64,000 bases of DNA, from the IMG/VR virus record IMGVR_UViG_3300020450_000008. The stretch is one strand, 5' to 3'. The stretch comes from a virus (Duplodnaviria; Caudoviricetes). Below the pieces are notes generated by a model. That model worked only from the letters and a program-made list of their open reading frames with translations. It was not told the origin of the DNA and made no database searches. Positions 1-64,000 of the stretch are shown here, one piece after another (position 1 is the stretch's first letter; the number at the start of each line of letters is the position of its first letter). The position numbers and the translations under genes were made by a program.

Positions 1-52
1 TACTTGTCTCATGATTATAGCTGGCAACGGAAAATTATTAGGGTGGTGGTAA

Positions 53-451
53 ATGTTTAAGACTGGAGCAAACTTATTTACATCAGGTGACTTTATAAGT
101 CATGCTGGTTTACCTTTAAAATGGAAAATAGAATGTGATGCAATCAGACCAGAAGAATGGGATTGTTTAGCACAAATGATAATGGATTATGAAAAATTTC
201 CGTTTAGAGAAGTAAAAGGAATTCCTACTGGTGGACGGTCTTTAGCTTCTGCTTTGGATAAATATAAGAGTCCTGATGCTGATGATTTAGTAATGGTAGT
301 TGACGATGTATGGACTACTGGTACGAGCATGCGGGAATTTGTAAAAGATAACTATCCAGGCTATCTTAGTGCTCAAGTAAAAAAATGGGTTGTATTTGCT
401 AGAAGACCACCTGACGATGGGACAAGAGCTCTATTCACTATGCCTGGTTAA
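53..451 (+). CDS. Type I phosphoribosyltransferase (PyrE/orotate PRTase-like)
   Basis: PRPP-binding loop [13 protein letters not shown]; N-terminal FISHAG and GIPTGG as in PyrE-like enzymes. Confidence 0.75.
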
Positions 452-465
452 CAAAGGAGAATCCA

Positions 466-1521
466 GTGCGTATAGAAAATGAACAAAAATTAGACTATGG
501 TAATGTTCTTATAAGACCTAAACGATCAACTGCGGGTAGTAGAAAAGAAGTTGAACTTAAAAGAAAATTTTCATTTAAATATTCAAATGTTAATGAAGAG
601 TATGATTATACTGGTATTCCTATTATAGCAAGCAATATGGATGGAGTAGGCACTTTTAAAATGGCAGATGCTTTAGCTAAACTAGGCTTGATGACTTGTT
701 TAGTAAAAACATATTCAGTAACTGATTTAGTTAATTACTATGATAATAGATTAGATGATTTTGAATTAAGAACTAATAACGTTATATATTCTATGGGAAT
801 AAGTAATAATGATTATGAAAAGTTTGAAAAGGTTTATGAACAGACTGGTAATAATATTAAGTATGTTTGTATAGACGTTGCAAATGGATATAGTGAAAGA
901 TTTTTAAACTTTTGTAAGAAATTTAGAGACACATATCCAGACTTAGTACTTATGGCTGGTAATGTAGTAACAGGTGAAATGACAGAGGAGTTAATATTAA
1001 ATGGTACAGATATTGTCAAAGTTGGGATTGGTCCGGGTTCTGTTTGCACGACACGGATTAAAACTGGTGTTGGTTACCCTCAGCTTAGTGCTGTTATTGA
1101 ATGCGCTGATGCTGCACATGGTCTTGGAGGACACATCATTGCTGATGGAGGATGTAATTCGCCAGGAGATGTTGCTAAAGCTTTTGCAGGAGGAGCTGAC
1201 TTCGTAATGCTTGGAGGAATGTTAGCAGGACATGACGAAGGTGGCGGTGTTATCAGCACTATCGAAAAGACTGTTCAATTTTATGGAATGAGTTCTGAAA
1301 CAGCAAATGAAAAACATTTTGGTGGTCTTAATGACTATAGGGCAGCCGAAGGAAAAGTTGTTGAAATTCCGTACAAAGGAAAGGTTACTAATACCGTTCA
1401 AGAAATACTTGGAGGAATCAGATCAGCTTGCACTTACACTGGAGCAATAAAATTAAAACAATTAAGTAAATGTACAACTTTTATTAGATGTCATGATACA
1501 CACAATAGAGTTTACGAATAA
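466..1521 (+). CDS. guaC: GMP reductase
   Basis: [25 protein letters not shown] catalytic Cys loop, IIADGG, DVANGY, FYGMSS; no CBS domains; GTG start after AAGGAG. Confidence 0.92.
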
Positions 1522-1539
1522 CAAAAAATATGGTATAAT
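1511..1539 (+). promoter_or_regulatory. Sigma70-like early promoter
   Basis: TTTACG-N17-TATAAT, matching the recurring TTTAC[AT]-N17-TATAAT motif. Confidence 0.6.
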
Positions 1540-1544
1540 ATATT

Positions 1545-2138
1545 ATGAAACATGCAAGAAATATAATTTATGATTTTGAAACATTATCTCAAGAGCCTAA
1601 TGGTGTAGTTACATGCTGCGCTCTTTTAATTTTTGATGAAAAGAAGTTTGACGTCAATAATGATCCATACACGTTTAAAGAACTTGTCGATTCTGCTAAA
1701 GTAATTAAACTTGATGTAGAGGATCAAGTAAAAAATTATAAGAGAATAATAACACAAGAAACTTTGGATTGGTGGAAATCACAAGGATCTGAAGCTCAGA
1801 AATGGATAACACCTTCTGACGAAGATCAAAAGATCTCTAAATTGTACGATTGGTTTTGGGAAAATAATCCTACAGATATAAAAAGCTTTTACACCAGAGG
1901 AAATACGTTTGATCCTATATTTCTTCAATCACTAATGGAAGCTACAGACAGACCAATGCCATATAATTGGTGGCAAATAAGAGATACTCGATCTTACATA
2001 GAAGGTTTAGCTTGGGGATCAGAATTAATACATGATTATATACCTCCAGGTTGCGAAGGATTTACAAAACATGATCCAAAACATGATATAGCGTTAGACG
2101 TAATGAGAATGCAAACAATAGCAAGAGCAATAGTATGA
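1545..2138 (+). CDS. dexA: DexA-like 3'-5' exonuclease (DnaQ fold)
   Basis: IIYDFETL, RGNTFDPIFL, RDTRSYI, HDPKHDIALD motifs. Confidence 0.75.
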   Translation: MKHARNIIYDFETLSQEPNGVVTCCALLIFDEKKFDVNNDPYTFKELVDSAKVIKLDVEDQVKNYKRIITQETLDWWKSQGSEAQKWITPSDEDQKISKLYDWFWENNPTDIKSFYTRGNTFDPIFLQSLMEATDRPMPYNWWQIRDTRSYIEGLAWGSELIHDYIPPGCEGFTKHDPKHDIALDVMRMQTIARAIV

Positions 2139-2887
2139 AACTAACTTTGATAGGCTATGGCTTTGTTGGAAAAGCAATGCATCATGTTTTAAACAAGTGG
2201 CATGATATTAAAATTGTAGATCCAGAATATACAATTCAAGAAATAGAAAATGATTCAGATGGATATATTGTTTGTGTACCAACACCAAGTTCGCATGATG
2301 GTTCATGTGACTTTTCAATAGTTGAAGATGTAGTAAAACAATGTCCAAAAGATAAACCAATTTTAATAAAGAGCACTATTAGTTTGGAAGGATGGAGAAA
2401 CTTACATCAGTATGAAAAGAGTTTAAATTTTAGTCCAGAATTTTTAACAGCAGCAAATTCTATATTAGATGCCGAAAGTAAAGAGCATATGTTATTAGGT
2501 GGTCCAGATGCTGATTTTTGGAGCGACGTATTTTTAATGTATAAAAAAGTCTTAGCTCCAATTGAAGAGTTGATATTAACTAAGTATATAATAAATTGTT
2601 TTCTTGCGTCAAAGGTTTCTTTCTTTAACGATATATATAAATTATGCAAAAACACCAATATTGATTATGATAAAGTATGTGAACTTGTACAGACTGATGA
2701 TAGGATAGGATCAAGTCATATGCAAGTACCAGGACCAGACGGTCAAATGGGATTTGGTGGTATGTGCTTTCCTAAAGATACAAAAGCATTAATTCATACT
2801 GGAATGCATTTTAGAAGTCCATTGACTTTGTTAAATGAAGTGGTGGCTTTAAACAATTTAGTAAGAGAAGACGATGAATCACTTTGA
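2135..2887 (+). CDS. UDP-glucose/GDP-mannose dehydrogenase family, short form without C-terminal domain
   Basis: IGYGFVG Rossmann motif, VCVPTP, IKST, SPEFL, GFGGMCFPKD catalytic Cys motif. Confidence 0.85.
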   Translation: MKLTLIGYGFVGKAMHHVLNKWHDIKIVDPEYTIQEIENDSDGYIVCVPTPSSHDGSCDFSIVEDVVKQCPKDKPILIKSTISLEGWRNLHQYEKSLNFSPEFLTAANSILDAESKEHMLLGGPDADFWSDVFLMYKKVLAPIEELILTKYIINCFLASKVSFFNDIYKLCKNTNIDYDKVCELVQTDDRIGSSHMQVPGPDGQMGFGGMCFPKDTKALIHTGMHFRSPLTLLNEVVALNNLVREDDESL

Positions 2888-3254
2888 TTATTTAAAAAGT
2901 ATAACTGATTCCAAAGAAGACATCATGGTTGATGATCTTGCAGAAAAAGATTATAATGCATTTATGGTTAACAGAGGGCTATCATATTATAATGATACTG
3001 TCATATATGCAAATGAAATGAATAAGAATTCTCATATAGATTCCAGATTACAATTTGATTTCTTAAAACAAATAATAAGAAAAAGAAAAAGATTCTCTAA
3101 ATGGAATAAAGCAGATAAATTAGCTGATATAGAAGTTATTAAAGAATATTACGGTTATTCGAGAGATAAAGCTTATCAAGTTCTTCCTTTATTATCTAAA
3201 GATAAAATTGATCATCTTCGAAAGAAGATCAGTAAAGGTGGTAGAAATCCGTAG
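2874..3254 (+). CDS. gp62: Clamp loader small subunit
   Basis: YNAFMVNRGLSY, ANEMN, KRKRFSKW, IKEYYGYS; directly upstream of regA. Confidence 0.9.
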   Translation: MNHFDYLKSITDSKEDIMVDDLAEKDYNAFMVNRGLSYYNDTVIYANEMNKNSHIDSRLQFDFLKQIIRKRKRFSKWNKADKLADIEVIKEYYGYSRDKAYQVLPLLSKDKIDHLRKKISKGGRNP

Positions 3255-3257
3255 ATT

Positions 3258-3265
3258 TATAAATA
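3258..3265 (+). promoter_or_regulatory. T4-type late promoter TATAAATA
   Basis: Exact consensus in the intergenic gap before regA. Confidence 0.6.
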
Positions 3266-3293
3266 GATCTACGAACAATATAATAAAATAACC

Positions 3294-3719
3294 GTGAGTT
3301 TTAAAATGGAAGAACAACAGACTCTTATTGAGTGGAAGCCGGAAGAAATGTTAGAAGTTTCCCTCAATGAACCTGACGATTTTTTAAAGGTCAGAGAAAC
3401 ACTTACCAGAATCGGTGTAGCATCAAGAAAAGACAAAAAGCTTTATCAATCTTGCCATATACTACATAAGCAAGGTCGATATTTTATCGTGCATTTTAAA
3501 GAACTTTTTTTATTAGATGGAAAAAAATCTAATTTAGAAGAATCAGATATAGCTAGAAGAAATACAATAGCAACTCTTATGAGTGATTGGGGCTTAGTAA
3601 CAGTAGATAATTTAGATAATCTCGCACCACTAGCGCCCTTAAGACAAATTAAAATTATATCATTTAGAGATAAAAACGCATGGGAACTTTGTCCGAAGTA
3701 CAACATCGGGAAAAAGTAA
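3294..3719 (+). CDS. regA: Translational repressor RegA
   Basis: PDDFLKVRETLTRIG, LYQSCHILHKQGRYFIVHFKELF, WELCPKYNIG. Confidence 0.95.
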   Translation: MSFKMEEQQTLIEWKPEEMLEVSLNEPDDFLKVRETLTRIGVASRKDKKLYQSCHILHKQGRYFIVHFKELFLLDGKKSNLEESDIARRNTIATLMSDWGLVTVDNLDNLAPLAPLRQIKIISFRDKNAWELCPKYNIGKK

Positions 3720-4585
3720 GATTTTACATTTGGACAGATAATAGGTTAACGTATGACTATTATCTGTTCGATGAAAAATTTACTAATTGCTTTACATCAG
3801 TTGAAACAATATTCAGAGATGTTAACGTAGATTATTTTTCAAAATTCAATCCTTCTGAATATAACTTAATAGTACTTCCTGTGTGGGATATGGATTCATA
3901 TTATCATTTGATATACAATATGTCAGATAATTTAAGATCTTTCGCGGTATCAAAAAATATACCAATAGTACTAGCGGCAGGTGATTCAAATATTTTAGAG
4001 GGTAAAGAATTTGATAAACTAAAAACTTGCGGCATACCTTCAAAAAGTTTAAAAATACTAGTAAATGAATCTGAAATAAAAAATGATTACATAATATCAA
4101 TAAATGCTTTTCCTGCAAAGCTTTATAATTTTTTTGGATGGAAACTTCATTATGATTATTTTGAAGCGTTTAATGTACTACAGCCATTAGATAAAGACTA
4201 TTATGTTTCAAAAGATGATACGGTGTCTCAATGGTTTGAAACATGGCAGATTAGAAGTTCTGCAATATCAGTTTTAGATAAAAAAGTTGAGTATTGGAAA
4301 GCTTTAATGTTAGGTGCTCCTTTTATATGGAATTCAGATAAAAAATTAAAAACTTACTTTGAATCATTTGGTTTTAAAATGTATCCATGGATTGATTACT
4401 CGTTTGATGGAGATCCAAAGAAAGTAAAAAAAGAATTAAAAAGACTTTTAAATATCGATAATATTAGACTATTTGTTAAAAAAAATTCTTATTATATTAA
4501 TTTACATAATAAAAGATTATTTCATAAGATAGCATTAAAAGATGATAACTATTCATTTTTTGCAAAACAGGTATTTACTTTTTGA
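3680..4585 (+). CDS. Hypothetical protein, weakly glycosyltransferase-like C-terminus; start uncertain
   Basis: Long ORF; WKALMLGAPF...FGFKMYPWIDYSFD resembles a common phage accessory family. Confidence 0.4.
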   Translation: MGTLSEVQHREKVRFYIWTDNRLTYDYYLFDEKFTNCFTSVETIFRDVNVDYFSKFNPSEYNLIVLPVWDMDSYYHLIYNMSDNLRSFAVSKNIPIVLAAGDSNILEGKEFDKLKTCGIPSKSLKILVNESEIKNDYIISINAFPAKLYNFFGWKLHYDYFEAFNVLQPLDKDYYVSKDDTVSQWFETWQIRSSAISVLDKKVEYWKALMLGAPFIWNSDKKLKTYFESFGFKMYPWIDYSFDGDPKKVKKELKRLLNIDNIRLFVKKNSYYINLHNKRLFHKIALKDDNYSFFAKQVFTF

Positions 4586-4602
4586 ATAAATTATGGTATA
4601 AT
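4574..4602 (+). promoter_or_regulatory. Early promoter of hsp20
   Basis: TTTACT-N17-TATAAT. Confidence 0.75.
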
Positions 4603-4620
4603 AATATTATATATAGTTAT

Positions 4621-4677
4621 AGGCGCTGAATAATCAGGCCTTAAATTTTAACCTTGCTAAATTAGGAGGCAACAATG
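4621..4677 (+). promoter_or_regulatory. ROSE-like RNA thermometer in hsp20 5' UTR
   Basis: CCTTGCT (4652-4658) pairs with the SD AGGAGG (4664-4669) with a bulged G; upstream hairpin AGGC-G-CTGA-ATAA-TCAG-GCCT. Confidence 0.6.
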
Positions 4678-5133
4678 ACTGGTACTTTTATGTTCCCTAG
4701 GAACGCTTTTTTAGGTTTCGACCATCTTTTTGACGAACTCGAAAAAATCACAAATCACGCAAATGACTCATACCCACCTCACAATGTAATTAAACATGGT
4801 GATCACAAGTATGATATAGAATTAGCGATTGCTGGATTCTCTAAGGACGATATTAATATCGAACTAAAAGAACACGTATTAACGATTAAAGGTGATAGTG
4901 GTAAAGAGAAAGATAAAAAATATGTCCACAAAGGCATATCAGGTCGAAAGTTCTATAAATCGTTCAGGTTATCAGAGTACGCAGAAGTCAGTGGTGCAGA
5001 TCTAACGGATGGAATCTTAACTGTCAGTATCGAAGTTATTCTACCGAAAGAGAAGCGACCCCAACTTATTGAAATAGGAACGGGGAGAAAAACCAATGGC
5101 AGTAGTGCTCAATTACTTAATGAAGATCTTTAA
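4675..5133 (+). CDS. hsp20: Small heat shock protein (IbpA-like)
   Basis: YPPHNVIK, IELAIAGF, HKGISGRKF, ADLTDGILTV. Confidence 0.93.
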   Translation: MTGTFMFPRNAFLGFDHLFDELEKITNHANDSYPPHNVIKHGDHKYDIELAIAGFSKDDINIELKEHVLTIKGDSGKEKDKKYVHKGISGRKFYKSFRLSEYAEVSGADLTDGILTVSIEVILPKEKRPQLIEIGTGRKTNGSSAQLLNEDL

Positions 5134-5257
5134 TTCAACTAAACTAAATGCTCAGGAGAGATTTCTTTCACTATCGAAAGATACTGCTGATCTTGAAAGA
5201 AGAACTAAAGAACTTATACATTCAACTAAAATACCTACATACAGGTATTGGATTTAA
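5096..5257 (+). CDS. Small 53-aa protein, DUF3563-like (absent from ORF track)
   Basis: Translated by hand: MAVVLNYLMKIFNSTKLNAQERFLSLSKDTADLERRTKELIHSTKIPTYRYWI; the SKDxADLERR motif; overlaps hsp20 end and ends just before the terminator. Confidence 0.55.
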   Translation: MAVVLNYLMKIFNSTKLNAQERFLSLSKDTADLERRTKELIHSTKIPTYRYWI

Positions 5258-5262
5258 TCTAG

Positions 5263-5292
5263 GGAGCGGGCTTCGGCCCGCTCTAAACTTTT
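5263..5292 (+). terminator. Intrinsic terminator with CUUCGG tetraloop
   Basis: GAGCGGG-C-TTCG-G-CCCGCTC followed shortly by a T run. Confidence 0.8.
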
Positions 5293-5308
5293 AAAAGAGG
5301 ATAGAACA

Positions 5309-5584
5309 ATGTCAGCTATAGCAACAGCTTTTTTAGAAAGAACCTGTCATATATGCGATGCCGTAAATCTTTTTGTATATAAGTTATACATAAAAGCAAA
5401 GTGGAGTAAAGAACTTCGTAGAAACTATAATGCGTTTGAAAACCTACTTAGTAAATACGATAGTGAAGCAGGTTATCATTTAACAAGAATGAACGAAGCA
5501 ACTAACGAAAAATATCAAAACAAATTAAATGCAACTAAACTAAAACCTTTTAAGTGGGGTTGGGAAGATAATGGAGATGACTAA
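5309..5584 (+). CDS. Hypothetical protein
   Basis: ORF with GAGGA SD. Confidence 0.55.
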   Translation: MSAIATAFLERTCHICDAVNLFVYKLYIKAKWSKELRRNYNAFENLLSKYDSEAGYHLTRMNEATNEKYQNKLNATKLKPFKWGWEDNGDD

Positions 5585-6020
5585 TATGAAAAACTTTTAT
5601 TTAATTCTGATAACAATGTGTTTTATGGGTGGTATGTTTTTATCTGCGAATGCTGCAGATATGTCAATAGATATGCTGAACAAACAAGGTAAAGAAAAAA
5701 TGTTATACAGTGTTAACGTAGCTGAAGTTGACGTTGGAGACACTATTACCTGGCAGCCAAAAGATAAAGGACATAACGTACAGTTTATCGCTGGTCCTGA
5801 TGGATGGAAACTTCCAAAGAAGTCTAAGATGAATGCTGTAGTTGAAATTACTTTTGATACTCCAGGTATGTATCTTTATCAGTGTACACCACACGCAACA
5901 ATGGGCATGATCGGCGTTGTAATAGTTGGTGGTGACGTATCTAATAAAGATGCTATTGCTAAAGTTAAAATTAGAGGCAAAAGTAAAAAGAAACTGAAGA
6001 AAATACTGAAAGATATTTAA
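5571..6020 (+). CDS. Pseudoazurin-like type 1 blue copper protein with signal peptide (likely start 5586)
   Basis: GHNV first His ligand and YQCTPHATMGM (C-x2-H-x4-M); hydrophobic leader ending ANA-A. Confidence 0.88.
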   Translation: MEMTNMKNFYLILITMCFMGGMFLSANAADMSIDMLNKQGKEKMLYSVNVAEVDVGDTITWQPKDKGHNVQFIAGPDGWKLPKKSKMNAVVEITFDTPGMYLYQCTPHATMGMIGVVIVGGDVSNKDAIAKVKIRGKSKKKLKKILKDI

Positions 6021-6035
6021 ACTATAAATTATATT

Positions 6036-6458
6036 ATGAAAATGAAAATACCCGAATTTTGTTTATCACAGTGGCTATTAAGACTACCCTTAGCCATTGT
6101 GTTCATTCAACAAGGACTTGACAAGATTCCTGTTGATATTGAAACCGCAGAATCATTTGAACTATCCTACTTAGTATGGTGGTTTGTAGCTTATGGAGAA
6201 CTGTTAGCTGGAATCGGATTACTAGTAGGAGGTTTGATGACCAAACCCTACCTTCCAATATTAAATAGATGTTATATACCTGACATTGGCGATATGTTAA
6301 CACGATTTAGTGGTATCACGATGTGTTGTATAATGACTGGTGTCATATGGATTGGCGAGCCAGCAAGCTTTATGGACGTTCTTCTCTATGATAACCTACA
6401 TGTCTTTTTATGGGTAGGTGGAACATTTTTTGCTCTACGTGGTAACAGAGCAAAGTAA
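6036..6458 (+). CDS. DoxX-family membrane protein
   Basis: LLRLPLAIVFIQQGLDK, VAYGELLAGIGLLVG; four hydrophobic segments. Confidence 0.75.
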   Translation: MKMKIPEFCLSQWLLRLPLAIVFIQQGLDKIPVDIETAESFELSYLVWWFVAYGELLAGIGLLVGGLMTKPYLPILNRCYIPDIGDMLTRFSGITMCCIMTGVIWIGEPASFMDVLLYDNLHVFLWVGGTFFALRGNRAK

Positions 6459-6476
6459 CACACACAGGAGGACAAT

Positions 6477-6710
6477 ATGTCTAAAAACCCGTACGAGATA
6501 CGTCTCGAAACACTTCGCATGGCGAAAGAAATGCTTGATAGATCATTTGAAATGAAATACGATTTCATGCGTGAAATGATTGAGCAAGCCAAAGAAACTA
6601 ATCAACCTATTAAAGATGCATACGACAAGTATGTACCTGATATGTTTAAACCAGAAGAGGTTGTCAAAAAAGCTGATGAACTCTATAACTATGTGTCAGC
6701 CAAAAAATAG
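6477..6710 (+). CDS. Conserved hypothetical phage protein
   Basis: NPYEIRLETLRMAKEML...EVVKKADELYNYV; AGGAGG SD. Confidence 0.65.
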   Translation: MSKNPYEIRLETLRMAKEMLDRSFEMKYDFMREMIEQAKETNQPIKDAYDKYVPDMFKPEEVVKKADELYNYVSAKK

Positions 6711-6711
6711 G

Positions 6712-6740
6712 TTTACAATTCAACTAAATTATGATATAAT
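6712..6740 (+). promoter_or_regulatory. Early promoter of DNA polymerase
   Basis: TTTACA-N17-TATAAT. Confidence 0.75.
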
Positions 6741-6746
6741 TACAGT

Positions 6747-9278
6747 ATGAAATCTTTTTATACTTCCGTAAATCGCTATGGCAATTCTATACTTTATCGT
6801 GGTTACAACGAAAATGGAGCTGCCATAGCTCAAAGATATAAATTTTCACCTACACTCTATACACCATCAAAGAAACCTACCAAGTTTAAAGGCTTTGATA
6901 GTGGATATGTTGCACCATTAAGTTTTCCAACTATGAGGGATGCTAAAGAATGGCTGGAACAATATCAAGAGATGGAAGGTGTAAATATATTTGGCACAAA
7001 AAATTATATACATCAGTTTATTACAGAAAAATTTCCTGATAAAATAGACTTTGAGCCAAATGCTATCAATGTTGTTAACTTCGATATAGAAGTTGCATCT
7101 GATTCTGGATTTCCAGTTCCGGAACAAGCGGCATATCCAATCACAGCAATCACAGTTAAATCAAGTCAATCTTCAGTATATCAAGTCTGGGGTTGTGGCG
7201 AATACAGCTCAGAAAAATGTGAAATAGAACTATATGGAAATCTGATTCAATATCACAAGTGTAAGAATGAAACAGAATTACTTGCTAAGTTTCTTGGTTA
7301 TTGGATAAAAAATTATCCTGATGTTATAACAGGTTGGAATACTCGATTCTTTGATATTCCATACATTGTAAATCGTATAAAAAATGTTGGTGGTGAAGCA
7401 GCTGCTAATAGATTATCTCCTTGGAAATTAGTAAGTGAAAGAAACCTAATGATTGGCGGCCGTATGAATTATGGCTATGACATAACTGGCATTCAACAAG
7501 CAGACTATTTAGAATTATTTAGAAAGTTTGGATATTCATATGGTCCACAAGAATCATATCGTCTTGATCATATCGGTCATGTTGTACTTGGTGAACGCAA
7601 ACTTTCTTTTGAAGAACATGGTAGCTTATTAAATCTGTATAAAAATGATCATCAAAAATTTATTGATTATAATATTAAAGATGTTCAATTAGTAGATCGA
7701 ATCGATCAGAAGATGGGACTTATTAATCTAGTATTTACTATGGCTTATAGAGCTGGTGTTAATGTTACAGATACATTTGGCACTACAGCAATATGGGAAT
7801 CAATCATTTATCGTAGATTACAGAAAAATAATATCATAAGCCCTATTGATCAAATTAAAAAAGTCATTTATCAAAATAAATCAAATGCAAATGTTATTGA
7901 AGGTGGCTATGTTAAGGAACCTCAAGTTGGTGCACATGACTGGGTGGTATCATTTGATCTAAACTCTCTATATCCAAACATAATAGTTCAGTCTAATATA
8001 TCACCCGAAACTTTAATTAAAGATAAATCATTCGGTCATTACGAACAAGATGTCCAACACTATCTTAACAGTAAAGATAAAACGTCAAAAGAATATTCTA
8101 TATGTGCAAGTGGTGTTCCTTTCTCTCATGAAAAACAAGGTATCATACCAGAGTTAATTGTTGAATATTATGCAGAACGTACACAAATTAAAAAGAAAAT
8201 GTTAGAAGCTAAATCTGCATATGAAAAAGAAAAGTCTCGCCAACTTGAAGCAGAAATTAATCAACTTGAAAATAATCAAATGGCCATCAAGATCTTATTG
8301 AACTCTCTTTATGGCGCATTGGCCAATAAGTACTTTAAGTATTTTGATAATGCTCTTGCCGAAAGTGTTACACTTACTGGTCAGCTTTCGATTAAATGGG
8401 CAGAAAAAGCTATCAATCAAGAGATGAATAAAGTTCTTAAGACTGGTAATAAAGACTATGTTATAGCAATCGATACCGATTCTTTATACATTAACTTTGG
8501 TCCACTTGTGCAAAAGCTAAATCCAAAAGATCCAGTTGCGGCTATTGATAAACTATGCCAAACACATTTTGAAAAGAAACTTGCTGAGGCTTATGATAAA
8601 CTATTTAATAACTTAAATGGTTATACACCTAGAATGGAAATGGGTAGGGAGGTTATTGCTGATCGTGGAATCTGGACAGCTAAGAAAAGATATATTCTTA
8701 ACGTACATAACTCAGAAGGCGTACAATATGCTGAACCTAAACTTAAGATTATGGGTATTGAAGCTATCAAATCTTCTACACCAGAAGTTGTTCGTAATAA
8801 ATTTAAAGAGGCATTCAAGATTATAGTGTCAGGTGATGAGTTAAAAACTCGTCAGTTTATTAATGATTTTAAAGAAGAGTTTAAACTACTTTCTCCAGAG
8901 ATGGTATCATTTCCAAGAAGTGTACAAAATGTCGGTAAGTGGAAAGATAGAATACACATTTATTCTAAAGGTACTCCAATTCATGTTCGTGGCGCGCTTT
9001 TATATAATCATCATGTATCAGATCTTTTCCTCGATAAAAAATATTCTCAAATCAGCTCAGGCGATAAGATAAAATTTTCTTATCTCAGATTACCAAATCC
9101 TATCAAAGAAAATGTTATATCGTTTCCTGACTTCTTACCACAAGAATTCAAGCTTCATAAATATATCGATTATGATACTCAATTTGATAAAACATTTATC
9201 GAGCCACTCAATCCAATACTTGAAGCGGTTGGGTGGTCAGTAAAAGAACAAGCAACCTTAGAGGAGTTTTTTGGATGA
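6747..9278 (+). CDS. gp43: Family B DNA polymerase, uninterrupted
   Basis: Exo I FDIEV, SFDLNSLYP, KILLNSLYGA, IDTDS; C-terminal clamp-binding-like TLEEFFG. Confidence 0.97.
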   Translation: MKSFYTSVNRYGNSILYRGYNENGAAIAQRYKFSPTLYTPSKKPTKFKGFDSGYVAPLSFPTMRDAKEWLEQYQEMEGVNIFGTKNYIHQFITEKFPDKIDFEPNAINVVNFDIEVASDSGFPVPEQAAYPITAITVKSSQSSVYQVWGCGEYSSEKCEIELYGNLIQYHKCKNETELLAKFLGYWIKNYPDVITGWNTRFFDIPYIVNRIKNVGGEAAANRLSPWKLVSERNLMIGGRMNYGYDITGIQQADYLELFRKFGYSYGPQESYRLDHIGHVVLGERKLSFEEHGSLLNLYKNDHQKFIDYNIKDVQLVDRIDQKMGLINLVFTMAYRAGVNVTDTFGTTAIWESIIYRRLQKNNIISPIDQIKKVIYQNKSNANVIEGGYVKEPQVGAHDWVVSFDLNSLYPNIIVQSNISPETLIKDKSFGHYEQDVQHYLNSKDKTSKEYSICASGVPFSHEKQGIIPELIVEYYAERTQIKKKMLEAKSAYEKEKSRQLEAEINQLENNQMAIKILLNSLYGALANKYFKYFDNALAESVTLTGQLSIKWAEKAINQEMNKVLKTGNKDYVIAIDTDSLYINFGPLVQKLNPKDPVAAIDKLCQTHFEKKLAEAYDKLFNNLNGYTPRMEMGREVIADRGIWTAKKRYILNVHNSEGVQYAEPKLKIMGIEAIKSSTPEVVRNKFKEAFKIIVSGDELKTRQFINDFKEEFKLLSPEMVSFPRSVQNVGKWKDRIHIYSKGTPIHVRGALLYNHHVSDLFLDKKYSQISSGDKIKFSYLRLPNPIKENVISFPDFLPQEFKLHKYIDYDTQFDKTFIEPLNPILEAVGWSVKEQATLEEFFG

Positions 9279-10006
9279 CAAATTATGTTTTCGATGTGGA
9301 TGGAACACTTACACGTAGTAGGGGAAGAATAAATGAAGGATTTAGAAGATTCTTCTTAAAATTTATTCAAGATCATAAAGTATATCTTGTTACTGGAAGT
9401 GACTACTATAAGACAGTAGAACAAGTTAGTCGTGAGGTCACTGAATCAGTTGAAAAGGTATTTAATTGTTCTGGGAATAGTGTTTGGAGAAAAGGTTTAA
9501 ATATTCAAAAAACGGATTGGAGTATTCCTATGGAAGTAAAGGACTGGCTTAAAAAGAAACTTAATGAAAGTAAGTTTGATTTAAGAACTGGAAATCATAT
9601 AGAAGAGCGACCAGGACTTGTAAACTTTAGTACCATAGGTAGAGGCTGCAACTTAGAACAAAGACAATCGTATGTAAAGTTTGATAGCATACATGAAGAA
9701 AGAGAAAAGATTACAAAAGAATTTAATGATAAATTTAAAGATATTACTGCTCAGGTTGCTGGAGAAACTGGGATAGATATTATACCAGCTGGAAAAGATA
9801 AAAGACAAGTAGCATTTATGATTGATGGACCTATAACATTTTTTGGTGATAAAATGAAATATGGAGGAAATGATTATCCATTGAAATTTGCCATAGAAGG
9901 TCGTGCTGATTCAGGTGCTATAGAAGTTAAAGATTGGGAACAAACGCATAGATACTTACAACAAATACAAATTTTCAGTTTACAAGAAGCTGTCGGTATG
10001 GTATAA
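9275..10006 (+). CDS. HAD-family phosphomannomutase-like protein (start at ATG 9275)
   Basis: FDVDGTLT, LVTGSD, HIEERPGLVNFS, FFGDKMKYGGNDYPL; ATGA overlap with gp43. Confidence 0.8.
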   Translation: MTNYVFDVDGTLTRSRGRINEGFRRFFLKFIQDHKVYLVTGSDYYKTVEQVSREVTESVEKVFNCSGNSVWRKGLNIQKTDWSIPMEVKDWLKKKLNESKFDLRTGNHIEERPGLVNFSTIGRGCNLEQRQSYVKFDSIHEEREKITKEFNDKFKDITAQVAGETGIDIIPAGKDKRQVAFMIDGPITFFGDKMKYGGNDYPLKFAIEGRADSGAIEVKDWEQTHRYLQQIQIFSLQEAVGMV

Positions 10007-10007
10007 T
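9979..10007 (+). promoter_or_regulatory. Early promoter
   Basis: TTTACA-N17-TATAAT. Confidence 0.7.
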
Positions 10008-10027
10008 ATACTTGGAAGGATAAAATT

Positions 10028-10441
10028 ATGAGTACACATTGGTCAAAAGATATTAGTGATATGCATCAAAAGTTTGGTGTTAATAAATGGTTTACTAAAA
10101 ATAAATCAAACAAAGAGATTATGAAAAAATATCTTATGTTTCGAATGCTTATGTTAAATGAAGAACTACATGAAACGATGCAAGCTGTAAATAGTGAAAA
10201 CCCAGAAGAAATAGTAGATGGTTTGATAGACATATGTGTATTTGCAATAGGTACTCTCAATGTTTTAGAAGTTGATGCTGATAAAGCTTGGGATGCCATA
10301 CATAATGCAAACATGGCAAAAGAACCTGGCGTAAAAGCTGGTAGACCTAATCCTTTCGGTATGCCAGATCTATTAAAGCCAGAAGGTTGGAAAGGACCTG
10401 ATCATAGCGACAATCATGGAAGTATCAGCGACATTCTTTAA
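10028..10441 (+). CDS. MazG-like all-alpha NTP pyrophosphohydrolase (candidate dCTPase/dUTPase)
   Basis: EELHE...EEIVDGLID acidic helices; ANMAK, DLLKPEGWKGP. Confidence 0.75.
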   Translation: MSTHWSKDISDMHQKFGVNKWFTKNKSNKEIMKKYLMFRMLMLNEELHETMQAVNSENPEEIVDGLIDICVFAIGTLNVLEVDADKAWDAIHNANMAKEPGVKAGRPNPFGMPDLLKPEGWKGPDHSDNHGSISDIL

Positions 10442-11345
10442 ATCAATATACGATAATAAAACACATCGTAGAATGGATTTCCCAAACTTTCCTAAGTTTG
10501 AGGAGTTCCTATATAAATTATCTGAAAGAAAACTTGGAGGCAAAAATGATGCAGAACTTATGTGTCCAGCTACGTTCACTAAAGATACTACCCGAGCCAA
10601 TAGAAACGTATTGGATTGGGCAGGCTGGGCTGCTGTTGATGTTGACGATTATGAATTCAAAGGGGATATAAAAGATGCTTTACGCGATACAATTGGCTCT
10701 TTCCATTACATTTGTTATAGTACTGCTAGCAGCCGAGAAAGTCTTCCAAAGTTTCGTATTGTCTTTCCAACTCGAGAAAGAATTGGAGCAGGCAACATCA
10801 GAGCTTTCTGGTATGCTCTCAACTCAAAGCTCGAGTCAATTGGTGATAAACAAACTAAGGACCTCTCACGCATGTATTATACTCCTGCTACGTATAATGG
10901 CGCTTTCAACTTTATCTTTACTAATGCTGGCTCTATTTTAAATCCAGCTGATCTAATAGAAAAATATCCATACGTTGAGAAAAATACAGGTAAAACATTC
11001 TTGGATAGATTACCCGAAGCTTTACAAAAGCAAATAATACAACATCGTAAAGATAAAGCTGAAAATAGAGATATACGATGGAATCATTACAGTGATTGTC
11101 CGTTCTGGCCACAAAGACTCGCATCAGAATACAAAGTAATAAGTAACACAGGTTGGTATCATAAGATGTATCAAATTATGGTTGCCACTGCAAGTAAAGC
11201 AATTCAAAGAGAATATCCTATTACATCTACAGAGATATCAGAAATGTGTAAAGCATTTGATGCTGATAATGGTAATTGGTACCAGAATAGACCTATTGAT
11301 AAAGAAGCGGATAGAGCAATTGAATATGCATATAAAAATATGTAA
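10416..11345 (+). CDS. Primase/PrimPol-like (AEP-type) protein
   Basis: AVDVDD (DxD), YSTASS, KFRIVFP, KDLSRMYY; helical C-terminal domain. Confidence 0.55.
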   Translation: MEVSATFFKSIYDNKTHRRMDFPNFPKFEEFLYKLSERKLGGKNDAELMCPATFTKDTTRANRNVLDWAGWAAVDVDDYEFKGDIKDALRDTIGSFHYICYSTASSRESLPKFRIVFPTRERIGAGNIRAFWYALNSKLESIGDKQTKDLSRMYYTPATYNGAFNFIFTNAGSILNPADLIEKYPYVEKNTGKTFLDRLPEALQKQIIQHRKDKAENRDIRWNHYSDCPFWPQRLASEYKVISNTGWYHKMYQIMVATASKAIQREYPITSTEISEMCKAFDADNGNWYQNRPIDKEADRAIEYAYKNM

Positions 11346-11352
11346 AAAAGTA

Positions 11353-11381
11353 TTTACTTTTGTCAAAAAGTTTGTTATAAT
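11353..11381 (+). promoter_or_regulatory. Early promoter
   Basis: TTTACT-N17-TATAAT. Confidence 0.75.
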
Positions 11382-11403
11382 AGAATTAGAATGGAGGTAA
11401 AAA

Positions 11404-11772
11404 ATGAAAGAATCAGTTAAAGTTTTACAAGAATGCGCTCAAATGCAAACTAAAAAATCAGCTGACTATCAAAGCGATGAGTCAAGTGTATTACAAGCAA
11501 TGCACTATCGTCGTGGCGTTGATACAATACACGATATTATAGTTGGCAAACTTATGCGTGCTACATCATTACTTGAATCAGGCAACTCACCAAACTTTGA
11601 ATCACTTGAAGATAGTTATAAAGATATGATTAATTATGCATCATTTGCAGTATCTTATATGCGTGGTAAGATGGAAGGCCAAAGACAAGATCGTGATATG
11701 TTTAATAAACCAATTGACCCATCAGCGACAGTTGAAATTGTTGAAGAACCAATTGAGGCGCATGACGAATAA
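11404..11772 (+). CDS. Nucleotide-modification-associated domain (Nmad1/DUF1599-like)
   Basis: KKSADY...K..R...ESLEDSYKDMINY pattern. Confidence 0.6.
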   Translation: MKESVKVLQECAQMQTKKSADYQSDESSVLQAMHYRRGVDTIHDIIVGKLMRATSLLESGNSPNFESLEDSYKDMINYASFAVSYMRGKMEGQRQDRDMFNKPIDPSATVEIVEEPIEAHDE

Positions 11773-12005
11773 TGGCCGGAGCAATCAATACACCTTTAAG
11801 ACAACTTATTATGGATTGGAGTGCATGCCAATTGTTAGAGAAAGATCCTGATAATATTGTTCTTAAAAAACTTAGATCTTGGGAGCATCCTGAAACAATA
11901 GAACTAAATAAACTATTAACACAATTTGAAAAAGATGGAAAATATCCAGAACACTATAATTTAGACTGGGGTTCAATTAATTATGAAGAGTTTATAAAAG
12001 AATGA
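11772..12005 (+). CDS. Hypothetical protein
   Basis: Coupled ORF in operon. Confidence 0.5.
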   Translation: MAGAINTPLRQLIMDWSACQLLEKDPDNIVLKKLRSWEHPETIELNKLLTQFEKDGKYPEHYNLDWGSINYEEFIKE

Positions 12006-12349
12006 AAGCTGGAAAGATATGGGGTCAAACAGAACTAATCCATGCAAATGGTGTTCTAGAGTTTCATCGCATTGAATATAAAAAAGGCTTTAAATGTTCA
12101 GAGCATGAACATCAATTTAAATGGAATGGATTCTATGTTGAGTCCGGACAAATGCTTGTAAGAGTCTGGCAAGACGATCAAGAAGGATTAGTTGATGAAA
12201 CTATATTAAATCCTGGAGACTTTACGCAAGTGAAACCTGGCAAGATTCATCAGTTCGAAGGACTTGAAGATGGAATTGCATTTGAACTTTATTGGGCTGA
12301 ATTCAATCACAACGATATAGTTCGAAGAACTGTAGGAACAAAAGTATGA
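12002..12349 (+). CDS. Cupin (sugar isomerase-like)
   Basis: KIWG, CSEHEHQFKWNGFYVESG, PGKIHQF. Confidence 0.8.
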   Translation: MKAGKIWGQTELIHANGVLEFHRIEYKKGFKCSEHEHQFKWNGFYVESGQMLVRVWQDDQEGLVDETILNPGDFTQVKPGKIHQFEGLEDGIAFELYWAEFNHNDIVRRTVGTKV

Positions 12350-12537
12350 TATATGGTTGGATATTGATAATGATAACTCTACATCCTGATGGATCATTAG
12401 ACGGTGGAGCAATAGATTATTTTAACACTTACCCAGAGTGTTTTGAAGTAATGAAAGAAATGTCGGTTACAGGTCAAGGAACAGGTTATACCTGTGTAGA
12501 TGACTATGTAGATATGAGTGGAGATATAGAACAGTGA
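12346..12537 (+). CDS. Small hypothetical protein
   Basis: Coupled ORF with two Cys. Confidence 0.45.
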   Translation: MIYGWILIMITLHPDGSLDGGAIDYFNTYPECFEVMKEMSVTGQGTGYTCVDDYVDMSGDIEQ

Positions 12538-12950
12538 GAATTGGATTTACCTGCAGTACCTTTGATTTACTTCATGCAGGCCATGTCATGATGTTAAGAG
12601 AAGCGAAAGCCCAATGTGATTATTTAATATGCGGACTGCAGGTAGATCCAAGTATAGACAGGCCAGAAAAGAATTCTCCTATACAATCTATTGTAGAAAG
12701 AGAAGCTCAATTATCAGCAATAAAATATGTTGATGAGGTGATTATTTATTGTACAGAAGATGATTTATGTGATATAATTAATATGTACCCAATTGATATT
12801 AGAATATTAGGCGAAGAGTATAGAGATAGAGACTTTACTGGTAAAGATGAATGTAAGAAAAGAGGTATTCAACTTTATTTCAATAAAAGAGAACATAGGT
12901 TTAGTACTTCAGATTTAAGGAAAAGAGTGTGCGAAAAGACGACATTATAG
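12534..12950 (+). CDS. Glycerol-3-phosphate cytidylyltransferase (TagD)-like nucleotidyltransferase
   Basis: GFTCSTFDLLHAGH (HxGH), YLICGL, LGEEY, STS motif. Confidence 0.88.
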   Translation: MRIGFTCSTFDLLHAGHVMMLREAKAQCDYLICGLQVDPSIDRPEKNSPIQSIVEREAQLSAIKYVDEVIIYCTEDDLCDIINMYPIDIRILGEEYRDRDFTGKDECKKRGIQLYFNKREHRFSTSDLRKRVCEKTTL

Positions 12951-13138
12951 ATCTAGGCATAGACTTAGGCGAACCAGACTTTACAACTAAAAATGATAGG
13001 CCAGGATTTATTAGTAGCAGTGGTTGGCCAGTTCGTAGAGAAATAACAAAGTTAAATGACAATATGAAAATTATGGTCAAGCAAATGAGTAAATTAAAAA
13101 AACAAATAAGTAAACTAGAGAAGAAACTAAATGGATAA
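12929..13138 (+). CDS. Hypothetical protein
   Basis: Coupled ORF with coiled-coil C-terminus. Confidence 0.45.
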   Translation: MRKDDIIDLGIDLGEPDFTTKNDRPGFISSSGWPVRREITKLNDNMKIMVKQMSKLKKQISKLEKKLNG

Positions 13139-13838
13139 TATTGTGGAAAATTTAACATGGGCAAAAGTAAAACATATTCGTCAGCATTTTAGAGATGAAT
13201 TAAACAAAGAAGTATTTACTATTGATAAAACTGGTCAAAAGACTATTGAAATGATTGGTGCATCTTTTGTTGCTGATGAATCAGCAATATTTGGTACTCC
13301 TAATCGAGAATATATTGATGCAGAAATAGATTGGTACAATAGTAGATCTACAAATATAAATGAAATATTTGGAATCACAAAAGCACCACCACAAGCTTGG
13401 CAATATTCAGCTAATAAGTTTGGTGAGATCAACTCTAATTATGGCCACTTAATCTTTAGTGAAAAATTTTATAATCAATATTTACATGTTGTAGAAGAAT
13501 TAATAAATAATCCTGATAGTCGTAGAGCCGCAATGATTTACAATCGTCCTTCAATATGGCTTGAATATAATGAAGACGGTAAGAATGATTTTATCTGTAC
13601 TAATGCTGTTACATACTATATACGTAATAGAAGATTAGATGCTGTAGTTCAAATGAGATCTAACGATGTGGTATATGGCTATAAAAATGATTATGCCTGG
13701 CAACAATACGTTATGAAACAACTTATTGAAGATATAAATGTTCAAAGACCCGATGATGATCAAGTCTTTAAAGGTTTTATGCATTGGCAGGTTCAAAACT
13801 TACATGTGTATGAAAGGCACTTTGATTTAGTACAATGA
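13131..13838 (+). CDS. gp42: dCMP hydroxymethylase (thymidylate synthase fold)
   Basis: Collinear with T4 gp42: DKTG.KTIE.IGASFVADE, GEINSNYG, NPDSRR, DF.CTN, MRSNDVV.G.KNDYAWQ, LHVYERHF. Confidence 0.9.
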   Translation: MDNIVENLTWAKVKHIRQHFRDELNKEVFTIDKTGQKTIEMIGASFVADESAIFGTPNREYIDAEIDWYNSRSTNINEIFGITKAPPQAWQYSANKFGEINSNYGHLIFSEKFYNQYLHVVEELINNPDSRRAAMIYNRPSIWLEYNEDGKNDFICTNAVTYYIRNRRLDAVVQMRSNDVVYGYKNDYAWQQYVMKQLIEDINVQRPDDDQVFKGFMHWQVQNLHVYERHFDLVQ

Positions 13839-14383
13839 GTCAATTATTTAAAGATCCAAAAAAACCAGCATTATTTGCAGATATGAATGATCCTGTTCTT
13901 AACGCGACATATAAAACAATGAATATTATTGGAGTCGATCCTGAAAAGAAATGGGATGTAAGATATATTGAACTAGCCTACAAAGTAAGTGAATGGTCAA
14001 AAGATCCATCAACAAAGATAGGATGTGTGGTTGTAGGAAATAAGGGACAGGTATTGACTCAAGGATACAACGGTTTTCCTCGTGGTATTGATGACTCAAA
14101 TGAAAGACTTACAGATAGAGAAACTAAATTGAAATACGTTGTTCATGGAGAAATGAACGCGATATATAATGCTTGTTATAATGGAATATCTCTTGAAGGA
14201 AGTACCATGTATGTTACTGGTCTTCCAACATGCTCTGATTGCGCCAAGGGTGTAATACAAGTAGGTGTTAAAAGAGTTGTCTGGCCTAAAGAACTTGAAA
14301 ATGTTGAAGACAGATGGAAAGAATCTGTTAAATTAACTATGTCTATGTTCGATGAAGCTGGAGTAGAGTATGAGTTCATCTAA
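13835..14383 (+). CDS. cd: dCMP deaminase
   Basis: SKDPSTKIG, GYNGFPRG, HGEMNAI, PTCSDC zinc ligands. Confidence 0.9.
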   Translation: MSQLFKDPKKPALFADMNDPVLNATYKTMNIIGVDPEKKWDVRYIELAYKVSEWSKDPSTKIGCVVVGNKGQVLTQGYNGFPRGIDDSNERLTDRETKLKYVVHGEMNAIYNACYNGISLEGSTMYVTGLPTCSDCAKGVIQVGVKRVVWPKELENVEDRWKESVKLTMSMFDEAGVEYEFI

Positions 14384-15287
14384 TGCTCAAACAAATTTAA
14401 GTCGACTTAAATTAGCAGCAGATAAACCTAAAACTGTTGTAGCTTCTGATTGGAAAAGGTATTATAGTCGGTATGTTGACAGGGCTTTCGCAAGAACAAT
14501 CAATATTGATACATCTACACGTTGCTTGATGCAATGTCCTTTTTGCTCTCGCCAAAATTTTGCAACTGGTAAACTGCACATCAAAACAAATAGAACGTTT
14601 TATGGAGATTTAACTCCAGAAAATGCTTTACAAATGGCTGATGCATTTGATCGTATAAGTTTTTGTGGTCAAATATCAGATCCAATATTTCATAAAAATT
14701 TATTCTCTATATTTGAAGCCTTAGATCAAGGTGCTGCTATTAGAACACTTGAGTTTCATACAGTTGCCTCTGGAAAAAAAATGGCTTGGTGGGAAAGAGT
14801 TTTCTCATATATGGAGAATGCAAAATATAAAACTGATTTTATCATAGGTATTGATGGAATTGATCAGAAAACAGCTTCTCATAGAATAGGACAAAACTTT
14901 GAAGAAGCATGGGAAGTCTTACGATATTTTGCTGATAATAAAAGAGATAATATAGATATCACCTGGCAGTTCATACCCTTTTTATATAATGAAGATGAAG
15001 TGTTAACTGCGGCAGAAACTGCTGTTTCATTAGGGATAAATTTATTACTTCTCAAATCATCTCGTCACGTTGGAGAGTATAAGACAAATACTGGAGATAA
15101 AAAATATGCTATAGGAGCTGATTTATACACTCAAGAAGAATTTGAAAAAAAATTTCAAGGTCATTTACCATTAGCTCCAACGAAATCATTTTTAAAATCA
15201 AATAATGGTATAACAAGTTTTAATGATGGATATATAAAAACAAAGGAAGATATAAAAGAATTAGAAAGAGTTTTAAATGAATCCTAA
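14370..15287 (+). CDS. Radical SAM protein
   Basis: CLMQCPFC (CxxxCxxC), FCGQISDP, IGIDG. Confidence 0.8.
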   Translation: MSSSNAQTNLSRLKLAADKPKTVVASDWKRYYSRYVDRAFARTINIDTSTRCLMQCPFCSRQNFATGKLHIKTNRTFYGDLTPENALQMADAFDRISFCGQISDPIFHKNLFSIFEALDQGAAIRTLEFHTVASGKKMAWWERVFSYMENAKYKTDFIIGIDGIDQKTASHRIGQNFEEAWEVLRYFADNKRDNIDITWQFIPFLYNEDEVLTAAETAVSLGINLLLLKSSRHVGEYKTNTGDKKYAIGADLYTQEEFEKKFQGHLPLAPTKSFLKSNNGITSFNDGYIKTKEDIKELERVLNES

Positions 15288-15858
15288 ACCTATTAGTTTT
15301 GAAATTGATCCAGTGTGTGTACCATTTGATAAAAATGGAGAAGAAAGAGAACAACAAAATTGCGTAGCCTTCGGTTCTCATGGTTGGTACATGCCATGCT
15401 GTTGGTGTGATCAGTTTCAAGATACTCGAAATAATTATATGGATATGTATTCTAAACATTTACATGCTTCAACTGGAATTACACCAAGAGAAGTCCTTGA
15501 ATCTCCAGAATGGCAAAATTTCTTTAAAGTTATTTTTGAAGACCCACAAAACTCTTCTCATGTTTGTCAAAAATATTGTGGTGTCATAAATTATGATGAT
15601 GGTACAAAAAGAAATGTCGTAGGATTTACTGATCAAGAAAGAAGAGATATGGGAAAAGATCTTGAATTTATCAAATTTTTTGAAGAAAATATGGAGAGCA
15701 ATAATAGTTACCAGTACTGGTGGGATTTTGTTCAAGATTATAGTGGTTGGTCAGCAAGAATGAAATCAAAAGCGTGGTTTAGATTTGGATATACAGGGAT
15801 AGGTAGGCTCGCAAAAATTAAAAGACTAGAGGATAATTTAAATGCAGCCAATGTCTGA
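15277..15858 (+). CDS. Stand-alone SPASM/Twitch-like Fe-S domain protein
   Basis: C...G..MPCCWCD...CQKYCG pattern, immediately after the radical SAM gene. Confidence 0.55.
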   Translation: MNPKPISFEIDPVCVPFDKNGEEREQQNCVAFGSHGWYMPCCWCDQFQDTRNNYMDMYSKHLHASTGITPREVLESPEWQNFFKVIFEDPQNSSHVCQKYCGVINYDDGTKRNVVGFTDQERRDMGKDLEFIKFFEENMESNNSYQYWWDFVQDYSGWSARMKSKAWFRFGYTGIGRLAKIKRLEDNLNAANV

Positions 15859-16180
15859 TAGTGCAGAACTCTTGATGCTCTCAAGTATATTTGCTGATCT
15901 TGAAGATGGAGAAACAAGAACAGAAAACATCAAAAGAAGAATAGATCTAATGCAAAAATTTGTTAGACCAACACCTACTCCAGCTAAAGTTGTGTCAACT
16001 CCATCTGAAAAGATGCAAGAAGAACTTGAACCTATTGCAGAACCAGAAGAAGAACAACAATTTAGTTTTTATAAAAAGGCAGATGCTGGTTCTGATTTAG
16101 TAGAACAACTCAGACAGAAAGAAATCATGAGAGCTGAACTTGCAGCTACTGTATCAAAAACCATGAAAAAATACAAATAA
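15842..16180 (+). CDS. Hypothetical protein
   Basis: ORF in operon. Confidence 0.5.
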   Translation: MQPMSDSAELLMLSSIFADLEDGETRTENIKRRIDLMQKFVRPTPTPAKVVSTPSEKMQEELEPIAEPEEEQQFSFYKKADAGSDLVEQLRQKEIMRAELAATVSKTMKKYK

Positions 16181-16184
16181 ACTG

Positions 16185-16213
16185 TTTACAAACTCTAAAA
16201 AATTTGTTATAAT
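16185..16213 (+). promoter_or_regulatory. Early promoter heading the UDG-like to epimerase unit
   Basis: TTTACA-N17-TATAAT. Confidence 0.75.
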
Positions 16214-16219
16214 ATTATT

Positions 16220-16594
16220 ATGAAAAAAATATTGATAGTTGGTCAAAATCCATCAGCTCAAAAGCCTAGAAAAAATTCTACATTTGATAGGTTAGATCAA
16301 TGGTGTAAAGAAATGAAAGTTGATGATTTTGATTTTATTAACTGTATTGATTCAGTTGGTGATTATAAAAAGCTAAATATCAATAAGACTAATATAGTAA
16401 ACTCAACTCAGAATCGTAAAAAGATTATAGCTCTTGGAAACTTTTCTTCAGAAACTCTGACTAAACTTGGGATAGATCATTTTAAGATGCCACATCCCTC
16501 TCCAAGAAATAGAAAACTTAATGATAAAGAGTTTGAGAAAAAAATGATTAATGAGTGTAAAAGTTATTTGAACGAAACCTGTGAGCTACTCTGA
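16220..16594 (+). CDS. Minimal uracil-DNA glycosylase superfamily protein
   Basis: ILIVGQNPS motif A, IIALG, MPHPSPRN motif B. Confidence 0.7.
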   Translation: MKKILIVGQNPSAQKPRKNSTFDRLDQWCKEMKVDDFDFINCIDSVGDYKKLNINKTNIVNSTQNRKKIIALGNFSSETLTKLGIDHFKMPHPSPRNRKLNDKEFEKKMINECKSYLNETCELL

Positions 16595-16640
16595 TCCAGT
16601 CAAATATCTCACGTTAATAAACTGATATAAAGGAGAAAAT

Positions 16641-17936
16641 ATGTCAAAAATTAAAGTCGGCATTGTCGGTGTCGGAAACTGTGCTAAGTCTCTCGTCGAG
16701 GGAATTCAATACTACAACTCAAATCCAGAAGATAAAGTAGGACTTATGTATGATGATATTGGTGGTTATACAACTACTGATATAGAATTCGTAGTCGGTT
16801 TTGATGTAGATCGTCGTAAAGTAAATCGTCCATTAACAGAAGCTTTAAGAGCCGCTCCAAACTGCGCTATGGATCATGTTGGAGAAATATTAGAAGTCGG
16901 TGCAAACACTCCAGGCTGTGTAGCTTCAGGAGCTATGGTATATTCTGGACCAGAACTAGATGGTATCGCACCATGGATGCTTGAATATCCTAAAGAAGTT
17001 TCATTTAGAACTGGAGCTGAAGCGGCAAAATCTTATGATGATATTGTAGACATAATTAAAAAGACTAAAGTTGATGTTCTGATTAATTATTTACCAGTTG
17101 GTACAGAAAAAGGGTCTAGATTTTATATGGATGCTGCATTAGACGCTGGTGTTCATTTTGTTAATTGTATTCCAACTCTTATATCAACTAAAGAAACTAT
17201 GGAGATAGAACAAAAGTTTATCAACAAAGGATTGACTATTGTTGGATCTGATATGAGATCCGCTTGGGGAGCTTCAAGAATGTCAGAAGTACTTCAAGGT
17301 GCTATGATAGATTCAGGACTAATGGTTACACAACATATACAGATGAATATGGCCGCTGGTTCTACTCAAGGTCAAGAAAATATACGAACAGGTAGAACAG
17401 CTAATACTGATTTTCTTAACATGGCAGAAAAATCTCGATTGCATAATAAACATGTATCAAAAGAAAATGTTTTGAAAGGTCAAAATATAGTACGTAATGA
17501 ACCTACAGCAGGTGCAACACTTTATGCTGGTCCATCTCTTACAGTATTTCAAAAGCCAGGTGGACAATATGTAGGTAGTGATAATAAAATAGCTAACTTC
17601 GATATTGTTGCTTATGGTTTTGGTGGGGCTAGATATGAAATGTCAGCTAGATTATCAGTACAAGACTCTCCAAACTCTGGTGGTGTTGTAGTATCTGCAA
17701 TCAGGTTCTGCAAAGTTGCATCTGAAATGAGCATTGTTGGTTATCTTAGAGGTCCATCAGCATGGACTCAAAAAACTCCTCCACTTCAGTTATCTACATC
17801 TGATTCAAAATTTGAATGTGATGCTTTGGCAAGACGTACTCTTACAAAATTAACTGAAGCTCAATTAAAAGTAAATAAACCAAAAGCAAAAAGTCTACCA
17901 TATACATTCCAAGCTGGAGAAACAGATTATGAGTAG
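16641..17936 (+). CDS. ino1: Myo-inositol-1-phosphate synthase
   Basis: VGIVGVGNCAKSLVEG, VLINYLPVG, FVNCIP, TANTDFLNM, DSPNSGGVV. Confidence 0.9.
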   Translation: MSKIKVGIVGVGNCAKSLVEGIQYYNSNPEDKVGLMYDDIGGYTTTDIEFVVGFDVDRRKVNRPLTEALRAAPNCAMDHVGEILEVGANTPGCVASGAMVYSGPELDGIAPWMLEYPKEVSFRTGAEAAKSYDDIVDIIKKTKVDVLINYLPVGTEKGSRFYMDAALDAGVHFVNCIPTLISTKETMEIEQKFINKGLTIVGSDMRSAWGASRMSEVLQGAMIDSGLMVTQHIQMNMAAGSTQGQENIRTGRTANTDFLNMAEKSRLHNKHVSKENVLKGQNIVRNEPTAGATLYAGPSLTVFQKPGGQYVGSDNKIANFDIVAYGFGGARYEMSARLSVQDSPNSGGVVVSAIRFCKVASEMSIVGYLRGPSAWTQKTPPLQLSTSDSKFECDALARRTLTKLTEAQLKVNKPKAKSLPYTFQAGETDYE

Positions 17937-18333
17937 AGAACCTTTTGAGCCTTGGAAAAACATTCCTCAAAAGACTATAAATTCATATGATATCGATGGC
18001 GTTATATACATGGGTGACTATGATGGATTAAGGCCAGGACCTGATGATATCGTAATTACTGGTAGATCTATTTGTACCGAAGAAGAAACTAAAAAAATGC
18101 TTCTTAAAAAAGGTATAACTAATCCTTTATACATGAATTTTAAAGACAAAGACTATAATAATAGAGAACAATCTGGATTTCATAAAGGTTGGACTTTATT
18201 TCATCTTGAGCAGCTGGGGTATCATATTGGAATCCATTATGATGATGATATGATTCAAATCGAAAAGATAAATGAAATGATGCCGCATATTCATTGCGTT
18301 CATGTAAAACACGAACTTGTACCAAAGGAGTAA
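17929..18333 (+). CDS. Small HAD-family phosphatase
   Basis: YDIDGVI motif I, ITGRS motif II, K, YDDD motif IV. Confidence 0.75.
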   Translation: MSREPFEPWKNIPQKTINSYDIDGVIYMGDYDGLRPGPDDIVITGRSICTEEETKKMLLKKGITNPLYMNFKDKDYNNREQSGFHKGWTLFHLEQLGYHIGIHYDDDMIQIEKINEMMPHIHCVHVKHELVPKE

Positions 18334-18335
18334 AC

Positions 18336-19406
18336 ATGTACAACTATGATTGGTGGTCTTACGATAAAGACATAATGAAAGATTTTAATCATTTCTTAAA
18401 AAAGATTAATACTCGAGCATGTATCAATTATGGTTTTATTGATGAGGAATATGAAAACTTAAATAGGCATGGAGACTTAGATCATGGTCTTGGTCGTAAT
18501 GTAGAATATTTCCACCCTACAATTACTTTAGATGATAGAATGAGATATATTGGTACAGTCATTGCGCAGCATGATATGTCTGATTTTAGTATTTTAGGCA
18601 ATGGTATAATATCTCACTTTTATGGAGCACGTGGCGTTCATATGGCAGTTACAGGATCTAACGATCCTAATGACTGTTTTGTTGATTTTGACAAATTAGC
18701 TGATAATGATAAAGATTACCTACAGCATCTTAGAAATAATATAGATAATTCTAGAAAGTTAAAAAAACCAATATGGGGTACAACAGAACTTCATACATCA
18801 ATACAAGCAGCTTCTAGAAATTATTGTAGACAAAAATATGATGACGCTGAAAGAGCATTCCATCCTGTTGACGTAGTTGATTGGGTTGCATCATTTAGAA
18901 ATAATGGAACATATGAAGAACTCTTTGCCGCAGATCATATTGGAGAAGCTTATAAAATATTAAGAAAGTTACCAGGTATTGGAGAATATTACGGATTTCA
19001 TGGTGCTGCATCAACTAGTGTTTTACCTCAAATGAAATATTATCATGATGATAAATTTGTAGCTCCAGGACCTGGTGCAGTATATACAATAGGACTTATG
19101 TGGCCAAAGGCTCCAAAAAAATATTATGCAGAAGCAATTTACTTCTTAAGAGAAAACAGCGATGAGATTGGTCTTACAGAAGATGTTAGTTTTCATCCAG
19201 GCGCTTATAACATCGATATGCCAGGTGGAAAAAAGCTTTTTAGAGAAGATCAAAAAACTCTTAAATATTATGGTACTGAAGTTTTATCTTGTCAGTTTGG
19301 TATATACTTACAGATTAGAGAAGATGCTAAGCTATGTGCAAAACGTCAGGTATCAAGAGCTACAGTACTTGAAGATCAAAATACGTTAGAAAGTTTTATG
19401 CAATGA
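18336..19406 (+). CDS. aGPT-Pplase / amino acid:DNA transferase-like (HhH-fold) DNA hypermodification protein
   Basis: LRKLPGIG HhH-like motif followed by YYGFH...DDKFVAPGPGA; AAGGAG SD before ATG 18336. Confidence 0.55.
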   Translation: MYNYDWWSYDKDIMKDFNHFLKKINTRACINYGFIDEEYENLNRHGDLDHGLGRNVEYFHPTITLDDRMRYIGTVIAQHDMSDFSILGNGIISHFYGARGVHMAVTGSNDPNDCFVDFDKLADNDKDYLQHLRNNIDNSRKLKKPIWGTTELHTSIQAASRNYCRQKYDDAERAFHPVDVVDWVASFRNNGTYEELFAADHIGEAYKILRKLPGIGEYYGFHGAASTSVLPQMKYYHDDKFVAPGPGAVYTIGLMWPKAPKKYYAEAIYFLRENSDEIGLTEDVSFHPGAYNIDMPGGKKLFREDQKTLKYYGTEVLSCQFGIYLQIREDAKLCAKRQVSRATVLEDQNTLESFMQ

Positions 19407-20389
19407 AAGCAATATTAAACTGTCCATTTATTCCAGTAGCAAAAAGAATAGCTTCTCACAGAGGAGCTCAAGGCGTTATGTATGGCGATATGATAAAACA
19501 AAAGTATGGTCATTGTGATGTCAACTTTGGTGGCGAGATTATAGATCATAATCAGTATGATACGATGTGGGTATATCATGGAAATGATTTTAGTGGTGGA
19601 TTAAATATGTTTGGTGGCGTTTATGGTTTTCCTTATGTAGAAAATACAGTAAACTTTTCTAAGTTTAAAGGTAAAATAAAATCAATAGCCATTGACTTTC
19701 CGCCATATCATGAATGGATAAAAGATAAATTAGATAAAGCTAAGAAAGACGTACAGCCTGAATGGGCCAGTGTAGATTTAAATAATCTTGAAAGAATGTA
19801 TAATGAAGCTGAAACGGTTGATTATCCAAATATGACCGACAAATTAGTCATAGGTGATTCACATTCGATATGCATGTATAGACCGGGTTGGACCGTCAAT
19901 AGCATACCATTTAAAACTTTAAATGGAGCTTTAAAAGAAGGTATTAAAACATTCATACCAAAAGGAAGTTTCAATCAAATAGAATTGTACTTTGGCAATA
20001 TTGATATAAGACATCATGTGTGTAGGCTAAATGCTGATATAGAAGAATTGGCTGATAGATATATTGAACAAGCAAAAGAATTGAATGCTAAAATATATGA
20101 ACTATTGCCAATAGAAAATGAATCACGCAAGTTACCACAATCTGGATATTATAAAGGCGAACCTTTCTGGGGTACATGGCAAGAAAGAACAGATGCAAGA
20201 AATAAATTTAATGATTACATTGAAAGCAAATATGGAATCATACGTTGGACGGATAAATTACTAAATAAAACTGGTGAACTTGATTTTGCATGTATGGAAA
20301 AACCAAAGTCAATACATTTAAGTAGAGAGTTCTATCCTCACTGGAACGGAGAGGAAGAGGTAAATACATTAGAGGAGTTTTTCGGATGA
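19403..20389 (+). CDS. Hypothetical protein with SGNH-like GDSH motif
   Basis: VIGDSHS, YFGNIDIRHH, SIHL; ends TLEEFFG. Confidence 0.5.
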   Translation: MKAILNCPFIPVAKRIASHRGAQGVMYGDMIKQKYGHCDVNFGGEIIDHNQYDTMWVYHGNDFSGGLNMFGGVYGFPYVENTVNFSKFKGKIKSIAIDFPPYHEWIKDKLDKAKKDVQPEWASVDLNNLERMYNEAETVDYPNMTDKLVIGDSHSICMYRPGWTVNSIPFKTLNGALKEGIKTFIPKGSFNQIELYFGNIDIRHHVCRLNADIEELADRYIEQAKELNAKIYELLPIENESRKLPQSGYYKGEPFWGTWQERTDARNKFNDYIESKYGIIRWTDKLLNKTGELDFACMEKPKSIHLSREFYPHWNGEEEVNTLEEFFG

Positions 20390-21582
20390 GCTTTGCAAGT
20401 ATAGTGCCACTCATAGGTGGTGAAACAATAGCAATGCAAAATGTATCAGGTAAAAAACCAGAATACATATTAAGCTATTCAGCGTTTGAAGCAAATGATA
20501 ACCAATTAGTTGAATACTATGATAACAAAGTACCATACTATCATTTAGATGGTAATATGCCAAAAAGTTTACCAACTGTAGAGTCTGTCAATACTGTTTG
20601 TCCTTGTGCTGGATTAAGCAGTCTTTCTCCAGTTGCTGGTACAAATAATAGTAATAATGATTGGATGAGTAAAACAGCTAAACATGTTTTAGAACATATC
20701 AATCCTAAAGTGTTTTGGGGAGAAAACGCTCCAAGACTTGCAAGTAAAATGGGTGAGCCTATAGTTAAAAATCTTAGAAAAATTGGAAGTGACAATGGAT
20801 ACACATTTTCAATATATAAAACAAAATCAATATTACATGGATTAAGTCAGGTAAGAGATAGAACCTTCTATTTCTTTTGGAAAGGAGATAAGATTCCACG
20901 CTTACCTTATATTCACAGAAATTACGAGCGTATTGAAGATACCATTAGAAATACAAAGCTTAAAAAAGATGATCCAATGAATATTCCAGTAAATAGTAAG
21001 GCTCCTACAGATAATCCTTTTTATAAGTATGTACTAGAGGAGATAGAAGGTGGTATAACACATTCAGAATTTCAAGAAAAAATAGAGCGTAGTACCAATC
21101 CTTTAGAAGAAATAGAGAGAGCCGGTATAAAATATCGTACTGTAGGCGAGTGGATGACTAAAAAAGGCTATGATAGAGAAGCAGAAAAGTGTAAAAGAAT
21201 GCATGATAAATTAGCATCAGGTGGTAACATAATGCGTAAAACTACTGAAATACCAAAAGATTATATTGGAGCTTTTGTTGGTCATATGCCAACATCACTA
21301 ACACATCCTGATGAAGATAGGTATCTTACAGTAAGAGAATGTTTATCAATCATGAAATTACCTGATGATTTTATGTTACAAGGTGGTCTTAAAAATCTTA
21401 ATCATATTTGCCAAAACGTTCCTGTGACTACGGCAGAAGATATGGCCACTAGTGTTCATGCTTTTGTAGAGGGAAGGCTTGATAACCAGATGATTGATAC
21501 AAAATTTTTAGTACAAGATAACAAAAATAAGTCATTGGATTATCAAAGAGAAAGCATGCAACTAGATGAGTTTATGGTATAG
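20386..21582 (+). CDS. Atypical C5-cytosine DNA methyltransferase-fold protein
   Basis: Motif IV CPCAGLS, VI ENAP, VIII QVRDRTF, IX RYLTVRECLSIM; motif I degenerate (VPLIGG) and motif X degenerate (CQNVP). Confidence 0.7.
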   Translation: MSFASIVPLIGGETIAMQNVSGKKPEYILSYSAFEANDNQLVEYYDNKVPYYHLDGNMPKSLPTVESVNTVCPCAGLSSLSPVAGTNNSNNDWMSKTAKHVLEHINPKVFWGENAPRLASKMGEPIVKNLRKIGSDNGYTFSIYKTKSILHGLSQVRDRTFYFFWKGDKIPRLPYIHRNYERIEDTIRNTKLKKDDPMNIPVNSKAPTDNPFYKYVLEEIEGGITHSEFQEKIERSTNPLEEIERAGIKYRTVGEWMTKKGYDREAEKCKRMHDKLASGGNIMRKTTEIPKDYIGAFVGHMPTSLTHPDEDRYLTVRECLSIMKLPDDFMLQGGLKNLNHICQNVPVTTAEDMATSVHAFVEGRLDNQMIDTKFLVQDNKNKSLDYQRESMQLDEFMV

Positions 21583-21590
21583 GAGATAAA

Positions 21591-22529
21591 ATGAAAATAT
21601 TAATAACAGGACAAGCTGGATTTATAGGTTTCCATGCCGCTATTGGATTTAAAAATGATGGTTGGGAAGTACATGGTATTGATAACTTCAATGATTATTA
21701 TGATGTAAAACTGAAAAGAGATAGAGCTACTATTCTTCAAGATTTAGGAATTTCTACTATTGATGATACCATTGAAAATTTTAATAAAATAGATTTTCCA
21801 GAATATGATTTAATACTACATTTAGCCGCTTATACAAATCCCAGACACGCTTTAAAAACTCAACAACCTTATATTGATACTAATATTACAGCAACTCAAA
21901 GAATAATTGATGTAGCACAAGATAAAGGAACACCAGTTGTATACGCTTCAAGCAGTTGCGTCATGCTAGGACAACCACTTCCTTGGAATGAAACCGATAG
22001 ACCACAACATCAAAACAATCCTTATGGTTGGTCAAAGCATGTCAATGAATGCCAATTTAAACACTCAACTGTTGTAAGATCTGCTGGATTGAGATTCTTT
22101 ACGGTTTATGGTCCTTATGGAAGACCTGATATGGCACTGTTTTCTTTTACAAGATCGATAGTAAAAGATGAAGGAATAGTTTTATATAACTACGGCGATA
22201 TGAAAAGAGACTTTACTTACGTAGATGATATTATCCAAGGTATAAAAATAGTTGCAAACAAACTTATGAAAGATGAAGAAAACTATCATGAGATATATAA
22301 TATTGGGTATGGTGATCAAGTAGAGTTAATTGACTTCGTTGATCATATTGAAAAGAATCTTGGTAGAAAGACCGAAAGAAAATTAGAACCAATGCATCCT
22401 GCAGATGCAAAAGAAACTTGGTCAGATACTACAAAGCTTCAAGCACTTGGATATAAACCAACAACTCCTGTACAAATAGGAGTTGCTAAATTCGTTGAAT
22501 GGTATAAACAATATTATAATGTAAATTAA
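21591..22529 (+). CDS. NAD-dependent sugar epimerase (UDP-glucuronate 4-epimerase/WcaG-like)
   Basis: ITGQAGFIG, ASSS, YGWSK (YxxxK), RFFTVYGPYGRPDMA, RDFTYVDD. Confidence 0.9.
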   Translation: MKILITGQAGFIGFHAAIGFKNDGWEVHGIDNFNDYYDVKLKRDRATILQDLGISTIDDTIENFNKIDFPEYDLILHLAAYTNPRHALKTQQPYIDTNITATQRIIDVAQDKGTPVVYASSSCVMLGQPLPWNETDRPQHQNNPYGWSKHVNECQFKHSTVVRSAGLRFFTVYGPYGRPDMALFSFTRSIVKDEGIVLYNYGDMKRDFTYVDDIIQGIKIVANKLMKDEENYHEIYNIGYGDQVELIDFVDHIEKNLGRKTERKLEPMHPADAKETWSDTTKLQALGYKPTTPVQIGVAKFVEWYKQYYNVN

Positions 22530-22699
22530 TGGCGTTATTATATCTCATATTCATGGGATTCGTTATATTAACTTTGCTATGGGTAGGACTACTTATAATA
22601 ATATGGGTATTATCTATTTCATTCGCTATAGCTTATTATATCGTTTTACCAGTGATAGCAATATTACTAATACTAATTATGATTGGATCAATTTTTTGA
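22529..22699 (+). CDS. 56-aa very hydrophobic membrane peptide (absent from ORF track)
   Basis: Hand translation MALLYLIFMGFVILTLLWVGLLIIIWVLSISFAIAYYIVLPVIAILLILIMIGSIF; TAATG coupling to epimerase. Confidence 0.55.
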   Translation: MALLYLIFMGFVILTLLWVGLLIIIWVLSISFAIAYYIVLPVIAILLILIMIGSIF

Positions 22700-22728
22700 T
22701 TTACATTTTGATGAAAATATTATATAAT
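22700..22728 (+). promoter_or_regulatory. Early promoter of uvsX
   Basis: TTTACA-N17-TATATA. Confidence 0.55.
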
Positions 22729-22756
22729 ATAATATATGACAAAATAGGAGAACTGC

Positions 22757-23794
22757 ATGTCGATAATGGATAAACTCAAAAAGAACTCAAAGCTAAGTCA
22801 TACCGAAGTTCTTTCAGAGTCTAAATTTTTTACAGAAAAAGATATGGTAACAACTGACGTACCTATGTTAAACGTTGCTCTATCTGGTTCTGTTGAAGGT
22901 GGCTTAGCACCAGGACTTACTGTATTAGCGGGTCCATCAAAACATTTTAAAACTTCCTTTGCATTAATGATTGCTTCATCGTATCTTAAAAAATATCCTG
23001 AAGCCGTAATGCTATTTTACGATTCAGAGTTTGGTTCACCACAATCTTACTTTCAGCAATTTGAAATTGATACGTCAAGAGTTTTGCATACACCTATTAC
23101 AAATGTAGAAGAACTTAAATTTGATCTTATAGGTCAACTTGAAAATCTTGATCGTAATGATAAAGTTATTGTTGTTATAGATTCGATAGGTAACCTAGCA
23201 TCTAAAAAAGAAATGGAAGATGCACTTAATGAAAAGTCTGTTGCGGATATGTCTAGGGCAAAAGCGCTTAAAGGTTTATTTAGAATGACCACTCCATATC
23301 TTGCAATGAAGAATATTCCTTTACTAGCTGTTAACCATACCTATATGGAAATAGGTTTATTTCCTAAAGCTGTTGTTGGTGGTGGTACTGGTATTTACTA
23401 TTCTGCAGACAATATCTGGATCATTGGTCGTCAACAGGATAAGAAAGGTACTGAAATTAGAGGTTACCATTTCGTAATTAATGTAGAAAAATCAAGATAT
23501 GTAAAAGAAAAATCTAAAATTCCAATATCAGTTACTTGGGAAGGTGGCGTATCTAAATTTTCTGGATTACTTGATGTAGCTCTTGCTGGTGGACATGTTG
23601 TAAAACCATCAATGGGTTGGTATCAGCGAAAAGGTGACGAAGGTAAAGTGCGTGAGGCTGGAACTTTGGAAGAAAGTTTTTGGGAGCCAATCTTTAAGGA
23701 TACTGACTTTAAAGAGTTTATAAAGAAGCAATATTCTATTGGATATACCGCACCTGTTGATATGGAAGAGATTGCTGAAGATGCAGTTGCTTGA
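22757..23794 (+). CDS. uvsX: RecA-like recombinase UvsX
   Basis: LAGPSKHFKTSF, FYDSEFG, IDSIGNLASKKE, DMSRAK, GGTGIYYSAD. Confidence 0.95.
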   Translation: MSIMDKLKKNSKLSHTEVLSESKFFTEKDMVTTDVPMLNVALSGSVEGGLAPGLTVLAGPSKHFKTSFALMIASSYLKKYPEAVMLFYDSEFGSPQSYFQQFEIDTSRVLHTPITNVEELKFDLIGQLENLDRNDKVIVVIDSIGNLASKKEMEDALNEKSVADMSRAKALKGLFRMTTPYLAMKNIPLLAVNHTYMEIGLFPKAVVGGGTGIYYSADNIWIIGRQQDKKGTEIRGYHFVINVEKSRYVKEKSKIPISVTWEGGVSKFSGLLDVALAGGHVVKPSMGWYQRKGDEGKVREAGTLEESFWEPIFKDTDFKEFIKKQYSIGYTAPVDMEEIAEDAVA

Positions 23795-24092
23795 AGAAAA
23801 TGTTGATTATGAGTTCATAGCAACTGATGAAGATGTTAGTAAGTGGCGTGTAAGAATGCTTACTGGACCATATCCTGAAACAATAATATCTTTTGGTAAA
23901 GTTACGGCATTTGAAAATGAAACAAATGAAGATGCAACTCTTAAATTTGATTTCATTATACACTATAGTCCAGATGAAATGCTTACAGATAAAGATGCCG
24001 GTCTTCAACAAGCCGCTGGAAATATTTTAGTAGCTATACTTGAAAGTTCAATGGTGGGAAAAGAAATATTTACTACAAGCGAGGATAAATGA
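23781..24092 (+). CDS. Hypothetical protein between uvsX and gp41
   Basis: ORF, likely start ATG 23781. Confidence 0.55.
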   Translation: MQLLEENVDYEFIATDEDVSKWRVRMLTGPYPETIISFGKVTAFENETNEDATLKFDFIIHYSPDEMLTDKDAGLQQAAGNILVAILESSMVGKEIFTTSEDK

Positions 24093-25474
24093 ATACAAAT
24101 ATAGAACAAGTAGTTCTAAAGAACATTCTCACTAATGAGAAATATATGCGAAAGGTTCTACCTTTTGTAAAACCAGATTACTTTGAAGGAACATATAAGA
24201 TTCTCTTCAAAGAAGCAGGTAAGTTTGTTGGAAAGTATAATAAACTTCCGACAGCTGAAGCCTTCAAGATTGAGATTGATAATGCTGATTCTTTTAACGA
24301 AGAGCAATATAGACATGCAGTCGAGATTATTCCTAACCTTTTCGAAGAAGAAAAAGCCGATGAACAATGGCTCTATGAAAGTACTGAAAAGTGGTGCCAA
24401 GATAGAGCGCTATATAATGCAGTCATGGAATCAATCTCAATCATTGATGGTAAACATACTAAATTAACAAAGAACGCTCTGCCAGAAATATTAACAAAAG
24501 CTTTAGGAGTTTCTTTTGATACTAATGTAGGTCATGATTATATTGAAAATGCAGATTCACGATATGATTTTTATCATAGAGATGAAGAACGTATTCCTTT
24601 TGATTTAGAATATTTTAATCTTATAACAAAAGGTGGTCTTCCTAATAAAACACTTAATATATGTCTTGCAGGTACTGGTGTTGGTAAATCTTTATTCATG
24701 TGTCATTGCGCCGCATCTGCAATGAGTCAAGGACGTAACGTTCTTTATATCACGATGGAAATGGCTGAAGAACGCATTGCTGAAAGAATTGATGCTAATT
24801 TGCTTGATTGTCCTATTGATCAATTACCAAACCTATCAAAAGAAATGTTTGCAGATAGAGTCTATAAATTATCTACAAGAACAAATGGTAAATTAATTAT
24901 TAAAGAATATCCTACTGGCCAAGCAAGTACTTCACATTTTAGAGCATTACTAAATGAATTAAAACTTAAGAAGTCTTTTGAACCAGAAATGATCTTTATA
25001 GATTATCTAAATATATGTGCTTCATCTAGAATGAAAGGAATGGGCGGTGCAATCAATTCATACAACTACATTAAAGCAATTGCTGAAGAGATACGTGGCC
25101 TTGCGGTCGAATTTGACGTACCGATCGTCTCTGCAACGCAAACGACTCGTTCGGGTTATAGTAACTCGGATATTGGGTTGGAAGATACGTCCGAATCTTT
25201 TGGATTACCCGCAACTGCTGATCTAATGTTTGCTATTATATCTACTGAAGAATTAGAAAGCATGGGACAACTTGCAGTAAAACAATTAAAGAATAGATAT
25301 AATGACCCCACTTATAAGAAAAGGTTTGTTATAGGTGTGGATAGATCAAAGATGAGATTATTTGATGTAAATGATTCTGAACAAACTCTAATCGATGACA
25401 CTCCTGTATTTGATAAGACCCCAACTGGAAAAGCAATAATGGACGAAAAGGCATTCGAAGGATTTAAACTTTGA
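24089..25474 (+). CDS. gp41: Replicative DnaB-like helicase
   Basis: LAGTGVGKSLFMC Walker A, ITMEMAEE, IDYLNIC, SATQTTR, SESFGLPATAD, QLKNRY. Confidence 0.96.
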   Translation: MNTNIEQVVLKNILTNEKYMRKVLPFVKPDYFEGTYKILFKEAGKFVGKYNKLPTAEAFKIEIDNADSFNEEQYRHAVEIIPNLFEEEKADEQWLYESTEKWCQDRALYNAVMESISIIDGKHTKLTKNALPEILTKALGVSFDTNVGHDYIENADSRYDFYHRDEERIPFDLEYFNLITKGGLPNKTLNICLAGTGVGKSLFMCHCAASAMSQGRNVLYITMEMAEERIAERIDANLLDCPIDQLPNLSKEMFADRVYKLSTRTNGKLIIKEYPTGQASTSHFRALLNELKLKKSFEPEMIFIDYLNICASSRMKGMGGAINSYNYIKAIAEEIRGLAVEFDVPIVSATQTTRSGYSNSDIGLEDTSESFGLPATADLMFAIISTEELESMGQLAVKQLKNRYNDPTYKKRFVIGVDRSKMRLFDVNDSEQTLIDDTPVFDKTPTGKAIMDEKAFEGFKL

Positions 25475-26538
25475 GAGATTTGATTGTAGCTAGCGGCTGT
25501 TCTTTTACTGATGAAAAATTCAGGGCAGCTTCTGTTCCGAAAGATTTTCCTGAGCATCTTAGAGGTGGATGGAAAATGTGGCCAGAAGTATTTAAAGATA
25601 GCCTATCAAAAGCTGATAATTACAAATATGAGCTCATAAACACTGCAGTCTCCGGAGTGGGTTTAGAATACGCCTTTGATAGTCTTATAGAATTATTTCA
25701 TACAAATAAAGATAGATTAAAAGTTATGTTATGGGGTGGAACGGATTGGCTTAGAGTTCCTCACTTTACTCGCCATAAACATGGTTGGGGAAACATCAGA
25801 TATTTTCAAGATGATGCAAACGTGCATATTCCAAAAGAATGGGAAGAAAAAGATAACGTACAAAAAGGAGCACAGCTTACAATTCACGTTAATAATACTT
25901 CGCCATGGCAAAAGTTGGCTGATGGAAAAGTCAAAGTAAAGCTTGCTAAAGAATTAAAAAAATATAGTGATGATTTTGTAGAGAAAATAAAGAGTCAAGA
26001 AAACTTTGGTCCATACTTATTGGAAGTGGCCAGAGATCTTAAAGATATTAACAAATTTCATCATATAGTAAAAAGATGTATGAATCGAATATTGACTCTA
26101 AAAGAATTATGCGAAAAGGAAGGAATCACTTTCATATATATGACTTTATTACCTCCTTTATACACTGGAGCTCCTATGACAACTGTTGGCGGACTTGAAT
26201 ATGCAATAAACCAAGAAAAAGAAATTAAAATAATTTCTGATGCATCTATTGAATCTTTTAAAAAAATGTGTGACTCAAAAAATATTTGGGGATTTGATAA
26301 TAAAAGTTTAAGAGTGGCAATAAGAACGTGGAGTCAGTTTAATATGCATGATTTAATTTCTTCCAATACAGAACATTTTAATTGGGACGGGCATCCAAAC
26401 GAACAAGGACAAAGGAAATTAGGAAATCAAGTTTTTGATCTTTATAATGAAATAGTAAAAGGTGACGAAAGTTATTCTATTAATCATGCAAGTTTAAAAA
26501 GAAGATGGAAAATGAGTAAGGGGTTTGGTAAAAAATGA
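25471..26538 (+). CDS. SGNH-like hypothetical protein
   Basis: ASGCSFTD near N-terminus, DGHPN near C-terminus. Confidence 0.5.
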   Translation: MRDLIVASGCSFTDEKFRAASVPKDFPEHLRGGWKMWPEVFKDSLSKADNYKYELINTAVSGVGLEYAFDSLIELFHTNKDRLKVMLWGGTDWLRVPHFTRHKHGWGNIRYFQDDANVHIPKEWEEKDNVQKGAQLTIHVNNTSPWQKLADGKVKVKLAKELKKYSDDFVEKIKSQENFGPYLLEVARDLKDINKFHHIVKRCMNRILTLKELCEKEGITFIYMTLLPPLYTGAPMTTVGGLEYAINQEKEIKIISDASIESFKKMCDSKNIWGFDNKSLRVAIRTWSQFNMHDLISSNTEHFNWDGHPNEQGQRKLGNQVFDLYNEIVKGDESYSINHASLKRRWKMSKGFGKK

Positions 26539-26634
26539 GTATGTTTATTTTTAGATTAAAATTACTACTAAGTAGATTATTTAGACGTAAAGAATATAAA
26601 TCAGATATTTTTATATACGAACAGGAGGATAAAG

Positions 26635-26820
26635 ATGATAAATGATTTAACAAGGTTTCAAGTGTTGATGGAAGAAATAGCTTATTTAAAAACAAAAATC
26701 CAGCCACATGATACTGGTCACATTTATACTACTATAAGTACATTAGAGAATAGAGTTGAAGAAATTAAAGAAAGAATAGAACCTCAACTAGATAATAGAC
26801 AAGGGACTTTGTTTGGATAA
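26635..26820 (+). CDS. Small hypothetical protein
   Basis: AGGAGG SD; KIQPHDTGHIYTTI. Confidence 0.55.
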   Translation: MINDLTRFQVLMEEIAYLKTKIQPHDTGHIYTTISTLENRVEEIKERIEPQLDNRQGTLFG

Positions 26821-27020
26821 TGGCTAATAACTACGGAATGCTTACAGTCTTAGGACTAAAAAGACCACCTCAAGGTGATGAAGAATTAGATACAAGAGTT
26901 AATATACACACTCTATATAAACATCGATGGGTGTGGTATCACTTGATTCTTTGTATTCAAATGATTTTAACAAATATACTTTTAGTTGGAATACTAATTG
27001 TATTAGCAATAAAACTATAA
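26820..27020 (+). CDS. Small membrane protein
   Basis: C-terminal hydrophobic helix; coupled ORF. Confidence 0.5.
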   Translation: MANNYGMLTVLGLKRPPQGDEELDTRVNIHTLYKHRWVWYHLILCIQMILTNILLVGILIVLAIKL

Positions 27021-27030
27021 AGGAAATAAT

Positions 27031-27237
27031 ATGCCTGGACAAAATTTTATAAACGGTCCACCCAATCCACGTGGAGTAGAAAGAACCACACTAGATGGCA
27101 AAATTCGTATAGAAGATCAGACTGAATCTCTAATACTAAAAGTCACTGGATTAAAGTTTTTAGTAGAAAATCCTAAAGCACCGTTTGTATGGTTTGCAAT
27201 TGCCATATCCATTATCTTTTATATAGAGGGATTTTAA
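27031..27237 (+). CDS. Small membrane protein
   Basis: C-terminal TM segment. Confidence 0.5.
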   Translation: MPGQNFINGPPNPRGVERTTLDGKIRIEDQTESLILKVTGLKFLVENPKAPFVWFAIAISIIFYIEGF

Positions 27238-27504
27238 ATGTTAAGTGACGATAAATTTAAAGATGTTTATAACAGATTAATGACTACTGCAAATTCATTA
27301 ATAGAAGAATATGAAGATGAAGACGAAAACATGCATCTTGTTGTGGCTGGTGTCTTAACAACTATGGGATTAAGTATGTACAAATCAATTATGTCAGAAA
27401 GAGACTTTGAGAAAATGATGACTCTTATGGTCAGCATGAAAGAAGAAATAAAAACTTACCAAGAAATGGAAGAAGAACAAGCCGATTCGGAGACATATCA
27501 TTGA
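27238..27504 (+). CDS. Acidic hypothetical protein
   Basis: ORF with GAGGG SD. Confidence 0.5.
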   Translation: MLSDDKFKDVYNRLMTTANSLIEEYEDEDENMHLVVAGVLTTMGLSMYKSIMSERDFEKMMTLMVSMKEEIKTYQEMEEEQADSETYH

Positions 27505-28370
27505 AAGTAAATTTAGTAGGATATACACAACCAAACGAGGAGTTTGAATATGATTTCACCGATACCCAAGACTTTATCGCCTTCTGCGCGCGCGTCTCAA
27601 ATCCGGCCAACCAGAACAACAAAGAAACTAGCAAAAAGCTCATCAAATACCTCATCAAGCATAAACATTGGAGTCCCTTCGAAATGGCATCAGCAACGCT
27701 CGAAGTTGAAACAACAAGAGACATCGCGAGACAACTCCTCCGTCATAGAAGCTTTAGCTTTCAAGAGTTTAGTCAGCGCTACGCTGATCCTAATAGTCTT
27801 GGTGATATTTTCGTATTGAGAGAAGCTAGATTACAAGATGAAAAAAATAGACAAAATAGTATCAAAACAGCCGACGCACAACTTAAAGTTTGGTGGGATG
27901 CTAAACAAAAGTTTATTATAGACCAAGTAAAAGAAATATATAGTGAAGCACTAGAAAAAGGGATTGCAAAAGAACAAGCAAGGTGTATTCTTCCAGAAGG
28001 TAATACAACATCTAGATTATATGTTAATGGAACCATACGTTCTTGGATACATTACATTGAATTAAGATCTGCTCATGGCACTCAGCTTGAGCACATAGAA
28101 TTAGCAAAAGCTTGCGTACTAGCAATATCTAAAATTTTTCCAATGATAAGAGAGAATGACATGTCTGAATTTGTAAAAGAAATTTCAACGTATTATAAAG
28201 AAGATAATAAAGGAAAAGCAGTTGTTTGTGTAAACACAAAAGAAGAATTAGCATTTGTTAACTACTATGATGAAAAAGATGAATTCATAAAAACTACATC
28301 ATTTCCTGATAAATCGGTAAGGTACGCCGAAGACGCGGCAGAAAACTGGGCTCTTGGATACATGGAATAG
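27501..28370 (+). CDS. thyX: Flavin-dependent thymidylate synthase with C-terminal extension
   Basis: ARVSNP, HWSPFE, RHRSFSFQEFSQRY, ILP, Q.EH. Confidence 0.92.
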   Translation: MKVNLVGYTQPNEEFEYDFTDTQDFIAFCARVSNPANQNNKETSKKLIKYLIKHKHWSPFEMASATLEVETTRDIARQLLRHRSFSFQEFSQRYADPNSLGDIFVLREARLQDEKNRQNSIKTADAQLKVWWDAKQKFIIDQVKEIYSEALEKGIAKEQARCILPEGNTTSRLYVNGTIRSWIHYIELRSAHGTQLEHIELAKACVLAISKIFPMIRENDMSEFVKEISTYYKEDNKGKAVVCVNTKEELAFVNYYDEKDEFIKTTSFPDKSVRYAEDAAENWALGYME

Positions 28371-28413
28371 TGTAACATTTTTATCACAGTATTAAAAATA
28401 ATTAAATTAACTG

Positions 28414-28442
28414 TTTACAATTCTAGAAATTTATGTTATATT
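28414..28442 (+). promoter_or_regulatory. Early promoter
   Basis: TTTACA-N17-TATATT. Confidence 0.65.
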
Positions 28443-28471
28443 AAATATAGAATAAAAGGAATGAGGGCAGT

Positions 28472-28984
28472 ATGATAAAAAAAATAATAGCAGCAGTATT
28501 AATTAATGTGTTAGCATTTGGTGGAATAATACACCATGCTCACGCAGAATTTCATGAGATACAAAAAAGAAATAGTTTAGAATGTTTAGCTATGAATATA
28601 TACTTTGAAACTAGAGCGTCATCTCTTGCAGATGCTATGGCAGTTTCAGACGTAGTTATGAATAGAGTTTATAGCAGACATTTTCCAAATAACATCTGTG
28701 ACGTTATATACCAAGCAGTAAAATACCAAGATGGTAGTCCAAAAAGAAACCAGTGCCAGTTTAGTTGGTATTGCGATGGAAAAAAAGATATTCCAACAGA
28801 TGATACTGCCTGGGAAAAGTCACGAAAGTACGCAAGTGACTTCTACGTATACAGTAAATACATAGGTATAACTGAAGGTGCAACTCACTATCATGCAACT
28901 TATGTAAGACCATATTGGGCTCCAACTCTAGATAGAATAACTAGAATAGGATCTCATATTTTTTATAGACAAAAGGGTGGCTAG
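28472..28984 (+). CDS. SleB-like cell wall hydrolase (Hydrolase_2)
   Basis: CLAMNIYFE, VVMNRV, CQFSWYCDG, GATHYHA, IGSHIFY. Confidence 0.9.
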   Translation: MIKKIIAAVLINVLAFGGIIHHAHAEFHEIQKRNSLECLAMNIYFETRASSLADAMAVSDVVMNRVYSRHFPNNICDVIYQAVKYQDGSPKRNQCQFSWYCDGKKDIPTDDTAWEKSRKYASDFYVYSKYIGITEGATHYHATYVRPYWAPTLDRITRIGSHIFYRQKGG

Positions 28985-29153
28985 TAAACTAACTCCTTGT
29001 AAAAATGTTTGTACATTGGAAGATGATATATGTATAGGCTGTGGAAGAACAAAAGAAGAAATAAGTGACTGGACTAAATATAATAGAGAAAAAAGATTAA
29101 TGATTATGAGGAGAATAAAGAATGATGACAGACTACGAACTAAAGCTCGATAA
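28977..29153 (+). CDS. DUF1289-like Cys-rich small protein (absent from ORF track)
   Basis: Hand translation from GTG: ASKLTPCKNVCTLEDDICIGCGRTKEEISDW. Confidence 0.7.
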   Translation: MASKLTPCKNVCTLEDDICIGCGRTKEEISDWTKYNREKRLMIMRRIKNDDRLRTKAR

Positions 29154-29490
29154 AAGAGTCCGCAATCTTTCTGATAGAGAAAGAGATATTTTAGTAACTG
29201 ACTTACAAAAAACTATCGATATTGATTATAAATTTAATGAAAAAAATTCTATAGAAGAACTACAAAAACATATAGATAAAACGTATGACAGTCATTATTC
29301 AAAGGAAAAATTTCAAGCAGCAGAGTTCATTATAGACGGCGGTCATGGAACTGGTTTCTGTATCGGCAATATACTTAAGTATGCTCAAAGATATGGAAAG
29401 AAAGGTTCTAGAGAAGATGCTCGAAAAGATCTTTTGAAAGTGCTACATTATGCAATAATACAATTACACGTTCATGATCAAGAATTATAG
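29122..29490 (+). CDS. DUF3310-like protein
   Basis: SHY...GFCIGNILKYAQRYGKK...DLLKVLHY. Confidence 0.7.
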   Translation: MMTDYELKLDKRVRNLSDRERDILVTDLQKTIDIDYKFNEKNSIEELQKHIDKTYDSHYSKEKFQAAEFIIDGGHGTGFCIGNILKYAQRYGKKGSREDARKDLLKVLHYAIIQLHVHDQEL

Positions 29491-29498
29491 GAGATAAC

Positions 29499-29855
29499 AT
29501 GACAGAATTTAAGAACGGTGCAAGAAAATACGTATCACCAATGTATACACCAGTTATTGGTCCAATAAAAACTGGTTATGACGCTTACACAACACTACTT
29601 TCAGTAGAAAAGTCGCCACTTCGAAAAATGCCACCGATGGTTGGACATCTTGTATTCACAGTTTTAGCGTGGATGTGGAGTGGAATATTTGGACTTTACA
29701 TGGGAAGTTACATGATATGGGGAGTAAGTGCGGTAGGTCACATGCTTTTAATATCAGGAGCTTTTATAACCTGGCTTATATGGCAACAAGCCGATAGAGG
29801 AAATAGTGAAAAAGGATTCTACAACGGCAGAGGTGCTGGTGGAGAACATGAATAA
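29499..29855 (+). CDS. Hypothetical membrane protein
   Basis: Two hydrophobic helices; GGAG SD. Confidence 0.6.
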   Translation: MTEFKNGARKYVSPMYTPVIGPIKTGYDAYTTLLSVEKSPLRKMPPMVGHLVFTVLAWMWSGIFGLYMGSYMIWGVSAVGHMLLISGAFITWLIWQQADRGNSEKGFYNGRGAGGEHE

Positions 29856-29863
29856 AAAAAACG

Positions 29864-29892
29864 TTTACATTGTTTAAAAAATATGGTATAAT
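29864..29892 (+). promoter_or_regulatory. Early promoter of the ncRNA island
   Basis: TTTACA-N17-TATAAT. Confidence 0.75.
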
Positions 29893-29904
29893 AAATATAT
29901 TATT

Positions 29905-30266
29905 CGAACGGTGAAGCTGAGTTAAAGTAGACTGGACTCGGGGGCGGTACCCGACGGCTCCACCAAGAATACTGGCCCATAAGTAGCCTTCGTAGCGTCA
30001 TCCGGATGCCACCATTAAGTAGGTGGTTAGCAGTCAGACGACAAAGACAGTAAGATGTCTTAGGGTTTTAGAACGTGGCTTGGTTCTCCAGTATTCTTGA
30101 TGGGGCCGAAATAGGATCGACAGATATGGAGATAACGTGGAGTTCGACGGTTAATCGCGTCAAAGATTAAATAAACTAAACGCAAACGATGATTTTGCAC
30201 CTGTGGATTACGCCCTAGCGGCCTAATCGCACCGAGCCAGGAGGAGCTTGGGAACAGAATCCTCCA
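29905..30266 (+). ncRNA. ssrA: Circularly permuted (two-piece, alphaproteobacterial-type) tmRNA; outer ends approximate
   Basis: Acceptor piece ends TCGGG-GGCGGTA-CCCGA-CGGCTCC-A-CCA (CCA 29963-29965); coding piece starts GGGGCCGAAATAGGATCGAC at 30102; 7-bp acceptor stem with G3:U70; tag 30182-30226 = ANDDFAPVDYALAA*. Confidence 0.93.
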
Positions 30267-30270
30267 CGGA

Positions 30271-30476
30271 ATTTGGTCGACGGACCGAATAGTGTAGTGC
30301 AAGGAAACGCGTCTTACCAAGAGGCGTAACTTGATTGCTCAGGCGTGGTAGCCAGGTTCAAGGCCTAGCGGCTAAGAATCACATCACCATACCAGGTGGG
30401 AGTAAGTTCTGGGAGTTATGAGAGATGGTATCTTGAGCGACCCAGTTGGAGGTATACCCACAGTCCTCCCTACACA
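30271..30476 (+). ncRNA. Putative structured ncRNA (possibly manA-motif-like)
   Basis: GC-rich, no + strand ORF; helices ATTTGGTC/GACCGAAT, GTGTAG(30292)/CTACAC(30470), ACGC/GCGT, CTGGG/CCCAG, GGAGG/CCTCC. Confidence 0.5.
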
Positions 30477-30652
30477 GTAAGAACGATGCCTATGCTAATC
30501 TTTTAAAGTTTAAAGATTGGAGTTAATAGGTTCGGTTGAAAAAAATCGGTAAGATCGTTGGGGTGATGCCCTAATACATCCGCGGGAAGCCTATGGTTAG
30601 CTTCCCATCTTTATTTGAGTGATATATATTATTAATTTACTGGGAGATTATA

Positions 30653-30865
30653 ATGGCAAAGATTGGTGACGATATTAAAGAAGCAATGATAGCACACGCA
30701 AAAGGTCATATCGAAAAGCACAAAATGAATGTAAAGATTTATTTTCGAAATGCTGCAGGTATTGGTGGAGAAAAACATCCAGATGTTTTAGAAGCCATAG
30801 AACAAGAATTAGATATAGTTGCAAAGTACGATGATCAGATTGAGATGCTTAAAAAATATTTTTAA
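30653..30865 (+). CDS. Conserved small hypothetical phage protein
   Basis: AHAKGHIEKHKMNV...HPDVLEAIEQEL; GGGAG SD. Confidence 0.65.
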   Translation: MAKIGDDIKEAMIAHAKGHIEKHKMNVKIYFRNAAGIGGEKHPDVLEAIEQELDIVAKYDDQIEMLKKYF

Positions 30866-30868
30866 CTG

Positions 30869-31684
30869 ATGCGTGTACATAGAGCAGGATTGAAAGATAA
30901 GGAATGGGAAATTGATAGAATTACAAAAAAGATAGGAGCCTTCTATACTGAATCTAATTGGAGAAAACAAGAAGAGATAACCTTTACCAAACCTCGTGCA
31001 TTTAAAGAAACATTTAAAAATTTTTTATTCTATGATGTAATAATTTTAGCAGATCAACAACATGTTAATCATTGGAAGGCATGTAAGTATGCTTTTGACT
31101 ATTATTGTTCAATAGATAGAGATGTTGAGATAGTAACTTATGAAGAATACGGTTTAAATTTTCATCAGTTTTGCAAATTTGTAAATTATACTATCAAAGA
31201 TATTATGAGAGAAGATGCTAATGTATTTAGATATATGGGAGCCAAATACAAACATTATTTTGTACGGCCTTTAAAAAATAAAGAAGTACAAAAAACTGAT
31301 ACTGTTGTTTATTCTCTCATGGATTCTGCCTTTCTTTCTAGAGAAATCAATTCCGTAGAAAAACAAGTGCAGTTAGCTTTTAGAGGAATGGAGCCTGAAC
31401 ATCATCAAATATTTAGAGAAGCACTTAAAAATACTAATTGGGTTGATCTTGGAGATAGTAGAAGATTAGATGATGGTCCAAGTTTATTAGATAAATTAGA
31501 ACTTATAAGAAGATCTAATTTTTATATTGGAACAGCATGCAGTTGGTCGCAATGGGCTCGAAATGTTGACACAAAAGTTTACATAATTTATAATAGACGC
31601 CCGAGAGATCATAATCACGATATGCGTAATTTAGATACTAAAGATAAGTATCTTATTCTAGGTGAGTTAATGACGACATCATAA
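30869..31684 (+). CDS. Hypothetical protein, weakly glycosyltransferase-like
   Basis: Long ORF; C-terminal LELIRRSNFYIGTACSW recalls the GT9 region. Confidence 0.4.
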   Translation: MRVHRAGLKDKEWEIDRITKKIGAFYTESNWRKQEEITFTKPRAFKETFKNFLFYDVIILADQQHVNHWKACKYAFDYYCSIDRDVEIVTYEEYGLNFHQFCKFVNYTIKDIMREDANVFRYMGAKYKHYFVRPLKNKEVQKTDTVVYSLMDSAFLSREINSVEKQVQLAFRGMEPEHHQIFREALKNTNWVDLGDSRRLDDGPSLLDKLELIRRSNFYIGTACSWSQWARNVDTKVYIIYNRRPRDHNHDMRNLDTKDKYLILGELMTTS

Positions 31685-31692
31685 TATAAATA
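31685..31692 (+). promoter_or_regulatory. T4-type late promoter TATAAATA
   Basis: Exact consensus just upstream of iscA. Confidence 0.55.
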
Positions 31693-31697
31693 TTAAT

Positions 31698-31991
31698 ATG
31701 TTTAAGTTACCAATACAGCTTACTGAAGCTGCAGAAGAATATTTAAAAGATATTGGAGACCCAAACGTTTCTCTAACAGTAAAGGGCGGGGGATGCGCTG
31801 GATTTCAATATGTCTGGGGTACAACAGACAAAGAACCCAAAGTAGCAAACTTGTGGGTTGATCCAATGGCAGAAATGTTTGTCTTTGGTTGTACAGTTGA
31901 TTATGTAAAAGAAATAGGAGGATCTTACTTGAAAATTATTAATCCAAATGCAAAAGCATCATGTGGTTGTGGGGAGAGTTTCGGTGTTTGA
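31698..31991 (+). CDS. iscA: A-type Fe-S cluster carrier (IscA/HesB)
   Basis: VKGGGCAGFQY and NPNAKASCGCGESF. Confidence 0.9.
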   Translation: MFKLPIQLTEAAEEYLKDIGDPNVSLTVKGGGCAGFQYVWGTTDKEPKVANLWVDPMAEMFVFGCTVDYVKEIGGSYLKIINPNAKASCGCGESFGV

Positions 31992-32181
31992 TTTTAAATT
32001 TAAAGCTGAAATGTTCTACAAGACTAAAGGACACTTAAACGCGTCAAAAGAAACTATTGAAGGAATGTTTGATAGTTATTTTAAAAGAGCTTGGGGTAAT
32101 CATGAATGGGGTGCTGAATATAGAACTGAAGGGTTTGAAGAAGCTTGGAAAAAATACAATGAATATGTGGCAATAAAATAA
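31948..32181 (+). CDS. Hypothetical protein (start probably near 31978)
   Basis: ORF; FDSYFKRAWGNHE. Confidence 0.45.
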   Translation: MQKHHVVVGRVSVFDFKFKAEMFYKTKGHLNASKETIEGMFDSYFKRAWGNHEWGAEYRTEGFEEAWKKYNEYVAIK

Positions 32182-32243
32182 AGACCTATACAAAAAATAT
32201 TTTTTACGGGGATATTGATGAATGTATTCGGGTAAAACAATCT

Positions 32244-32645
32244 ATGGCAGAAAATATACTTACTATTCGATCCATAGAACATCCGCTTATTCCTAAGATA
32301 TATGCCGCCGATAACACTTGGTATGAAATGGAATACGTTGATGGAGAATCGGTTGGTAATATAATTAATAGTGTCGGCTATAAAGAAAGAATAGAATTAA
32401 CATTTAAACTTATTAGTGAAATATCTAGTTTGATAAGTGTGATGTTTAAACTTAAAAATGAATCTCTTCCATATCATATGTTTATTGGTAAAGATATGAG
32501 AAACTATCATAATTATATGATAGATAAAGATGGAAGAATTTTGTGTATTGATTTTGATACTTGGAGGTGGTATCCCGATAAAGAAGCTATATGGAATGCT
32601 CGCAATGCTCATTCATTTATAATTGAGAAGCTTCTTATTTCATAG
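32244..32645 (+). CDS. Small protein-kinase-like fold protein (APH/RIO/Kdo-like)
   Basis: PKIY, EMEYVDG hinge, D..NY.NYM catalytic loop, CIDFD. Confidence 0.55.
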   Translation: MAENILTIRSIEHPLIPKIYAADNTWYEMEYVDGESVGNIINSVGYKERIELTFKLISEISSLISVMFKLKNESLPYHMFIGKDMRNYHNYMIDKDGRILCIDFDTWRWYPDKEAIWNARNAHSFIIEKLLIS

Positions 32646-33003
32646 CGTCATTTAAAGAATCTAAAACACTATCAATATTTGGTTCTTGTCCATCAGGATC
32701 ATATTTACATTGATATGTTACAGGACATTGTCCTTCAACTACTAATTGATACGTATCATTAGCACCTTTATATAAACAAACTTGTTGTCCATTTTTAGCA
32801 GTTTTTCTTTTGTATCTTCGGCAAGTAATGTACTTTGGATCTTCTCTCTTACCTAAACGTTTTTCCTGCTCCCAAGTCCAATCACTAAACTTCTTGAGAA
32901 AACAAGTAAAACATTGTTTGATATTATCTGGTTGTTTTCTTTCCTCTGATGATGTGGGCGTTGCTATTAATACTAGAAAGAAAACTAATAAGACTCTAAA
33001 CAT
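32635..33003 (-). CDS. Secreted Cys-containing hypothetical protein
   Basis: Signal-like N-terminus, paired Cys; coupled to the upstream minus ORF. Confidence 0.6.
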   Translation of the reverse strand: MFRVLLVFFLVLIATPTSSEERKQPDNIKQCFTCFLKKFSDWTWEQEKRLGKREDPKYITCRRYKRKTAKNGQQVCLYKGANDTYQLVVEGQCPVTYQCKYDPDGQEPNIDSVLDSLNDAMK

Positions 33004-33478
33004 AACCTCTCGTCACAAGGTAAAGATAAAACATCCACCCGACGAATCCCACAATAATCGTTACTAAAAAAACAATTGCAATCCACTCAAAAACTTTTCT
33101 TCTTCTTTCTTCTTGGTCATATATTGCTTTTTGTCTTTTCTTTCTAATCTCACCTTCAGTTCTTAGTAGTTCTTCCCATGCACCCATGCCTCTTGTAAAC
33201 ATAATCATCTTTTTAAGTTCTTCACGCATGTCTTCAGCTTTCTTTTTAGCCATAAGCGTTTGCAAAGCCTCCTCTTCTACAGATCCTGCAGCAAAAAGTT
33301 TTTTAAATAATGGTGGTTTCTGACTTAGCTCTTCTGCTTTTTTAATGTCACTCACTGCTCCCATCCATCTACCAAGGTCACCAGCCATGCCTTCAATATC
33401 ACGACCTAACTGGAATCCTTTTTTGATAGTTGTAAATGCAGCTGAAGCAGTAGCTAATGCTGTTACTGGATCTATCAT
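32996..33478 (-). CDS. Conserved hypothetical membrane protein
   Basis: MIDPVTALATASAAF..IKKG, coiled coil, C-terminal TM; AGGAG SD. Confidence 0.65.
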   Translation of the reverse strand: MIDPVTALATASAAFTTIKKGFQLGRDIEGMAGDLGRWMGAVSDIKKAEELSQKPPLFKKLFAAGSVEEEALQTLMAKKKAEDMREELKKMIMFTRGMGAWEELLRTEGEIRKKRQKAIYDQEERRRKVFEWIAIVFLVTIIVGFVGWMFYLYLVTRGYV

Positions 33479-33542
33479 GTTTACTCCTACTTTATCTTCC
33501 CATAATGCAACTCAAAGGAGTAATAATAAATATCAACAGAAC

Positions 33543-33550
33543 TATTTATA
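33543..33550 (-). promoter_or_regulatory. Late promoter for the two minus-strand genes
   Basis: TATTTATA on + equals TATAAATA on -. Confidence 0.65.
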
Positions 33551-33554
33551 AAAG

Positions 33555-33583
33555 TTTACAAATCAACTCAAATGGTTTATAAT
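33555..33583 (+). promoter_or_regulatory. Early promoter of the 33.6-42.6 kb operon
   Basis: TTTACA-N17-TATAAT. Confidence 0.75.
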
Positions 33584-33588
33584 ATAAT

Positions 33589-34143
33589 ATGAAAACTATT
33601 TTAATAGACTGTGATGGTGTCATACTGGATTGGGAAGGTGCTTTCCATGAATACATGAAATCTATGGGATATGAAAGATCTGGAACTGAAGGATACGTAG
33701 AAGAACAATATAATAAAGAGAGATCTGAAGTAATACAATACATACATGATGTAAATCATTCAGATAAAATTAAAAATTTAAATCCAATAAAAGATTCGAT
33801 TCACTATATGAAACTACTAAAAAGCATTGGATATAATTTTATTTGTATAACAAGTATAAGTAGAAATGAATCAGTTAAAAAAAATAGAATGGAAAATTTT
33901 GATAGATTGCTCGGAAAAGATTTTTTTGATGAAGTAATATTTTTAAATACGGCAGAGAAAAAAGATGACGTATTAAAAAAATACAAAGATAGTAATTATT
34001 GGTGGATAGAAAATAATTGGAAAAATGCGCAAACAGGAGCAAGATTAGGATTACGATCTATTTTAATTACACAAGAGAAAAGAAGAGACGTAATATGTCT
34101 TAAAGATTGGACTAACATATATTTGGAGATACTCTTATCATGA
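33589..34143 (+). CDS. 5'(3')-deoxyribonucleotidase-like HAD protein
   Basis: LIDCDGVILDW, CITS, K, WIEN (degenerate motif IV). Confidence 0.7.
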   Translation: MKTILIDCDGVILDWEGAFHEYMKSMGYERSGTEGYVEEQYNKERSEVIQYIHDVNHSDKIKNLNPIKDSIHYMKLLKSIGYNFICITSISRNESVKKNRMENFDRLLGKDFFDEVIFLNTAEKKDDVLKKYKDSNYWWIENNWKNAQTGARLGLRSILITQEKRRDVICLKDWTNIYLEILLS

Positions 34144-35144
34144 GTAATTTTATAGAACTAGATTTTTTAGAAAAATATGATTTAGTGGCTGAAATGAAGA
34201 GAATGGAAGACATTCTTGACTGGGGAAACACTGAGCAAATATGCATCAACACAATAAAAGAGAAACCAGATGACCATCAGTTTGGAACAGGAAGTCTTTA
34301 CATTGATTGGAAAAAAACAGAATCTGGAAATATGGAATGGGTTTTAAAAGATAATCCACCATCAGAAAGTGATTTCACTGAAACAGTTACTATGTTTAAA
34401 GAAACTCTTTTCGATAAGATACTTCAAGATTTAAAAAAATATTATGACATTGGTAGAGTTAGACTTATGAGATCATCTCCAAAGACTACTCTTACTTGGC
34501 ACACAGATGATACAATAAGACTTCACTATCCTTTAGATACCTATGAAGGTTGTTTCATGGTAATTGGAAAAGAAATACAGCATCTTAAAGCTGGAAAGTG
34601 GTATGAAACTAATACGCTTGTTCAACATACGGCATTTAACGCTAGTCAAAATAAAAGAACACACTTAGTTGTAAATGTTGTAAAAAAGAAAATACCAAAC
34701 AAAATAGTTATGAATGGACATGAAGGTATGTTAGGAAAAGTAATTTACAAAAATTTTCCATGTGATCAAATACGCTCTTCAACAGATAAAATAGTTGAGC
34801 AAGTAAAAGATTACGATATTTTCATAAATAATGTTTACTCAAAAGAAATGCAATACGAATTGATGAAAAAAGTATGGGAAGTTTGGAAGTATAATTCTAA
34901 AAAAAGAATAATAAACATTGGAAGTCGTGCCAAAGATTTTATAAAAGATGAGTATGGATTTCATAAAAATGTTTTAAGTAATTTTACAAAGCACGCTAAT
35001 TTCAATGGATCATGTAGAGTGAGTTGTATAAATTTTGGTTATCTTGATGAACTTACTGAAGATGAAATTATAGATACATTAACATACGTTTTAAGTAGTA
35101 AAATAAACATAGAAGAAGTGACGGCGTTTTCAACAAATGAATAA
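34140..35144 (+). CDS. 2OG-Fe(II)/Asp-hydroxylase-like oxygenase fused to an SDR-like Rossmann domain
   Basis: RVRLM...WHTD (HxD)...HTAFN...RTHLV, then GHEGMLG, DIFINN, IINIGS, YxxxK (YGFHK). Confidence 0.65.
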   Translation: MSNFIELDFLEKYDLVAEMKRMEDILDWGNTEQICINTIKEKPDDHQFGTGSLYIDWKKTESGNMEWVLKDNPPSESDFTETVTMFKETLFDKILQDLKKYYDIGRVRLMRSSPKTTLTWHTDDTIRLHYPLDTYEGCFMVIGKEIQHLKAGKWYETNTLVQHTAFNASQNKRTHLVVNVVKKKIPNKIVMNGHEGMLGKVIYKNFPCDQIRSSTDKIVEQVKDYDIFINNVYSKEMQYELMKKVWEVWKYNSKKRIINIGSRAKDFIKDEYGFHKNVLSNFTKHANFNGSCRVSCINFGYLDELTEDEIIDTLTYVLSSKINIEEVTAFSTNE

Positions 35145-35826
35145 TATAATAACTATCAAATGGGGCACTAAATATGGCCCTGAATATCCAAATAGACTTT
35201 ATGAAGAATGCAAACAAAAATGTTCTTTTCACTTTAATTTTTATTGTGTAACAGATAATCCTGAAGGATTAAATGAAGATATAATATCTTTAGAAATGCC
35301 TAAACACAGTAATTTAAATTATAATGATTATATAGAAGATCATCTAAATTATAAAACGCAAATGTGGGATAGACCTAAACTTTATCTCTTTTCTGACTTT
35401 GATTTTAGAGGAACAAATATATTTTTAGATCTAGACTCAGTAATAAATGAAGATATATCATATTTGACAACTTTACCAAATGACAAACCGTGGTGTATAG
35501 ACATGTGGTGGAAAGTAGGTTACAAAGAAAATTGGGATAAATTATGGGGAACTAGAGCAAACACAAGTGTGATGGTATGGAAAAATGATCAATGTAAAGA
35601 GATAACAGAAAGAATACTATCAAATCCAGAGCTTTTTGATAAGTATGCTACGATAGATTGCTTTATAGGTTATGAAATGCTTGATTACGAAAACTATCAA
35701 AAATCATTTTTTAATTTTATACCACCATTTGTTTATATACTTGGAAAGGAATATCAAGCCGGATATAAAATATCGTTATTTAGTAACAGTAAAATGGGAA
35801 GGCACACTGACGAACCTGGAATATGA
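35137..35826 (+). CDS. GT-A glycosyltransferase-like protein
   Basis: IKWGTKYGPEYPNRL, CVTD, FLDLD (DxD), NTSVMVW. Confidence 0.7.
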   Translation: MNNIITIKWGTKYGPEYPNRLYEECKQKCSFHFNFYCVTDNPEGLNEDIISLEMPKHSNLNYNDYIEDHLNYKTQMWDRPKLYLFSDFDFRGTNIFLDLDSVINEDISYLTTLPNDKPWCIDMWWKVGYKENWDKLWGTRANTSVMVWKNDQCKEITERILSNPELFDKYATIDCFIGYEMLDYENYQKSFFNFIPPFVYILGKEYQAGYKISLFSNSKMGRHTDEPGI

Positions 35827-36359
35827 TTATAGAAGTTATTGAAGATAGACATTTTAAGATGTTAGAATATTTTTGTCAAAGGTGTAAAATACTAGGATTT
35901 GAAAATAATTCTAGTTTTGAAGCCATGAAACTTTTATGGTGCAAAAGTTGGGGAGAATACTGGTGTGCTATTGATGATAATGAAATAGTTGCAGTTGGTG
36001 GGTGCCATCCTTTACCTGAAGTATCTCCAACAGCTTGGAGAATATTATTTAGAGGTTGTGAACTTCCAAATAAATACACGTTTAAAGGTCTAGGTAAAGG
36101 AGATTGGAATAGTATAACTCAAAGAGAATTCATTCCGCTTATGATAAAATACTGCCCATCTTCTGAAATCTTTTTAACAACACACAGAGGTGGTGTACAT
36201 GAAAAGAACCATAAACTCATGACATTACTTTCTAAACAAAAGAATCCTTATTTAGTATATCATACGACAATGGAATTATATAATACTGAACAGACAATAT
36301 GGAGAGTAAAAGTTCCTACATATTTTGAAAGAAGAGGAAAACTAAAAAATGTTAGATAA
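35823..36359 (+). CDS. GNAT-like hypothetical protein
   Basis: WCAIDDNEIVAVGGC beta pattern followed by RILFRG. Confidence 0.4.
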   Translation: MIIEVIEDRHFKMLEYFCQRCKILGFENNSSFEAMKLLWCKSWGEYWCAIDDNEIVAVGGCHPLPEVSPTAWRILFRGCELPNKYTFKGLGKGDWNSITQREFIPLMIKYCPSSEIFLTTHRGGVHEKNHKLMTLLSKQKNPYLVYHTTMELYNTEQTIWRVKVPTYFERRGKLKNVR

Positions 36360-37233
36360 ATTAACAGCTTGGCATAATGGTGAGTATAAACCACTTGGAA
36401 ATGTAAAGATTAGTCCACTTGATTTTGGGTTTATACATTCGGATGCAACATATGATGTTATAAGAGTTAATGAAAGAAAAATATTATTTTGGCAGTATCA
36501 TGTAGAAAGATATCACAAAGCTTGTCATTATTATGGATTCGATCAAATAGATTACGAAGATATTTTAGAAATATCATCTAATTTAATTATTAAAAATAAT
36601 TTAAAAAATGCATTTATATGGATATGTAATTGGAGAGGAACACCAGAAAGTGGTAGTCCTAGAGATATTTGTAATGCGCCCCAGCATCAATTGATTTATG
36701 TAAAGCCGTATTATCCCATTAACGACAACAAACCTATTAGCTTGATATCTTGGTACGAGAATAAAAGATCCGATGCTGCATATCCACAAATATATAAAAA
36801 CTTTTCATGGATAGAATTTACGCGTGCACAATTAGACGTGCAACAAAAAGCACAAGTTGATTCAGCTGTATTACTAAGTCCGGAAGGTTACATAACTGAA
36901 GGTCCTGGTTTTGGAGTTTGTTTTGTAAAAGATAATAAAGTAATAACACCTAAGAGAAATGTTTTAAAAAGTGTTACTATTGATATAGTTGGAAACTTAT
37001 GTAAAGATTTAAATGGTGAGTTTGAAAGAAAAGATATAACATTAGAAGAAGCTCATTCAGCTGATGAATGTTTTATATGTAGTACAAGTGGAGGTATAAC
37101 ACCAGTAAATAAATTTGATCATGTTTGGTTAAAACATAAATTAACTATTATTCTCATGAGAGAATTTGCTGAGTTTATAAAAGGTGGATATAAGCAAGCC
37201 CACGGTTATTATCATCTTATTAAAGAAAGGTAA
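36349..37233 (+). CDS. PLP fold-type IV aminotransferase
   Basis: GFIHSDATYDV, catalytic Lys in YKNFSW, ITEGPGFG, L..VT, ADECFICSTSGGITPV. Confidence 0.88.
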   Translation: MLDKLTAWHNGEYKPLGNVKISPLDFGFIHSDATYDVIRVNERKILFWQYHVERYHKACHYYGFDQIDYEDILEISSNLIIKNNLKNAFIWICNWRGTPESGSPRDICNAPQHQLIYVKPYYPINDNKPISLISWYENKRSDAAYPQIYKNFSWIEFTRAQLDVQQKAQVDSAVLLSPEGYITEGPGFGVCFVKDNKVITPKRNVLKSVTIDIVGNLCKDLNGEFERKDITLEEAHSADECFICSTSGGITPVNKFDHVWLKHKLTIILMREFAEFIKGGYKQAHGYYHLIKER

Positions 37234-37237
37234 GTAA

Positions 37238-38245
37238 ATGAAAAAATTTTTAGATTATAACGATGTTTTAATAATTCCAAAGGTTAGTGATGAACCACTT
37301 GCAAGAAAAGATATTAATATAAACATAGATACTGGATATGTTCCTATTGTTATATCTAATATGTTAAGCACTGGAACTTATAAGATTGCAGATCTTATGT
37401 CAAAAGAACAAGTATTAACTTTCATACACAAAGAATATTCCGCAGAAGAGCATATACAAAATTTAAAGAAAATAAGATTTCCTGAATTTGTTGGGATAAC
37501 AAGTGGAATACAATCATGGGATATAGAAAAAACAATAGATGTTTACAGTCAAATTCCTGTTGGATTTATTAATGTTGACATAGCAAATGTATATGCAAAT
37601 ATGGAAGGTATGGTGAAAACAATAAAGACATATCGTGATGCCTTTCCTGATGCAAAAATTGTGGCGGGAAACATTTGTAGTCCTGAACCAGTAAGAGATC
37701 TAATAGGCGCTGGCGCAAATATAATAAAAATAGGTGTGGGTCCAGGAGCCGCGTGTAAAACTCGATCAGAGGTTGGTGTAGGAGTTCCACAATTCTCTGC
37801 CGTTCAAAGTGTAGTTGATTGTGCAAAATTATTTGGTGCAATGACTATTGCTGATGGTGGATGTGTTAACAGTGGAGACGTGTGTAAAGCCATTGGTGCT
37901 GGAGCTGATATTGTAATGATTGCTGGAATGGTTTCACATTCTGAAGAATGCGATAACGTTATTGAAGTTGATGGAAAAAAATATATTAACTTTTATGGAC
38001 TTGGAAGTAATGCGCAATATAAAAAGTTTACACCTCAAGAAGTTGAATACAGACCTAATGAAGGCCGTGATCTTTTGATTCCAGTAAAGGGAAGTATATT
38101 TGAAGTAATAAATCAAATCAAAGGAGCTTTAAGAAGTGTCTGTACTTATGTTGGTACAGATGATATATCAAAGCTTAAAAAACATGTCGAATTTGTAGAA
38201 GTAAATAATACAATTAATAAGAGCTTAGAAAAATATGAGAGATGA
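37238..38245 (+). CDS. Second, divergent GMP reductase/IMPDH-family protein
   Basis: LDYNDVLIIP, IVISNM, VDIAN, KIGVGPGAACKTR, IADGGC, SVCTYVG. Confidence 0.85.
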   Translation: MKKFLDYNDVLIIPKVSDEPLARKDININIDTGYVPIVISNMLSTGTYKIADLMSKEQVLTFIHKEYSAEEHIQNLKKIRFPEFVGITSGIQSWDIEKTIDVYSQIPVGFINVDIANVYANMEGMVKTIKTYRDAFPDAKIVAGNICSPEPVRDLIGAGANIIKIGVGPGAACKTRSEVGVGVPQFSAVQSVVDCAKLFGAMTIADGGCVNSGDVCKAIGAGADIVMIAGMVSHSEECDNVIEVDGKKYINFYGLGSNAQYKKFTPQEVEYRPNEGRDLLIPVKGSIFEVINQIKGALRSVCTYVGTDDISKLKKHVEFVEVNNTINKSLEKYER

Positions 38246-39053
38246 TCTCATCATTGCTACTGTTGTTGCCATTGACAGCGAAAGAAGGCAACGAAATTAT
38301 GATTTTCTAAAAAGATATTACGTTGACAATAATCTACCACATGTATTTTTAGAATATTCTGATAGTAGTTACTTACACTTACAAAAAATTTATAATGATT
38401 TTTATAAAAGCAACAAAGAAAAAATACTATTTAAACATGATGTTGACTGTATATTAAATGTTGAATCTATTAAGAAAGGTTATGATCTTTGCCGTGCTGA
38501 TAAAAATAATTTTGTATATCCATATGATCATGTTTCCTTCATTGATCCTACAGAATATAAATCAAACTTTGATGAATACCAACAAGTAGAATCTTTTAAT
38601 AGAAAGAATGATGGATTAGAAGTAGAGTCAAGTTACTGGCCAGATTGGTTAACTTTAGAAATGATGGCAAACTCTATCATGGGTGAACAAAGACATTTGC
38701 CAGCCCTTTCACATACTAATTTTAAAGATATGAATTATCAGAGTCCTTTAGGATATTGTTATATGTTTAATTTTGAAGGATACAACAGAGGTGGTTTGGA
38801 TAATGAATATCTACTTGATTTTAATTTTGATGATTTAGAAAGGTATCATAGACTAAGAACCTTAGGATATAATATAATTCAATTACCTGGAAAAATATAT
38901 CACATGGATCACAGTTTTAATAAAAATGGTACAAGAGTTAGAACTAAAGATTATATGATTCAAAACATATTTGAATATTTAAAAATAGCAAATTTAAATA
39001 AAAAAGAATTACAACTTTACATAGAGACATGGCCATGGACATTAAAGAATTAA
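38235..39053 (+). CDS. Glycosyltransferase (GT7/GT2-like)
   Basis: HDVD, GG.DN.Y....FDD.E...R..LG, IYHMDH. Confidence 0.65.
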   Translation: MRDDLIIATVVAIDSERRQRNYDFLKRYYVDNNLPHVFLEYSDSSYLHLQKIYNDFYKSNKEKILFKHDVDCILNVESIKKGYDLCRADKNNFVYPYDHVSFIDPTEYKSNFDEYQQVESFNRKNDGLEVESSYWPDWLTLEMMANSIMGEQRHLPALSHTNFKDMNYQSPLGYCYMFNFEGYNRGGLDNEYLLDFNFDDLERYHRLRTLGYNIIQLPGKIYHMDHSFNKNGTRVRTKDYMIQNIFEYLKIANLNKKELQLYIETWPWTLKN

Positions 39054-39631
39054 ATATAGGAGTCTCAGATTACAATTCGACCGAGGGTTTTACTAATATA
39101 GGATTAGATATATCGCATTCTCCACCAACAAAATTAAATCATGACGTAACAAATAAGATTCCAATTGATGATTCTTCTATTGAGTTCATATACACGAGCC
39201 ATTTAGTAGAGCATTTAAAAATAGAAGACTTTTATTTTTTTATTAAGGATTGTTATAGACTACTTAAAGAAGGAGGTATCTTACGTATTGTAACTCCTGA
39301 CCTGAAAGAATGGGTGAAGTCCTATTTAAACAATGATCAAGAGCTCTTTAAACTACATCAGCAAATTATGATAGAAAATAAAGGAAGACCTTGGAGTTTA
39401 ATTGATCATGAATATGTACAATTACCAGCAGATTATTTCATGACGATTTGTCATAACTGGAATCATAAATGGCTGTTTGATTATGAAAGTATTAGTTATC
39501 ACTTAAAAAAATGTGGCTTTAAAAATATAATAAATACTGGTTACAGGAATAGTGGTTATAAAGATATTGAAAGAGTAGAATTTAATCCAGAATTTTATAA
39601 ACCATCTTTGTACATAGAGGTTAAAAAGTAA
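39029..39631 (+). CDS. Class I SAM-dependent methyltransferase
   Basis: LNIG, HDVT..IP..D.S...IYTSHLVEHL, RLLKEGGILRIVTPD. Confidence 0.8.
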   Translation: MAMDIKELNIGVSDYNSTEGFTNIGLDISHSPPTKLNHDVTNKIPIDDSSIEFIYTSHLVEHLKIEDFYFFIKDCYRLLKEGGILRIVTPDLKEWVKSYLNNDQELFKLHQQIMIENKGRPWSLIDHEYVQLPADYFMTICHNWNHKWLFDYESISYHLKKCGFKNIINTGYRNSGYKDIERVEFNPEFYKPSLYIEVKK

Positions 39632-41182
39632 ATGAAAAAAATAGCTTTGTGCCAAATACCAGGAATGGATGTTAGGGCACCGAGTCAAGGTATAGCAGTC
39701 TTAAAAGCAATAGCTTTATCAAAAAGTTTTGACGCTAAATGTTTTGACTTAAACATATCAGTGTGGAATGATTTAGTGGATGAAGGACTAGGTTACCTTT
39801 GGGCCGATTGGAGCATTGAATTTGCTTATGCATTAATGAATGATAAAGAGTTTCATGAGTTGCAAAGTACATCATATGATGAGGAAACAGCAAATAGAGT
39901 TTTAAGCTGCATGCATTTTCATATTGACAGTATGATATATGAATATGACCCAGATGTTATTGGATTCAGCTTATTTAGTATAGTGCAAGAAAATACAGCT
40001 AGGATCGTTATAGACTACATAAAAGAAAATTATAAAGATATTGAAATTATAATAGGTGGACCAGCTTTACGGCACTATCATGAAGAAAGTTTACCTAAAG
40101 ATATTTTAGATAAAGTCGATGATTATTTTATTGGTGATGCTGAAGAAAGTTTTGTTAATTACTTAGATGGAAAAAAAGACTTTGGTGGATTAAATAATAT
40201 CAATGTAAATATGCATTTTGATAGAGATATATGGCCATCACCTGATTATAGAGATTTTGATTTTAGCCTATATCCTTCTAAATGGAGAGAACCACATGTA
40301 AGATCATCTGATGAAGGAACAGTTTATGTTACTGGATCAAAAGGTTGCGTAAGGGCATGTGAGTTCTGTGATGTACATAAAATATGGCCAAAGTTTTATC
40401 AAAAACAAGTTAACACAGTATTAAGAGATATTAAAAGCATAAGAGAGTATTTTAAATTTAGAAATGTATTCTTTACAGACAGTCTTATAAATGGAAGTAA
40501 TAAATTTATTAAAGATTTATCTCAAGGTATAATAGACGAATTTGGAGAAAAACCGTTTAGTTGGAGTGGACAGTGGATATGTAAAAGTAAAAAAAGTTTT
40601 ACTGAAGAGTATTTTGAAATAGCATCAAGAGCTGGATTGAATCAAATAATAGTTGGAATTGAAAGTGGCAGTGAAAAAGTTAGATGGGAAATGAATAAAA
40701 AGTTTTATAATGAAGATATTTACTTTACATTAGAAATGTGTAGAAAGTACAATATTCTTTTTATCCCTTTAATGATTGCTGGTTATCCTACAGAAACTGA
40801 TGATGACTTTAAACAGACATTGGATTTAGCAAAGAAATGGATAGAATATAGAGATGTTGTAAGACCTACATGTATTAATATGATGATGCTACTTCCAGGA
40901 ACAGATGTTACCATAGATCATGATAAATATCAATTGGCAAATATAACTTATGCAGAAGTCGAAGCTGGATATACTCCCTTAGATCAAAATTGGTCTTGTG
41001 GAGATAATGACTATGAAAAAAGAATTGAAAGATTTTACGAGTATCAATATCAGATTAAAAAAGCAGAAATGGGATTAGGTCATGTAAAAAGAAAGACTTT
41101 AAAAAGAGATTATCTTAATATTGCGAAGATACCAAATCCAGAATTAATACACAAGATTGATTATGTAAATGGCATCTATTAG
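39632..41182 (+). CDS. B12-binding radical SAM protein
   Basis: N-terminal B12 domain (DVIGFS, IIIGGP), GSKGCVRACEFC, GIESGS, GYPTET. Confidence 0.85.
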   Translation: MKKIALCQIPGMDVRAPSQGIAVLKAIALSKSFDAKCFDLNISVWNDLVDEGLGYLWADWSIEFAYALMNDKEFHELQSTSYDEETANRVLSCMHFHIDSMIYEYDPDVIGFSLFSIVQENTARIVIDYIKENYKDIEIIIGGPALRHYHEESLPKDILDKVDDYFIGDAEESFVNYLDGKKDFGGLNNINVNMHFDRDIWPSPDYRDFDFSLYPSKWREPHVRSSDEGTVYVTGSKGCVRACEFCDVHKIWPKFYQKQVNTVLRDIKSIREYFKFRNVFFTDSLINGSNKFIKDLSQGIIDEFGEKPFSWSGQWICKSKKSFTEEYFEIASRAGLNQIIVGIESGSEKVRWEMNKKFYNEDIYFTLEMCRKYNILFIPLMIAGYPTETDDDFKQTLDLAKKWIEYRDVVRPTCINMMMLLPGTDVTIDHDKYQLANITYAEVEAGYTPLDQNWSCGDNDYEKRIERFYEYQYQIKKAEMGLGHVKRKTLKRDYLNIAKIPNPELIHKIDYVNGIY

Positions 41183-41705
41183 TTGGAATAAAGAAGTTGA
41201 TATTATAGATGATAATCTATATTACATGAATGAACTCATGCAGGATCCGGTAGCTGAGGAGACACTTAATAAATGGAAAGATTGGGTAGAACACAATTTA
41301 AATAAAATTTTGTCTCAATACATGATTCCAGAAGGAATGATTATCCAAGCCGGAGTATGGAATGGAGATTTTTATTCGGTATTAAAAGATATTTTTGGTT
41401 GGGAAAGATGTATAGGATTTGATATAGTTAAATATACTGAAGACGACTCAGTAATATATAGTGATTTTAGAGATTTAAAAGATGAGCATCAGCTTCCTTG
41501 TGCTTTATTTTATAATGGAATGGGAAACTGGCTTTATAATAAAAAAAGTAAAACGTCAGGTTTAGAGTACGCGAAAAGAAATTTGGTAAAAGGTGGGTTA
41601 TATTTAGACTCTATTCATATGGATACAACAATACTTAAAGATGTTGAAGGATTAAATTACATGGCTACTTACGACGACAGGTTAATAATTTTAAGGAAAG
41701 AATAA
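41169..41705 (+). CDS. Methyltransferase-like hypothetical protein
   Basis: IQAGVWNG, IGFD, L..GG.Y Rossmann-like pattern. Confidence 0.45.
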   Translation: MASISWNKEVDIIDDNLYYMNELMQDPVAEETLNKWKDWVEHNLNKILSQYMIPEGMIIQAGVWNGDFYSVLKDIFGWERCIGFDIVKYTEDDSVIYSDFRDLKDEHQLPCALFYNGMGNWLYNKKSKTSGLEYAKRNLVKGGLYLDSIHMDTTILKDVEGLNYMATYDDRLIILRKE

Positions 41706-42412
41706 TGAATTTATGGAAAGATTCAATAATTAATGGAGTTACGGTTACTTCTAGTGGAACTACTGGAACTCCTAAAAAGATTTTTAGAAGTCCACAAAAT
41801 ATTGCTGAAGTTTCTAAAGCGGCCAACGAGGCTCAGAAAATAACAAAGGACAGTAGAATACTTACTGTAACAAGTCTAGATCATGCTGGTGGGTTATTAG
41901 CTCAGACAATACCTGCATATATAATGGGTGCAGTGGTTCACGCTACAACATTTAAACCTTTCAGTTTTTTAAAAGAATTTAGAAATTTTACTCATACGTT
42001 TTTGACCCCAACACAGATGGGCGCATTAATAAAAACAAAAACATTTAAAGACTATGATTTAAGTGGTAAAAGAATATTAGGAGGTAGTGATCCTATCCCT
42101 TGGGATTATATCGAAGCTTTTGTGAATCAAGGTGCTCTTGTTCAGCCTAACTGGGGAATGAGTGAAATAGGACCTATTACAATAAATTGTGAAATTGACT
42201 CAATAGAAAAATTTAACTATTATAAGGAACGTGCGCCGCAAACTCCACACGATCCAACCATTTTAGGAGACACCTTTTACTGCCAGAAAAAAATAATTGA
42301 TGGCGAATTAGTCGTGCGGGGGCCTTTGTGTTATAAATTAGGTTGGCTTGAAACCGGAGACATAGTAGAAGAAGTAGATAACATTTTATATTTTCATCGT
42401 AGAAAGGAATAA
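41705..42412 (+). CDS. Short AMP-binding (ANL/acyl-CoA ligase) protein
   Basis: TSSGTTGTPK P-loop, H.GG, WGMSEIGP, GELVVRG, W..TGD. Confidence 0.8.
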   Translation: MNLWKDSIINGVTVTSSGTTGTPKKIFRSPQNIAEVSKAANEAQKITKDSRILTVTSLDHAGGLLAQTIPAYIMGAVVHATTFKPFSFLKEFRNFTHTFLTPTQMGALIKTKTFKDYDLSGKRILGGSDPIPWDYIEAFVNQGALVQPNWGMSEIGPITINCEIDSIEKFNYYKERAPQTPHDPTILGDTFYCQKKIIDGELVVRGPLCYKLGWLETGDIVEEVDNILYFHRRKE

Positions 42413-42413
42413 C

Positions 42414-42635
42414 ATGAATACTGGACCATTAACTAGTGCATTTGATGACGACATCGAAGGTGTAGTGCTAAAAGAGTTTATAGTTTACAGAGTTGTAGAT
42501 GGCAATCTTACAAGAGAAAAATTTGTTAGAAAATATCATGGTGATGGTGACTATACCGATCACAGTGAATCCACACCGCTATCTCCAATAGGCTTTACGC
42601 TTGAAGGAAAGATTCCTGGTGCCACAGGAAAATAA
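42414..42635 (+). CDS. Hypothetical protein
   Basis: ORF closing the operon. Confidence 0.5.
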   Translation: MNTGPLTSAFDDDIEGVVLKEFIVYRVVDGNLTREKFVRKYHGDGDYTDHSESTPLSPIGFTLEGKIPGATGK

Positions 42636-42658
42636 TTCACTTTTTTTAAAAATAATCG

Positions 42659-42687
42659 TTTACATTTGAAAAGAATTATGGTATTAT
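42659..42687 (+). promoter_or_regulatory. Early promoter
   Basis: TTTACA-N17-TATTAT. Confidence 0.7.
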
Positions 42688-42717
42688 ATACTATAATATG
42701 AAAAGGAAGGAGCCAGA

Positions 42718-43683
42718 ATGGCACATCAAGTAGAAACAATGGCATACGCAGGGGATCTCCCTTGGCATGGTCTAGGTGTAAAAGTTAGTAACGAGTTAAC
42801 TCCAGCAATGATGATGGAGAAAGCAGGCCTTGATTGGTCTGTAGAAAAGAAGGATATGAAAGTTATAGATGGCATGAAGTCTATAACAATTCCAGGAAGA
42901 AAAGCTTTAATCAGATCTTCCGATAATAAATTTCTTGACGTTGTAGGAGATGATTGGCATCCAATACAAAACGCAGAAGTTTTCGATTTCTTTACAGAAT
43001 TCGTAATGGCAGGTGATATGGAAATGCATACTGCTGGATCACTTAAAGGTGGTTCAATTATATGGGCTCTTGCAAAAGTAAAAGAGTCTTTTGATGTATT
43101 TGGTGATGATAGAGTTGATGCTTACATGCTTCTTTCATCTCCTCATCAATATGGTAAATCTATGGATGTTAGATTTACTCCAATCAGAGTTGTTTGCAAC
43201 AACACTTTAACAATGTCTCTTCAACAAGAGTCTAAAAGATCAGTAAAAGTTCGTCACAGAACTGCATTTGATCCTGATAGTGTTAAAGAAACATTAGGTA
43301 TCGCTCATGAAAAATTTGCGAAGTACAAGGACATGGCTCAGTTTCTTGGAAGCAAAAAGTTTTCAGTTGATAATCTTATTAATTATTACAACGAGCTTTT
43401 CCCAACAACTTCAAGAAGAGAAGAGCAAAAGGTCAAACCAGTGAGTGGTTACAAAGATCTTTCAAGAGCAGCTCAAATGTGTTATGACGCGCTTGAAGTT
43501 CAGCCAGGAGCAGAATACGCTCCAGGATCTTGGTGGCAGGCCTTAAACTCAGTAACATATTTTACTGATCATCAACAAGGTCGTAACGCTGAAAACAGAC
43601 TACATAGTCAGTGGTTCGGTTACAATCAAGGTCGAAAAGTAAAAGCTGCTGAAAAAGCAGTTGAATTCGCTAGAGCCTCTTAA
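42718..43683 (+). CDS. DUF932-family phage protein
   Basis: MAH.VETMAY...PWHGLG, PIQN...F.FF, TAGSL..G..IW.LA, TPIRVVCNNTL, W.ALN.VT. Confidence 0.85.
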   Translation: MAHQVETMAYAGDLPWHGLGVKVSNELTPAMMMEKAGLDWSVEKKDMKVIDGMKSITIPGRKALIRSSDNKFLDVVGDDWHPIQNAEVFDFFTEFVMAGDMEMHTAGSLKGGSIIWALAKVKESFDVFGDDRVDAYMLLSSPHQYGKSMDVRFTPIRVVCNNTLTMSLQQESKRSVKVRHRTAFDPDSVKETLGIAHEKFAKYKDMAQFLGSKKFSVDNLINYYNELFPTTSRREEQKVKPVSGYKDLSRAAQMCYDALEVQPGAEYAPGSWWQALNSVTYFTDHQQGRNAENRLHSQWFGYNQGRKVKAAEKAVEFARAS

Positions 43684-44079
43684 GGCTCTAGTTAACCCTA
43701 GAATAAGGAAATAAAATTGATAAATGAACTTATATGCATAGTCGGAATTGCTGCAACTAGCTTTTTAACAGGTTATTTGATAGCTGATTTACAAAGTTTT
43801 AGAAGGTACATTAAAGAAAATTGCTTGAAGTAGCAGTCAAAGCATCCTTTTTAATAAATAATTCTTATGACAAGAACAATACTAAAAGGAGTAACATGCA
43901 TGAATCAGACAAGGATGATCCATGTGATGATGTTTCTGGAAAAAACGCATTAGAAGGCTGGATTAAAGCCTCAGAAAACACCACTAAAAAGAAGAAAAAA
44001 ATTGAAAGGGATTATCCGCCTTATCCAGGTATTGAACCCGAAGACAATGAATAGTTTAATACAAATTTGATATATAGAA

Positions 44080-44108
44080 GCAGAGGCCTTAAAATCTCTG
44101 CTTTTATT
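44080..44108 (+). terminator. Intrinsic terminator
   Basis: GCAGAG...CTCTGC stem then TTTTATTT. Confidence 0.5.
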
Positions 44109-44269
44109 TAATTAAAAAGTAAAGCTTATAAAAAGAAATCTAAAAAATTAATTAAGAAGGTAAATGTTATGAATAAAGAAGCACTGATAACACATTTCGT
44201 AATGTTTATACTTGGTTGTATCACTATGTACATGATGGTAAACTATCTATGATAATATTTAAATATGAA

Positions 44270-44295
44270 AAAGGGGAGACAAGCTCCCCTCTTCC
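44270..44295. terminator. Terminator between convergent units
   Basis: AGGGGAG-ACAAG-CTCCCCT stem with a flanking A run, which reads as a U-tract on the minus strand. Confidence 0.65.
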
Positions 44296-44531
44296 TAACT
44301 TACGGCTACTCTTAAATCATTTCGCAACTTTGCTTCCATGTGAGAAATTAAAACTTTTCTCATTGCAGAAGCTCTGTTACGATCACTAAATGAATACTCT
44401 CTTACATCGTCGTTATCTACTCTAATACTAAAAACGAAAAATGCACCTTGCTTTTTAACGTTTGATGCACTGCCTAGAGCAACCCGTTTTGGGTCTATTC
44501 TAGCGCCAAAGTTTGTTTCTATTACTGACAT
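44295..44531 (-). CDS. Conserved hypothetical protein (likely start 44531)
   Basis: IETNFG.RIDPKRVA.GSAS.VKK.GAF..FS. Confidence 0.6.
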   Translation of the reverse strand: MSVIETNFGARIDPKRVALGSASNVKKQGAFFVFSIRVDNDDVREYSFSDRNRASAMRKVLISHMEAKLRNDLRVAVS

Positions 44532-44692
44532 TAGTCTGCCTTCCATATTGTCCATGCTCCATAGATTATTGCTAATCCGGCAGCAATTTTAGCGAGCGGT
44601 GTTAAGAAAAGAACTAGCAATCCAAGTGCTATTAGTGCAGCACCGTCCCATGTAGTTCTTTCTGAGATTCTATTCTTTACCCAATTAATCAT
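44531..44692 (-). CDS. 53-aa two-TM membrane protein (absent from ORF track)
   Basis: Hand translation MINWVKNRISERTTWDGAALIALGLLVLFLTPLAKIAAGLAIIYGAWTIWKAD. Confidence 0.6.
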   Translation of the reverse strand: MINWVKNRISERTTWDGAALIALGLLVLFLTPLAKIAAGLAIIYGAWTIWKAD

Positions 44693-44925
44693 TACTTCTT
44701 ATTCCATATATGCCATAAGACTGCAATTGCAACTAGACCTACTAGGCCTTGGTCACTGAAATTGCTGATCAGTCCTAGAATGTTTTCTGTTACGTTTACT
44801 TTTGGCCAGAATGGAATGTTCATACCGTTGAATAGTATCTCTAGCACGATTCCGAGACCGATTAAACTTACACCGGCTTCTGCTATTCCACCAGCCCAAG
44901 ATTTAATTGATTTTAATATATCCAT
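44692..44925 (-). CDS. Small membrane protein
   Basis: Two hydrophobic helices; GGAGGG SD. Confidence 0.65.
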   Translation of the reverse strand: MDILKSIKSWAGGIAEAGVSLIGLGIVLEILFNGMNIPFWPKVNVTENILGLISNFSDQGLVGLVAIAVLWHIWNKK

Positions 44926-45182
44926 GTATTCCCCTCCTATATTGTTTCGGGTGTAGTATTATTTATCATTCTTTTGATTTGAACTACCTAGATTTACCTT
45001 GTCCACGGTATTTTTTAGTCATACGTCTCTTATGTTTATTCATGGTAGACGTGATAGGTTTTCTTCCTATAGAAGTTCCTTTCTGAACTGGAGTGTGTAT
45101 TACAGTTCCAATTGTCTTCTGTTTTGCCATAATATCCTCTGTATCATTTATGTAACAGTATTATATATTATGAAAATAAACC

Positions 45183-45211
45183 TTTACTTTTCTAAAAAAA
45201 TATTGTATTAT
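45183..45211 (+). promoter_or_regulatory. Early promoter
   Basis: TTTACT-N17-TATTAT. Confidence 0.7.
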
Positions 45212-45321
45212 ACTATTATAAGGAAAGGAAATAAAATGTTTACACCAGATACAATAGCAATAACAATAATGTTAATAGCGCTTTTCATAACAGTAAAGGT
45301 GGTCTTCGGACCATACTTATA

Positions 45322-45564
45322 ATGCCAAAGTTTCGTAGAAAATTTTTAAAGCCAACAAGATTTAATCCTAAGGGACATATGTATGTTGGCGTTGTTTGGC
45401 CAGTCGAAGGTAGCACTGGAAAGAAATATGATGTAGAATTAACCGATGAAGGATTTGAATGTAATTGTTATGGATTTGGATTCCATGGATATTGCAAGCA
45501 TTCAAAGGCAGTTCTTAAAAAAGTGGAACAAACAACTTTTGATAACTTTGTGAGGGTCCTATGA
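45322..45564 (+). CDS. SWIM zinc-finger protein
   Basis: FECNC...YCKH (CxC-xn-CxH). Confidence 0.7.
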   Translation: MPKFRRKFLKPTRFNPKGHMYVGVVWPVEGSTGKKYDVELTDEGFECNCYGFGFHGYCKHSKAVLKKVEQTTFDNFVRVL

Positions 45565-45776
45565 GTAAAGGAATTAAAGGAAGAGGAAAAGTTTCTTCAA
45601 CCTCTAGGTCTTGGGAAAAAGCTATGAAAAAGAACGGTAATAAGAAGATAAGACAACAAGGAAAGAAAGAGGCGAAAAAGAGATGAGTGATATAGGCTGG
45701 TTAGTTGTGATGTATATTATAGGCGTACTATATATTTTGTCACCTTGGATAGCTGTTACATATATGTTACAGTCTG

Positions 45777-45846
45777 ATAAAAAAAGTGAAAAAAGTGAAA
45801 AAAAGTAAAAATAAACGTTTACATTCATGTGTTTTTATGGTAGATT
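45777..45846 (+). promoter_or_regulatory. Early promoter with tandem A-tract upstream element
   Basis: Near-tandem AAAAAAGTG units, then TTTACA (45818)-N17-TAGATT. Confidence 0.6.
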
Positions 45847-45878
45847 AATAGTATAAGGTAAATAAAAAAGGAAGATAA

Positions 45879-46190
45879 ATGTCAAACGAATCAATATTTT
45901 TAGAAGCAGATAATGGCGGAATCGCTATATACGAAGGCGCTGGTAACAGGGTCGATTGGGCGAAAGACGTTCTTGCTCTTTCAGTTGTCATCGAAAATTG
46001 GGATCTTCTAGATAGACCTAATGTTTTCTTCACTAGCTCAATGGATTTTGCTAGTGAGAATGGTTTCAAAAGAGACCAAGACGCTAGAATTCTTTTTGGC
46101 GAAGCTTCAACAATCGTTCTTCAAAGAGAAGCCGATGAAGAAAGACTAAGAAGAAAAATGAATAGAGCAATTATTGATGGAGTTATATAA
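45879..46190 (+). CDS. Hypothetical early protein
   Basis: First ORF after promoter. Confidence 0.6.
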   Translation: MSNESIFLEADNGGIAIYEGAGNRVDWAKDVLALSVVIENWDLLDRPNVFFTSSMDFASENGFKRDQDARILFGEASTIVLQREADEERLRRKMNRAIIDGVI

Positions 46191-46492
46191 TGAGAAAAGA
46201 TTTAGCAGATATGGTAGTAACTATCTCTCAAATGACAGATAGATCAGACTTAAAAGTTTTGAATGACGCGCTTTTTAGACAGTTCAAATACTTACAGCAG
46301 CTTGAAGCTAAAAAGGCTAAAATCAAATTTAGAGTTGGTATGCCTGTTTCTTTCCACTCAAAGGTAAGTGGTAAGTTCCCACATGTCGGTAAGATCAAAA
46401 AGATCAATCGAACAAAAGCTATTGTTGCTATTCCTGGCGAATTTGATTGGAATGTACCACTAGAAAAACTAAAGTTAGAAGGAGCTGCTTAA
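46190..46492 (+). CDS. Hypothetical protein with SH3/KOW-like C-terminus
   Basis: FRVGMPVSF...GKIKKINRTKAIV...WNVP. Confidence 0.55.
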   Translation: MRKDLADMVVTISQMTDRSDLKVLNDALFRQFKYLQQLEAKKAKIKFRVGMPVSFHSKVSGKFPHVGKIKKINRTKAIVAIPGEFDWNVPLEKLKLEGAA

Positions 46493-46647
46493 TGCAAGTA
46501 CTTTATGAAGTACATTATGAAGACATCTCTGGCTGGAAATACCAGTTTATAAAGCTTACTGTAAAGCAAGCTGCAGAGATCGCGACGAGATTAGAAAAAG
46601 ATGCAAGAACCGTAAACGTACGGGTTATTCAGGAGGAGTACGTATAA
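46492..46647 (+). CDS. Small hypothetical protein
   Basis: AGGAG SD; MQVLYEVHYED. Confidence 0.45.
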   Translation: MQVLYEVHYEDISGWKYQFIKLTVKQAAEIATRLEKDARTVNVRVIQEEYV

Positions 46648-46886
46648 TGAAATGTAGATATAAATTTAAATTTCCTGTAGACGAATTTGGTCGTCCAGGT
46701 GGAATGTACAGTTTAGCTGATTTACCAGTTGTTGGTTATAAAATACTTGAAAGAGTTGGTACACTTAAGAAGCGTGATACTGCAAAAGAACTTTATGAGC
46801 TTCAAGATATTGAGAAAAACTGGACTCTTGTAGTACCATTTGAAGATGTAGAGATTATAACGTCTCCACTAACGGAGGTTATATAA
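46647..46886 (+). CDS. Hypothetical protein
   Basis: Coupled ORF with GGAGGAG SD. Confidence 0.55.
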   Translation: MKCRYKFKFPVDEFGRPGGMYSLADLPVVGYKILERVGTLKKRDTAKELYELQDIEKNWTLVVPFEDVEIITSPLTEVI

Positions 46887-47227
46887 TGGGATTTGCTTTT
46901 GATGATGAAAGACACTCAAACTACTTAGGTAGGTTTGATAGAACTAATCAATCCGATATGATGGAGCTAAACATCGCTAAAAAGATGGTTAGACATTTTA
47001 ATAAAGATCAAAGAAATAATAAATCTTTTGATAGAAGTGGTAGTCCTATCAAGACAACTCCATACAAATGGAGAATCGAATACAGAGGTCGTGAAGTCTT
47101 CAAGAAGATGGTTGTTCCAGGATTTAGCAAAGGACCTGTTAAATTTGGTCCTTGGGGCAACATTGCTGGTGGTATGAAGAATGCCAAAGTTGTAGATGCC
47201 TACATTTACAGAAGATACGAATACTAG
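46886..47227 (+). CDS. Hypothetical protein
   Basis: Coupled ORF with GGAGG SD. Confidence 0.55.
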   Translation: MGFAFDDERHSNYLGRFDRTNQSDMMELNIAKKMVRHFNKDQRNNKSFDRSGSPIKTTPYKWRIEYRGREVFKKMVVPGFSKGPVKFGPWGNIAGGMKNAKVVDAYIYRRYEY

Positions 47228-47271
47228 AATTTCTCGGTATCTTCCTTTTATTTCCTTATAACCGAGAAAGG

Positions 47272-47301
47272 AAAGGGCCCCACGTGGGCCCTTTTTGTTT
47301 T
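47272..47301 (+). terminator. Intrinsic terminator closing the early region
   Basis: AAAGGGCCC-CACGT-GGGCCCTTT then TTGTTTT. Confidence 0.8.
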
Positions 47302-47307
47302 AAACTA

Positions 47308-47315
47308 TATAAATA
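47308..47315 (+). promoter_or_regulatory. Late promoter opening the late region
   Basis: TATAAATA directly after the terminator. Confidence 0.75.
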
Positions 47316-47346
47316 GAAAGAGTTACATTTACAGAAAGAAATAGAT

Positions 47347-48165
47347 ATGGCTATCATGGCTCCCAAAAATTTTAGAGGATCTGCACTTGATCCGGTTTTT
47401 ATTAAAAGAGCAAGAATTCAAACATCTTTCAATGTTGAAGATGCTGATTTAACAAGTCTTAAATTTAAAAAAGAGATGCAGTTTCTTTATGATTTTCAGT
47501 TTTTTCCAGGCTGGTTTGAAAAGAATACACTATTAACTGGAAACAACGTGAATATAAATGCTTTCAATAGATTAGCTACTAAATTAAAGACTGCTAATCC
47601 TAGTGGTTATAAAAATCTTGTTCAGTTTACAGGACAGTACTTAGGACCTGGTGAAGTCCTACTTTATGTTCTACATGATAATCTTAAACTAGCTGGAGGA
47701 GCAACAGGCGGCGATGCTAGAATTGACTTCGCTAAAAATAATGCTGTTGTGGGACAAAACGTATATGAAATCAAAGGAGCATTAATAAGAAAAATTAGCA
47801 ATGAGTATCAGGGGTTTTCTCTTGGAGGTACTGTCCCTATGGAAAAAATTATAGGAAGAGTTTTAAGTTTAAAAGAAGAACTTGGAATATCGCAATCAAC
47901 GGCAAAGAGTGATGTTACCTTTAATGAAATTGAAGAAATGACTAGGCAGAGACCCGATGAAATGCGCAACCTGCAAAAAGAGTTTGGTGAACTTGCTAGA
48001 AAGTATTACTTTTCAAAATATAAAATTATGTTTATGCGTGCTCAAAAGTCTGATAATAATAAGCCAGATTATGGTCACATATTAGATATAAAAGACGTAC
48101 AGGCAAATGAAGTAAGAATGCAAACATATACAAGAAAAAATATGAAGGTACTAGTAAAAGTATGA
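47347..48165 (+). CDS. Hypothetical late protein
   Basis: ORF; GPGE...DA...YEIK pattern weakly recalls PD-(D/E)xK. Confidence 0.5.
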   Translation: MAIMAPKNFRGSALDPVFIKRARIQTSFNVEDADLTSLKFKKEMQFLYDFQFFPGWFEKNTLLTGNNVNINAFNRLATKLKTANPSGYKNLVQFTGQYLGPGEVLLYVLHDNLKLAGGATGGDARIDFAKNNAVVGQNVYEIKGALIRKISNEYQGFSLGGTVPMEKIIGRVLSLKEELGISQSTAKSDVTFNEIEEMTRQRPDEMRNLQKEFGELARKYYFSKYKIMFMRAQKSDNNKPDYGHILDIKDVQANEVRMQTYTRKNMKVLVKV

Positions 48166-49391
48166 ACTTTGCAGATTACATAGATCTTAACGAAGCCAAA
48201 AATACTCATATGACTCATATTGAGGATAAAGTAATTTATGGTGGAGTAAATGGAACTAGAGAAGCAATATTTGCATTGAGAGATATGAGGGATATGCTTT
48301 CTGGTGTAAAGGAAGGTAGTGTTAGCGTAAAGTGGGACGGCGCACCTGCAATATTCTGTGGAATAGATCCTAGTGACAATAAATTTTTTGTAGCTAAAAA
48401 AGGTATATTTAATAAAAATCCTAAAGTATATAAATCAAATTCTGATATAGATGCAGATTCAGAAGGTGCATTAAATAAAAAGTTAAAGCTTGCTTTAAAG
48501 TATTTGCCTGATCTTGGAATAAAAGGTGTCATACAAGGAGACTTTTTATTTGGTCCTGGCGATGTATCGAAACAGAAAATAAAAGGAAACAGATATTTAA
48601 CATTCCATCCTAATACAATAGTATATGCTATACCTGATGGAACTCCTTCATCACTTGAAATCAAAAGAGCAAAGATAGGTATTGTATGGCATACGTCTTA
48701 TAGTGGATCATCTTTTGAATCAATGAGCGCGTCTTATGGAGTTGATGTAAAGGCTTTAAAGAAATCTCCAAATGTTTGGTCTCAAGATGCAATGTTAAAA
48801 AGTGTGATGGGTGCCACTATGACTGCCAAAGATACTGAATTTGTAAATAAAAACTTAAGTGAAATAGGAAGAATATTCAACAGAATAGCAGGAAGTACTT
48901 TAAGACAACTTGAAGGTAATAAAGATTTAGCCCAGCATATAGAACAACATTCAAATACTTTTGTAAGAGCTGGTCAGGTTCCTCCAGATCCTAAAAGAAG
49001 AGTTGCAGCTTTGATTAAATTTATAGACAATAAGTATAAGAAAGAAATGGATTCAAGAAAAACAGAAAGAGGTAAAGCGTTACAAAGAAAAAAATTAGAT
49101 GCTTTACTCGATTTCTTTTCACCACGCAACAGAGCAAGTTTAGAACAGCTTTTTGACCTTCAAAGATTAATTGTACTTGTAAAATTAAAACTTATAAATA
49201 TACTAAATCGACTTAATAAATTAGATACGTTTGTTAAGACGAGGAATGGTTACAAAACAACAGGGCAAGAAGGCTACGTAGCAATAGACAGACTTGGTGG
49301 TGATGCGGTAAAGATTGTTGATAGATTAGAATTTTCATACAACAACTTTTCGCCAAATGTATTAAAGGGATGGGACAAAGCCGGGAGATAA
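48162..49391 (+). CDS. ATP-dependent ligase-like (KxDG nucleotidyltransferase fold) conserved phage protein
   Basis: SVKWDGAP motif I, IQGDFLF motif III-like, EGYVA motif IV, AVKIV motif V. Confidence 0.55.
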   Translation: MNFADYIDLNEAKNTHMTHIEDKVIYGGVNGTREAIFALRDMRDMLSGVKEGSVSVKWDGAPAIFCGIDPSDNKFFVAKKGIFNKNPKVYKSNSDIDADSEGALNKKLKLALKYLPDLGIKGVIQGDFLFGPGDVSKQKIKGNRYLTFHPNTIVYAIPDGTPSSLEIKRAKIGIVWHTSYSGSSFESMSASYGVDVKALKKSPNVWSQDAMLKSVMGATMTAKDTEFVNKNLSEIGRIFNRIAGSTLRQLEGNKDLAQHIEQHSNTFVRAGQVPPDPKRRVAALIKFIDNKYKKEMDSRKTERGKALQRKKLDALLDFFSPRNRASLEQLFDLQRLIVLVKLKLINILNRLNKLDTFVKTRNGYKTTGQEGYVAIDRLGGDAVKIVDRLEFSYNNFSPNVLKGWDKAGR

Positions 49392-49393
49392 AA

Positions 49394-49936
49394 ATGAGTT
49401 TACCTAGAAACTTAAGTTTTAAAGATTTAATGCTAAAAGAACCAGTCGACTTTAAAGCGGCTGGAGAAGATGAGTACATAAAGTACAGAAGACATCGCAG
49501 AAGAGCTCTTGATATGGAAGAAGCAACTCAAGAACTCGATGAAATCCTCTCAATCATGAATAGAAAAAGATCAGAAATGACTCAACCAGAGTTAGAAGAA
49601 GCTTTGTCTATGATACAAAGACTCAAAAAAGCAAGAGCACTTAGAAGATTTAAAGCAAAAATAAAAAGAGGAGCGGCTTTAGCAAAAAGAAGATTTGCTA
49701 ATATTGCAACTCTTACAAAGAGAGCTCAAAGAGCGGCTCGTAATCTTATAGTTACACGAATAACTAAAGGCGTAAGGAAGGGTGAGCTACCATTTGCCAG
49801 AAGAGCAGAAATAGAAAAAAGAATGAGTTCCCCTGCGCTAAAAAATAGAATTGCAACTATCGCTAAAAGACTTATTCCTATAATGAGAAAAAAAGAAATG
49901 GCGAGAAAGAAAAGTCAGGCGGCAAATAGAGCATGA
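49394..49936 (+). CDS. Basic hypothetical late protein
   Basis: Arg/Lys-rich helical C-terminus; likely start 49394. Confidence 0.55.
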   Translation: MSLPRNLSFKDLMLKEPVDFKAAGEDEYIKYRRHRRRALDMEEATQELDEILSIMNRKRSEMTQPELEEALSMIQRLKKARALRRFKAKIKRGAALAKRRFANIATLTKRAQRAARNLIVTRITKGVRKGELPFARRAEIEKRMSSPALKNRIATIAKRLIPIMRKKEMARKKSQAANRA

Positions 49937-51240
49937 TAAATTCATTTAAACAATATTTAGTTGAAGAAGAGAAGTCAGTTTATTTTACCTTTGGTAGAAT
50001 GAACCCTCCCACTATTGGTCATGGAAAACTTATTGGCAAGTTAGCGGCCAAAGCTGGTAGAAATCCATATAGAATATATGTATCACAAAGTCAAGATTCT
50101 AAAAAGAATCCTTTATCGTATGTTGATAAAGTAAAATTTGCAAGAAAAATGTTTAAAAGACATTCAAGATTTATTATAATGGATAAAAAGATAAAATCAG
50201 TAATGGATGTTGGAACCAAATTATATGATGAAGGATTTAGGTCTATCAACATGGTAGTAGGAGATGATAGAATAAATGAATTTAAGGCTTTACTAAAAAC
50301 CTATAATGGTAAAAAAAGTCGACATGGTTTTTATAATTTTAAAGAAATCAATGTTATTTCTGCTGGAGAAAGAGATCCAGATTCAGAAGGAGCTGAAGGA
50401 GCTTCAGCTACAAAACAGAGAACAGCAGCACAAAATAAAGATTTTGTATCATTTGCTCAGGGTCTTCCAAAAGATATGTCAAATAAAGATGCCAAAGGAT
50501 TATTTAATGCGGTGAGGTTAGGTATGGGATTGAAAGAAGAAACTGAATTTAAAACTAAAATAAAACTTAATACAGTATCTGAAGTACGAGAAAACTTTGT
50601 TGCCGGTGATATATTTCATATTGGTGATAGAGTTGTAATTAAAGAGACTGATGAAGTAGCTATCATATCACATAGAGGATCTAACTATGTAATATTAGAA
50701 AAAAGTGATAATACTATAGTTCGTAAATGGATTGATACGATAGAGCCACTTGAAGAGTATTACGAAGTTGGAACAGCAGATATGGTTAATCATTATGCAA
50801 AAGGAACACCAGGTCAATATCCTCCATCTTTTAAAGTCGAAACAACAAGATCAAGTGGACCGCAGGATCCGGATATAAAAGATAGACCAGGATCACAACC
50901 AAAGGGTTATCACAAGGGAATGTCTAAGACAACAAAAATTGCAAGAGACAGACAATTTAAGAAACAAACAGACATGCCATCAAATATGGCTAAAGATGCT
51001 CCAGGTGATAAAGAAGCTCGTAAAAAACCTATGCCTAAATCTAAGCATACAAAAGAATATGAAAGAAGATTTGGTAAGAGTAATGAAGATGCTGTAGTAA
51101 AAGCTAAAGAAGTAATAGCAAAGAAAAAAGAAAGATTAGATACACAATCTGATAGATTGTTAGCTCGAGCAAGAATTGTAAGGGCTAATAGAAAAATGGC
51201 AAAAGCCAGAATGAAAAATATGCAAATGAAAGGGAACTAG
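49933..51240 (+). CDS. Cytidyltransferase-like (HxGH) nucleotidyltransferase with C-terminal extensions
   Basis: FTFGRMNPPTIGH, KNPL, VVGDDR, SAGERDPD, SATKQR. Confidence 0.8.
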   Translation: MINSFKQYLVEEEKSVYFTFGRMNPPTIGHGKLIGKLAAKAGRNPYRIYVSQSQDSKKNPLSYVDKVKFARKMFKRHSRFIIMDKKIKSVMDVGTKLYDEGFRSINMVVGDDRINEFKALLKTYNGKKSRHGFYNFKEINVISAGERDPDSEGAEGASATKQRTAAQNKDFVSFAQGLPKDMSNKDAKGLFNAVRLGMGLKEETEFKTKIKLNTVSEVRENFVAGDIFHIGDRVVIKETDEVAIISHRGSNYVILEKSDNTIVRKWIDTIEPLEEYYEVGTADMVNHYAKGTPGQYPPSFKVETTRSSGPQDPDIKDRPGSQPKGYHKGMSKTTKIARDRQFKKQTDMPSNMAKDAPGDKEARKKPMPKSKHTKEYERRFGKSNEDAVVKAKEVIAKKKERLDTQSDRLLARARIVRANRKMAKARMKNMQMKGN

Positions 51241-51241
51241 T

Positions 51242-51520
51242 ATGCTTAAATTTAAAGAACACGTTAGGCAAATCGAAGAGAAAGCTGATTCTGGTATAGC
51301 CGCAAAAGCAAAAAAGTCAGGTATGCCAGCAGGAATATTAAGACAGGTTTATAACAGAGGAATGGCAGCATGGAAAACAGGTCACAGACCTGGAACGACT
51401 CCACAACAATGGGCCATGGCAAGAGTCAACTCTTTTGTAACAAAATCTTCTGGAACATGGGGCAAAGCAGATAAAGACCTGGCCGCAAAAGTCAGAGCTT
51501 CTAAAAAGAAGAAAGGGTAA
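51242..51520 (+). CDS. Conserved small basic phage protein
   Basis: KSG....L..VYNRG.AAW..GHRPG.T.QQWA.ARVNSF. Confidence 0.7.
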   Translation: MLKFKEHVRQIEEKADSGIAAKAKKSGMPAGILRQVYNRGMAAWKTGHRPGTTPQQWAMARVNSFVTKSSGTWGKADKDLAAKVRASKKKKG

Positions 51521-51524
51521 ACCA

Positions 51525-52349
51525 ATGGCACTTATCGATGAGTTAAGAGAAAATTACAATGCTCTCTTCGAGGATAAAGATGATGAGAAAATGAAATTTG
51601 ATCCTAAAGAGTATGATAATGAAGGAGAAATGGCTAAAGACCAATTACTAATAATGTCAGATGCTGCAGGCGAATTGCACGACATGATTGATGATGAAGA
51701 GAATCTTCCTGAATGGTGTCAAAATAAAATAACTAAAGCCATGGACTACGTCGATACTGTTAGAGATTACATGATTGCTAAAAAATCAAAAGTAGGCGAT
51801 ATGGATGACGATGACAAAGATGTTAAAGAACAAATGAAAGCTCCAAAAGGAGTTAGTAAAATGGTAAACAAAGCAGTCAAAGATTATAAAAAAGGCGTTA
51901 GTGAAATATCAGTTGGAATGAGAAACAAGTATTATGATGCTGCTAAAAAGGACATAGATCGTGCAAAAAGTTCAGCAGTTGGTAAGATTCTTAGAGGAAA
52001 AGAAGCTGATGGAACTCGTCATGATCATTCTATTGAACTTAGAAGAATTGCAAGACGTGAGAAAGGTATAAAAACAGCTAAGAATCAAGCAATTAAAAAT
52101 ATCAGAAGAGAGTTGTATCCAAAGAAAAAGAAAAATGAAAACATCGATCCAACATTGGAACAATGGAAACAAAAATTATCTGAATCGGTTGTCATAGAAA
52201 AATTAAAAGTATCAGATGGTATGGGTGCATGGGTTAAAGACTTTCAAAAGAGTGATGCACCACAATTTAAAGGTAAAGATGATAAGGAGAGAAGAGATAT
52301 GGCTATAGCCGCTTACTTATCAGCTAAAGATGGAGGTCAAGATGATTGA
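51525..52349 (+). CDS. Putative internal head protein
   Basis: EGEMAK.QL....D....L.D module, LPEW.Q.KI, charged low-complexity sequence. Confidence 0.55.
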   Translation: MALIDELRENYNALFEDKDDEKMKFDPKEYDNEGEMAKDQLLIMSDAAGELHDMIDDEENLPEWCQNKITKAMDYVDTVRDYMIAKKSKVGDMDDDDKDVKEQMKAPKGVSKMVNKAVKDYKKGVSEISVGMRNKYYDAAKKDIDRAKSSAVGKILRGKEADGTRHDHSIELRRIARREKGIKTAKNQAIKNIRRELYPKKKKNENIDPTLEQWKQKLSESVVIEKLKVSDGMGAWVKDFQKSDAPQFKGKDDKERRDMAIAAYLSAKDGGQDD

Positions 52350-52512
52350 TGACGAAGAAAGAAAAAAGGCAAATGAAATTAATACAAAGATTTACAATGC
52401 CTATAAAAGTGTGGCCGATAAAACTGTGTGGAAAGAAGAAGAACCACAAAACATTTCTCCAGTAGGAGAGGCATATATTAAAATGCAAGAAAAAAAGAAA
52501 GAAGATAAATGA
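52342..52512 (+). CDS. Small hypothetical protein
   Basis: GGAGG SD before ATG 52342. Confidence 0.45.
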   Translation: MIDDEERKKANEINTKIYNAYKSVADKTVWKEEEPQNISPVGEAYIKMQEKKKEDK

Positions 52513-52862
52513 AAACATTCAACGCGTTTAACGAAGATATAATTGATGCTTATTGCGAAGAATGTGATCTTTATGAAGATTTAGAAATCACAGAGGCTGA
52601 GTATCAAGGTAAAAAAGTAAAACTCAACGATCCTATTCGAGCTAACGATGGAAAGAAAAAGTTCCATGTTTATGTAAAAAATGAAAAAGGTAACGTAATA
52701 AAATTAGGATTTGGTGATCCAAATATGGAAATCAAAAGAGATGATCCTGCAAGAAGAAAATCTTTTCGTGCAAGACACAACTGCGATAACCCAGGACCAA
52801 AATACAAAGCTCGATACTGGTCATGTTATCAATGGAGAGCGAGTGCAAAGGTAGATAATTAA
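52509..52862 (+). CDS. Conserved phage protein
   Basis: AEYQGKKVKLN.P, KKF.VYV, FGDPNM.IKRD.P.RRKSFRARH.CD, ARYWSC..W. Confidence 0.7.
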   Translation: MKTFNAFNEDIIDAYCEECDLYEDLEITEAEYQGKKVKLNDPIRANDGKKKFHVYVKNEKGNVIKLGFGDPNMEIKRDDPARRKSFRARHNCDNPGPKYKARYWSCYQWRASAKVDN

Positions 52863-55800
52863 TGTCAAAGGCAAAAGCTTTAGCGAATTTAGTATTAGCG
52901 GGTGACTCCACGGATATTATTCTTGGAGACTCTAATTCTATACATCTTAAAATTCCAGGATTAGGATTAGATACTCGTGATGCTCAAGACGGTAATGCTA
53001 TATCATGGGATTCAGCAAATCAAAAATTAGAGTTTAGCGCAGCTGGTGGTGGAGCAACAAGATTTAGAAATTTAATTGATACACCTATAAATTATGTAAA
53101 TGCGGCAAGAATGTATGTAAAGGTAAATGATTCTGCAGATGGACTTATATTTGATTCGCTTTCAACATCTGATGTACCTGAAGGAATAAACCTATACTAC
53201 ACTGACGCAAGAGTTGATACTAGGTTTGATACTAGATTAGCAACAAAAACAACTGGAAATCTTACTGAAGGATCTAATCTATATTTTACGAATTCTAGAG
53301 CTCTGGCTGCAACTGATGGACAAATAGTTAAATTTGCTAATCTTTATGATTCTCTTGGTGCATTACCAAGTGCGACAACATATCATGGCATGTTTGCACA
53401 TGTACATAATGAAGGCAAAGCATATTACGCTCATGCAGGAAACTGGGTAAAACTTGCAGACTTTTCTGATGTTCCAACAACTACTAATGATTTAACAGAA
53501 GGTTCAACAAATCTTTACTATACTTTATCAAGAGATGATTCAGCTTTTGACGTAAGATTTTTAACAAAAAATACAGATAGTCTGGCTGAAGGATCTAACC
53601 TTTATTATACTCAAAGTCGAGTTGATTCAGCAATTGATTTAAGAGTTGATTCAGCGTATATAAAATTAGTAGTTGATAGTGATTATATTTTAGAAGCCGC
53701 TGATAGTACTCATATTAAATCTTTTATTACGCAATCATATATTCAAGAAAGACAGGTTTCAGTTAGAGATTCTGCATTCGTAACATCAACAGCAAGTGGT
53801 GATTACGTGAGAAGTTTCATTGATTCAAATTATGTTATTGCTCGTGCACCAGGCGGTGGTAGTGGAATAAACATACAACAAGCAAGAAATGCTATAACTC
53901 TTGTCGAATCAGATGCAACTTTAGGTGGATCATTAACTTATAATCCAGCAAATGGATTACTGACATTTAAACCATCTGAATTTTCTAATATAGTTTCGGA
54001 TGCTAGCCCACAGCTCGGTGGCAACTTAGATGTAAATGGCAATGCAATTGTTTCTGTATCCAATGCGGATATCAATATAAGTCCTTCTGGTACAGGTAAA
54101 GTTAATCTAGATGGAAATGGATCAACTTCGGGTGTATCTATTTTAGATGGCCAGATAGACATAAGAAGCAGTGTTGGAAGGCCAAAAATTCATTTACATG
54201 ATAGTGCTAACAACTTTAAAACAATACTTAAAGCCGCTCATGCAGAAAATTTAACTGCTGATGTTTTATTTCAGTTTCCTTCTGGACCAGGCGAAGCTCA
54301 ACAAGTTTTAAAGAGTGATGGAACAGGTAGAACATTTTGGCAAGCCAATCTTGCTGCTATTTTACTTGATTCTAGTCCACAACTTGGTGGCGATTTAGAT
54401 TTAAATAATTTTAGTATTATTGGCAATAATTTACAATCACAGACTATTAGCAATATACAAGAGATAGGTGCAAAATATTTTAGACAAACTGATGTAAGTG
54501 CAGGAGACAGCGCTGGCATTGTTATGATTAATAATCAACCTGGAAGTCAACCTGGTCCAAGACTTCACATGATTAGAAACTCTGGAAGTCCAAGTAACGC
54601 TGATTATATTGGTCAAATACAATTTAAAGGAACTAATAACGCAGCAAGAGTTATTAATTATTCGCAAATAAGATCAAAGATTATAAGAATCAATGACAGT
54701 GATGAAGGATCTTCGATAGAATTCTTAAATAAAAATCGTGGAATAGATCATGTAGCAATGACTCTTCAAGAATCTGATCTTACAGTTATAGGTGACGTTA
54801 ATATTGGTAGAAGAATTAGAATGAATTCTACTGAAGCTGATGTATTCATATATCAAGGAACCGCTAATAGTCATGAAACAAAATTAAGATTTACAGATCC
54901 AACTGGAGAAAGAATTATAACTGTTCCAGATGCATCGATGGAAGTAGGTAACGTTTATATTCATGAAGCAGTTATTTCTGACAATGCAGATTACAATATT
55001 GCATTTAAGAAAACTGGTGGTGCTGGTAATAACTATGATAATTTATCAGTTGATAATAATGACTTTATGTATAATCCAGCAAGTAAATTAGTAACACTTG
55101 CAGGAAACATTGTATTAAATCCTTCAAATGCTAATGCATCTATTACATTCGAAGGTGCAACAGCTGATGCTTATGAAACCACCTTTACAGTTGAAGATCC
55201 TACAGCTGATCGATCACTTTATTTACCAGATAAATCTGGAACTATGGCTGTCGTTTCTGACATACCATATTGGAAACTTAATACGATTGAGTCTGATCAA
55301 CAACCAAGACTGGGTGGTAATCTTGATATGGCAGCAAAATCTTTGCGCCAAACTTTTTATATAACAGCTTCAGGTAATAATCATTATGTATTTAATGATT
55401 CAGCAGTTCCTGATACTAATGGACCTTTCTTTCAAACAATGAATGTTCAAGATCCTGCACTTCAACTTGAAAGAGGCGTTGAATATTATTTTAACAACGT
55501 TTCTGGTGGGCACGCTCTTCAAATTCAATCTGATTCTGGACAAGGTGGAACGGCTTATAACCAAGGTGTCACTAATAATGGTGGTACTGGCTTAGTTAAG
55601 TTTTTAGTTCCTATGGATGCACCTGATAGACTATACTATCAGTGTACTAATCATGCAAATATGCAAGGTCAAATTAATGTAGGACCTCCAATTTATAATA
55701 ACTTTCAAGGAGACTTTTTACCTAAAGTAGATGTATATAAAACTCATAATGTGGTAGATGCTACTGGTGGAAATGGTTCTGGAGCAAAATTTAATATTGC

Positions 55801-57475
55801 ACGCACTTATAATCAATATACTAATGTTATATTGAATGCCTCTCACGTTGGAACTGGATATCAAAATGGAGACGTATTAACCATAGTAGGAACTGATCTT
55901 GGTGGTCAATCGCCGGCTAATGATATTACAATCACTATTACTGCAGTTAACTCAGGAGCAATAGTATCATTTACTTTTACAGGTGAAGCCACATCTGGTG
56001 CATTGTACAATTTAGGAAGTCCAGATCAAAAATGGAAAGATTTGTTTTTGTCAGGAAGTACTATTCGCTTAGGTAACATTGATCTAAAGGATAGTGGAGG
56101 AACATTCTTTGTAAAGCAAGCAGCTACTGGTCAAAACGTTACAATTAATAATTTTAATGCTCTTGACTCAGCAAAAGTTGAACAACTTATAGATTCAGAC
56201 TATGTTGAATTACACCTTGATCCTGATGTAATAACTACATTGATAGATTCAAATTACATATCTGCTAGAGCACCTGTCGGTGGTGGTGGAATTAATTTAG
56301 CTCAGGCGAGAGCTGGATTATCGACAACAACGGCATCAGCATCTGGCGGTGGAGCACTTGCATATAATAATACAAATGGTGTGTTTACTTTTACACCAGC
56401 AGATGCTCAAGCGCCTCTAGTATCTGGAACAAATATTAAAACAATAAACAATCAGTCGCTTCTTGGATCAGGCAATATTACTATCTCAGGTGGAGGCGGC
56501 GGAGAAAGTGGCGGTGGAAGTTCTATCACTGCTGTTAATACAGGTATTGGATTATCAGGTGGTGGAAATAGTGGTTCATTAACTCTTAGAATAGCCAACA
56601 CGACAGTTTCTGCTGGTTCTTATACAAATGCTGATATTACAGTCGATGCTCAAGGTCGAATCACAGCAGCGGCAAATGGAGCAGGTGGTGGTGATATTAC
56701 AAGAGTTAATATTACAGCTGGAACAGGATTGACTGGAACTCTAGATACAGTATCAGGTGCGCATACTCAAACACTTGCGGTAGATGTTGGTCAATTGGCT
56801 GGAACTACAGCAAATAAATTGGTTCAACTTGATGGAAACGCAAAATTACCAGCAGTTGATGGATCAGCTTTAACAAATCTTTCAAGCGCGCCTAACTCAT
56901 TCGCAATAGTTGCAGTATCAGCAAATGGTGGAACCATAAGTGGTGCAGGTAATAATTTAGTAGCTGATCAATTACAAGATACACTCACAGTTAGAGCAGG
57001 ATCAGGAATTACCATAAGTACATTTGACGGTGGAGATGCTCTTACAATATCAGCTGATGGAGCTGATAGTGGTGGAATATCTAATATCGTTGAAGATACA
57101 AGTCCACAACTTGGTGGTGATCTAACAATGGCATCATACACAACTAAGTACACGCTTAATGTTGCAGTAAGTGGATCAAGTCATTATGTATTTACCGATC
57201 CAGGATCAAATTTCTTTCCAAGTGCAGAAAACGATCCAACATTATATTTAAGAAGAGGCGATACATATCAATTCTCTATGAATGCAAGTGGGCATCCTTT
57301 TTGGATCAAAACATCTCCTGGAACAGGAACAAGTAATGCCTATAATGTAGGAGTTACGTCAAATGGAGCGCAACTAGGAGTCATATTATTTACGGTTCCA
57401 ATGTCAGCTCCAAGCACTTTATATTATAATTGTCAATATCATTCAGCCATGGCTGGAACAATAAACATAGTATAG
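52862..57475 (+). CDS. Large tail/virion fibre protein (1537 aa)
   Basis: Gly/Thr/Ser-rich; repeats T.DL.EG.NLY.T and PQLGG.L; C-terminal beta-sandwich domains. Confidence 0.75.
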   Translation: MSKAKALANLVLAGDSTDIILGDSNSIHLKIPGLGLDTRDAQDGNAISWDSANQKLEFSAAGGGATRFRNLIDTPINYVNAARMYVKVNDSADGLIFDSLSTSDVPEGINLYYTDARVDTRFDTRLATKTTGNLTEGSNLYFTNSRALAATDGQIVKFANLYDSLGALPSATTYHGMFAHVHNEGKAYYAHAGNWVKLADFSDVPTTTNDLTEGSTNLYYTLSRDDSAFDVRFLTKNTDSLAEGSNLYYTQSRVDSAIDLRVDSAYIKLVVDSDYILEAADSTHIKSFITQSYIQERQVSVRDSAFVTSTASGDYVRSFIDSNYVIARAPGGGSGINIQQARNAITLVESDATLGGSLTYNPANGLLTFKPSEFSNIVSDASPQLGGNLDVNGNAIVSVSNADINISPSGTGKVNLDGNGSTSGVSILDGQIDIRSSVGRPKIHLHDSANNFKTILKAAHAENLTADVLFQFPSGPGEAQQVLKSDGTGRTFWQANLAAILLDSSPQLGGDLDLNNFSIIGNNLQSQTISNIQEIGAKYFRQTDVSAGDSAGIVMINNQPGSQPGPRLHMIRNSGSPSNADYIGQIQFKGTNNAARVINYSQIRSKIIRINDSDEGSSIEFLNKNRGIDHVAMTLQESDLTVIGDVNIGRRIRMNSTEADVFIYQGTANSHETKLRFTDPTGERIITVPDASMEVGNVYIHEAVISDNADYNIAFKKTGGAGNNYDNLSVDNNDFMYNPASKLVTLAGNIVLNPSNANASITFEGATADAYETTFTVEDPTADRSLYLPDKSGTMAVVSDIPYWKLNTIESDQQPRLGGNLDMAAKSLRQTFYITASGNNHYVFNDSAVPDTNGPFFQTMNVQDPALQLERGVEYYFNNVSGGHALQIQSDSGQGGTAYNQGVTNNGGTGLVKFLVPMDAPDRLYYQCTNHANMQGQINVGPPIYNNFQGDFLPKVDVYKTHNVVDATGGNGSGAKFNIARTYNQYTNVILNASHVGTGYQNGDVLTIVGTDLGGQSPANDITITITAVNSGAIVSFTFTGEATSGALYNLGSPDQKWKDLFLSGSTIRLGNIDLKDSGGTFFVKQAATGQNVTINNFNALDSAKVEQLIDSDYVELHLDPDVITTLIDSNYISARAPVGGGGINLAQARAGLSTTTASASGGGALAYNNTNGVFTFTPADAQAPLVSGTNIKTINNQSLLGSGNITISGGGGGESGGGSSITAVNTGIGLSGGGNSGSLTLRIANTTVSAGSYTNADITVDAQGRITAAANGAGGGDITRVNITAGTGLTGTLDTVSGAHTQTLAVDVGQLAGTTANKLVQLDGNAKLPAVDGSALTNLSSAPNSFAIVAVSANGGTISGAGNNLVADQLQDTLTVRAGSGITISTFDGGDALTISADGADSGGISNIVEDTSPQLGGDLTMASYTTKYTLNVAVSGSSHYVFTDPGSNFFPSAENDPTLYLRRGDTYQFSMNASGHPFWIKTSPGTGTSNAYNVGVTSNGAQLGVILFTVPMSAPSTLYYNCQYHSAMAGTINIV
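53161..53612 (+). repeat. Four degenerate T-x-[DN]-[LV]-x-EG-x-NLY[YF]T protein repeats in the fibre
   Basis: STSDVPEGINLYYT, TTGNLTEGSNLYFT, TTNDLTEGSTNLYYT, NTDSLAEGSNLYYT. Confidence 0.8.
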
Positions 57476-57484
57476 GATAATAAA

Positions 57485-59197
57485 ATGGATAAGAAAAAGA
57501 AAATCGTAGACGAAGCAACATATCAAGTTGATATAGAAGGATTGCCTAAAATGTTTATGGATACTGACAATCCTGGATCACTTAAAAGAGAATTAAGAAA
57601 AATAGTAAGAAAAGTTGATATGGTAAAAAATGTTGAAAGAGTACAAAAATCAGACGTTAGAAAACATTTACAATTAAAACTGAAAGGTCAGGACGACGAA
57701 GATATGGAAGAAAGTAAAAAGAGACCAGGATTATGGGCTAACATGCATGCAAAGAAAAAACGTGGAGAAACTCCAGCTAAAAAAGGTGATAAAGACTATC
57801 CAAGTGATGATGCTATAAGAAGAGCTCGTGGAGAGAGTATAGAAGAACTTGCAATGGGTCAAGGAGTCGAAATTAAAAAGACAGCGGTTGGAGACAGACC
57901 AAAAGGTTATGGTTGGAGTCTCAAAAAATCAGGTCAACAGACTGGAAAAGATCATGATGTTTGGCACCGTCAAACAAAAGGAGTAGCACAACCAAGAATA
58001 ACAACGAGGTCACCAATGTTTAATAGTAAGAACGAGTCATTCTTTTTTGTAAAGGAAGATCAAATTAAAAGAGATGGTGCAAAGGTTAAGAAAGCTTATG
58101 CTGCAATAGCGACAGAAGATATGAATACAATAACCAAGCATCTTAAAAAACAAGGTATAGATCACGATCATGACAAAGGTGAACTATATGTAAGAAGACA
58201 AGATCATAGAGATGTTATGAATCATCTTAATGACTTGATGAAAAAGAAAATGATAAAGAATAAACCTCCTGTAACTGCAGAAAAGTTAGATAAAGATGAT
58301 GAACCATTTGTAAAGAAGCTAATAAAGAATCTTAGAAAGGGTGCAAAAACTCATGCTGGTCAGGCTGATGATTTAGAAAAATCAATGGAAGAGGCCGTAG
58401 GTGCTGGTAAGTATTCAGCGATGAATTTAAAGAAAGCAAAAGAACTCATGAGTCCTGCAAAACACAGAGCAGATGGTATTAAACGTATAATGAAAGGTAT
58501 GAAAGTAACATACAAGCAAGCTACTAGATTTCACGATGATGTTATGAAGTCTCACGGATTTCAAAAAGAAGATAAAGGTCGTGGTCCTACAGGAATAGCT
58601 TATTCACTTCCAAAAGGTCATCCAGATGCAGAAAATCCTGCAACAGGAAAGAAATACCCTGAAAGACAGACTGATAAGTATAAATCAGACTATGCAAAGA
58701 ATAGTCCTCTAAAGTTAAGTGGAAAGTTTAGTAAAAATGAAGCTATGGATCCGGTAACATTAGGAAAAATGCAGGCCGATGCTGCTGCCACTCAAAGAGC
58801 AAATCAAAAGAAAAGAGATGAAAAAGAAAAAAAAGATATGGGAGCAAAATTATCGCCTAAAGCACAAAGGGCAAAAGATGCTCAGGCAAGAATAGATAAG
58901 AAGTTTGCACCAGGCGGAAGTTACTCCAAAGGCGCTGATCAAATCAGAAAAGTTATTGCTAAACATGAGTCAGTAGATGAAATAGTAACTCGTAGAGGAA
59001 AGCCTATATTTCAGCCGAAACCAGATGATTCTCCTGAGAGAACTGCTATGATCAAGTCAACACAAGCTAGTTTACAAAAAAGAAAAGACAGATTGGCAAA
59101 AGCAAAAAAAGACAGAGCAGCCGCTTACAAGGCAGGTAAACCATTTGATATAGTAAGAGCATTAGGTTATGGAAAATCAGTGGAAGGAAAGAAATAA
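57485..59197 (+). CDS. Modular basic putative internal head protein
   Basis: Lys-rich modules separated by xxE-[AS] junctions. Confidence 0.55.
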   Translation: MDKKKKIVDEATYQVDIEGLPKMFMDTDNPGSLKRELRKIVRKVDMVKNVERVQKSDVRKHLQLKLKGQDDEDMEESKKRPGLWANMHAKKKRGETPAKKGDKDYPSDDAIRRARGESIEELAMGQGVEIKKTAVGDRPKGYGWSLKKSGQQTGKDHDVWHRQTKGVAQPRITTRSPMFNSKNESFFFVKEDQIKRDGAKVKKAYAAIATEDMNTITKHLKKQGIDHDHDKGELYVRRQDHRDVMNHLNDLMKKKMIKNKPPVTAEKLDKDDEPFVKKLIKNLRKGAKTHAGQADDLEKSMEEAVGAGKYSAMNLKKAKELMSPAKHRADGIKRIMKGMKVTYKQATRFHDDVMKSHGFQKEDKGRGPTGIAYSLPKGHPDAENPATGKKYPERQTDKYKSDYAKNSPLKLSGKFSKNEAMDPVTLGKMQADAAATQRANQKKRDEKEKKDMGAKLSPKAQRAKDAQARIDKKFAPGGSYSKGADQIRKVIAKHESVDEIVTRRGKPIFQPKPDDSPERTAMIKSTQASLQKRKDRLAKAKKDRAAAYKAGKPFDIVRALGYGKSVEGKK

Positions 59198-59198
59198 A

Positions 59199-59441
59199 AT
59201 GAAAACATTTAAATCTTTCTTAGAAGGTACTGGCAAGAAAAAGGGTGAAACATGGGAAGCTGGTTATAAGCGTCGGGTTGTAAAAACTACAAAACCTGAG
59301 CATAAAGAAAAAGGTTATAACTGGAGAATTAAAGGTAAAGAAAGGCCTGAGATCTCGATTAGATTATACAAAGAAAAGCCATCACAAGCTCAGTTCAACA
59401 AACAAATGAAAAGAGTTGCTGGACATGAATTTGGTGGATAA
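59199..59441 (+). CDS. Small putative internal head protein
   Basis: Starts MKTFKSFLE at 59199. Confidence 0.6.
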   Translation: MKTFKSFLEGTGKKKGETWEAGYKRRVVKTTKPEHKEKGYNWRIKGKERPEISIRLYKEKPSQAQFNKQMKRVAGHEFGG

Positions 59442-59446
59442 AATAT

Positions 59447-59454
59447 TATAAATA
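59447..59454 (+). promoter_or_regulatory. Late promoter TATAAATA
   Basis: Exact consensus in intergenic gap. Confidence 0.7.
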
Positions 59455-59476
59455 GTAACTAGTAAAAGGTATTGAC

Positions 59477-59752
59477 ATGGAAGTTTTAGGACAACGATTA
59501 GATCGTATAGAAGATAAATTAGATAGGTTGGCAGACGCTATGGTCGCAATGGCACGTGCAGAAGAAAAGCTAGAAGCTTTACAAAATGAGCATAACAAAA
59601 TGTATGAGCGTGTCAATCGTTTGTCTATAAAACTTGATGATATCGAAAGTGGAGTTCAAGAGAATTCTAATACCGTAAAGGTAATCAACAAACTATTCTG
59701 GGTCGCTATCATTGCGGCTTCTGGCGCTATAGCCGCAAATATATGGATGTAA
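59477..59752 (+). CDS. Coiled-coil protein with C-terminal TM
   Basis: RLDRIEDKLDRL coiled coil; LFWVAIIAASGAIA. Confidence 0.65.
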   Translation: MEVLGQRLDRIEDKLDRLADAMVAMARAEEKLEALQNEHNKMYERVNRLSIKLDDIESGVQENSNTVKVINKLFWVAIIAASGAIAANIWM

Positions 59753-59764
59753 AAGGAGAAAAAA

Positions 59765-61222
59765 ATGGATCATTCTGATATAGATCACGATAATTTTAAA
59801 AGCGCCTATTTGAAGGTTCTTGGAATTAACAATGATCAAGAAGAGAGTATTGATGAAGCAAGACTCGTAACAAAAGACGGTAAATTTATTGTCATGACTG
59901 ATAATGACACCGAAGCAGCAACTTTTGAAGACAGAGAGTCAGCTTTAGAATACATTAAAAACAACAAAGAGAAACTTTCTGTAAGAGATGAGAAAACTAA
60001 AGTTACTACTGACAAGGTAGAAGCTAAAGAAGAAAAAGAAGTATTCATCGTCCCAGAAGAAATTGTTGATACAAAAGAAAGAAATGCTTTCATGGGTGCT
60101 GCTGCCGCCGCTCATAAAGCAGGTAAGTCTCATTTTAACTTTGCTGGTAAAAAACATAAAGTTACAATGAGTAAGGATACGGCAAGAGCTGTTAATAGTA
60201 GCGTTAAAGAAGATGCTGAAGCAGACTTTAAACCACATATGATGTATGATCCAAAGACAGGTAAAGGTTATATGGCTAAAAAATATGCTGATCATGTCAA
60301 AATGGACAAGATGGGTTATGTACATGAAAAGCCAAAGATTGATGAAAACAATCCTGCTCATTTTGCTGCTATAGCAAAAAACAATGCTAAAAGAGATAAA
60401 GAAATGGGTCGATCACCTACACCTAATATGTATGATCCTAAGTTTAAGATGACAAAAAAGAATAAAGGAACCAAAGATCCTATGAATCCTACAGGGGCTA
60501 TGACTGGTTATCGATCAAAAATCGAAACTGCAAATCCAATGTCTAAGTTAACACCAACTCAAAGACAAGCTCTTTCAAGAATGAAAGTTAAGAAAAAGGG
60601 TGACGTAACTTTACCAGGTATGGATCTTTTAAAGAAAGCAGAAAAACCAAAAATGAAACCGGGTAGACAAAGTCAAATCGTCAAGTATGAAGGTTATGAA
60701 GCCGATGTATCAAAATTCATGAATAAGCATGGAATTGATCATCATTGGTCTGGTGGTAAATTACATGTGGATAAAAAAGATCATGCACATGCAGAAAAGA
60801 AATTAAAGAAAAAGTATGACGGTTATGGACCACGTGGTGCTAAGATGATGCCACAACTACACGTCAATAAGGAGTCGACTAATATGGTTACAAGATCAAA
60901 TTGGGTAGAAAAATTTTATGAGAAAAGAGATCAAGTAAATGAGGCATATAAAGAATCTCCTCATGCAGGTGGTGATGATACACGTGATACTTATGCGAAG
61001 CAACTATCAACTCGTAAAGGGGAAGAGGCATTTGTAAAGATGCATGAGCCTCATACTCCTGAGTATGCTGATGGTCCAGCTGTTGTCATGAAGACATTTA
61101 AAGACATGACCTCCAATATAAAAGGTCCTAAGTATAGATCAAATGATAACACTCAAGGCGACAAATCTCCAGTTCCTCCAGTCAATGTAGGAAAGGCTGG
61201 TGCAGTTGGAGCAAAGGATTAG
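59765..61222 (+). CDS. Modular putative internal head protein
   Basis: Modules such as FMGAAAAAHKAGK..F.F.GK and FKPHMMYDPKTGK separated by E-rich junctions. Confidence 0.55.
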   Translation: MDHSDIDHDNFKSAYLKVLGINNDQEESIDEARLVTKDGKFIVMTDNDTEAATFEDRESALEYIKNNKEKLSVRDEKTKVTTDKVEAKEEKEVFIVPEEIVDTKERNAFMGAAAAAHKAGKSHFNFAGKKHKVTMSKDTARAVNSSVKEDAEADFKPHMMYDPKTGKGYMAKKYADHVKMDKMGYVHEKPKIDENNPAHFAAIAKNNAKRDKEMGRSPTPNMYDPKFKMTKKNKGTKDPMNPTGAMTGYRSKIETANPMSKLTPTQRQALSRMKVKKKGDVTLPGMDLLKKAEKPKMKPGRQSQIVKYEGYEADVSKFMNKHGIDHHWSGGKLHVDKKDHAHAEKKLKKKYDGYGPRGAKMMPQLHVNKESTNMVTRSNWVEKFYEKRDQVNEAYKESPHAGGDDTRDTYAKQLSTRKGEEAFVKMHEPHTPEYADGPAVVMKTFKDMTSNIKGPKYRSNDNTQGDKSPVPPVNVGKAGAVGAKD

Positions 61223-61226
61223 TACC

Positions 61227-61667
61227 ATGAAAAAATTTAAAGCCTTTTTAGAGGAAGAACTTAATTCATATATGGCAACTACTAAAACCATGCAAGGTGT
61301 TGTTCATGCTAGAGATGAAGATCATGCAAGAGAGATCATGAAAAAGAAACACGGTGCTAAAGGAGATATAACTTTAAGGTTGAAAGGACCTGTAAGTAAA
61401 ACTCAAAGAACAGCCCATGGTGCAAAACCAAGACGTGAAGGTACTGATGTCAAAGAAATATCAAAGAAGACAGTAGGAAGTTATATCAAGAAAAGAACTT
61501 ATGATATTGGCTCTGCTGGAGGTAGAATGGGAGCAGATTTCGGAATAGGTCCTGAGGAAAAGAAAAAAAATAGAGCTAAAGCTGTTAGTCAATATGTAAA
61601 ATATCAAAAAGGTACTAATAGAGCTGTGGATAAATTAACAGGAAAGGCTAGAGTTCCTGCAACTTAA
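61227..61667 (+). CDS. Putative internal head protein
   Basis: Starts MKKFKAFLEEE at 61227; EISKKT..SY.KK module. Confidence 0.55.
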   Translation: MKKFKAFLEEELNSYMATTKTMQGVVHARDEDHAREIMKKKHGAKGDITLRLKGPVSKTQRTAHGAKPRREGTDVKEISKKTVGSYIKKRTYDIGSAGGRMGADFGIGPEEKKKNRAKAVSQYVKYQKGTNRAVDKLTGKARVPAT

Positions 61668-61683
61668 TTAGTAACATTTTATT

Positions 61684-62052
61684 ATGCAATTATTTGAAAA
61701 ATTAAATGATGACAATCTGATATTATATGCAGCAAAGCAGTATTATAATCCAACTTGCATTGATGCAGAAGAATTTTATGAAGACCTGAATAGATTCAAG
61801 TATATTAAAAGATTAGTAAACAAATATATTGAATCTGGTAAAATATCAGAAAGATTGATATTAAACCATTTGATAATAGTATTTAATGCATTTGACATCA
61901 AACCGACTTTAAAGATTATGGAATTTAAATTTGATGAGAGACAGTGGGAGGTTTTAAAACCTTTCTTAGTATTTTTGAAGCATATTAATAACAGTGAATA
62001 TACTGAAATAAAAATGGATCAACATGTAGTAGAACAACTGAGGAAGATTTAA
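61684..62052 (+). CDS. Conserved T4-like hypothetical protein
   Basis: LYAAK.YYNP.C...EEF.EDL.RFKY.KRL...ERLILNH.I...N.F. Confidence 0.7.
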   Translation: MQLFEKLNDDNLILYAAKQYYNPTCIDAEEFYEDLNRFKYIKRLVNKYIESGKISERLILNHLIIVFNAFDIKPTLKIMEFKFDERQWEVLKPFLVFLKHINNSEYTEIKMDQHVVEQLRKI

Positions 62053-62053
62053 A

Positions 62054-62635
62054 ATGGGAATGATTAAAAGAGCCGCTGACTTAGTCTATACTTTTAGATT
62101 CTTAACTTTATTAGTTACTCCTTTTGAAAAAACAGAAGCTTTTAAATTAGGTTTACTTGACGCAAAAGGAAAGAAACTTAAAAAACCTCAAACATCTGAA
62201 GAAAAAAATGCCTATACGCCTTTTCATAGGTTAGTGTTTAATGTTAAGAGACTTATGGAAAAAGTTCCAGGTGGTTCATCATCAATTGCATCATATGCAG
62301 CTGCTTTATATCTTATAAAAGAACATAATAATCTCAAAGAAAAAGATATTGAACAGATCGTAGAAAAATCTGGCTTTGATACTTTTGAGTTCCTTACAGA
62401 AAAAAATGATTGGTTTGTTTTAGAAGATGGTATGATATCGCCAGGTACGTATAAAGTAAAATACGATAAAATAGTAAATAGTACTTATGAAGAATTAGTT
62501 AAAAAAGGCGATAAGATAAGAGTTTTAGATGATGCGTATCCAGTTGGTGAACTATTTGGATTAAAAATATATGAAGCTATCCATCATAATACAAATCAAA
62601 AGATCTACTTAACACCAGAGGAGTTGTTAGCATAA
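62054..62635 (+). CDS. Conserved T4-like hypothetical protein
   Basis: AADL.YT.RFL.LL.TPF, AYT.FHRLVFN.KRL, SYAAALYLIKE. Confidence 0.7.
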   Translation: MGMIKRAADLVYTFRFLTLLVTPFEKTEAFKLGLLDAKGKKLKKPQTSEEKNAYTPFHRLVFNVKRLMEKVPGGSSSIASYAAALYLIKEHNNLKEKDIEQIVEKSGFDTFEFLTEKNDWFVLEDGMISPGTYKVKYDKIVNSTYEELVKKGDKIRVLDDAYPVGELFGLKIYEAIHHNTNQKIYLTPEELLA

Positions 62636-63240
62636 TGGCAGATCCAAAAGTAGGAACCGGAAAGAAACCAAAAGGATCGGATAGAAGACTATACACCGAT
62701 GAAAATCCTGATGATACAGTAAAAATTAAATTTGCCACTAATGCTGATGCAAAAGCTACAGTGGCTAAAGTAAAAAAAGTCAAAAAGCCTTTTGCTCGAA
62801 AGATTCAAATACTAAACGTAGGTCAACAAAGAGCAAAGGTTATGGGTAAGAAATCAGTAGTAAATACTTTTGCCAAAGGTAAAAATCAGATACGAGCAAA
62901 AGAAATGGCTAAGAGAGAAAAGAAAAAGGAAACAAATGAAATGTCAAATAGAACCAGAGATGGACATAATCAAAGGGCCTATGATAGACAAATAGGCCAA
63001 CTTAAAAAGTTTCTTGATAGAAAGAAAAGATTATTTCCCGTAAAACAAGCTAAACCAAACGATGCGCCTACACAAAAAGAAGAAGTACCAGCAAACGCAA
63101 TTGCACGTGGAGGAGTTGATATGGCTCCAAACATGGGGCCAAGATTTAAAGCTCACGATGTTACTGATAAAAGACTTAAGAAAGATAAAATTCCAAGAAT
63201 ACTTAGAAGATTTAAGTCATATATAACGGAACCTCAGTGA
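62635..63240 (+). CDS. Basic modular hypothetical protein
   Basis: GTGKKPKGS.RRLYTDENP.DTV..KF module; C-terminal EE.PANA. Confidence 0.6.
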   Translation: MADPKVGTGKKPKGSDRRLYTDENPDDTVKIKFATNADAKATVAKVKKVKKPFARKIQILNVGQQRAKVMGKKSVVNTFAKGKNQIRAKEMAKREKKKETNEMSNRTRDGHNQRAYDRQIGQLKKFLDRKKRLFPVKQAKPNDAPTQKEEVPANAIARGGVDMAPNMGPRFKAHDVTDKRLKKDKIPRILRRFKSYITEPQ

Positions 63241-63241
63241 C

Positions 63242-63673
63242 ATGGCAAGACTTTACGGTATATTATTAATCCTTGGGATACTAGGTGTAGTTGGATATGC
63301 ATGTTATTCATACTATACATCAACACAAGAACGAATCGCTATTCTCACATCCAATAACGCTAAATTAGAAACGGCATTATCATCTACTAAGGCTGCTTTT
63401 GAAACATATCAAAATAATGTAAAAGAAGAGATTGAAAGATTCAAAGCAGAAATAAAGAGACAACAAGAATTAAATGATGAGTTAAATAATAACTTAGAAA
63501 AAGTAAAAGCTAACAATAAGGTAATAACGGATTTGTTAGCAGAAAACGATATAATTAAAAATAGTCTTGCAGACCCGCAAGCAACAGAGGATAAAATAAA
63601 TGAAGAAGTGGACTTATTTTTTGGCGCTATTAATTGTGCCTCTAATAGTAAATGCGTGCAGCAAAGCGAGTGA
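63242..63673 (+). CDS. Inner-membrane spanin-like protein
   Basis: N-terminal TM, long coiled coil, C-terminal Cys pair. Confidence 0.5.
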   Translation: MARLYGILLILGILGVVGYACYSYYTSTQERIAILTSNNAKLETALSSTKAAFETYQNNVKEEIERFKAEIKRQQELNDELNNNLEKVKANNKVITDLLAENDIIKNSLADPQATEDKINEEVDLFFGAINCASNSKCVQQSE

Positions 63674-63986
63674 AAAAGAAATTGTAACTGTTCCTCAGGT
63701 AGTGGAGACTCCTAAGATTGATGCTCCACAAATCAGAATAGTACAAAGGCCTGTACCGATTGAGATGAAAAATGCAGATATTATTGTTGTTACTGAAGAC
63801 AATATAGATGAAGTAATCGATAGAGTTGTTAATACACAAGGTGAGTTTGTTTTATATGCAATGACAGCTCAGAGCTTTGAATCATTAGCTTTAAACTTTG
63901 AACAGATTAAAAGATTCATAGAAGCTCAGAATCAAGTTATATTATATTATGAAAAGTCTGTTATTATTGAAGAGGATTTAGAATGA
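63600..63986 (+). CDS. Outer-membrane spanin-like lipoprotein
   Basis: MKK + hydrophobic leader + lipobox-like IVNAC; overlaps the previous gene. Confidence 0.5.
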   Translation: MKKWTYFLALLIVPLIVNACSKASEKEIVTVPQVVETPKIDAPQIRIVQRPVPIEMKNADIIVVTEDNIDEVIDRVVNTQGEFVLYAMTAQSFESLALNFEQIKRFIEAQNQVILYYEKSVIIEEDLE

Positions 63987-64000
63987 GAGATATTATAAGA

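Follow-up and report, generated by a model that had tools for sequence, protein, structure and literature searches.

The gene at positions 20386–21582 encodes a 398-aa protein of the C5-methyltransferase (C5-MTase) fold, a member of a PLIGG/QNVP subfamily (Pfam PF00145, AF2 model and VIA-align), and the explanation that we favour, at a probability of roughly 40%, is that this protein is a replication-coupled enzyme whose target is hmC in phage DNA and whose mechanism is Cys-C6 chemistry rather than ordinary methyl transfer. The PLIGG/QNVP family as a whole is best read as a separate branch within the C5-methyltransferase fold, tied to phage hmC DNA systems, and it probably has a function other than plain methylation; literature searches returned no published description of it.

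The window, that is, the whole 64-kb stretch of DNA that was analysed, comes from an ocean relative of T4, and all the features located here lie on its plus strand. The presence of a T4-type hmC pathway in this phage is supported by four genes. The first encodes a gp42 orthologue, a dCMP hydroxymethylase (13131–13838), which matches the T4 gp42 structures (1B5E and others) with an E value of 1.1e-70, retains the specificity Asp, and carries the residues Asp143, Cys146, Asp169 and Asp177 (E. coli ThyA numbering) that form the signature of 5hm-dCMP synthases (PMC13326640). The others are a dCMP deaminase (13835–14383; Pfam E 3.9e-21), a MazG-like nucleotide pyrophosphohydrolase (10028–10441; Pfam PRA-PH E 1.3e-9, PHROG nucleotide pyrophosphohydrolase E 2.8e-24) that we take as the candidate dCTPase, and ThyX. 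The earlier note had stated that gp42 is present, which is borne out (E 1e-70, specificity Asp kept), and had proposed that ordinary methylation would be redundant and that the enzyme may be repurposed for conjugating or editing hmC. The first part of that proposal stands, in that the main job of the enzyme is unlikely to be ordinary C5 methylation of the DNA of its own phage, because the phage has this pathway, the family is tied to such pathways and its cofactor motifs differ systematically from the standard ones; as for the second part, conjugation, editing, some other change to hmC and alkylation of leftover C are indistinguishable from sequence.

The product of 20386–21582 matches DNA_methylase (PF00145) over residues 2–356 (Pfam E 8.6e-18). 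Its AF2 model, of high confidence (pLDDT 94.6), matches M.HhaI in Foldseek (E 4e-14) and superposes on M.HaeIII and M.HhaI with VIA-align Z scores of 25.3 and 25.1, respectively (rmsd of 3.2–3.4 Å over 278–296 residues), so that, according to the model, the protein has the full two-domain C5-MTase fold. The motifs were read directly and from HMMER alignments to M.HaeIII (1DCT) and to CmoX (8YF3), the best sequence match in the PDB. Motif IV (C72-P-C74-A-G-L-S; 20599–20619) aligns with the PC motif of HaeIII and CmoX and contains the catalytic Cys74, motif VI is E113-N-A-P (20722–20733), motif VIII is Q155-V-R157-D-R159 (20848–20862) and motif IX is RYLTVRE. The fold, the PC Cys, the ENx Glu, QxRxR and motif IX are thus shared with M.HhaI and M.HaeIII, and motifs IV (PC), VI (ENA) and VIII (QxRxR) are kept throughout the family: in 127 full-length representatives, one per 50%-identity cluster (at most 50% identical to each other), Glu113, Arg157 and Arg159 are each found in 127 and Cys74 in 126. 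Judging from these alignments, Cys74, Glu113, Arg157 and Arg159 equip the protein to attack C6 of a flipped cytosine-type base covalently. The small domain, which is helical, is conserved family-wide, while that of M.HhaI and M.HaeIII is variable.

The part of the protein that should hold the cofactor is different. Where SAM-dependent enzymes have (L)FxGxGG, motif I reads I6-V-P-L-I-G-G12 (20401–20421; direct reading and structural offset to M.HhaI), and with M.HhaI offset by +11, V7 falls on F18, L9 on G20 and S30 near E40. Motif X reads C342-Q343-N-V-P (21409–21423) and is aligned with G-N-A-V-P in HaeIII and G-R-M-V-P in CmoX, with Gln343 at the position of CmoX Arg350 and of M.HhaI Asn304, the Asn that faces the methyl donor. 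The replacements of the motif I Phe by Val or Ile and of its first Gly by Leu occur in 122–124 of the 127 representatives, and PL(I/V)GG and QNVP are nearly invariant (P8 in 124, L9 in 122, G11 in 124, Q343 in 124 and N344 in 121). The earlier note had identified the intact PC, EN and QxRxR motifs as well as VPLIGG and CQNVP, and direct reading and alignment agree with it on all of them; its description of the latter two as degenerate does not hold, since across the sequences the altered motifs are a different, strongly conserved set, the product of neither chance nor decay. This strong conservation points to a working pocket for something.

Motif II also appears altered, a change (Glu to Ser30) that was absent from the earlier list. 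Position 30, where the ribose-binding Glu is expected, is Ser in 111/127 representatives, and positions 29–36 (the end of β2) hold no conserved acid across the 127. The placement of this motif relies on the topology of the model and on the structural offset (+11) from M.HhaI, and not on a residue-level superposition, because sequence alignments start only at about residue 41–66: no solved C5-MTase in the PDB aligns to positions 1–40 of the HMMER family profile, and the family N-terminus is left unaligned with E. coli Dcm by hhalign too. The aromatic Tyr31 (after β2) remains and the acidic Asp55 (after β3) is kept in 88/127, and through these two residues an adenosine-type ligand could still bind the pocket. 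The systematic difference between these cofactor motifs and those of SAM-dependent C5-MTases is supported by the alignments, and from it and the ligand-free model we infer that the family has lost SAM binding.

The distribution of the family, which is common in marine viromes and comprises 760 clusters at 50% identity, supports a tie to hmC-type pathways across distant phage lineages, and in each lineage examined a thymidylate-synthase (TS) homologue of the dCMP hydroxymethylase type accompanies it. A TS homologue is present in 27 of the 44 IMG/VR records with family members, including 4/4 of those that are at least 90% complete, and the 17 records in which it was not seen are all fragments, which do not count against the association. 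The divergent TS homologues of family-bearing records that were typed all carry Asp143, Cys146, Asp169 and Asp177, the 5hm-dCMP synthase signature (28/28). The operons of members at 30–32% identity also contain a TS homologue, a dNMP kinase, MazG and a GT-B-like gene. In a comparison set of records with Dcm-type C5-MTs, a TS homologue was found in 0/19, although these are enterobacterial proviruses and a poor match for large lytic phages. Cultured carriers of family members are the cyanophages S-TIM5 and S-TIM54 and the Pseudoalteromonas phage vB_Psh_XG4. In S-TIM5-type phages the family occurs together with a ThyA (Asn177 to Asp); if this ThyA makes 5-methyl-dCMP, exchange at the hydroxymethyl would not apply there.

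Gene order places the methylase-like gene (MT) within the same pathway. Among the related loci with at least 6 kb of upstream sequence (n = 22), the order pol-MazG-primase-like-DUF1599-gp42-dCD-[variable cassette]-MT-UvsX is found in 20, the exceptions being one locus without a detected gp42 (L015) and one with gp42 downstream (L055). The variable cassette of the window includes an inositol-3-phosphate-synthase-like gene and a HAD/PNK-like phosphatase (16641–18333), which occur in 11–12 of 80 related loci. In relatives that lack inositol-phosphate-synthase genes the slot is taken by T4 AGT-like or TAGT DNA glycosyltransferases and the methylase-like gene stays, so its role would be independent of inositol; the link to inositol derivatives that had been suggested before is weak, given a cassette confined to a minority of close relatives. 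The methylase-like gene usually follows directly a DNA glycosyltransferase or other hypermodification enzyme, and in at least four lineages its start overlaps the stop of a tailed enzyme upstream. In the window, the overlap with the gene at 19403–20389 is 4 nt.

The tails in question are C-terminal and resemble that of the replicative enzyme of the phage. The T4-type DNA polymerase (6747–9278), 54% identical to the Phage C48C1 polymerase, ends in a PIP-type tail, Q-A-T-L-E-E-F-F-G. The methylase-like protein ends in Q-L-D-E-F-M-V (21559–21579), which resembles it by sequence comparison and has the form QLDxFM[VIL] in 73/80 close relatives; this clamp-type tail and the restriction of the family to hmC-pathway phages set it apart from M.HhaI and M.HaeIII. 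The protein at 18336–19406, which has a helical domain like that of 5-hmdU DNA kinase/aGPT-Pplase (Pfam HMUDK_hel E 4e-9), ends in a full PIP-type motif (...QNTLESFMQ), and the product of 19403–20389 ends in ...NTLEEFFG. Ends of the form LxxF[FM] are therefore common to the polymerase and three hypermodification proteins in the window, and they are conserved in relatives. All but one of the 164 tail-bearing ORFs in 80 loci are polymerases, methylase-like proteins, the two cassette proteins or one of 39 ORFs without a homologue in the window, and eight of those sampled from these 39 are AGT-like or TAGT glycosyltransferases. When the C-terminal 36 residues of the methylase-like protein from a relative were co-folded with three copies of the gp45 of that phage, the score was 0.57 (0.45 for one control), which speaks neither for nor against clamp binding. 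The T4 alpha-glucosyltransferase, a post-replicative hmC-DNA modifier, binds the gp45 clamp (PMC13216743), and in relatives AGT-like genes with the same tail adjoin the methylase-like gene. The tails held in common with the polymerase suggest clamp tethering of a whole set of DNA-modifying enzymes in marine T4-like phages.

The mechanism that we favour would bring these elements together. The tail would keep the enzyme on the sliding clamp, and so at work on newly made phage DNA. Ordinary methyl transfer would not take place there, because C5 already carries CH2OH. Cys74 would add to C6 of hmC (or of glycosyl-hmC) and loosen the C5 substituent, which the enzyme would then exchange or alter, while the rebuilt pocket would accommodate the hydroxymethyl group together with a co-substrate instead of SAM. 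C5-MTases without SAM are known to destabilise C5 substituents, including hydroxymethyl, and the atypical reactions described by the Klimasauskas laboratory, in which Cys is added to C6 and the C5 substituent is then lost or exchanged, are the sole known chemical route for this fold on hmC (PMC11347137). They are known only as in vitro side reactions of normal methylases, and the literature searched describes no natural enzyme dedicated to them. Against hmC as the substrate it can be said that, in relatives, the classical hmC glycosyltransferases could do all the decorating, and a second hmC modifier is not obviously needed.

The known phage routes to hypermodified cytosine are the transfer of glycosyl groups to hmC or 5hoC, and the alkylation of C by SAM or carboxy-SAM followed by more steps; a C5-MTase fold of an hmC pathway that has no standard SAM motifs fits neither. 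If the family does act on hmC, a SAM-free chemistry that was hitherto a laboratory curiosity becomes a natural reaction, and the family could become a source of enzymes that rewrite or label 5hmC at chosen sites. A bolder claim, rather doubtful at present, is that this is the first natural enzyme class to use the C5-methyltransferase fold without methyl transfer, riding the clamp, adding Cys to C6 of hmC and swapping or rebuilding the C5 side chain; if true, it would provide a new route to hypermodified cytosines and a tool for rewriting 5hmC.

Another way of looking at the same protein, which we consider unlikely, is that it has remained a C5-methyltransferase that depends on SAM but binds it at an unusual site, carried by the clamp and methylating leftover cytosines or particular sites, so that neither host restriction enzymes nor the phage's own nucleases against C-DNA would find bare C. 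With its catalytic motifs and whole fold intact, and with Tyr31 and Asp55 still able to hold the adenine, such an enzyme is conceivable, and attachment to the clamp would suit a methylase that scans DNA for maintenance, as DNMT1 does with PCNA. DNMT1 likewise places a C5-MTase fold on the sliding clamp for nascent DNA, as proposed here; it is eukaryotic and SAM-dependent, and its PCNA-binding PIP box is N-terminal. However, the SAM-contacting motifs I, II and X are all replaced, and by near-invariant residues, while neither the exclusive occurrence of the family with hydroxymethylase-type TS homologues nor its translational coupling to glycosyltransferases would be explained. Moreover, T4 reaches full cytosine replacement and is not known to have a methylase-like enzyme of this kind. 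Were it an ordinary methylase after all, FxGxG, the motif II Glu and the motif X Asn would be dispensable for SAM use, and hmC phages would be patching leftover cytosine.

Precedent for active methylases in this setting is given by the TET-associated phage C5-MTs, which make 5mC for TET oxidation and are active with SAM in E. coli (Burke et al., 2021, PMC8256090). Like these, family members lie beside TAGT/GT, epimerase and CTP-transferase genes in marine viral contigs, whereas the family pairs with a pre-replicative hydroxymethylase. A TET-linked methylase reading gained no support: Tet_JBP was found in 0/44 family-bearing records, many of them fragments, in a search run without a positive control (no match in any control genome), and in none of the window ORFs scanned.

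Less probable again is the proposal that the enzyme uses a donor other than SAM to attach a one-carbon or larger group to cytosine left over in DNA, and that the product feeds the neighbouring glycosyltransferase. This could occur by post-replicative hydroxymethylation from formaldehyde or methylene-tetrahydrofolate, or with a SAM analogue, recognised by Gln343, as the donor. In favour are the coupling of the gene to an hmC-requiring glycosyltransferase and the reported addition of aldehydes to C by C5-MTases in vitro, in the work of Liutkeviciute and Klimasauskas. Nonetheless, gp42 and MazG should already give near-complete replacement. The position of Gln343 is that of the residue with which CmoX, a phage DNA cytosine C5-carboxymethyltransferase that uses carboxy-SAM (PDB 8YF3), reads the transferred group, Arg350 (PMC12783734). 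Both proteins are phage C5-MTase folds with a changed residue at the position of M.HhaI Asn304, as would suit a non-methyl chemistry, but CmoX retains Phe25, Glu47 and Asp69 for SAM and has Arg350 whereas Val7, Ser30 and Gln343 are found here, its SPPC motif is V-C-P-C here, and its substrate is unmodified C while the family resides in hmC phages. CmoX also has a partner, CmoA, and the scanned ORFs of the 64-kb window include no CmoA-like or other cofactor-making gene, which counts against a special donor. For these window ORFs a carboxy-SAM reading was rejected on the same grounds, ORF 39029 being only a generic partial class I MTase whose best PDB matches are not CmoA.

Very improbable is a non-catalytic or stoichiometric partner, whether one that flips or binds hmC and offers bases to the clamp-bound glycosyltransferase next to it or one that protects nascent DNA, since the start/stop overlap with tailed enzymes in several lineages would suit it, but Cys74, Glu113, Arg157 and Arg159, (near-)invariant at 30% family identity, are hard to explain without catalysis, and T4 glucosyltransferases flip the target base themselves. 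The T4 alpha-glucosyltransferase also differs from the methylase-like protein in its unrelated GT-B fold and in transferring a sugar to the hydroxyl without covalent attack on the base.

The gene upstream of the methylase-like gene (19403–20389; 328 aa, phrog_13881) has no family assigned, and its fold model is poor (pLDDT 66), with weak SGNH-like and weak T4 BGT matches only. The downstream gene (21591–22529) encodes an NAD-dependent nucleotide-sugar epimerase (Pfam Epimerase E 1.1e-37).

The methylase-like gene (20386-21582, plus strand) encodes 398 residues that match the Pfam DNA_methylase family (PF00145) over nearly their full length (E = 8.6e-18). The AlphaFold2 model, for which 45 family members served as input, is confident (mean pLDDT 94.6) and superposes on M.HaeIII and M.HhaI with Z of about 25 and an rmsd of 3.2-3.4 Å over 278-296 aligned residues. 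As the earlier note had read, the catalytic motifs are intact (C72-P-C74, E113-N-A-P and Q155-x-R157-x-R159), motif I is I-V-P-L-I-G-G, and motif X is C-Q-N-V-P, compared with G-N-A-V-P in M.HaeIII. The description of the last two as degenerate, however, is not borne out, as the replacements are near-fixed across the family and do not look like decay.

Searched exhaustively with HMMER, 1.84 billion cluster representatives yielded 760 clusters at E ≤ 1e-3 and, at the stricter cut-off of E ≤ 1e-30, 238; conservation was counted in an alignment of 127 full-length representatives (28-57% identity to the query). Practically all of these read P-L-(I/V)-G-G at motif I (P8 in 124/127, L9 in 122/127, G11 in 124/127), motif X is Q-N-V-P (Q343 in 124/127, N344 in 121/127), and Cys74 is fixed in 126 and Glu113, Arg157 and Arg159 in all 127. 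At the motif II Glu site, which closes strand β2, the 127 aligned representatives have no conserved acidic residue; 111 of them have Ser at position 30, followed by an aromatic residue. The family profile aligns with solved C5-MTases only from about position 41, and hhalign against E. coli Dcm covers only motifs IV-VIII. The structural alignment starts with model residue 1 at M.HhaI residue 12 and, in this predicted model, places Val7 at Phe18, Leu9 at Gly20 and Ser30 at or next to Glu40. In the sequence alignment Gln343 corresponds to CmoX Arg350, a residue that in the crystal structure replaces Asn304 of M.HhaI and touches the carboxymethyl group of carboxy-SAM (PMC12783734). Judged from the alignments, all three SAM-contacting motifs are swapped for another fixed set, which argues for a cofactor pocket that would be functional but different, and not eroded.

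The source of the window is an uncultured marine T4-like myovirus, whose DNA polymerase shares 54% identity with its counterpart in Phage C48C1 and about 48% with cyanomyovirus polymerases. Upstream of the methylase-like gene, on the same strand, are genes for a MazG-like pyrophosphohydrolase, a DUF1599 protein, a cupin, a cytidylyltransferase-like protein, a dCMP deaminase, a radical SAM protein, a UDG-superfamily protein, an inositol-3-phosphate-synthase-like protein, a HAD/PNK-like protein and a protein with a 5-hmdU DNA kinase helical domain (18336-19406). The presence of gp42, assumed in the earlier note, is confirmed by an orthologue of T4 dCMP hydroxymethylase in this same group (E = 1.1e-70, specificity Asp retained) and, given the surrounding nucleotide genes, the phage has a T4-style route to hmC DNA. 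A 328-residue protein of the unassigned family phrog_13881 (19403-20389) ends in a stop codon that overlaps the methylase-like start; the genes for UvsX and a gp41-type helicase come soon after the methylase-like gene, and that for ThyX is further downstream. Between the dCMP deaminase and UDG-like genes (14370-16180, plus strand), the radical SAM gene is accompanied by two small ORFs; it and the 193-residue ORF have no match in 80 related loci at a threshold of 1e-8, and the 112-residue ORF has a match in one of them.

These related loci come from IMG/VR (62-93% identity), and in 22 of them 6 kb or more of sequence precedes the methylase-like gene. The order polymerase, MazG, primase-like gene, DUF1599, gp42, dCMP deaminase, variable cassette, methylase-like gene, UvsX, gp41, ThyX is common to 20 of the 22; as to the other two, gp42 was not found in L015 and lies downstream in L055. 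The association with a hydroxymethylase is seen again in family members of only 30-32% identity and unrelated phage backgrounds. In locus L084 a TS homologue, a dNMP-kinase-like gene, two cytidylyltransferase-like genes and a GT-B-like gene precede the methylase-like gene; the order in locus L086 is kinase-like gene, TS homologue, 408-residue gene, methylase-like gene, MazG; and in Pseudoalteromonas phage vB_Psh_XG4 a gp42-like gene is 5 kb away. In S-TIM5-type cyanophages, where the motifs are IIPLVGG and CQNVP, the adjoining "ThyA" has Asp for E. coli Asn177. The annotated ThyA of S-TIM54 (OP053362.1, 6117-6959, minus strand), two genes from the methylase-like gene, also has Asp at this site, the change that switches the substrate from dUMP to dCMP, and Cys at residue 143; its product may be either 5-methyl or 5-hydroxymethyl dCMP.

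A TS-family gene is present in 27 of 44 further IMG/VR records bearing family members, including all four estimated to be at least 90% complete; the 17 without one are fragments. All 28 typeable divergent TS homologues carry Asp143, Cys146, Asp169 and Asp177 (E. coli ThyA numbering), a signature of dCMP-using, hydroxymethyl-forming enzymes and not of 5-hydroxy-dCMP synthases (PMC13326640); canonical ThyA with Asn177 occurs five times, each time as an additional copy in a large genome. As a rough control, none of 19 provirus records carrying a Dcm-type methylase has a TS homologue, but their biology differs too greatly to give this much weight. A search of the 44 records for Tet_JBP, run without a positive control, gave no hit, which suggests that the family is distinct from the TET-associated C5-MTs, which are active SAM methylases (PMC8256090). 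What is new, by sequence comparison, is that the C5-MTase fold comes with an alternative cofactor site that is conserved, with a clamp-type tail and with an obligate tie to hmC pathways. No description of the family was found in the literature searched; the cultured phages that carry it are S-TIM5, S-TIM54 and vB_Psh_XG4.

The DNA polymerase of the window (6747-9278) ends in a PIP-type motif, Q-A-T-L-E-E-F-F-G. The 328-residue neighbour has a polymerase-like tail (N-T-L-E-E-F-F-G), the kinase-helical protein ends in Q-N-T-L-E-S-F-M-Q, and the methylase-like protein ends in Q-L-D-E-F-M-V, a tail kept as QLDxFM[VIL] in 73 of the 80 related loci, where polymerases end in (S/T)LExFF. Such tails occur in 164 of the 1113 ORFs of these loci: 79 methylase-like proteins, 17 polymerases, 28 copies of two cassette proteins, one ThyX-like protein and 39 proteins without a window homologue. 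Among the eight of these 39 covered by a Pfam scan, four are T4 AGT-like DNA α-glucosyltransferases (PF11440, E down to 2e-52) and two are TET-associated glycosyltransferases (TAGT; PF20691, E = 4e-21), and AGT-like or TAGT genes are often immediately 5' of the methylase-like gene. The GT-B-like partner in L084 has the tail G-L-E-D-F-F. A clamp-bound hmC modifier has a precedent, since the T4 α-glucosyltransferase binds gp45 (PMC13216743), and from its sequence we infer that the methylase-like tail would bind the clamp as well. Together, the tails of the polymerase, of the three hypermodification proteins and of the glycosyltransferases of relatives suggest that the DNA-modifying enzymes of marine T4-like phages are generally tethered to the clamp. 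Many other clades of the family (P0121-P0270) end in ...K-x-L-F and not in L-E-x-F-F, which recalls the bacterial β-clamp-binding pentapeptide, as if the tail tracked the kind of clamp of each phage. In one clade with the tail ...KKLF (loci L088, 7005-18285, and L089), a 10-kb glycan-building cluster lies 3' of the methylase-like gene, with a CMP-sugar synthetase plus GT8, a GT29 sialyltransferase-like gene plus GT8, Methyltransf_21, two capsule-synthesis genes and two pyruvyl transferases; it may serve to make a complex glycan on DNA, or else a polysaccharide for the surface.

Several cassettes can stand in for one another, the inositol cassette among them (11-16 of the 80 related loci), and the methylase-like gene is constant; its role should therefore concern hmC DNA in general, independently of inositol. 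The invariant Cys, Glu and Arg imply that a cytosine-type base is still attacked covalently at C6. On cytosines that already bear CH2OH, this chemistry cannot end in ordinary methylation; it could labilize the C5 substituent or replace it, reactions that C5-MTases perform in vitro when SAM is absent (PMC11347137). These considerations favor a replication-coupled enzyme acting on hmC or glycosyl-hmC, with a pocket reshaped to take the hydroxymethyl group together with a co-substrate, to which we give a probability of about 40%, the main caution being that the classical glycosyltransferases of relatives could explain all hmC decoration. A SAM-dependent methylase with an unusual cofactor site, acting on cytosines left unmodified, would also use the C6 chemistry, and is unlikely given the replaced SAM contacts. 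Somewhat less probable still is the alkylation of leftover cytosine from another donor, which might yield hmC for the neighbouring glycosyltransferase. A non-catalytic partner of that glycosyltransferase, a role for which the catalytic residues are surprisingly well kept, is improbable.

A second co-oriented, low-GC metabolic island of the window (33589-42412, plus strand) holds a HAD hydrolase, an Asp/Asn β-hydroxylase-like protein, a class IV aminotransferase, a B12-binding radical SAM enzyme, pieces of an AMP-binding enzyme, a partial class I SAM-methyltransferase and the second copy of a GMP-reductase/IMPDH-like gene, the first being at 466-1521. DNA nearly identical to 18000-24000 of the window recurs in the marine metagenome assemblies of six or more studies (2014-2025), which indicates that the phage is widespread.

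Follow-up and report, generated by a model that had tools for sequence, protein, structure and literature searches.

A circularly permuted two-piece tmRNA gene of an uncultured marine T4-like phage, with a structured RNA in its spacer and a manA motif behind it

Our analysis of a 64,000-nucleotide (nt) stretch of viral DNA (IMGVR_UViG_3300020450_000008; the whole stretch is referred to here as the window) revealed a tmRNA gene whose two RNA pieces are encoded in permuted order. The Rfam covariance model of alphaproteobacterial tmRNA (alpha_tmRNA, RF01849), a check proposed in an earlier note that was made from the sequence alone, matched positions 29860-30268 of the plus strand over its full length (117.4 bits against a gathering threshold of 50, E value of 2e-31). 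The tmRNA_permuted model (RF04321) also matched this region at full length, with 104.1 bits against a gathering threshold of 47, and a chance match to two independent Rfam models is excluded. The gene and its 3′ neighbours comprise the following features:

29864-29892, plus strand: putative sigma-70-like promoter of the T4 early type (TTTACA, 17-nt spacer, extended −10 sequence TGnTATAAT)
29900-29965, plus strand: tmRNA acceptor piece, placed by the Rfam alignments, 5′ end approximate
29904-29934, plus strand: 5′ strands of the P2 helices, inside the acceptor piece
29938-29954, plus strand: T arm with the loop GGCGGUA
29955-29961, plus strand: 3′ strand of the acceptor stem, pairing with 30102-30108
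29962-29965, plus strand: discriminator plus CCA (ACCA), the end of the acceptor piece
29966-30101, plus strand: spacer of 136 nt, the segment between the acceptor and coding pieces
30102-30268, plus strand: tmRNA coding piece, beginning with GGGGCCGAAATAGGATCGAC, placed by Rfam and sequence
30102-30108, plus strand: 5′ strand of the acceptor stem, GGGGCCG, forming a 7-bp stem with 29955-29961
within the coding piece, plus strand: D-loop-like sequence GAAAUAGGAUCGAC
30121-30147, plus strand: 3′ strands of the P2 helices, in the coding piece
about 30146-30170, plus strand: putative pseudoknot PK1, seen by eye
30182-30226, plus strand: tag reading frame, with the resume codon GCA at 30182, the peptide ANDDFAPVDYALAA and the stop codon TAA at 30224
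30232-30265, plus strand: H-type pseudoknot after the tag (S1, 30232-37/30246-51; S2, 30240-45/30260-65)
30271-30479, plus strand: manA RNA motif (RF01745), full length 1-192, 69.7 bits against a gathering threshold of 55.2, E value of 1e-15
30584-30616, plus strand: terminator-like hairpin in the fold, GGGAAGC/GCUUCCC, with a loop of 9 nt and a U-rich tract behind it, kept in a second assembly (L003)
30653-30865, plus strand: next gene, phrog_1811, 174 nt downstream of manA

The acceptor piece, ending in the encoded CCA, lies upstream of the coding piece, in agreement with the circularly permuted order that the earlier note had described, and the alanine identity pair G3:U70 claimed there is formed by G30104 and U29959. 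The tag frame was read in the same way (ANDDFAPVDYALAA*), with an alanine resume codon and a hydrophobic, alanine-rich C terminus. The T-loop GGCGGUA is likewise present; however, it is not deviant, as had been stated, but corresponds to the consensus of the alpha_tmRNA model. The pseudoknot downstream of the tag contains the conserved AACAGAA loop, and P2a carries one G-A mismatch in the alpha_tmRNA alignment. An early promoter belonging to the gene itself had also been proposed, and 11 of 12 consensus positions plus the TG are indeed present at 29864-29892; the call is a consensus match and the start site is putative. By eye, the same promoter arrangement was seen upstream of the tmRNA in four other loci (L002, L003, L004, and L109).

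ARAGORN, the other program suggested for the check, reported no tmRNA in the window, either by default or with thresholds lowered to -ps80, and gave only pseudo-hits at -ps70. It was also blind to the closest relatives of the locus (L002 to L004); its null result is a detector miss and does not count as evidence against the gene. Minimum-free-energy cofolding of the two pieces yielded the acceptor stem alone, the canonical layout of P2 and pseudoknots being missing, and therefore the Rfam structure together with covariation was used to describe the RNA. The locus is a genuine permuted two-piece tmRNA gene of the alphaproteobacterial type.

Two-piece tmRNAs occur in Alphaproteobacteria such as Caulobacter (Keiler, Shapiro and Williams 2000, as cited in PMC9004378). 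The RNA encoded in the window shares with these alpha_tmRNAs the permuted order, the GGCGGUA T-loop, the G3:U70 pair, a tag start of the AND type, a tag end of the ALAA type, and a 3′ pseudoknot containing AACAGAA. However, the alphaproteobacterial genes are chromosomal, and the cellular tags that we saw had 12 residues, such as ANDNFAPVAVAA, whereas the gene in the window is phage borne, encodes a tag of 14 residues, and has a much longer and structured spacer. Permuted tmRNA genes in phages are, as a kind, already published, and the window adds one member: 53 two-piece tmRNAs, mostly marine, were found among 18,146 phage genomes, and 17 were counted among 47 contigs similar to phage Melnitz (PMC9004378). 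According to Buchholz et al. (2022, PMC9004378), the two-piece ssrA of phage Melnitz, which infects OM43 (Methylophilales), is preceded by an early promoter and followed at its 3′ end by a glutamine riboswitch, an arrangement that we confirmed (RF01849, 106.7 bits; RF01739, 52.8 bits). Melnitz and the window have in common the alpha-type permuted tmRNA, the marine T4-like (Kyanoviridae) myophage background, the early promoter, the lack of SmpB, and a coding piece directly followed by a riboswitch-like RNA. They differ in that this 3′ element is the glutamine riboswitch aptamer RF01739 in Melnitz and manA in the window, where RF01739 had no match at E values up to 1, and in that a Shine-Dalgarno-like site and an ATG frame stand at the start of the Melnitz spacer, whereas that of the window is a structured RNA with no conserved open reading frame (ORF). 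Overall, Melnitz is only a distant relative of the window phage. The Pelagibacter phage HTVC008M, also a T4-like marine myophage, likewise has an alpha-type permuted tmRNA (RF01849, 83.8 bits), but with the short tag ANFNEYALAA and another D-loop sequence; examination of its tmRNA locus revealed neither the spacer motif described below nor manA. The one-piece tmRNAs of mycobacteriophages of the Bxz1 group and of Bacillus phage G (Hudson et al. 2014, PMC4131195) resemble the window in being phage ssrA genes without a phage smpB and differ from it in their standard, nonpermuted gene and in their unrelated phages and hosts.

The window itself originates from an uncultured marine T4-like myophage. 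It has a uniform G+C content of 33 %, nearly all of its ORFs lie on the plus strand, and its genes include one for a DNA polymerase of the T4 type, 54 % identical to that of the Kyanoviridae phage C48C1 and 47 to 48 % identical to those of cyanomyophages, as well as a gp41-like helicase, a thymidylate synthase, and an endolysin. Islands and prophages commonly integrate at tmRNA genes (PMC4383910), and ssrA fragments in prophages have been discussed (PMC9004378), so that the gene could be thought of as passively captured or decaying host DNA, left by imprecise excision or as an attP-like remnant, or as an assembly chimera, which the earlier note had named as a finding that would refute its reading. 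We regard this explanation as very improbable. The gene is of full length, with both pieces and a promoter of its own, the surrounding G+C content is the same 33 %, and homologues with covarying helices are present in more than 120 viral contigs. Furthermore, an independent IMG/VR assembly (L003) contains the same tmRNA locus between the same upstream and downstream genes, and DNA runs from five studies each contain 70 % or more of the words sampled from the locus; the locus is therefore not chimeric. In a BLAST search of the tmRNA against 401 alphaproteobacterial genomes, similarity was limited to a region of approximately 32 nt comprising the T arm and the acceptor, which was matched in 172 genomes, the sole exceptions being phage-like contigs in one metagenome-assembled genome (MAG).

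A 20-nt pattern of the tRNA-like domain matched more than 120 IMG/VR contigs, in which ARAGORN reads tags such as ANDNFAPQGYALAA. For 117 viral loci whose acceptor stems were fully complementary, both pieces were taken, and the 101 distinct sequences were aligned with MAFFT. In all 101 homologues the partner of G3 was U; the T stem was fully paired (100 %), its positions showing as many as four pair types. In the 3′ pseudoknot, pairing reached 82 % in S2, whose positions showed as many as six pair types, and 74 % in S1, against 42 to 59 % in slid controls. P2a (84 % paired) and P2c (74 %) also exceeded their slid controls; P2b and PK1, at 48 to 57 %, were close to theirs, in a test limited by the quality of so broad an alignment. 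The spacer between the two pieces varied from 8 to 499 nt in length among the viral homologues.

The peptide ANDDFAPVDYALAA is common to the window and four contigs, five loci that are unlike one another in their helices and spacers. Within their tag codons we found five synonymous variants, at four codons, and no nonsynonymous variant. Such synonymous-only change fits a translated tag, and as judged from the codons the tag appears to be under selection at the peptide level. This observation bears on the proposal that the phage RNA acts as an inhibitor or decoy, which would titrate host SmpB or compete with the host tmRNA and thereby block or reroute quality control. The absence of SmpB from the window, which had been noted earlier, was confirmed: a profile of four alphaproteobacterial SmpB proteins gave a best E value of 0.15 against all six-frame ORFs of the window, and Pfam SmpB had no match in the complete 141.5-kb genome of phage Melnitz. 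The phage tmRNA therefore presumably uses the SmpB of its host, for which a decoy would have to compete as well. The tRNA-like-domain-only tmRNA of mycobacteriophage DS6A was, moreover, reported to inhibit tmRNA upon expression in Escherichia coli (PMC4131195, PMC11915505), and the phage tag is absent from all cellular genomes that were searched. However, a pure decoy needs no tag frame, and here the frame, the alanine resume codon, and the ALAA end are conserved and the codons change only synonymously. We thus consider inhibition of host quality control a distinctly unlikely role of this RNA, and favor a functional tmRNA.

The earlier note had also taken the tag to point to the class of the host, an expectation that our searches did not sustain. 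The nearest relative of the gene in the phage collection is that of Melnitz, with 71.8 % identity over the coding piece and the tag ANDNYVPVDYALAA, which shares 11 of 14 residues with that of the window; the Pelagibacter phage, as described above, has a short tag of its own. The exact back-translated 14-residue tag had no match in 185,579 species-representative genomes. A relaxed pattern had two, on contigs of approximately 35 % G+C with homologues of the window phage's genes, one in a MAG labelled Rhodobacteraceae and the other in one labelled Verrucomicrobiales; both contigs look misbinned, and the first of these MAGs contains eight alpha_tmRNA matches. Some low-GC alphaproteobacterial genomes encode 12-residue tags, of the kind given above, that share the ANDNFAPV start. 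Given that Melnitz, the nearest relative, has a gammaproteobacterial host and that the tag is missing from every cellular genome searched, the tag reflects the ancestry of the tmRNA gene rather than the class of the host.

The spacer, which is normally regarded as disposable and had been treated as plain intervening sequence, proved instead to contain a conserved structured RNA of the following composition:

29971-30092, plus strand: core of the spacer motif, a pseudoknotted RNA of approximately 110 nt, defined by covariation and by model R1
29967-29975/30088-30096, plus strand: P1, the closing helix
29976-78/30063-65, plus strand: P2 of the motif
29985-88/30077-80, plus strand: pseudoknot of the motif
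29996-98/30038-40, plus strand: P3, enclosing a variable insert
30044-49/30056-61, plus strand: P4 with the loop GUAAGA
30070-74/30083-87, plus strand: P5 with the loop GUGGC

A common fold, made up of a closing helix plus four other helices and a pseudoknot, was shared by five tmRNA spacers. In these five copies 91.7 % of the pairs were formed and 15 of 29 pairs were compensatory, a value that none of 500 shuffles reached, and slid controls were paired at 36 to 44 %. Eighteen copies from other contigs were 98.1 % paired, with compensatory changes in 16 of 27 pairs and slid controls of 33 to 38 %. From the alignment of these 18 copies, with the window excluded, we built the covariance model R1, which finds positions 29971-30092 at full length (54.4 bits, E value of 7e-9) as the sole copy in the window. 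Among the loci collected in this analysis it matches 49, namely, 48 marine viral contigs and the window, and a pattern of the conserved loops matched 47 IMG/VR contigs, against about three to four estimated by chance. The spacer is under strong structural selection and is not a plain linker.

The motif constitutes an unclassified RNA family that has no Rfam entry and is new here. A search of the spacer (29966-30101) against the 4227 models of Rfam 15 returned no family at E values up to 1, Rfam reported tRNAs alone on 19 motif-bearing loci, and blastn found no match to the motif in 50,697 GenBank phage records. R1 had no match in 151 alphaproteobacterial genomes, a search that was run without a positive control and is uninformative. 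The 10-mer GCCTTYRTAG from the motif was dropped as a search probe for being too unspecific.

Copies of the motif occur in several contexts. About 19 lie in tmRNA spacers, and about a dozen lie approximately 15 nt before the Shine-Dalgarno site of a gene for a 73-amino-acid protein, which had no PHROG match and hence gives no clue to a ligand. Several precede a tRNA by 17 to 18 nt (L186, L188, and L194), and others lie before further hairpins. The spacers of two loci (L106 and L180) contain both the motif and a small ORF led by a Shine-Dalgarno site. In the tmRNA spacers and before ordinary tRNAs alike, the motif is located 17 to 22 nt upstream of a tRNA-type 5′ end. In the window its closing helix continues directly from the tmRNA acceptor stem, and therefore the cuts that mature the tmRNA would release a stem-closed spacer RNA; the fixed distance from tRNA-type 5′ ends elsewhere is consistent with such a release. 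For the copies directly before start codons, a cis-acting 5′ element would fit equally well as a released RNA.

The second additional RNA, manA, begins 2 nt past the end of the tmRNA model. Weinberg et al. (2010, PMC2864571) presented it as a candidate riboswitch of 5′-UTRs, occurring in marine metagenome sequences and in T4-like cyanophages. In the window it does not lie in the 5′-UTR of a protein gene: three hairpins and the terminator-like stem separate it from the next ORF. The consensus terminator scan had missed the hairpin at 30584-30616 owing to its loop limit of 8 nt; transcription of the RNA unit probably ends at this hairpin. Rfam placed manA in the same position in four further loci (L003, L106, L109, and L125), and nhmmer did so in 14 loci. 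In L109, a tRNA is inserted between the tmRNA and manA, and manA is followed by a hairpin plus T-run that we read by eye as a terminator. In L125, a weak match to the spacer motif is located just after manA. The manA motif adjoins the coding piece in 13 of the 15 tmRNA loci that have the spacer motif and enough 3′ sequence, these loci being related and representing perhaps five lineages rather than 13 independent events. It is not an obligatory tmRNA domain, a possibility that we considered and rejected: it was present anywhere in 2 of 50, and then in 3 of 50 (all sub-threshold), tmRNA contigs, and the sub-threshold matches in L070, L075, and L076 are kilobases away from the tmRNA. Our literature search found no paper that reports a link between manA and tmRNA, and its position directly 3′ of a motif-bearing tmRNA is new here. 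Because the motif adjoins RNase P substrates and manA lies at the 3′ end of a stable-RNA unit, ahead of a terminator-like hairpin, both may be stable processed RNAs in these phages, and not classical 5′-UTR switches.

These neighborhoods raise the question of what the locus is kept for. One proposal is that it persists chiefly to process and express the spacer motif and manA: its tRNA-like fold would attract RNase P and the enzymes of 3′ trimming and so free this cargo, trans-translation being secondary or dispensable. The spacing of the motif relative to tRNA-type 5′ ends, both in tmRNA spacers and in the three tRNA loci, speaks for such a role, as do the frequent position of manA after the coding piece and the other cargo found in related phage spacers of such different lengths, including the small Shine-Dalgarno-led ORFs of the Melnitz, L009, and L106 tmRNAs. 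Conservation of the tag at the peptide level, of G3:U70, and of the 3′ pseudoknot speaks against it, and the locus L004 retains the same tmRNA and tag with a spacer of 26 nt and no manA. Since L004-like relatives keep the tmRNA and tag in this form, the tmRNA is maintained without cargo, and we consider it unlikely that trans-translation is the dispensable part. A further proposal, which we put forward tentatively and consider less likely than not, is that the functional tmRNA gene doubles as a delivery cassette: the spacer RNA, which elsewhere would occupy the 5′ end of early mRNAs or a place just before tRNAs, would be excised by tRNA-processing enzymes and act with manA as a linked regulatory, ligand-sensing, or catalytic pair whose release is coupled to maturation of the tmRNA.

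To examine the presence of the locus in RNA libraries, we compared contigs from four metatranscriptome runs of two studies with positions 29400-31100 and obtained the following matches:

30173-30545: X15 contig, 0 mismatches, depth 93
30175-30459: X17 contig, 0 mismatches
30310-30548: X16 contig, 0 mismatches
30102-30291: second X16 contig, 2 mismatches

Contigs identical to the window cover the sequence from the tag through the 3′ pseudoknot to manA, and RNA-library contigs bridge the 2-nt junction between tmRNA and manA; they are silent on RNA ends, strand, and a single transcript, and may include DNA carry-over. The ends of the contigs (30102, approximately 30173-30175, and 30545-30548) are thus not readable as RNA ends. 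Near-zero contig cover of approximately 29979-30074, 29514-29855, and 30597-31100 was considered as a sign of spacer excision, or as an argument against DNA carry-over, and rejected, as gaps prove nothing. Joints that skip 129 to 135 nt were likewise considered as spliced forms; they have other letters between their two sides and belong to short-spacer tmRNA genes of other organisms.

The anatomy of the gene, its conservation in structure and peptide, the phage context, the absence of SmpB, and the presence of the locus in RNA libraries make it probable, in our judgment, that the locus encodes a functional, host-dependent two-piece tmRNA of the alphaproteobacterial type that also carries two other RNAs. 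From these observations we infer the following course. The early sigma-70-like promoter would give rise to one transcript of approximately 715 nt, extending from approximately 29900 to the hairpin at 30584-30616. Host RNase P would cut 5′ of G30102, and 3′ trimming would halt at the encoded CCA (29965), resulting in two pieces joined by the acceptor stem and the P2 helices. Host alanyl-tRNA synthetase (AlaRS) could then charge the tmRNA through G3:U70, and host SmpB, as no SmpB is encoded in the window, would bring it to stalled ribosomes; compatibility with both host proteins is assumed. Translation would resume at GCA and add ANDDFAPVDYALAA, a peptide that ends in YALAA, similar to known ClpXP degrons. 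For the phage, the gain would probably lie in keeping ribosomes free while host and phage mRNAs are degraded during infection; alternatively, the tmRNA may redirect proteolysis or, as the earlier note had proposed, may act against host defences that cleave tRNA or mRNA. Through the same processing, the excised spacer RNA and manA would probably be released, or at least coexpressed.

The new aspect of the locus is its composite nature: the spacer carries a structured RNA as cargo, and a linked manA follows the gene. The association ties the motif family closely to an RNA that has been an orphan riboswitch candidate since 2010, and it offers a testable handle on both RNAs and on what leads phages to retain permuted tmRNA genes whose spacers vary.

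The spacer that separates the acceptor piece from the coding piece of the window tmRNA (29966-30101) and loci L172-L214 carry an unclassified pseudoknotted RNA motif of approximately 110 nt, for which a search against Rfam 15 matched no family. Using R1, a covariance model of this motif built without the window copy, we obtained 49 matches across all loci examined. The motif was found inside tmRNA spacers, at sites where a tRNA begins 17 to 18 nt downstream, and approximately 15 nt before the Shine-Dalgarno site of a gene that encodes a 73-aa protein of unassigned family. The tmRNA spacers of L106 (188-481), L180, the OM43 phage Melnitz (L001), and L009 contain a Shine-Dalgarno-like site followed by a small ATG-led frame, and in L106 and L180 this frame occurs together with the RNA motif.

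The window tmRNA is directly followed by a second structured RNA, the published riboswitch candidate manA, which lies 3′ of the tmRNA and not in a 5′-UTR. This arrangement was observed in 14 of the loci examined (13 viral contigs and the window). The features of the window from manA to the end of the putative promoter-to-terminator unit are as follows.

30271-30479, manA RNA motif (RF01745), full length, 69.7 bits, directly 3′ of the tmRNA
~30495-30520, AU-rich hairpin in the tail of the unit
30533-30548, small hairpin in the tail, at which RNA-library contigs from one study stop
~30557-30575, GC hairpin in the tail
30584-30606, terminator-like hairpin in the tail, with a U-rich tract 3′ of it

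A portion of this tail (30480-30616) is also present in L106 and is missing from L003, an independent assembly of the same locus. The RNA island is flanked by ORFs of 118 aa (29499-29855) and 271 aa (30869-31684), neither of which matched PHROG; the product of the former is apparently membrane spanning.

On contig L109 (3125-3815, negative strand), the tmRNA, whose spacer carries the RNA motif, a tRNA, and manA follow one another within one promoter-to-terminator unit. ARAGORN identified the tRNA as Gly with the anticodon ACC, and manA is followed by a hairpin and T-run, judged by eye to be a terminator, and also by the late-promoter box TATAAATA. In two close relatives (L002 and L004), the exact T4 late-promoter box TATAAATA lies just 3′ of the −10 box, where it overlaps the beginning of the tmRNA unit; the window holds only a near match to TATAAATA. 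The tmRNA unit may be expressed both early and late.

Phage-type tmRNAs and homologues of the window phage's genes also occur on two contigs of approximately 35% G+C (L124 and L125) that are filed in metagenome-assembled genomes (MAGs), one labelled Rhodobacteraceae and the other Verrucomicrobiales. The Rhodobacteraceae-labelled MAG (G051) gave eight matches to alpha_tmRNA (RF01849). Both contigs appear to be of phage origin and to have been mis-binned into bacterial MAGs.

What the first reader, a model, noticed from the sequence alone, without database searches (positions are those of the whole stretch)
29964..30101. Long, internally structured intervening segment in the tmRNA: a possible cargo RNA
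Seen: 136 nt lie between CCA and G1, closed by a perfect 12-bp helix CAAGAATACTGG (29964-29975)/CCAGTATTCTTG (30088-30099). Inside are CCC(A)TAAG/CTTAGGG, GCCACC/GGTGGT, AGACA/TGTCT and AGAAC/GTTCT helices at raised GC. Known: the intervening segment is excised during maturation and is short in model alphaproteobacteria. Inference: tmRNA processing may release a separate functional RNA, a way to co-deliver an sRNA, decoy or ribozyme.
Basis: partly seen in the sequence, partly recalled or inferred. Interest (0 to 1): 0.7.

Follow-up and report, generated by a model that had tools for sequence, protein, structure and literature searches.

The report
Structured RNA cargo inside phage tmRNA spacer
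The spacer that is cut out of this marine phage's two-piece ribosome-rescue RNA (tmRNA) holds a conserved folded RNA of no known family that close relatives lack or swap, so it is optional cargo of unknown function, not tmRNA itself.

Summary
Window 29860-30268 is a permuted (two-piece) tmRNA gene of a marine T4-like phage. CCA ends at 29965, G1 is 30102, and the spacer between them is 136 nt, closed by a perfect 12-bp helix.

Relatives from viromes and metagenomes give four variants of the insert (100-154 nt). A sister phage with about 97% identical flanks has only the empty 26-nt hairpin, so the inner 74-128 nt is dispensable cargo sitting in a hairpin loop.

The variants share one fold: P1, P2, a variable-length arm P3, P4 and P5. 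In it 99.6% of cells pair, eight pairs show compensatory double changes, and slid controls give 0-1. Two blocks stay almost invariant (one changed base in each) although neutral sites of the neighbouring gene differ by 16-36%. No Rfam family, tRNA or ORF matches.

Bacterial spacers with the same T-arm have a median of 28 nt and a maximum of 83 nt; phage spacers are often long. This scan had already found small protein genes and a homing nuclease in phage tmRNA spacers on other DNA. This one is the non-coding counterpart.

Release as a stable RNA and action in trans remain untested. The RNA contigs were uninformative on that point.

The parts
29864..29892 (+). Sigma-70-type (early-like) promoter of the all-RNA transcription unit: TTTACA, 17 nt, TG-TATAAT
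   Evidence: 11 of 12 consensus matches with an extended -10. Conserved in the relatives.
29904..29965 (+). tmRNA acceptor piece (T-arm, acceptor 3' strand, discriminator A, CCA at 29963-29965)
   Evidence: RF04321 and RF01849 alignments; sequence.
29966..30101 (+). Intervening segment (136 nt) between CCA and G1
29964..29975 (+). P1 5' strand of the closing helix. It belongs to the basal hairpin that is also present in the cargo-less relative.
   Evidence: There are compensatory changes at one counted pair, plus one more in variant D.
29976..29978 (+). P2 5' strand (CCC), stacked directly on P1
   Evidence: invariant; pairs with GGG at 30063-30065.
29984..29996 (+). J2/3: block TAGCCTTCRTAGC, invariant except the R position; its last C (29996) opens arm P3
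   Evidence: 12 of 13 positions are identical in all four variant types.
29996..30040 (+). P3 variable arm: base CGTC/GACG. The tip hairpin GCCACC/GGTGGT (30008-30027) is specific to this variant. The palindrome ATCCGGAT lies at 30000-30007.
   Evidence: two base pairs covary; the arm is 9, 38, 45 or 63 nt in the four variants and folds in each.
30044..30061 (+). P4 hairpin: AAGACA / TGTCTT with loop GTAAGA
   Evidence: four pairs are changed on both sides between variant groups, and the loop is conserved as GTMAGA.
30063..30065 (+). P2 3' strand (GGG)
30066..30087 (+). TTTT linker and P5 hairpin AGAAC / GTTCT with loop GTGGCTTG. The block is invariant apart from one T/C change in the linker and a 2-nt loop insert, both in variant D.
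   Evidence: This block was used as the search pattern.
30088..30099 (+). P1 3' strand, followed by AT (30100-30101) before G1
30102..30268 (+). tmRNA coding piece: G1, with G3 forming the G-U pair. The tag frame 30182-30223 reads ANDDFAPVDYALAA; the stop is at 30224-30226.
   Evidence: for the alignment; for the sequence read directly.
30271..30479 (+). manA RNA motif, in the same promoter-to-terminator unit (context, not part of the cargo)
   Evidence: RF01745, 69.7 bits, above the gathering score of 55.2.
30584..30616 (+). Terminator-like hairpin GGGAAGC / GCTTCCC followed by a T-rich tail; probable end of the RNA unit
   Evidence: Read. The scanner did not list it; I attribute that to the 9-nt loop. 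It is conserved in L124.

Best explanation
The 136-nt spacer has two layers.

The outer layer is the 12-bp helix P1. It is the basal hairpin of the phage's permuted tmRNA gene, and phage tmRNA genes generally have such a long closing helix.

The inner layer (29976-30087) is a separate, clade-specific, non-coding structured RNA module lodged in the loop of that hairpin. It has CCC/GGG stacked on P1, an almost invariant junction strand, a variable-length arm, a covarying hairpin with a GUMAGA loop, and an invariant 3' hairpin.

The module is made from the early-type promoter at exactly the same rate as the tmRNA. It is separated from both tmRNA pieces by the same cuts that mature them: RNase P at G1, and an endonucleolytic cut followed by trimming at the CCA end, possibly a double-strand cut in the long acceptor-P1 helix.

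I take the product to be a compact RNA of about 110-136 nt, protected by its terminal helix, that works as an RNA through its invariant blocks by binding a protein or another RNA. The tmRNA gene serves only as its expression and processing vehicle.

Shown: conserved structure, sequence constraint, dispensability for the tmRNA, and exchange as a unit. Inferred: excision route, stability, and action in trans.
For: 1. Presence/absence. L137 and L013 carry the module. L130 has only the hairpin AGAGTACTGG-AT-CCAGTATTCTTGAT, with an identical acceptor piece, about 97% identical flanks and the same neighbouring genes.

2. Four variant types (100, 136, 139 and 154 nt) from independent marine data sets share one fold. 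My hand-built structure and RNAalifold agree. 99.6% of 228 cells pair, and 8 pairs are changed on both sides; controls slid by 1-3 columns give 33-46% paired and 0-1 such pairs.

3. G-U pairs occur on the + strand only, so the fold belongs to the transcript.

4. The J2/3 block and the P5 block carry one changed base each, plus a 2-nt loop insert in variant D. Four-fold degenerate sites of the adjacent gene in the same phages are only 64-84% identical, and P4 has changed at 4 of its pairs.

5. Arm P3 varies from 9 to 63 nt on a conserved, covarying base, as in many functional RNAs.

6. The C variant sits in two different genomic backbones. It differs at 2 of 93 aligned positions, while the 5' parts of the acceptor pieces differ more. 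This indicates cassette exchange.

7. There is no ORF, no tRNA and no Rfam family.

8. Context: 64 of 81 phage spacers have a closing helix of 8 bp or more, against 19 of 109 bacterial ones. Phage spacers are long (median 67 nt against 28 nt) and hold diverse contents.

9. Precedent: phage T4 makes the small RNAs RNAC and RNAD from its tRNA region; their roles are unknown (PMC3014915).
Against: - There are only four independent variant types, so covariation statistics are weak, and several double changes share one branch.
- P2 and P5 never vary and are therefore untested.
- The module was found only inside tmRNA spacers: 7 of 7 metagenome hits, and none in 185,579 species genomes. That fits a role tied to the tmRNA at least as well as a free-standing one.
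- There is no direct evidence that the excised piece accumulates.
- No convincing target complementarity was found.
- The searches used near-exact patterns, so distant relatives elsewhere could have been missed.
Confidence: 0.55

Rival explanations
1. The module acts in cis on the tmRNA. It would be a regulatory or assembly element that controls when or how fast the precursor is cut. It could do this by docking a nuclease or protein, by sensing a ligand like an aptamer, or by holding the two tmRNA pieces together while they fold. After excision it would simply be degraded.
For: The module is seen only inside tmRNA spacers. P1 sequesters the C and A of the CCA end and extends the acceptor stem into a long, nearly continuous helix. 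A multi-helix junction with invariant junction bases and a variable peripheral arm is also the typical look of an aptamer. The neighbouring RNA in the same unit is a riboswitch-like motif (manA RNA). In phage Melnitz, a glutamine riboswitch is reported next to the tmRNA (PMC9004378).
Against: A sister phage with the same tmRNA does without the module, and most phage and all bacterial spacers lack it, so maturation does not need it. No known aptamer or ribozyme family matches. There is no obvious alternative pairing that would switch P1.
Confidence: 0.25
2. The module is a selfish or neutral passenger: an insertion that spreads between phage tmRNA genes by recombination in the conserved flanks. 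It would keep a compact fold only because a badly folding insert would disturb precursor folding and processing. It would have no function of its own for the phage.
For: There is a presence/absence polymorphism between near-identical loci, and the same cassette occurs in two backbones. Phage tmRNA spacers hold many unrelated inserts, including small ORFs, which shows that the site tolerates insertions. 23S rRNA intervening sequences are regarded as selfish elements (PMC4990558).
Against: Near-invariance of about 40 nucleotides, many predicted unpaired, while neutral sites differ by 16-36%. A pure 'must fold compactly' constraint does not explain this. No multi-copy or dispersed distribution was found: one copy per locus, none elsewhere in the window or in 137 viral loci. 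The module contains no transposase, nuclease or repeat ends.
Confidence: 0.15
3. The conserved blocks act at the DNA level, for example as an internal promoter or protein-binding site that drives the coding piece separately, rather than as RNA.
For: The invariant 3' block lies 15-40 bp upstream of G1. A TAnnnT-like hexamer (TATTCT, 30091-30096) sits 5 nt before G1 (read by eye).
Against: The promoter scan lists no + strand site inside the spacer. The TATTCT hexamer is part of P1 and is equally present in the cargo-less relative. Compensatory changes and strand-specific G-U pairs point to an RNA fold.
Confidence: 0.05

Closest known systems
Intervening sequences of permuted (two-piece) tmRNA genes (Rfam RF01849, RF04321; tmRNA database paper PMC11915505)
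   Same: Same position, between the CCA end of the acceptor piece and G1 of the coding piece. The sequence is absent from mature tmRNA. [quoted passage not shown] It also records two odd spacers: one containing an intact tRNA-Ala gene and one containing a repetitive element.
   Different: In 116 alphaproteobacterial species with the same T-arm, the spacer is a short hairpin (median 28 nt, maximum 83 nt). Here the hairpin loop carries a conserved multi-helix RNA that is neither a tRNA nor a repeat. I found no paper describing such a spacer RNA family.
Phage tmRNA spacers carrying small protein genes or a homing nuclease
   Same: Same slot and the same long closing helix. The contents are exchanged as a unit between related phages.
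   Different: Those inserts are AT-rich and mostly filled by an ORF with a ribosome-binding site. This insert has stops in all frames, higher GC, and RNA-level covariation.
Phage T4 RNAC and RNAD, small stable RNAs from the tRNA gene region (PMC3014915, PMC9697503)
   Same: Both are in a T4-like phage. Both are small non-coding RNAs of about 100-140 nt made together with tRNA-type genes, and their function is unknown.
   Different: There is no detectable sequence or Rfam relationship. The T4 RNAs lie beside tRNAs, not inside a permuted tmRNA, and their accumulation has been shown experimentally, which is not the case here.
Intervening sequences of 23S rRNA, excised by RNase III without re-ligation (e.g. 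Coxiella burnetii, PMC4990558)
   Same: An optional insert in a stable-RNA gene, closed by a helix, removed during maturation so that the mature RNA is in pieces, and patchily distributed among relatives.
   Different: The host RNA is different. RNase III cutting of P1 is only my inference here. Those elements are regarded as selfish, and some carry an ORF.
3' external transcribed spacer of the glyW-cysT-leuZ tRNA precursor in E. coli, a spacer-derived sponge RNA (reviewed in PMC8383071)
   Same: A by-product of tRNA-type processing that has a function of its own in trans.
   Different: That RNA is short and acts by base pairing with known sRNAs. No partner is known here.

Membership tests
Permuted two-piece tmRNA (RF04321 / RF01849) - the host gene | The tRNA-like domain is split so that T-arm, acceptor 3' strand and CCA lie upstream of G1, with a G3-U pair and a downstream tag reading frame ending in ALAA | tested here: met
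   (117 and 104 bits, both far above the gathering scores); the tag ANDDFAPVDYALAA and the G-U pair at position 3 were read directly.
Permuted tmRNA intervening sequence | Lies between CCA and G1 and is not part of the mature-RNA models | tested here: met
   One search shows the whole of 29982-30086 as an unaligned insertion in both models. Excision itself was not tested.
Any described RNA family (Rfam 15: ribozymes, riboswitches, sRNAs, Y RNA, 6S and others) for the inner module | Covariance-model match at or near the gathering score | tested here: not met
   with permissive filters and E up to 10, only noise hits of 8-15 bits appeared for three variants.
tRNA gene inside a tmRNA spacer (case reported in PMC11915505) | A cloverleaf detectable by a tRNA finder | tested here: not met
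   (no tRNA in the window). (ARAGORN at 80% threshold finds none in 7 variants; at 60% only a spurious hit in one variant type).
Protein-coding cargo of phage tmRNA spacers | An ORF with a start codon and ribosome-binding site that fills most of the spacer and is conserved among relatives | tested here: not met
   there are stops in all + frames, and the only ATG frame is 15 codons, in a part that variant C lacks.
RNase III-excised intervening sequences of stable RNAs | A closing double helix cut by RNase III, with the fragments not re-joined | not testable with these tools
   A helix of 12 bp (about 20 bp with the acceptor stem stacked on it) exists. Cleavage was not assayed.
Dispersed mobile element (MITE or REP-like) | Several copies at unrelated sites | tested here: not met
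   (one copy per locus). (all 7 metagenome hits lie in the tmRNA). (none in the genome collection).

The most novel reading that the evidence does not exclude
Phages use the excised spacer of their two-piece tmRNA as a general delivery slot. In this clade the slot delivers a trans-acting structured RNA of a new class: a decoy, a protein sponge or a regulator of host or phage RNA. It would be produced one-for-one with tmRNA and set free by the host's own tRNA-processing enzymes. A still bolder form of the same reading is that the module is a new aptamer or ribozyme that gates tmRNA maturation.
Probability: 0.35. Interest if true: 0.75.

Novelty: new variant of a known kind. Interest (0 to 1): 0.55.

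Why it matters
tmRNA spacers have been treated as throw-away loops. This result shows that in marine T4-like phages the spacer loop can house a selected, exchangeable non-coding RNA.

Together with the protein-coding inserts seen elsewhere in this scan, it points to a general design. A stable-RNA gene with a strong early promoter and built-in host processing sites is used as a vehicle for extra products.

The result has three further uses:
- It gives a concrete new RNA family to test for function.
- It shows why standard finders miss such tmRNA genes: ARAGORN found nothing here.
- It suggests a natural scaffold for co-expressing a small RNA in fixed ratio with a stable RNA.

If the module turns out to be a passive passenger, the finding is mainly of annotation value.

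Tried and rejected
- **RNA evidence.** One search found marine metatranscriptome runs, and four runs were laid on 29800-30560. All were kept as contigs. Exact-match RNA contigs cover only 30173-30545 (tag region, 3' part of the coding piece, manA RNA). Neither the spacer nor the adjoining mature tmRNA parts are covered by contigs of this phage. The 'joints' across the spacer come from other organisms' tmRNAs with short spacers. This says nothing for or against a stable product.
- **Known families.** Rfam at permissive thresholds, run on three variants, gave nothing.
- **tRNA-like reading.** ARAGORN at relaxed thresholds gave nothing consistent.
- **Distant relatives.** A covariance model of the module (R1), searched over the window and 137 viral loci, found only its own family.
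- **Targets.** Reverse complements of the invariant blocks in the window, and duplex predictions against the rest of the transcript, were no better than shuffles.
- **Same closing helix with other cargo.** A pattern search for this gave only the known loci and chance matches.
- **The single-sequence minimum-energy fold.** Its AGCC/GGCU and CGT/ACG helices are not kept in variant C, so I prefer the comparative fold. AGCC/GGCU remains possible as a pseudoknot between J2/3 and the P5 loop, but both sides are invariant, so it cannot be tested.
- **Internal middle-type promoter idea.** Not supported.
- **Original two-piece tmRNA papers.** Keiler 2000 and Sharkady 2004 are not held. Statements on processing therefore rest on PMC11915505 and general knowledge.

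Full report
**What is at the coordinates**

Rfam finds a circularly permuted tmRNA at 29860-30268 on the + strand (alpha_tmRNA 117 bits, tmRNA_permuted 104 bits), followed at once by a manA RNA motif at 30271-30479. ARAGORN reports nothing in the whole window.

I read the following from the sequence:
- The acceptor piece ends in CTCCACCA, with CCA at 29963-29965.
- The coding piece starts with GGGGCCG at 30102, and its third base forms the G-U pair.
- The tag frame 30182-30223 reads ANDDFAPVDYALAA.

The perfect 12-bp helix 29964-29975 / 30088-30099 is there, and it uses the C and A of the CCA end. The segment folds far better than shuffles (z = -4.15, 0 of 200). Its GC is 45.6% against 33.4% for the window. 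All + frames have stops, and the only ATG frame has 15 codons.

A near-consensus promoter lies at 29864-29892. A terminator-like hairpin lies at 30584-30616. The unit from promoter to terminator is therefore all RNA.

**What kind of genome**

No whole genome is held. The window resembles marine T4-like myophages:
- The primase-helicase is about 71% identical to that of cyanophage P-TIM68.
- The tmRNA coding piece is 72% identical to the SsrA of the OM43 phage Melnitz.

Melnitz and its relatives are published as carrying two-piece tmRNAs of alphaproteobacterial type (PMC9004378). That paper does not discuss the spacer.

**Relatives of the spacer**

- A pattern on the T-arm and acceptor gave 120 viral loci.
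- Patterns on the insert itself gave 4 viral and 7 metagenome loci. All of these lie inside tmRNA genes.
- The same insert pattern found nothing in 185,579 species genomes.
- The 50,697 phage records gave no match to the spacer part of the query.

The insert exists in four types:

| Type | Loci | Length |
|---|---|---|
| A | window, L133, L136 | 136 nt |
| B | L121 group | 154 nt |
| C | L013, L137, L123 | 100 nt |
| D | L124 group | 139 nt |

A fifth locus, L130, has the same tmRNA as L013 and L137. Its acceptor piece is identical and its flanks are about 97% identical, with the same neighbouring genes. Its spacer, however, is only a 26-nt hairpin. The indel spans exactly the loop of P1. The inner 74-128 nt is therefore an optional insert, and P1 belongs to the tmRNA gene.

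The C type also occurs in two different genomic backbones. The two copies differ at 2 of 93 aligned positions, while the 5' parts of their acceptor pieces differ more. This points to exchange as a cassette.

**Structure**

My hand-built structure and RNAalifold agree. The elements are:
- the acceptor stem;
- P1 (12 bp);
- P2 (CCC/GGG), stacked on P1;
- a junction strand TAGCCTTCRTAGC;
- arm P3, with a conserved base and a tip of 9 to 63 nt that folds in every type;
- P4 (6 bp, loop GTMAGA);
- a TTTY linker;
- P5 (AGAAC/GTTCT, loop GTGGCTTG).

On the seven distinct rows, 99.6% of 228 cells pair and 8 pairs are changed on both sides: four in P4, two in P3, one in P1 and one in the acceptor stem. 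Structures slid by 1-3 columns give 33-46% pairing and 0-1 such pairs. G-U pairs occur on the + strand.

Two limits apply. There are only four lineages, and P2 and P5 never vary.

**Constraint**

The adjacent 118-codon gene of the same phages is 64-84% identical at four-fold degenerate sites. By contrast, the J2/3 block and the roughly 30-nt block around P5 carry one changed base each, plus a 2-nt loop insert in type D, while P4 has turned over completely. That is selection on sequence as well as on pairing, and a neutral filler would not show it.

**Context**

In 116 alphaproteobacterial species with the identical T-arm pattern, the spacer has a median of 28 nt and a maximum of 83 nt. In 112 viral loci the median is 67 nt, and 28 loci are 100 nt or longer.

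Phage spacers have long closing helices: the median is 11 bp, against 5 bp in bacteria. The longest viral spacers are mostly AT-rich and filled by small ORFs, while many of 60-110 nt are ORF-free and structured. The spacer of published phage Melnitz is about 140 nt and starts with a ribosome-binding site and an ATG.

Earlier notes of this scan, on other genomes, reported small protein genes and an HNH nuclease in such spacers. I saw the ORF-bearing spacers independently in my own loci. In the papers I could search, only a tRNA-Ala and a repetitive element are mentioned inside tmRNA spacers (PMC11915505).

**What it is not**

- It matches no Rfam family.
- It is not a tRNA.
- It holds no ORF.
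- It has no second copy in the window or in 137 viral loci.
- It has no internal promoter.
- It has no target complementarity above chance.

**Mechanism**

The steps that are shown:
- a conserved fold on the transcript strand;
- sequence constraint;
- dispensability for the tmRNA;
- cassette-like exchange.

The steps that are inferred:
- RNase P cuts at G1, as PMC11915505 states for permuted tmRNAs in general.
- The CCA end is freed by an endonucleolytic cut. This is possibly a double-strand cut, because P1 stacked on the acceptor stem forms a helix of about 20 bp with no single strand after CCA.
- The module, closed by what remains of P1, survives as a compact RNA and acts through its invariant blocks.

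Phage T4's RNAC and RNAD, made from the tRNA region and still without a known role (PMC3014915), are the nearest precedent in a related phage.

The main rival is a role in cis on tmRNA maturation. It is favoured by the exclusive tmRNA location and disfavoured by the cargo-less sister phage. A selfish passenger and a DNA-level signal are less likely.

**RNA data**

The metatranscriptome contigs were uninformative for the spacer. Contigs from four studies cover at most 30173-30545 at 100% identity. That is compatible with expression of the unit, but contigs prove neither transcription nor RNA ends.

**Verdict**

The 'cargo RNA' idea is partly supported: it is a selected, exchangeable, structured RNA of a new family in a known kind of slot. 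Its release, stability and function are open.

Noticed in passing
window 30271-30479: A manA RNA motif (RF01745, 69.7 bits) follows the tmRNA coding piece with a 2-nt gap, inside the same promoter-to-terminator unit, and no ORF lies before the terminator-like hairpin. Phage Melnitz has a glutamine-riboswitch-like sequence at the equivalent place. RNA contigs from four metatranscriptome studies match this stretch at 100% identity. The second backbone that carries the module (L137, L130) has no manA RNA.
   Followed up: partly
window 30561-30616; L124 3984-4030; L258 (Melnitz) 957-1000: A conserved box, GGGTGATGCCYTAATACATCCG, is followed by a hairpin. The hairpin stem differs between this phage and Melnitz in a compensatory way (GGAAGC/GCTTCC against ATAGTC/GACTAT), and its loop keeps GGTTA. 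No Rfam family matches. It may be a conserved terminator or another small RNA element at the end of the tmRNA unit.
   Followed up: partly
L034, L035, L057, L095, L104, L105, L113, L114, L053, L062, L066, L117, L091, L032, L003 (spacers after the CCA): Many viral permuted tmRNA genes carry small ORFs of 29-75 codons, often with a ribosome-binding site, inside the spacer. These spacers are AT-rich, and the ORF fills 70-90% of them.
   Followed up: partly
L258 (Methylophilales phage Melnitz-1, MZ577095.1) 472-612: The spacer of the published Melnitz tmRNA is about 140 nt. It starts with GGAGAAGTATATG, that is, a ribosome-binding site plus a start codon. The ORF may run on towards the coding piece; I did not check its end. 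The Melnitz paper does not mention the spacer.
   Followed up: no
L030, L072, L096, L116 (105-109 nt); L041, L092, L094, L099, L111, L119, L120 (65-67 nt); L018, L019, L108 (74 nt): Other ORF-free spacers form small families of their own, with what look like compensatory changes in inner hairpins. Non-coding structured cargo is therefore probably not unique to this clade.
   Followed up: no
window 30000-30007 and the same place in L121: At the same position in arm P3, type A has the 8-nt palindrome ATCCGGAT and type B has GCCCGGGC. The palindrome is kept while its outer two base pairs change. This could be a mini-hairpin, a dimerisation site or a DNA-level site.
   Followed up: no
window 29860-30268: ARAGORN does not report this tmRNA at default settings and gives wrong models at relaxed settings, presumably because of the long spacer. 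Annotation pipelines that rely on it will miss such genes. No tRNA gene is reported anywhere in the 64-kb window.
   Followed up: yes
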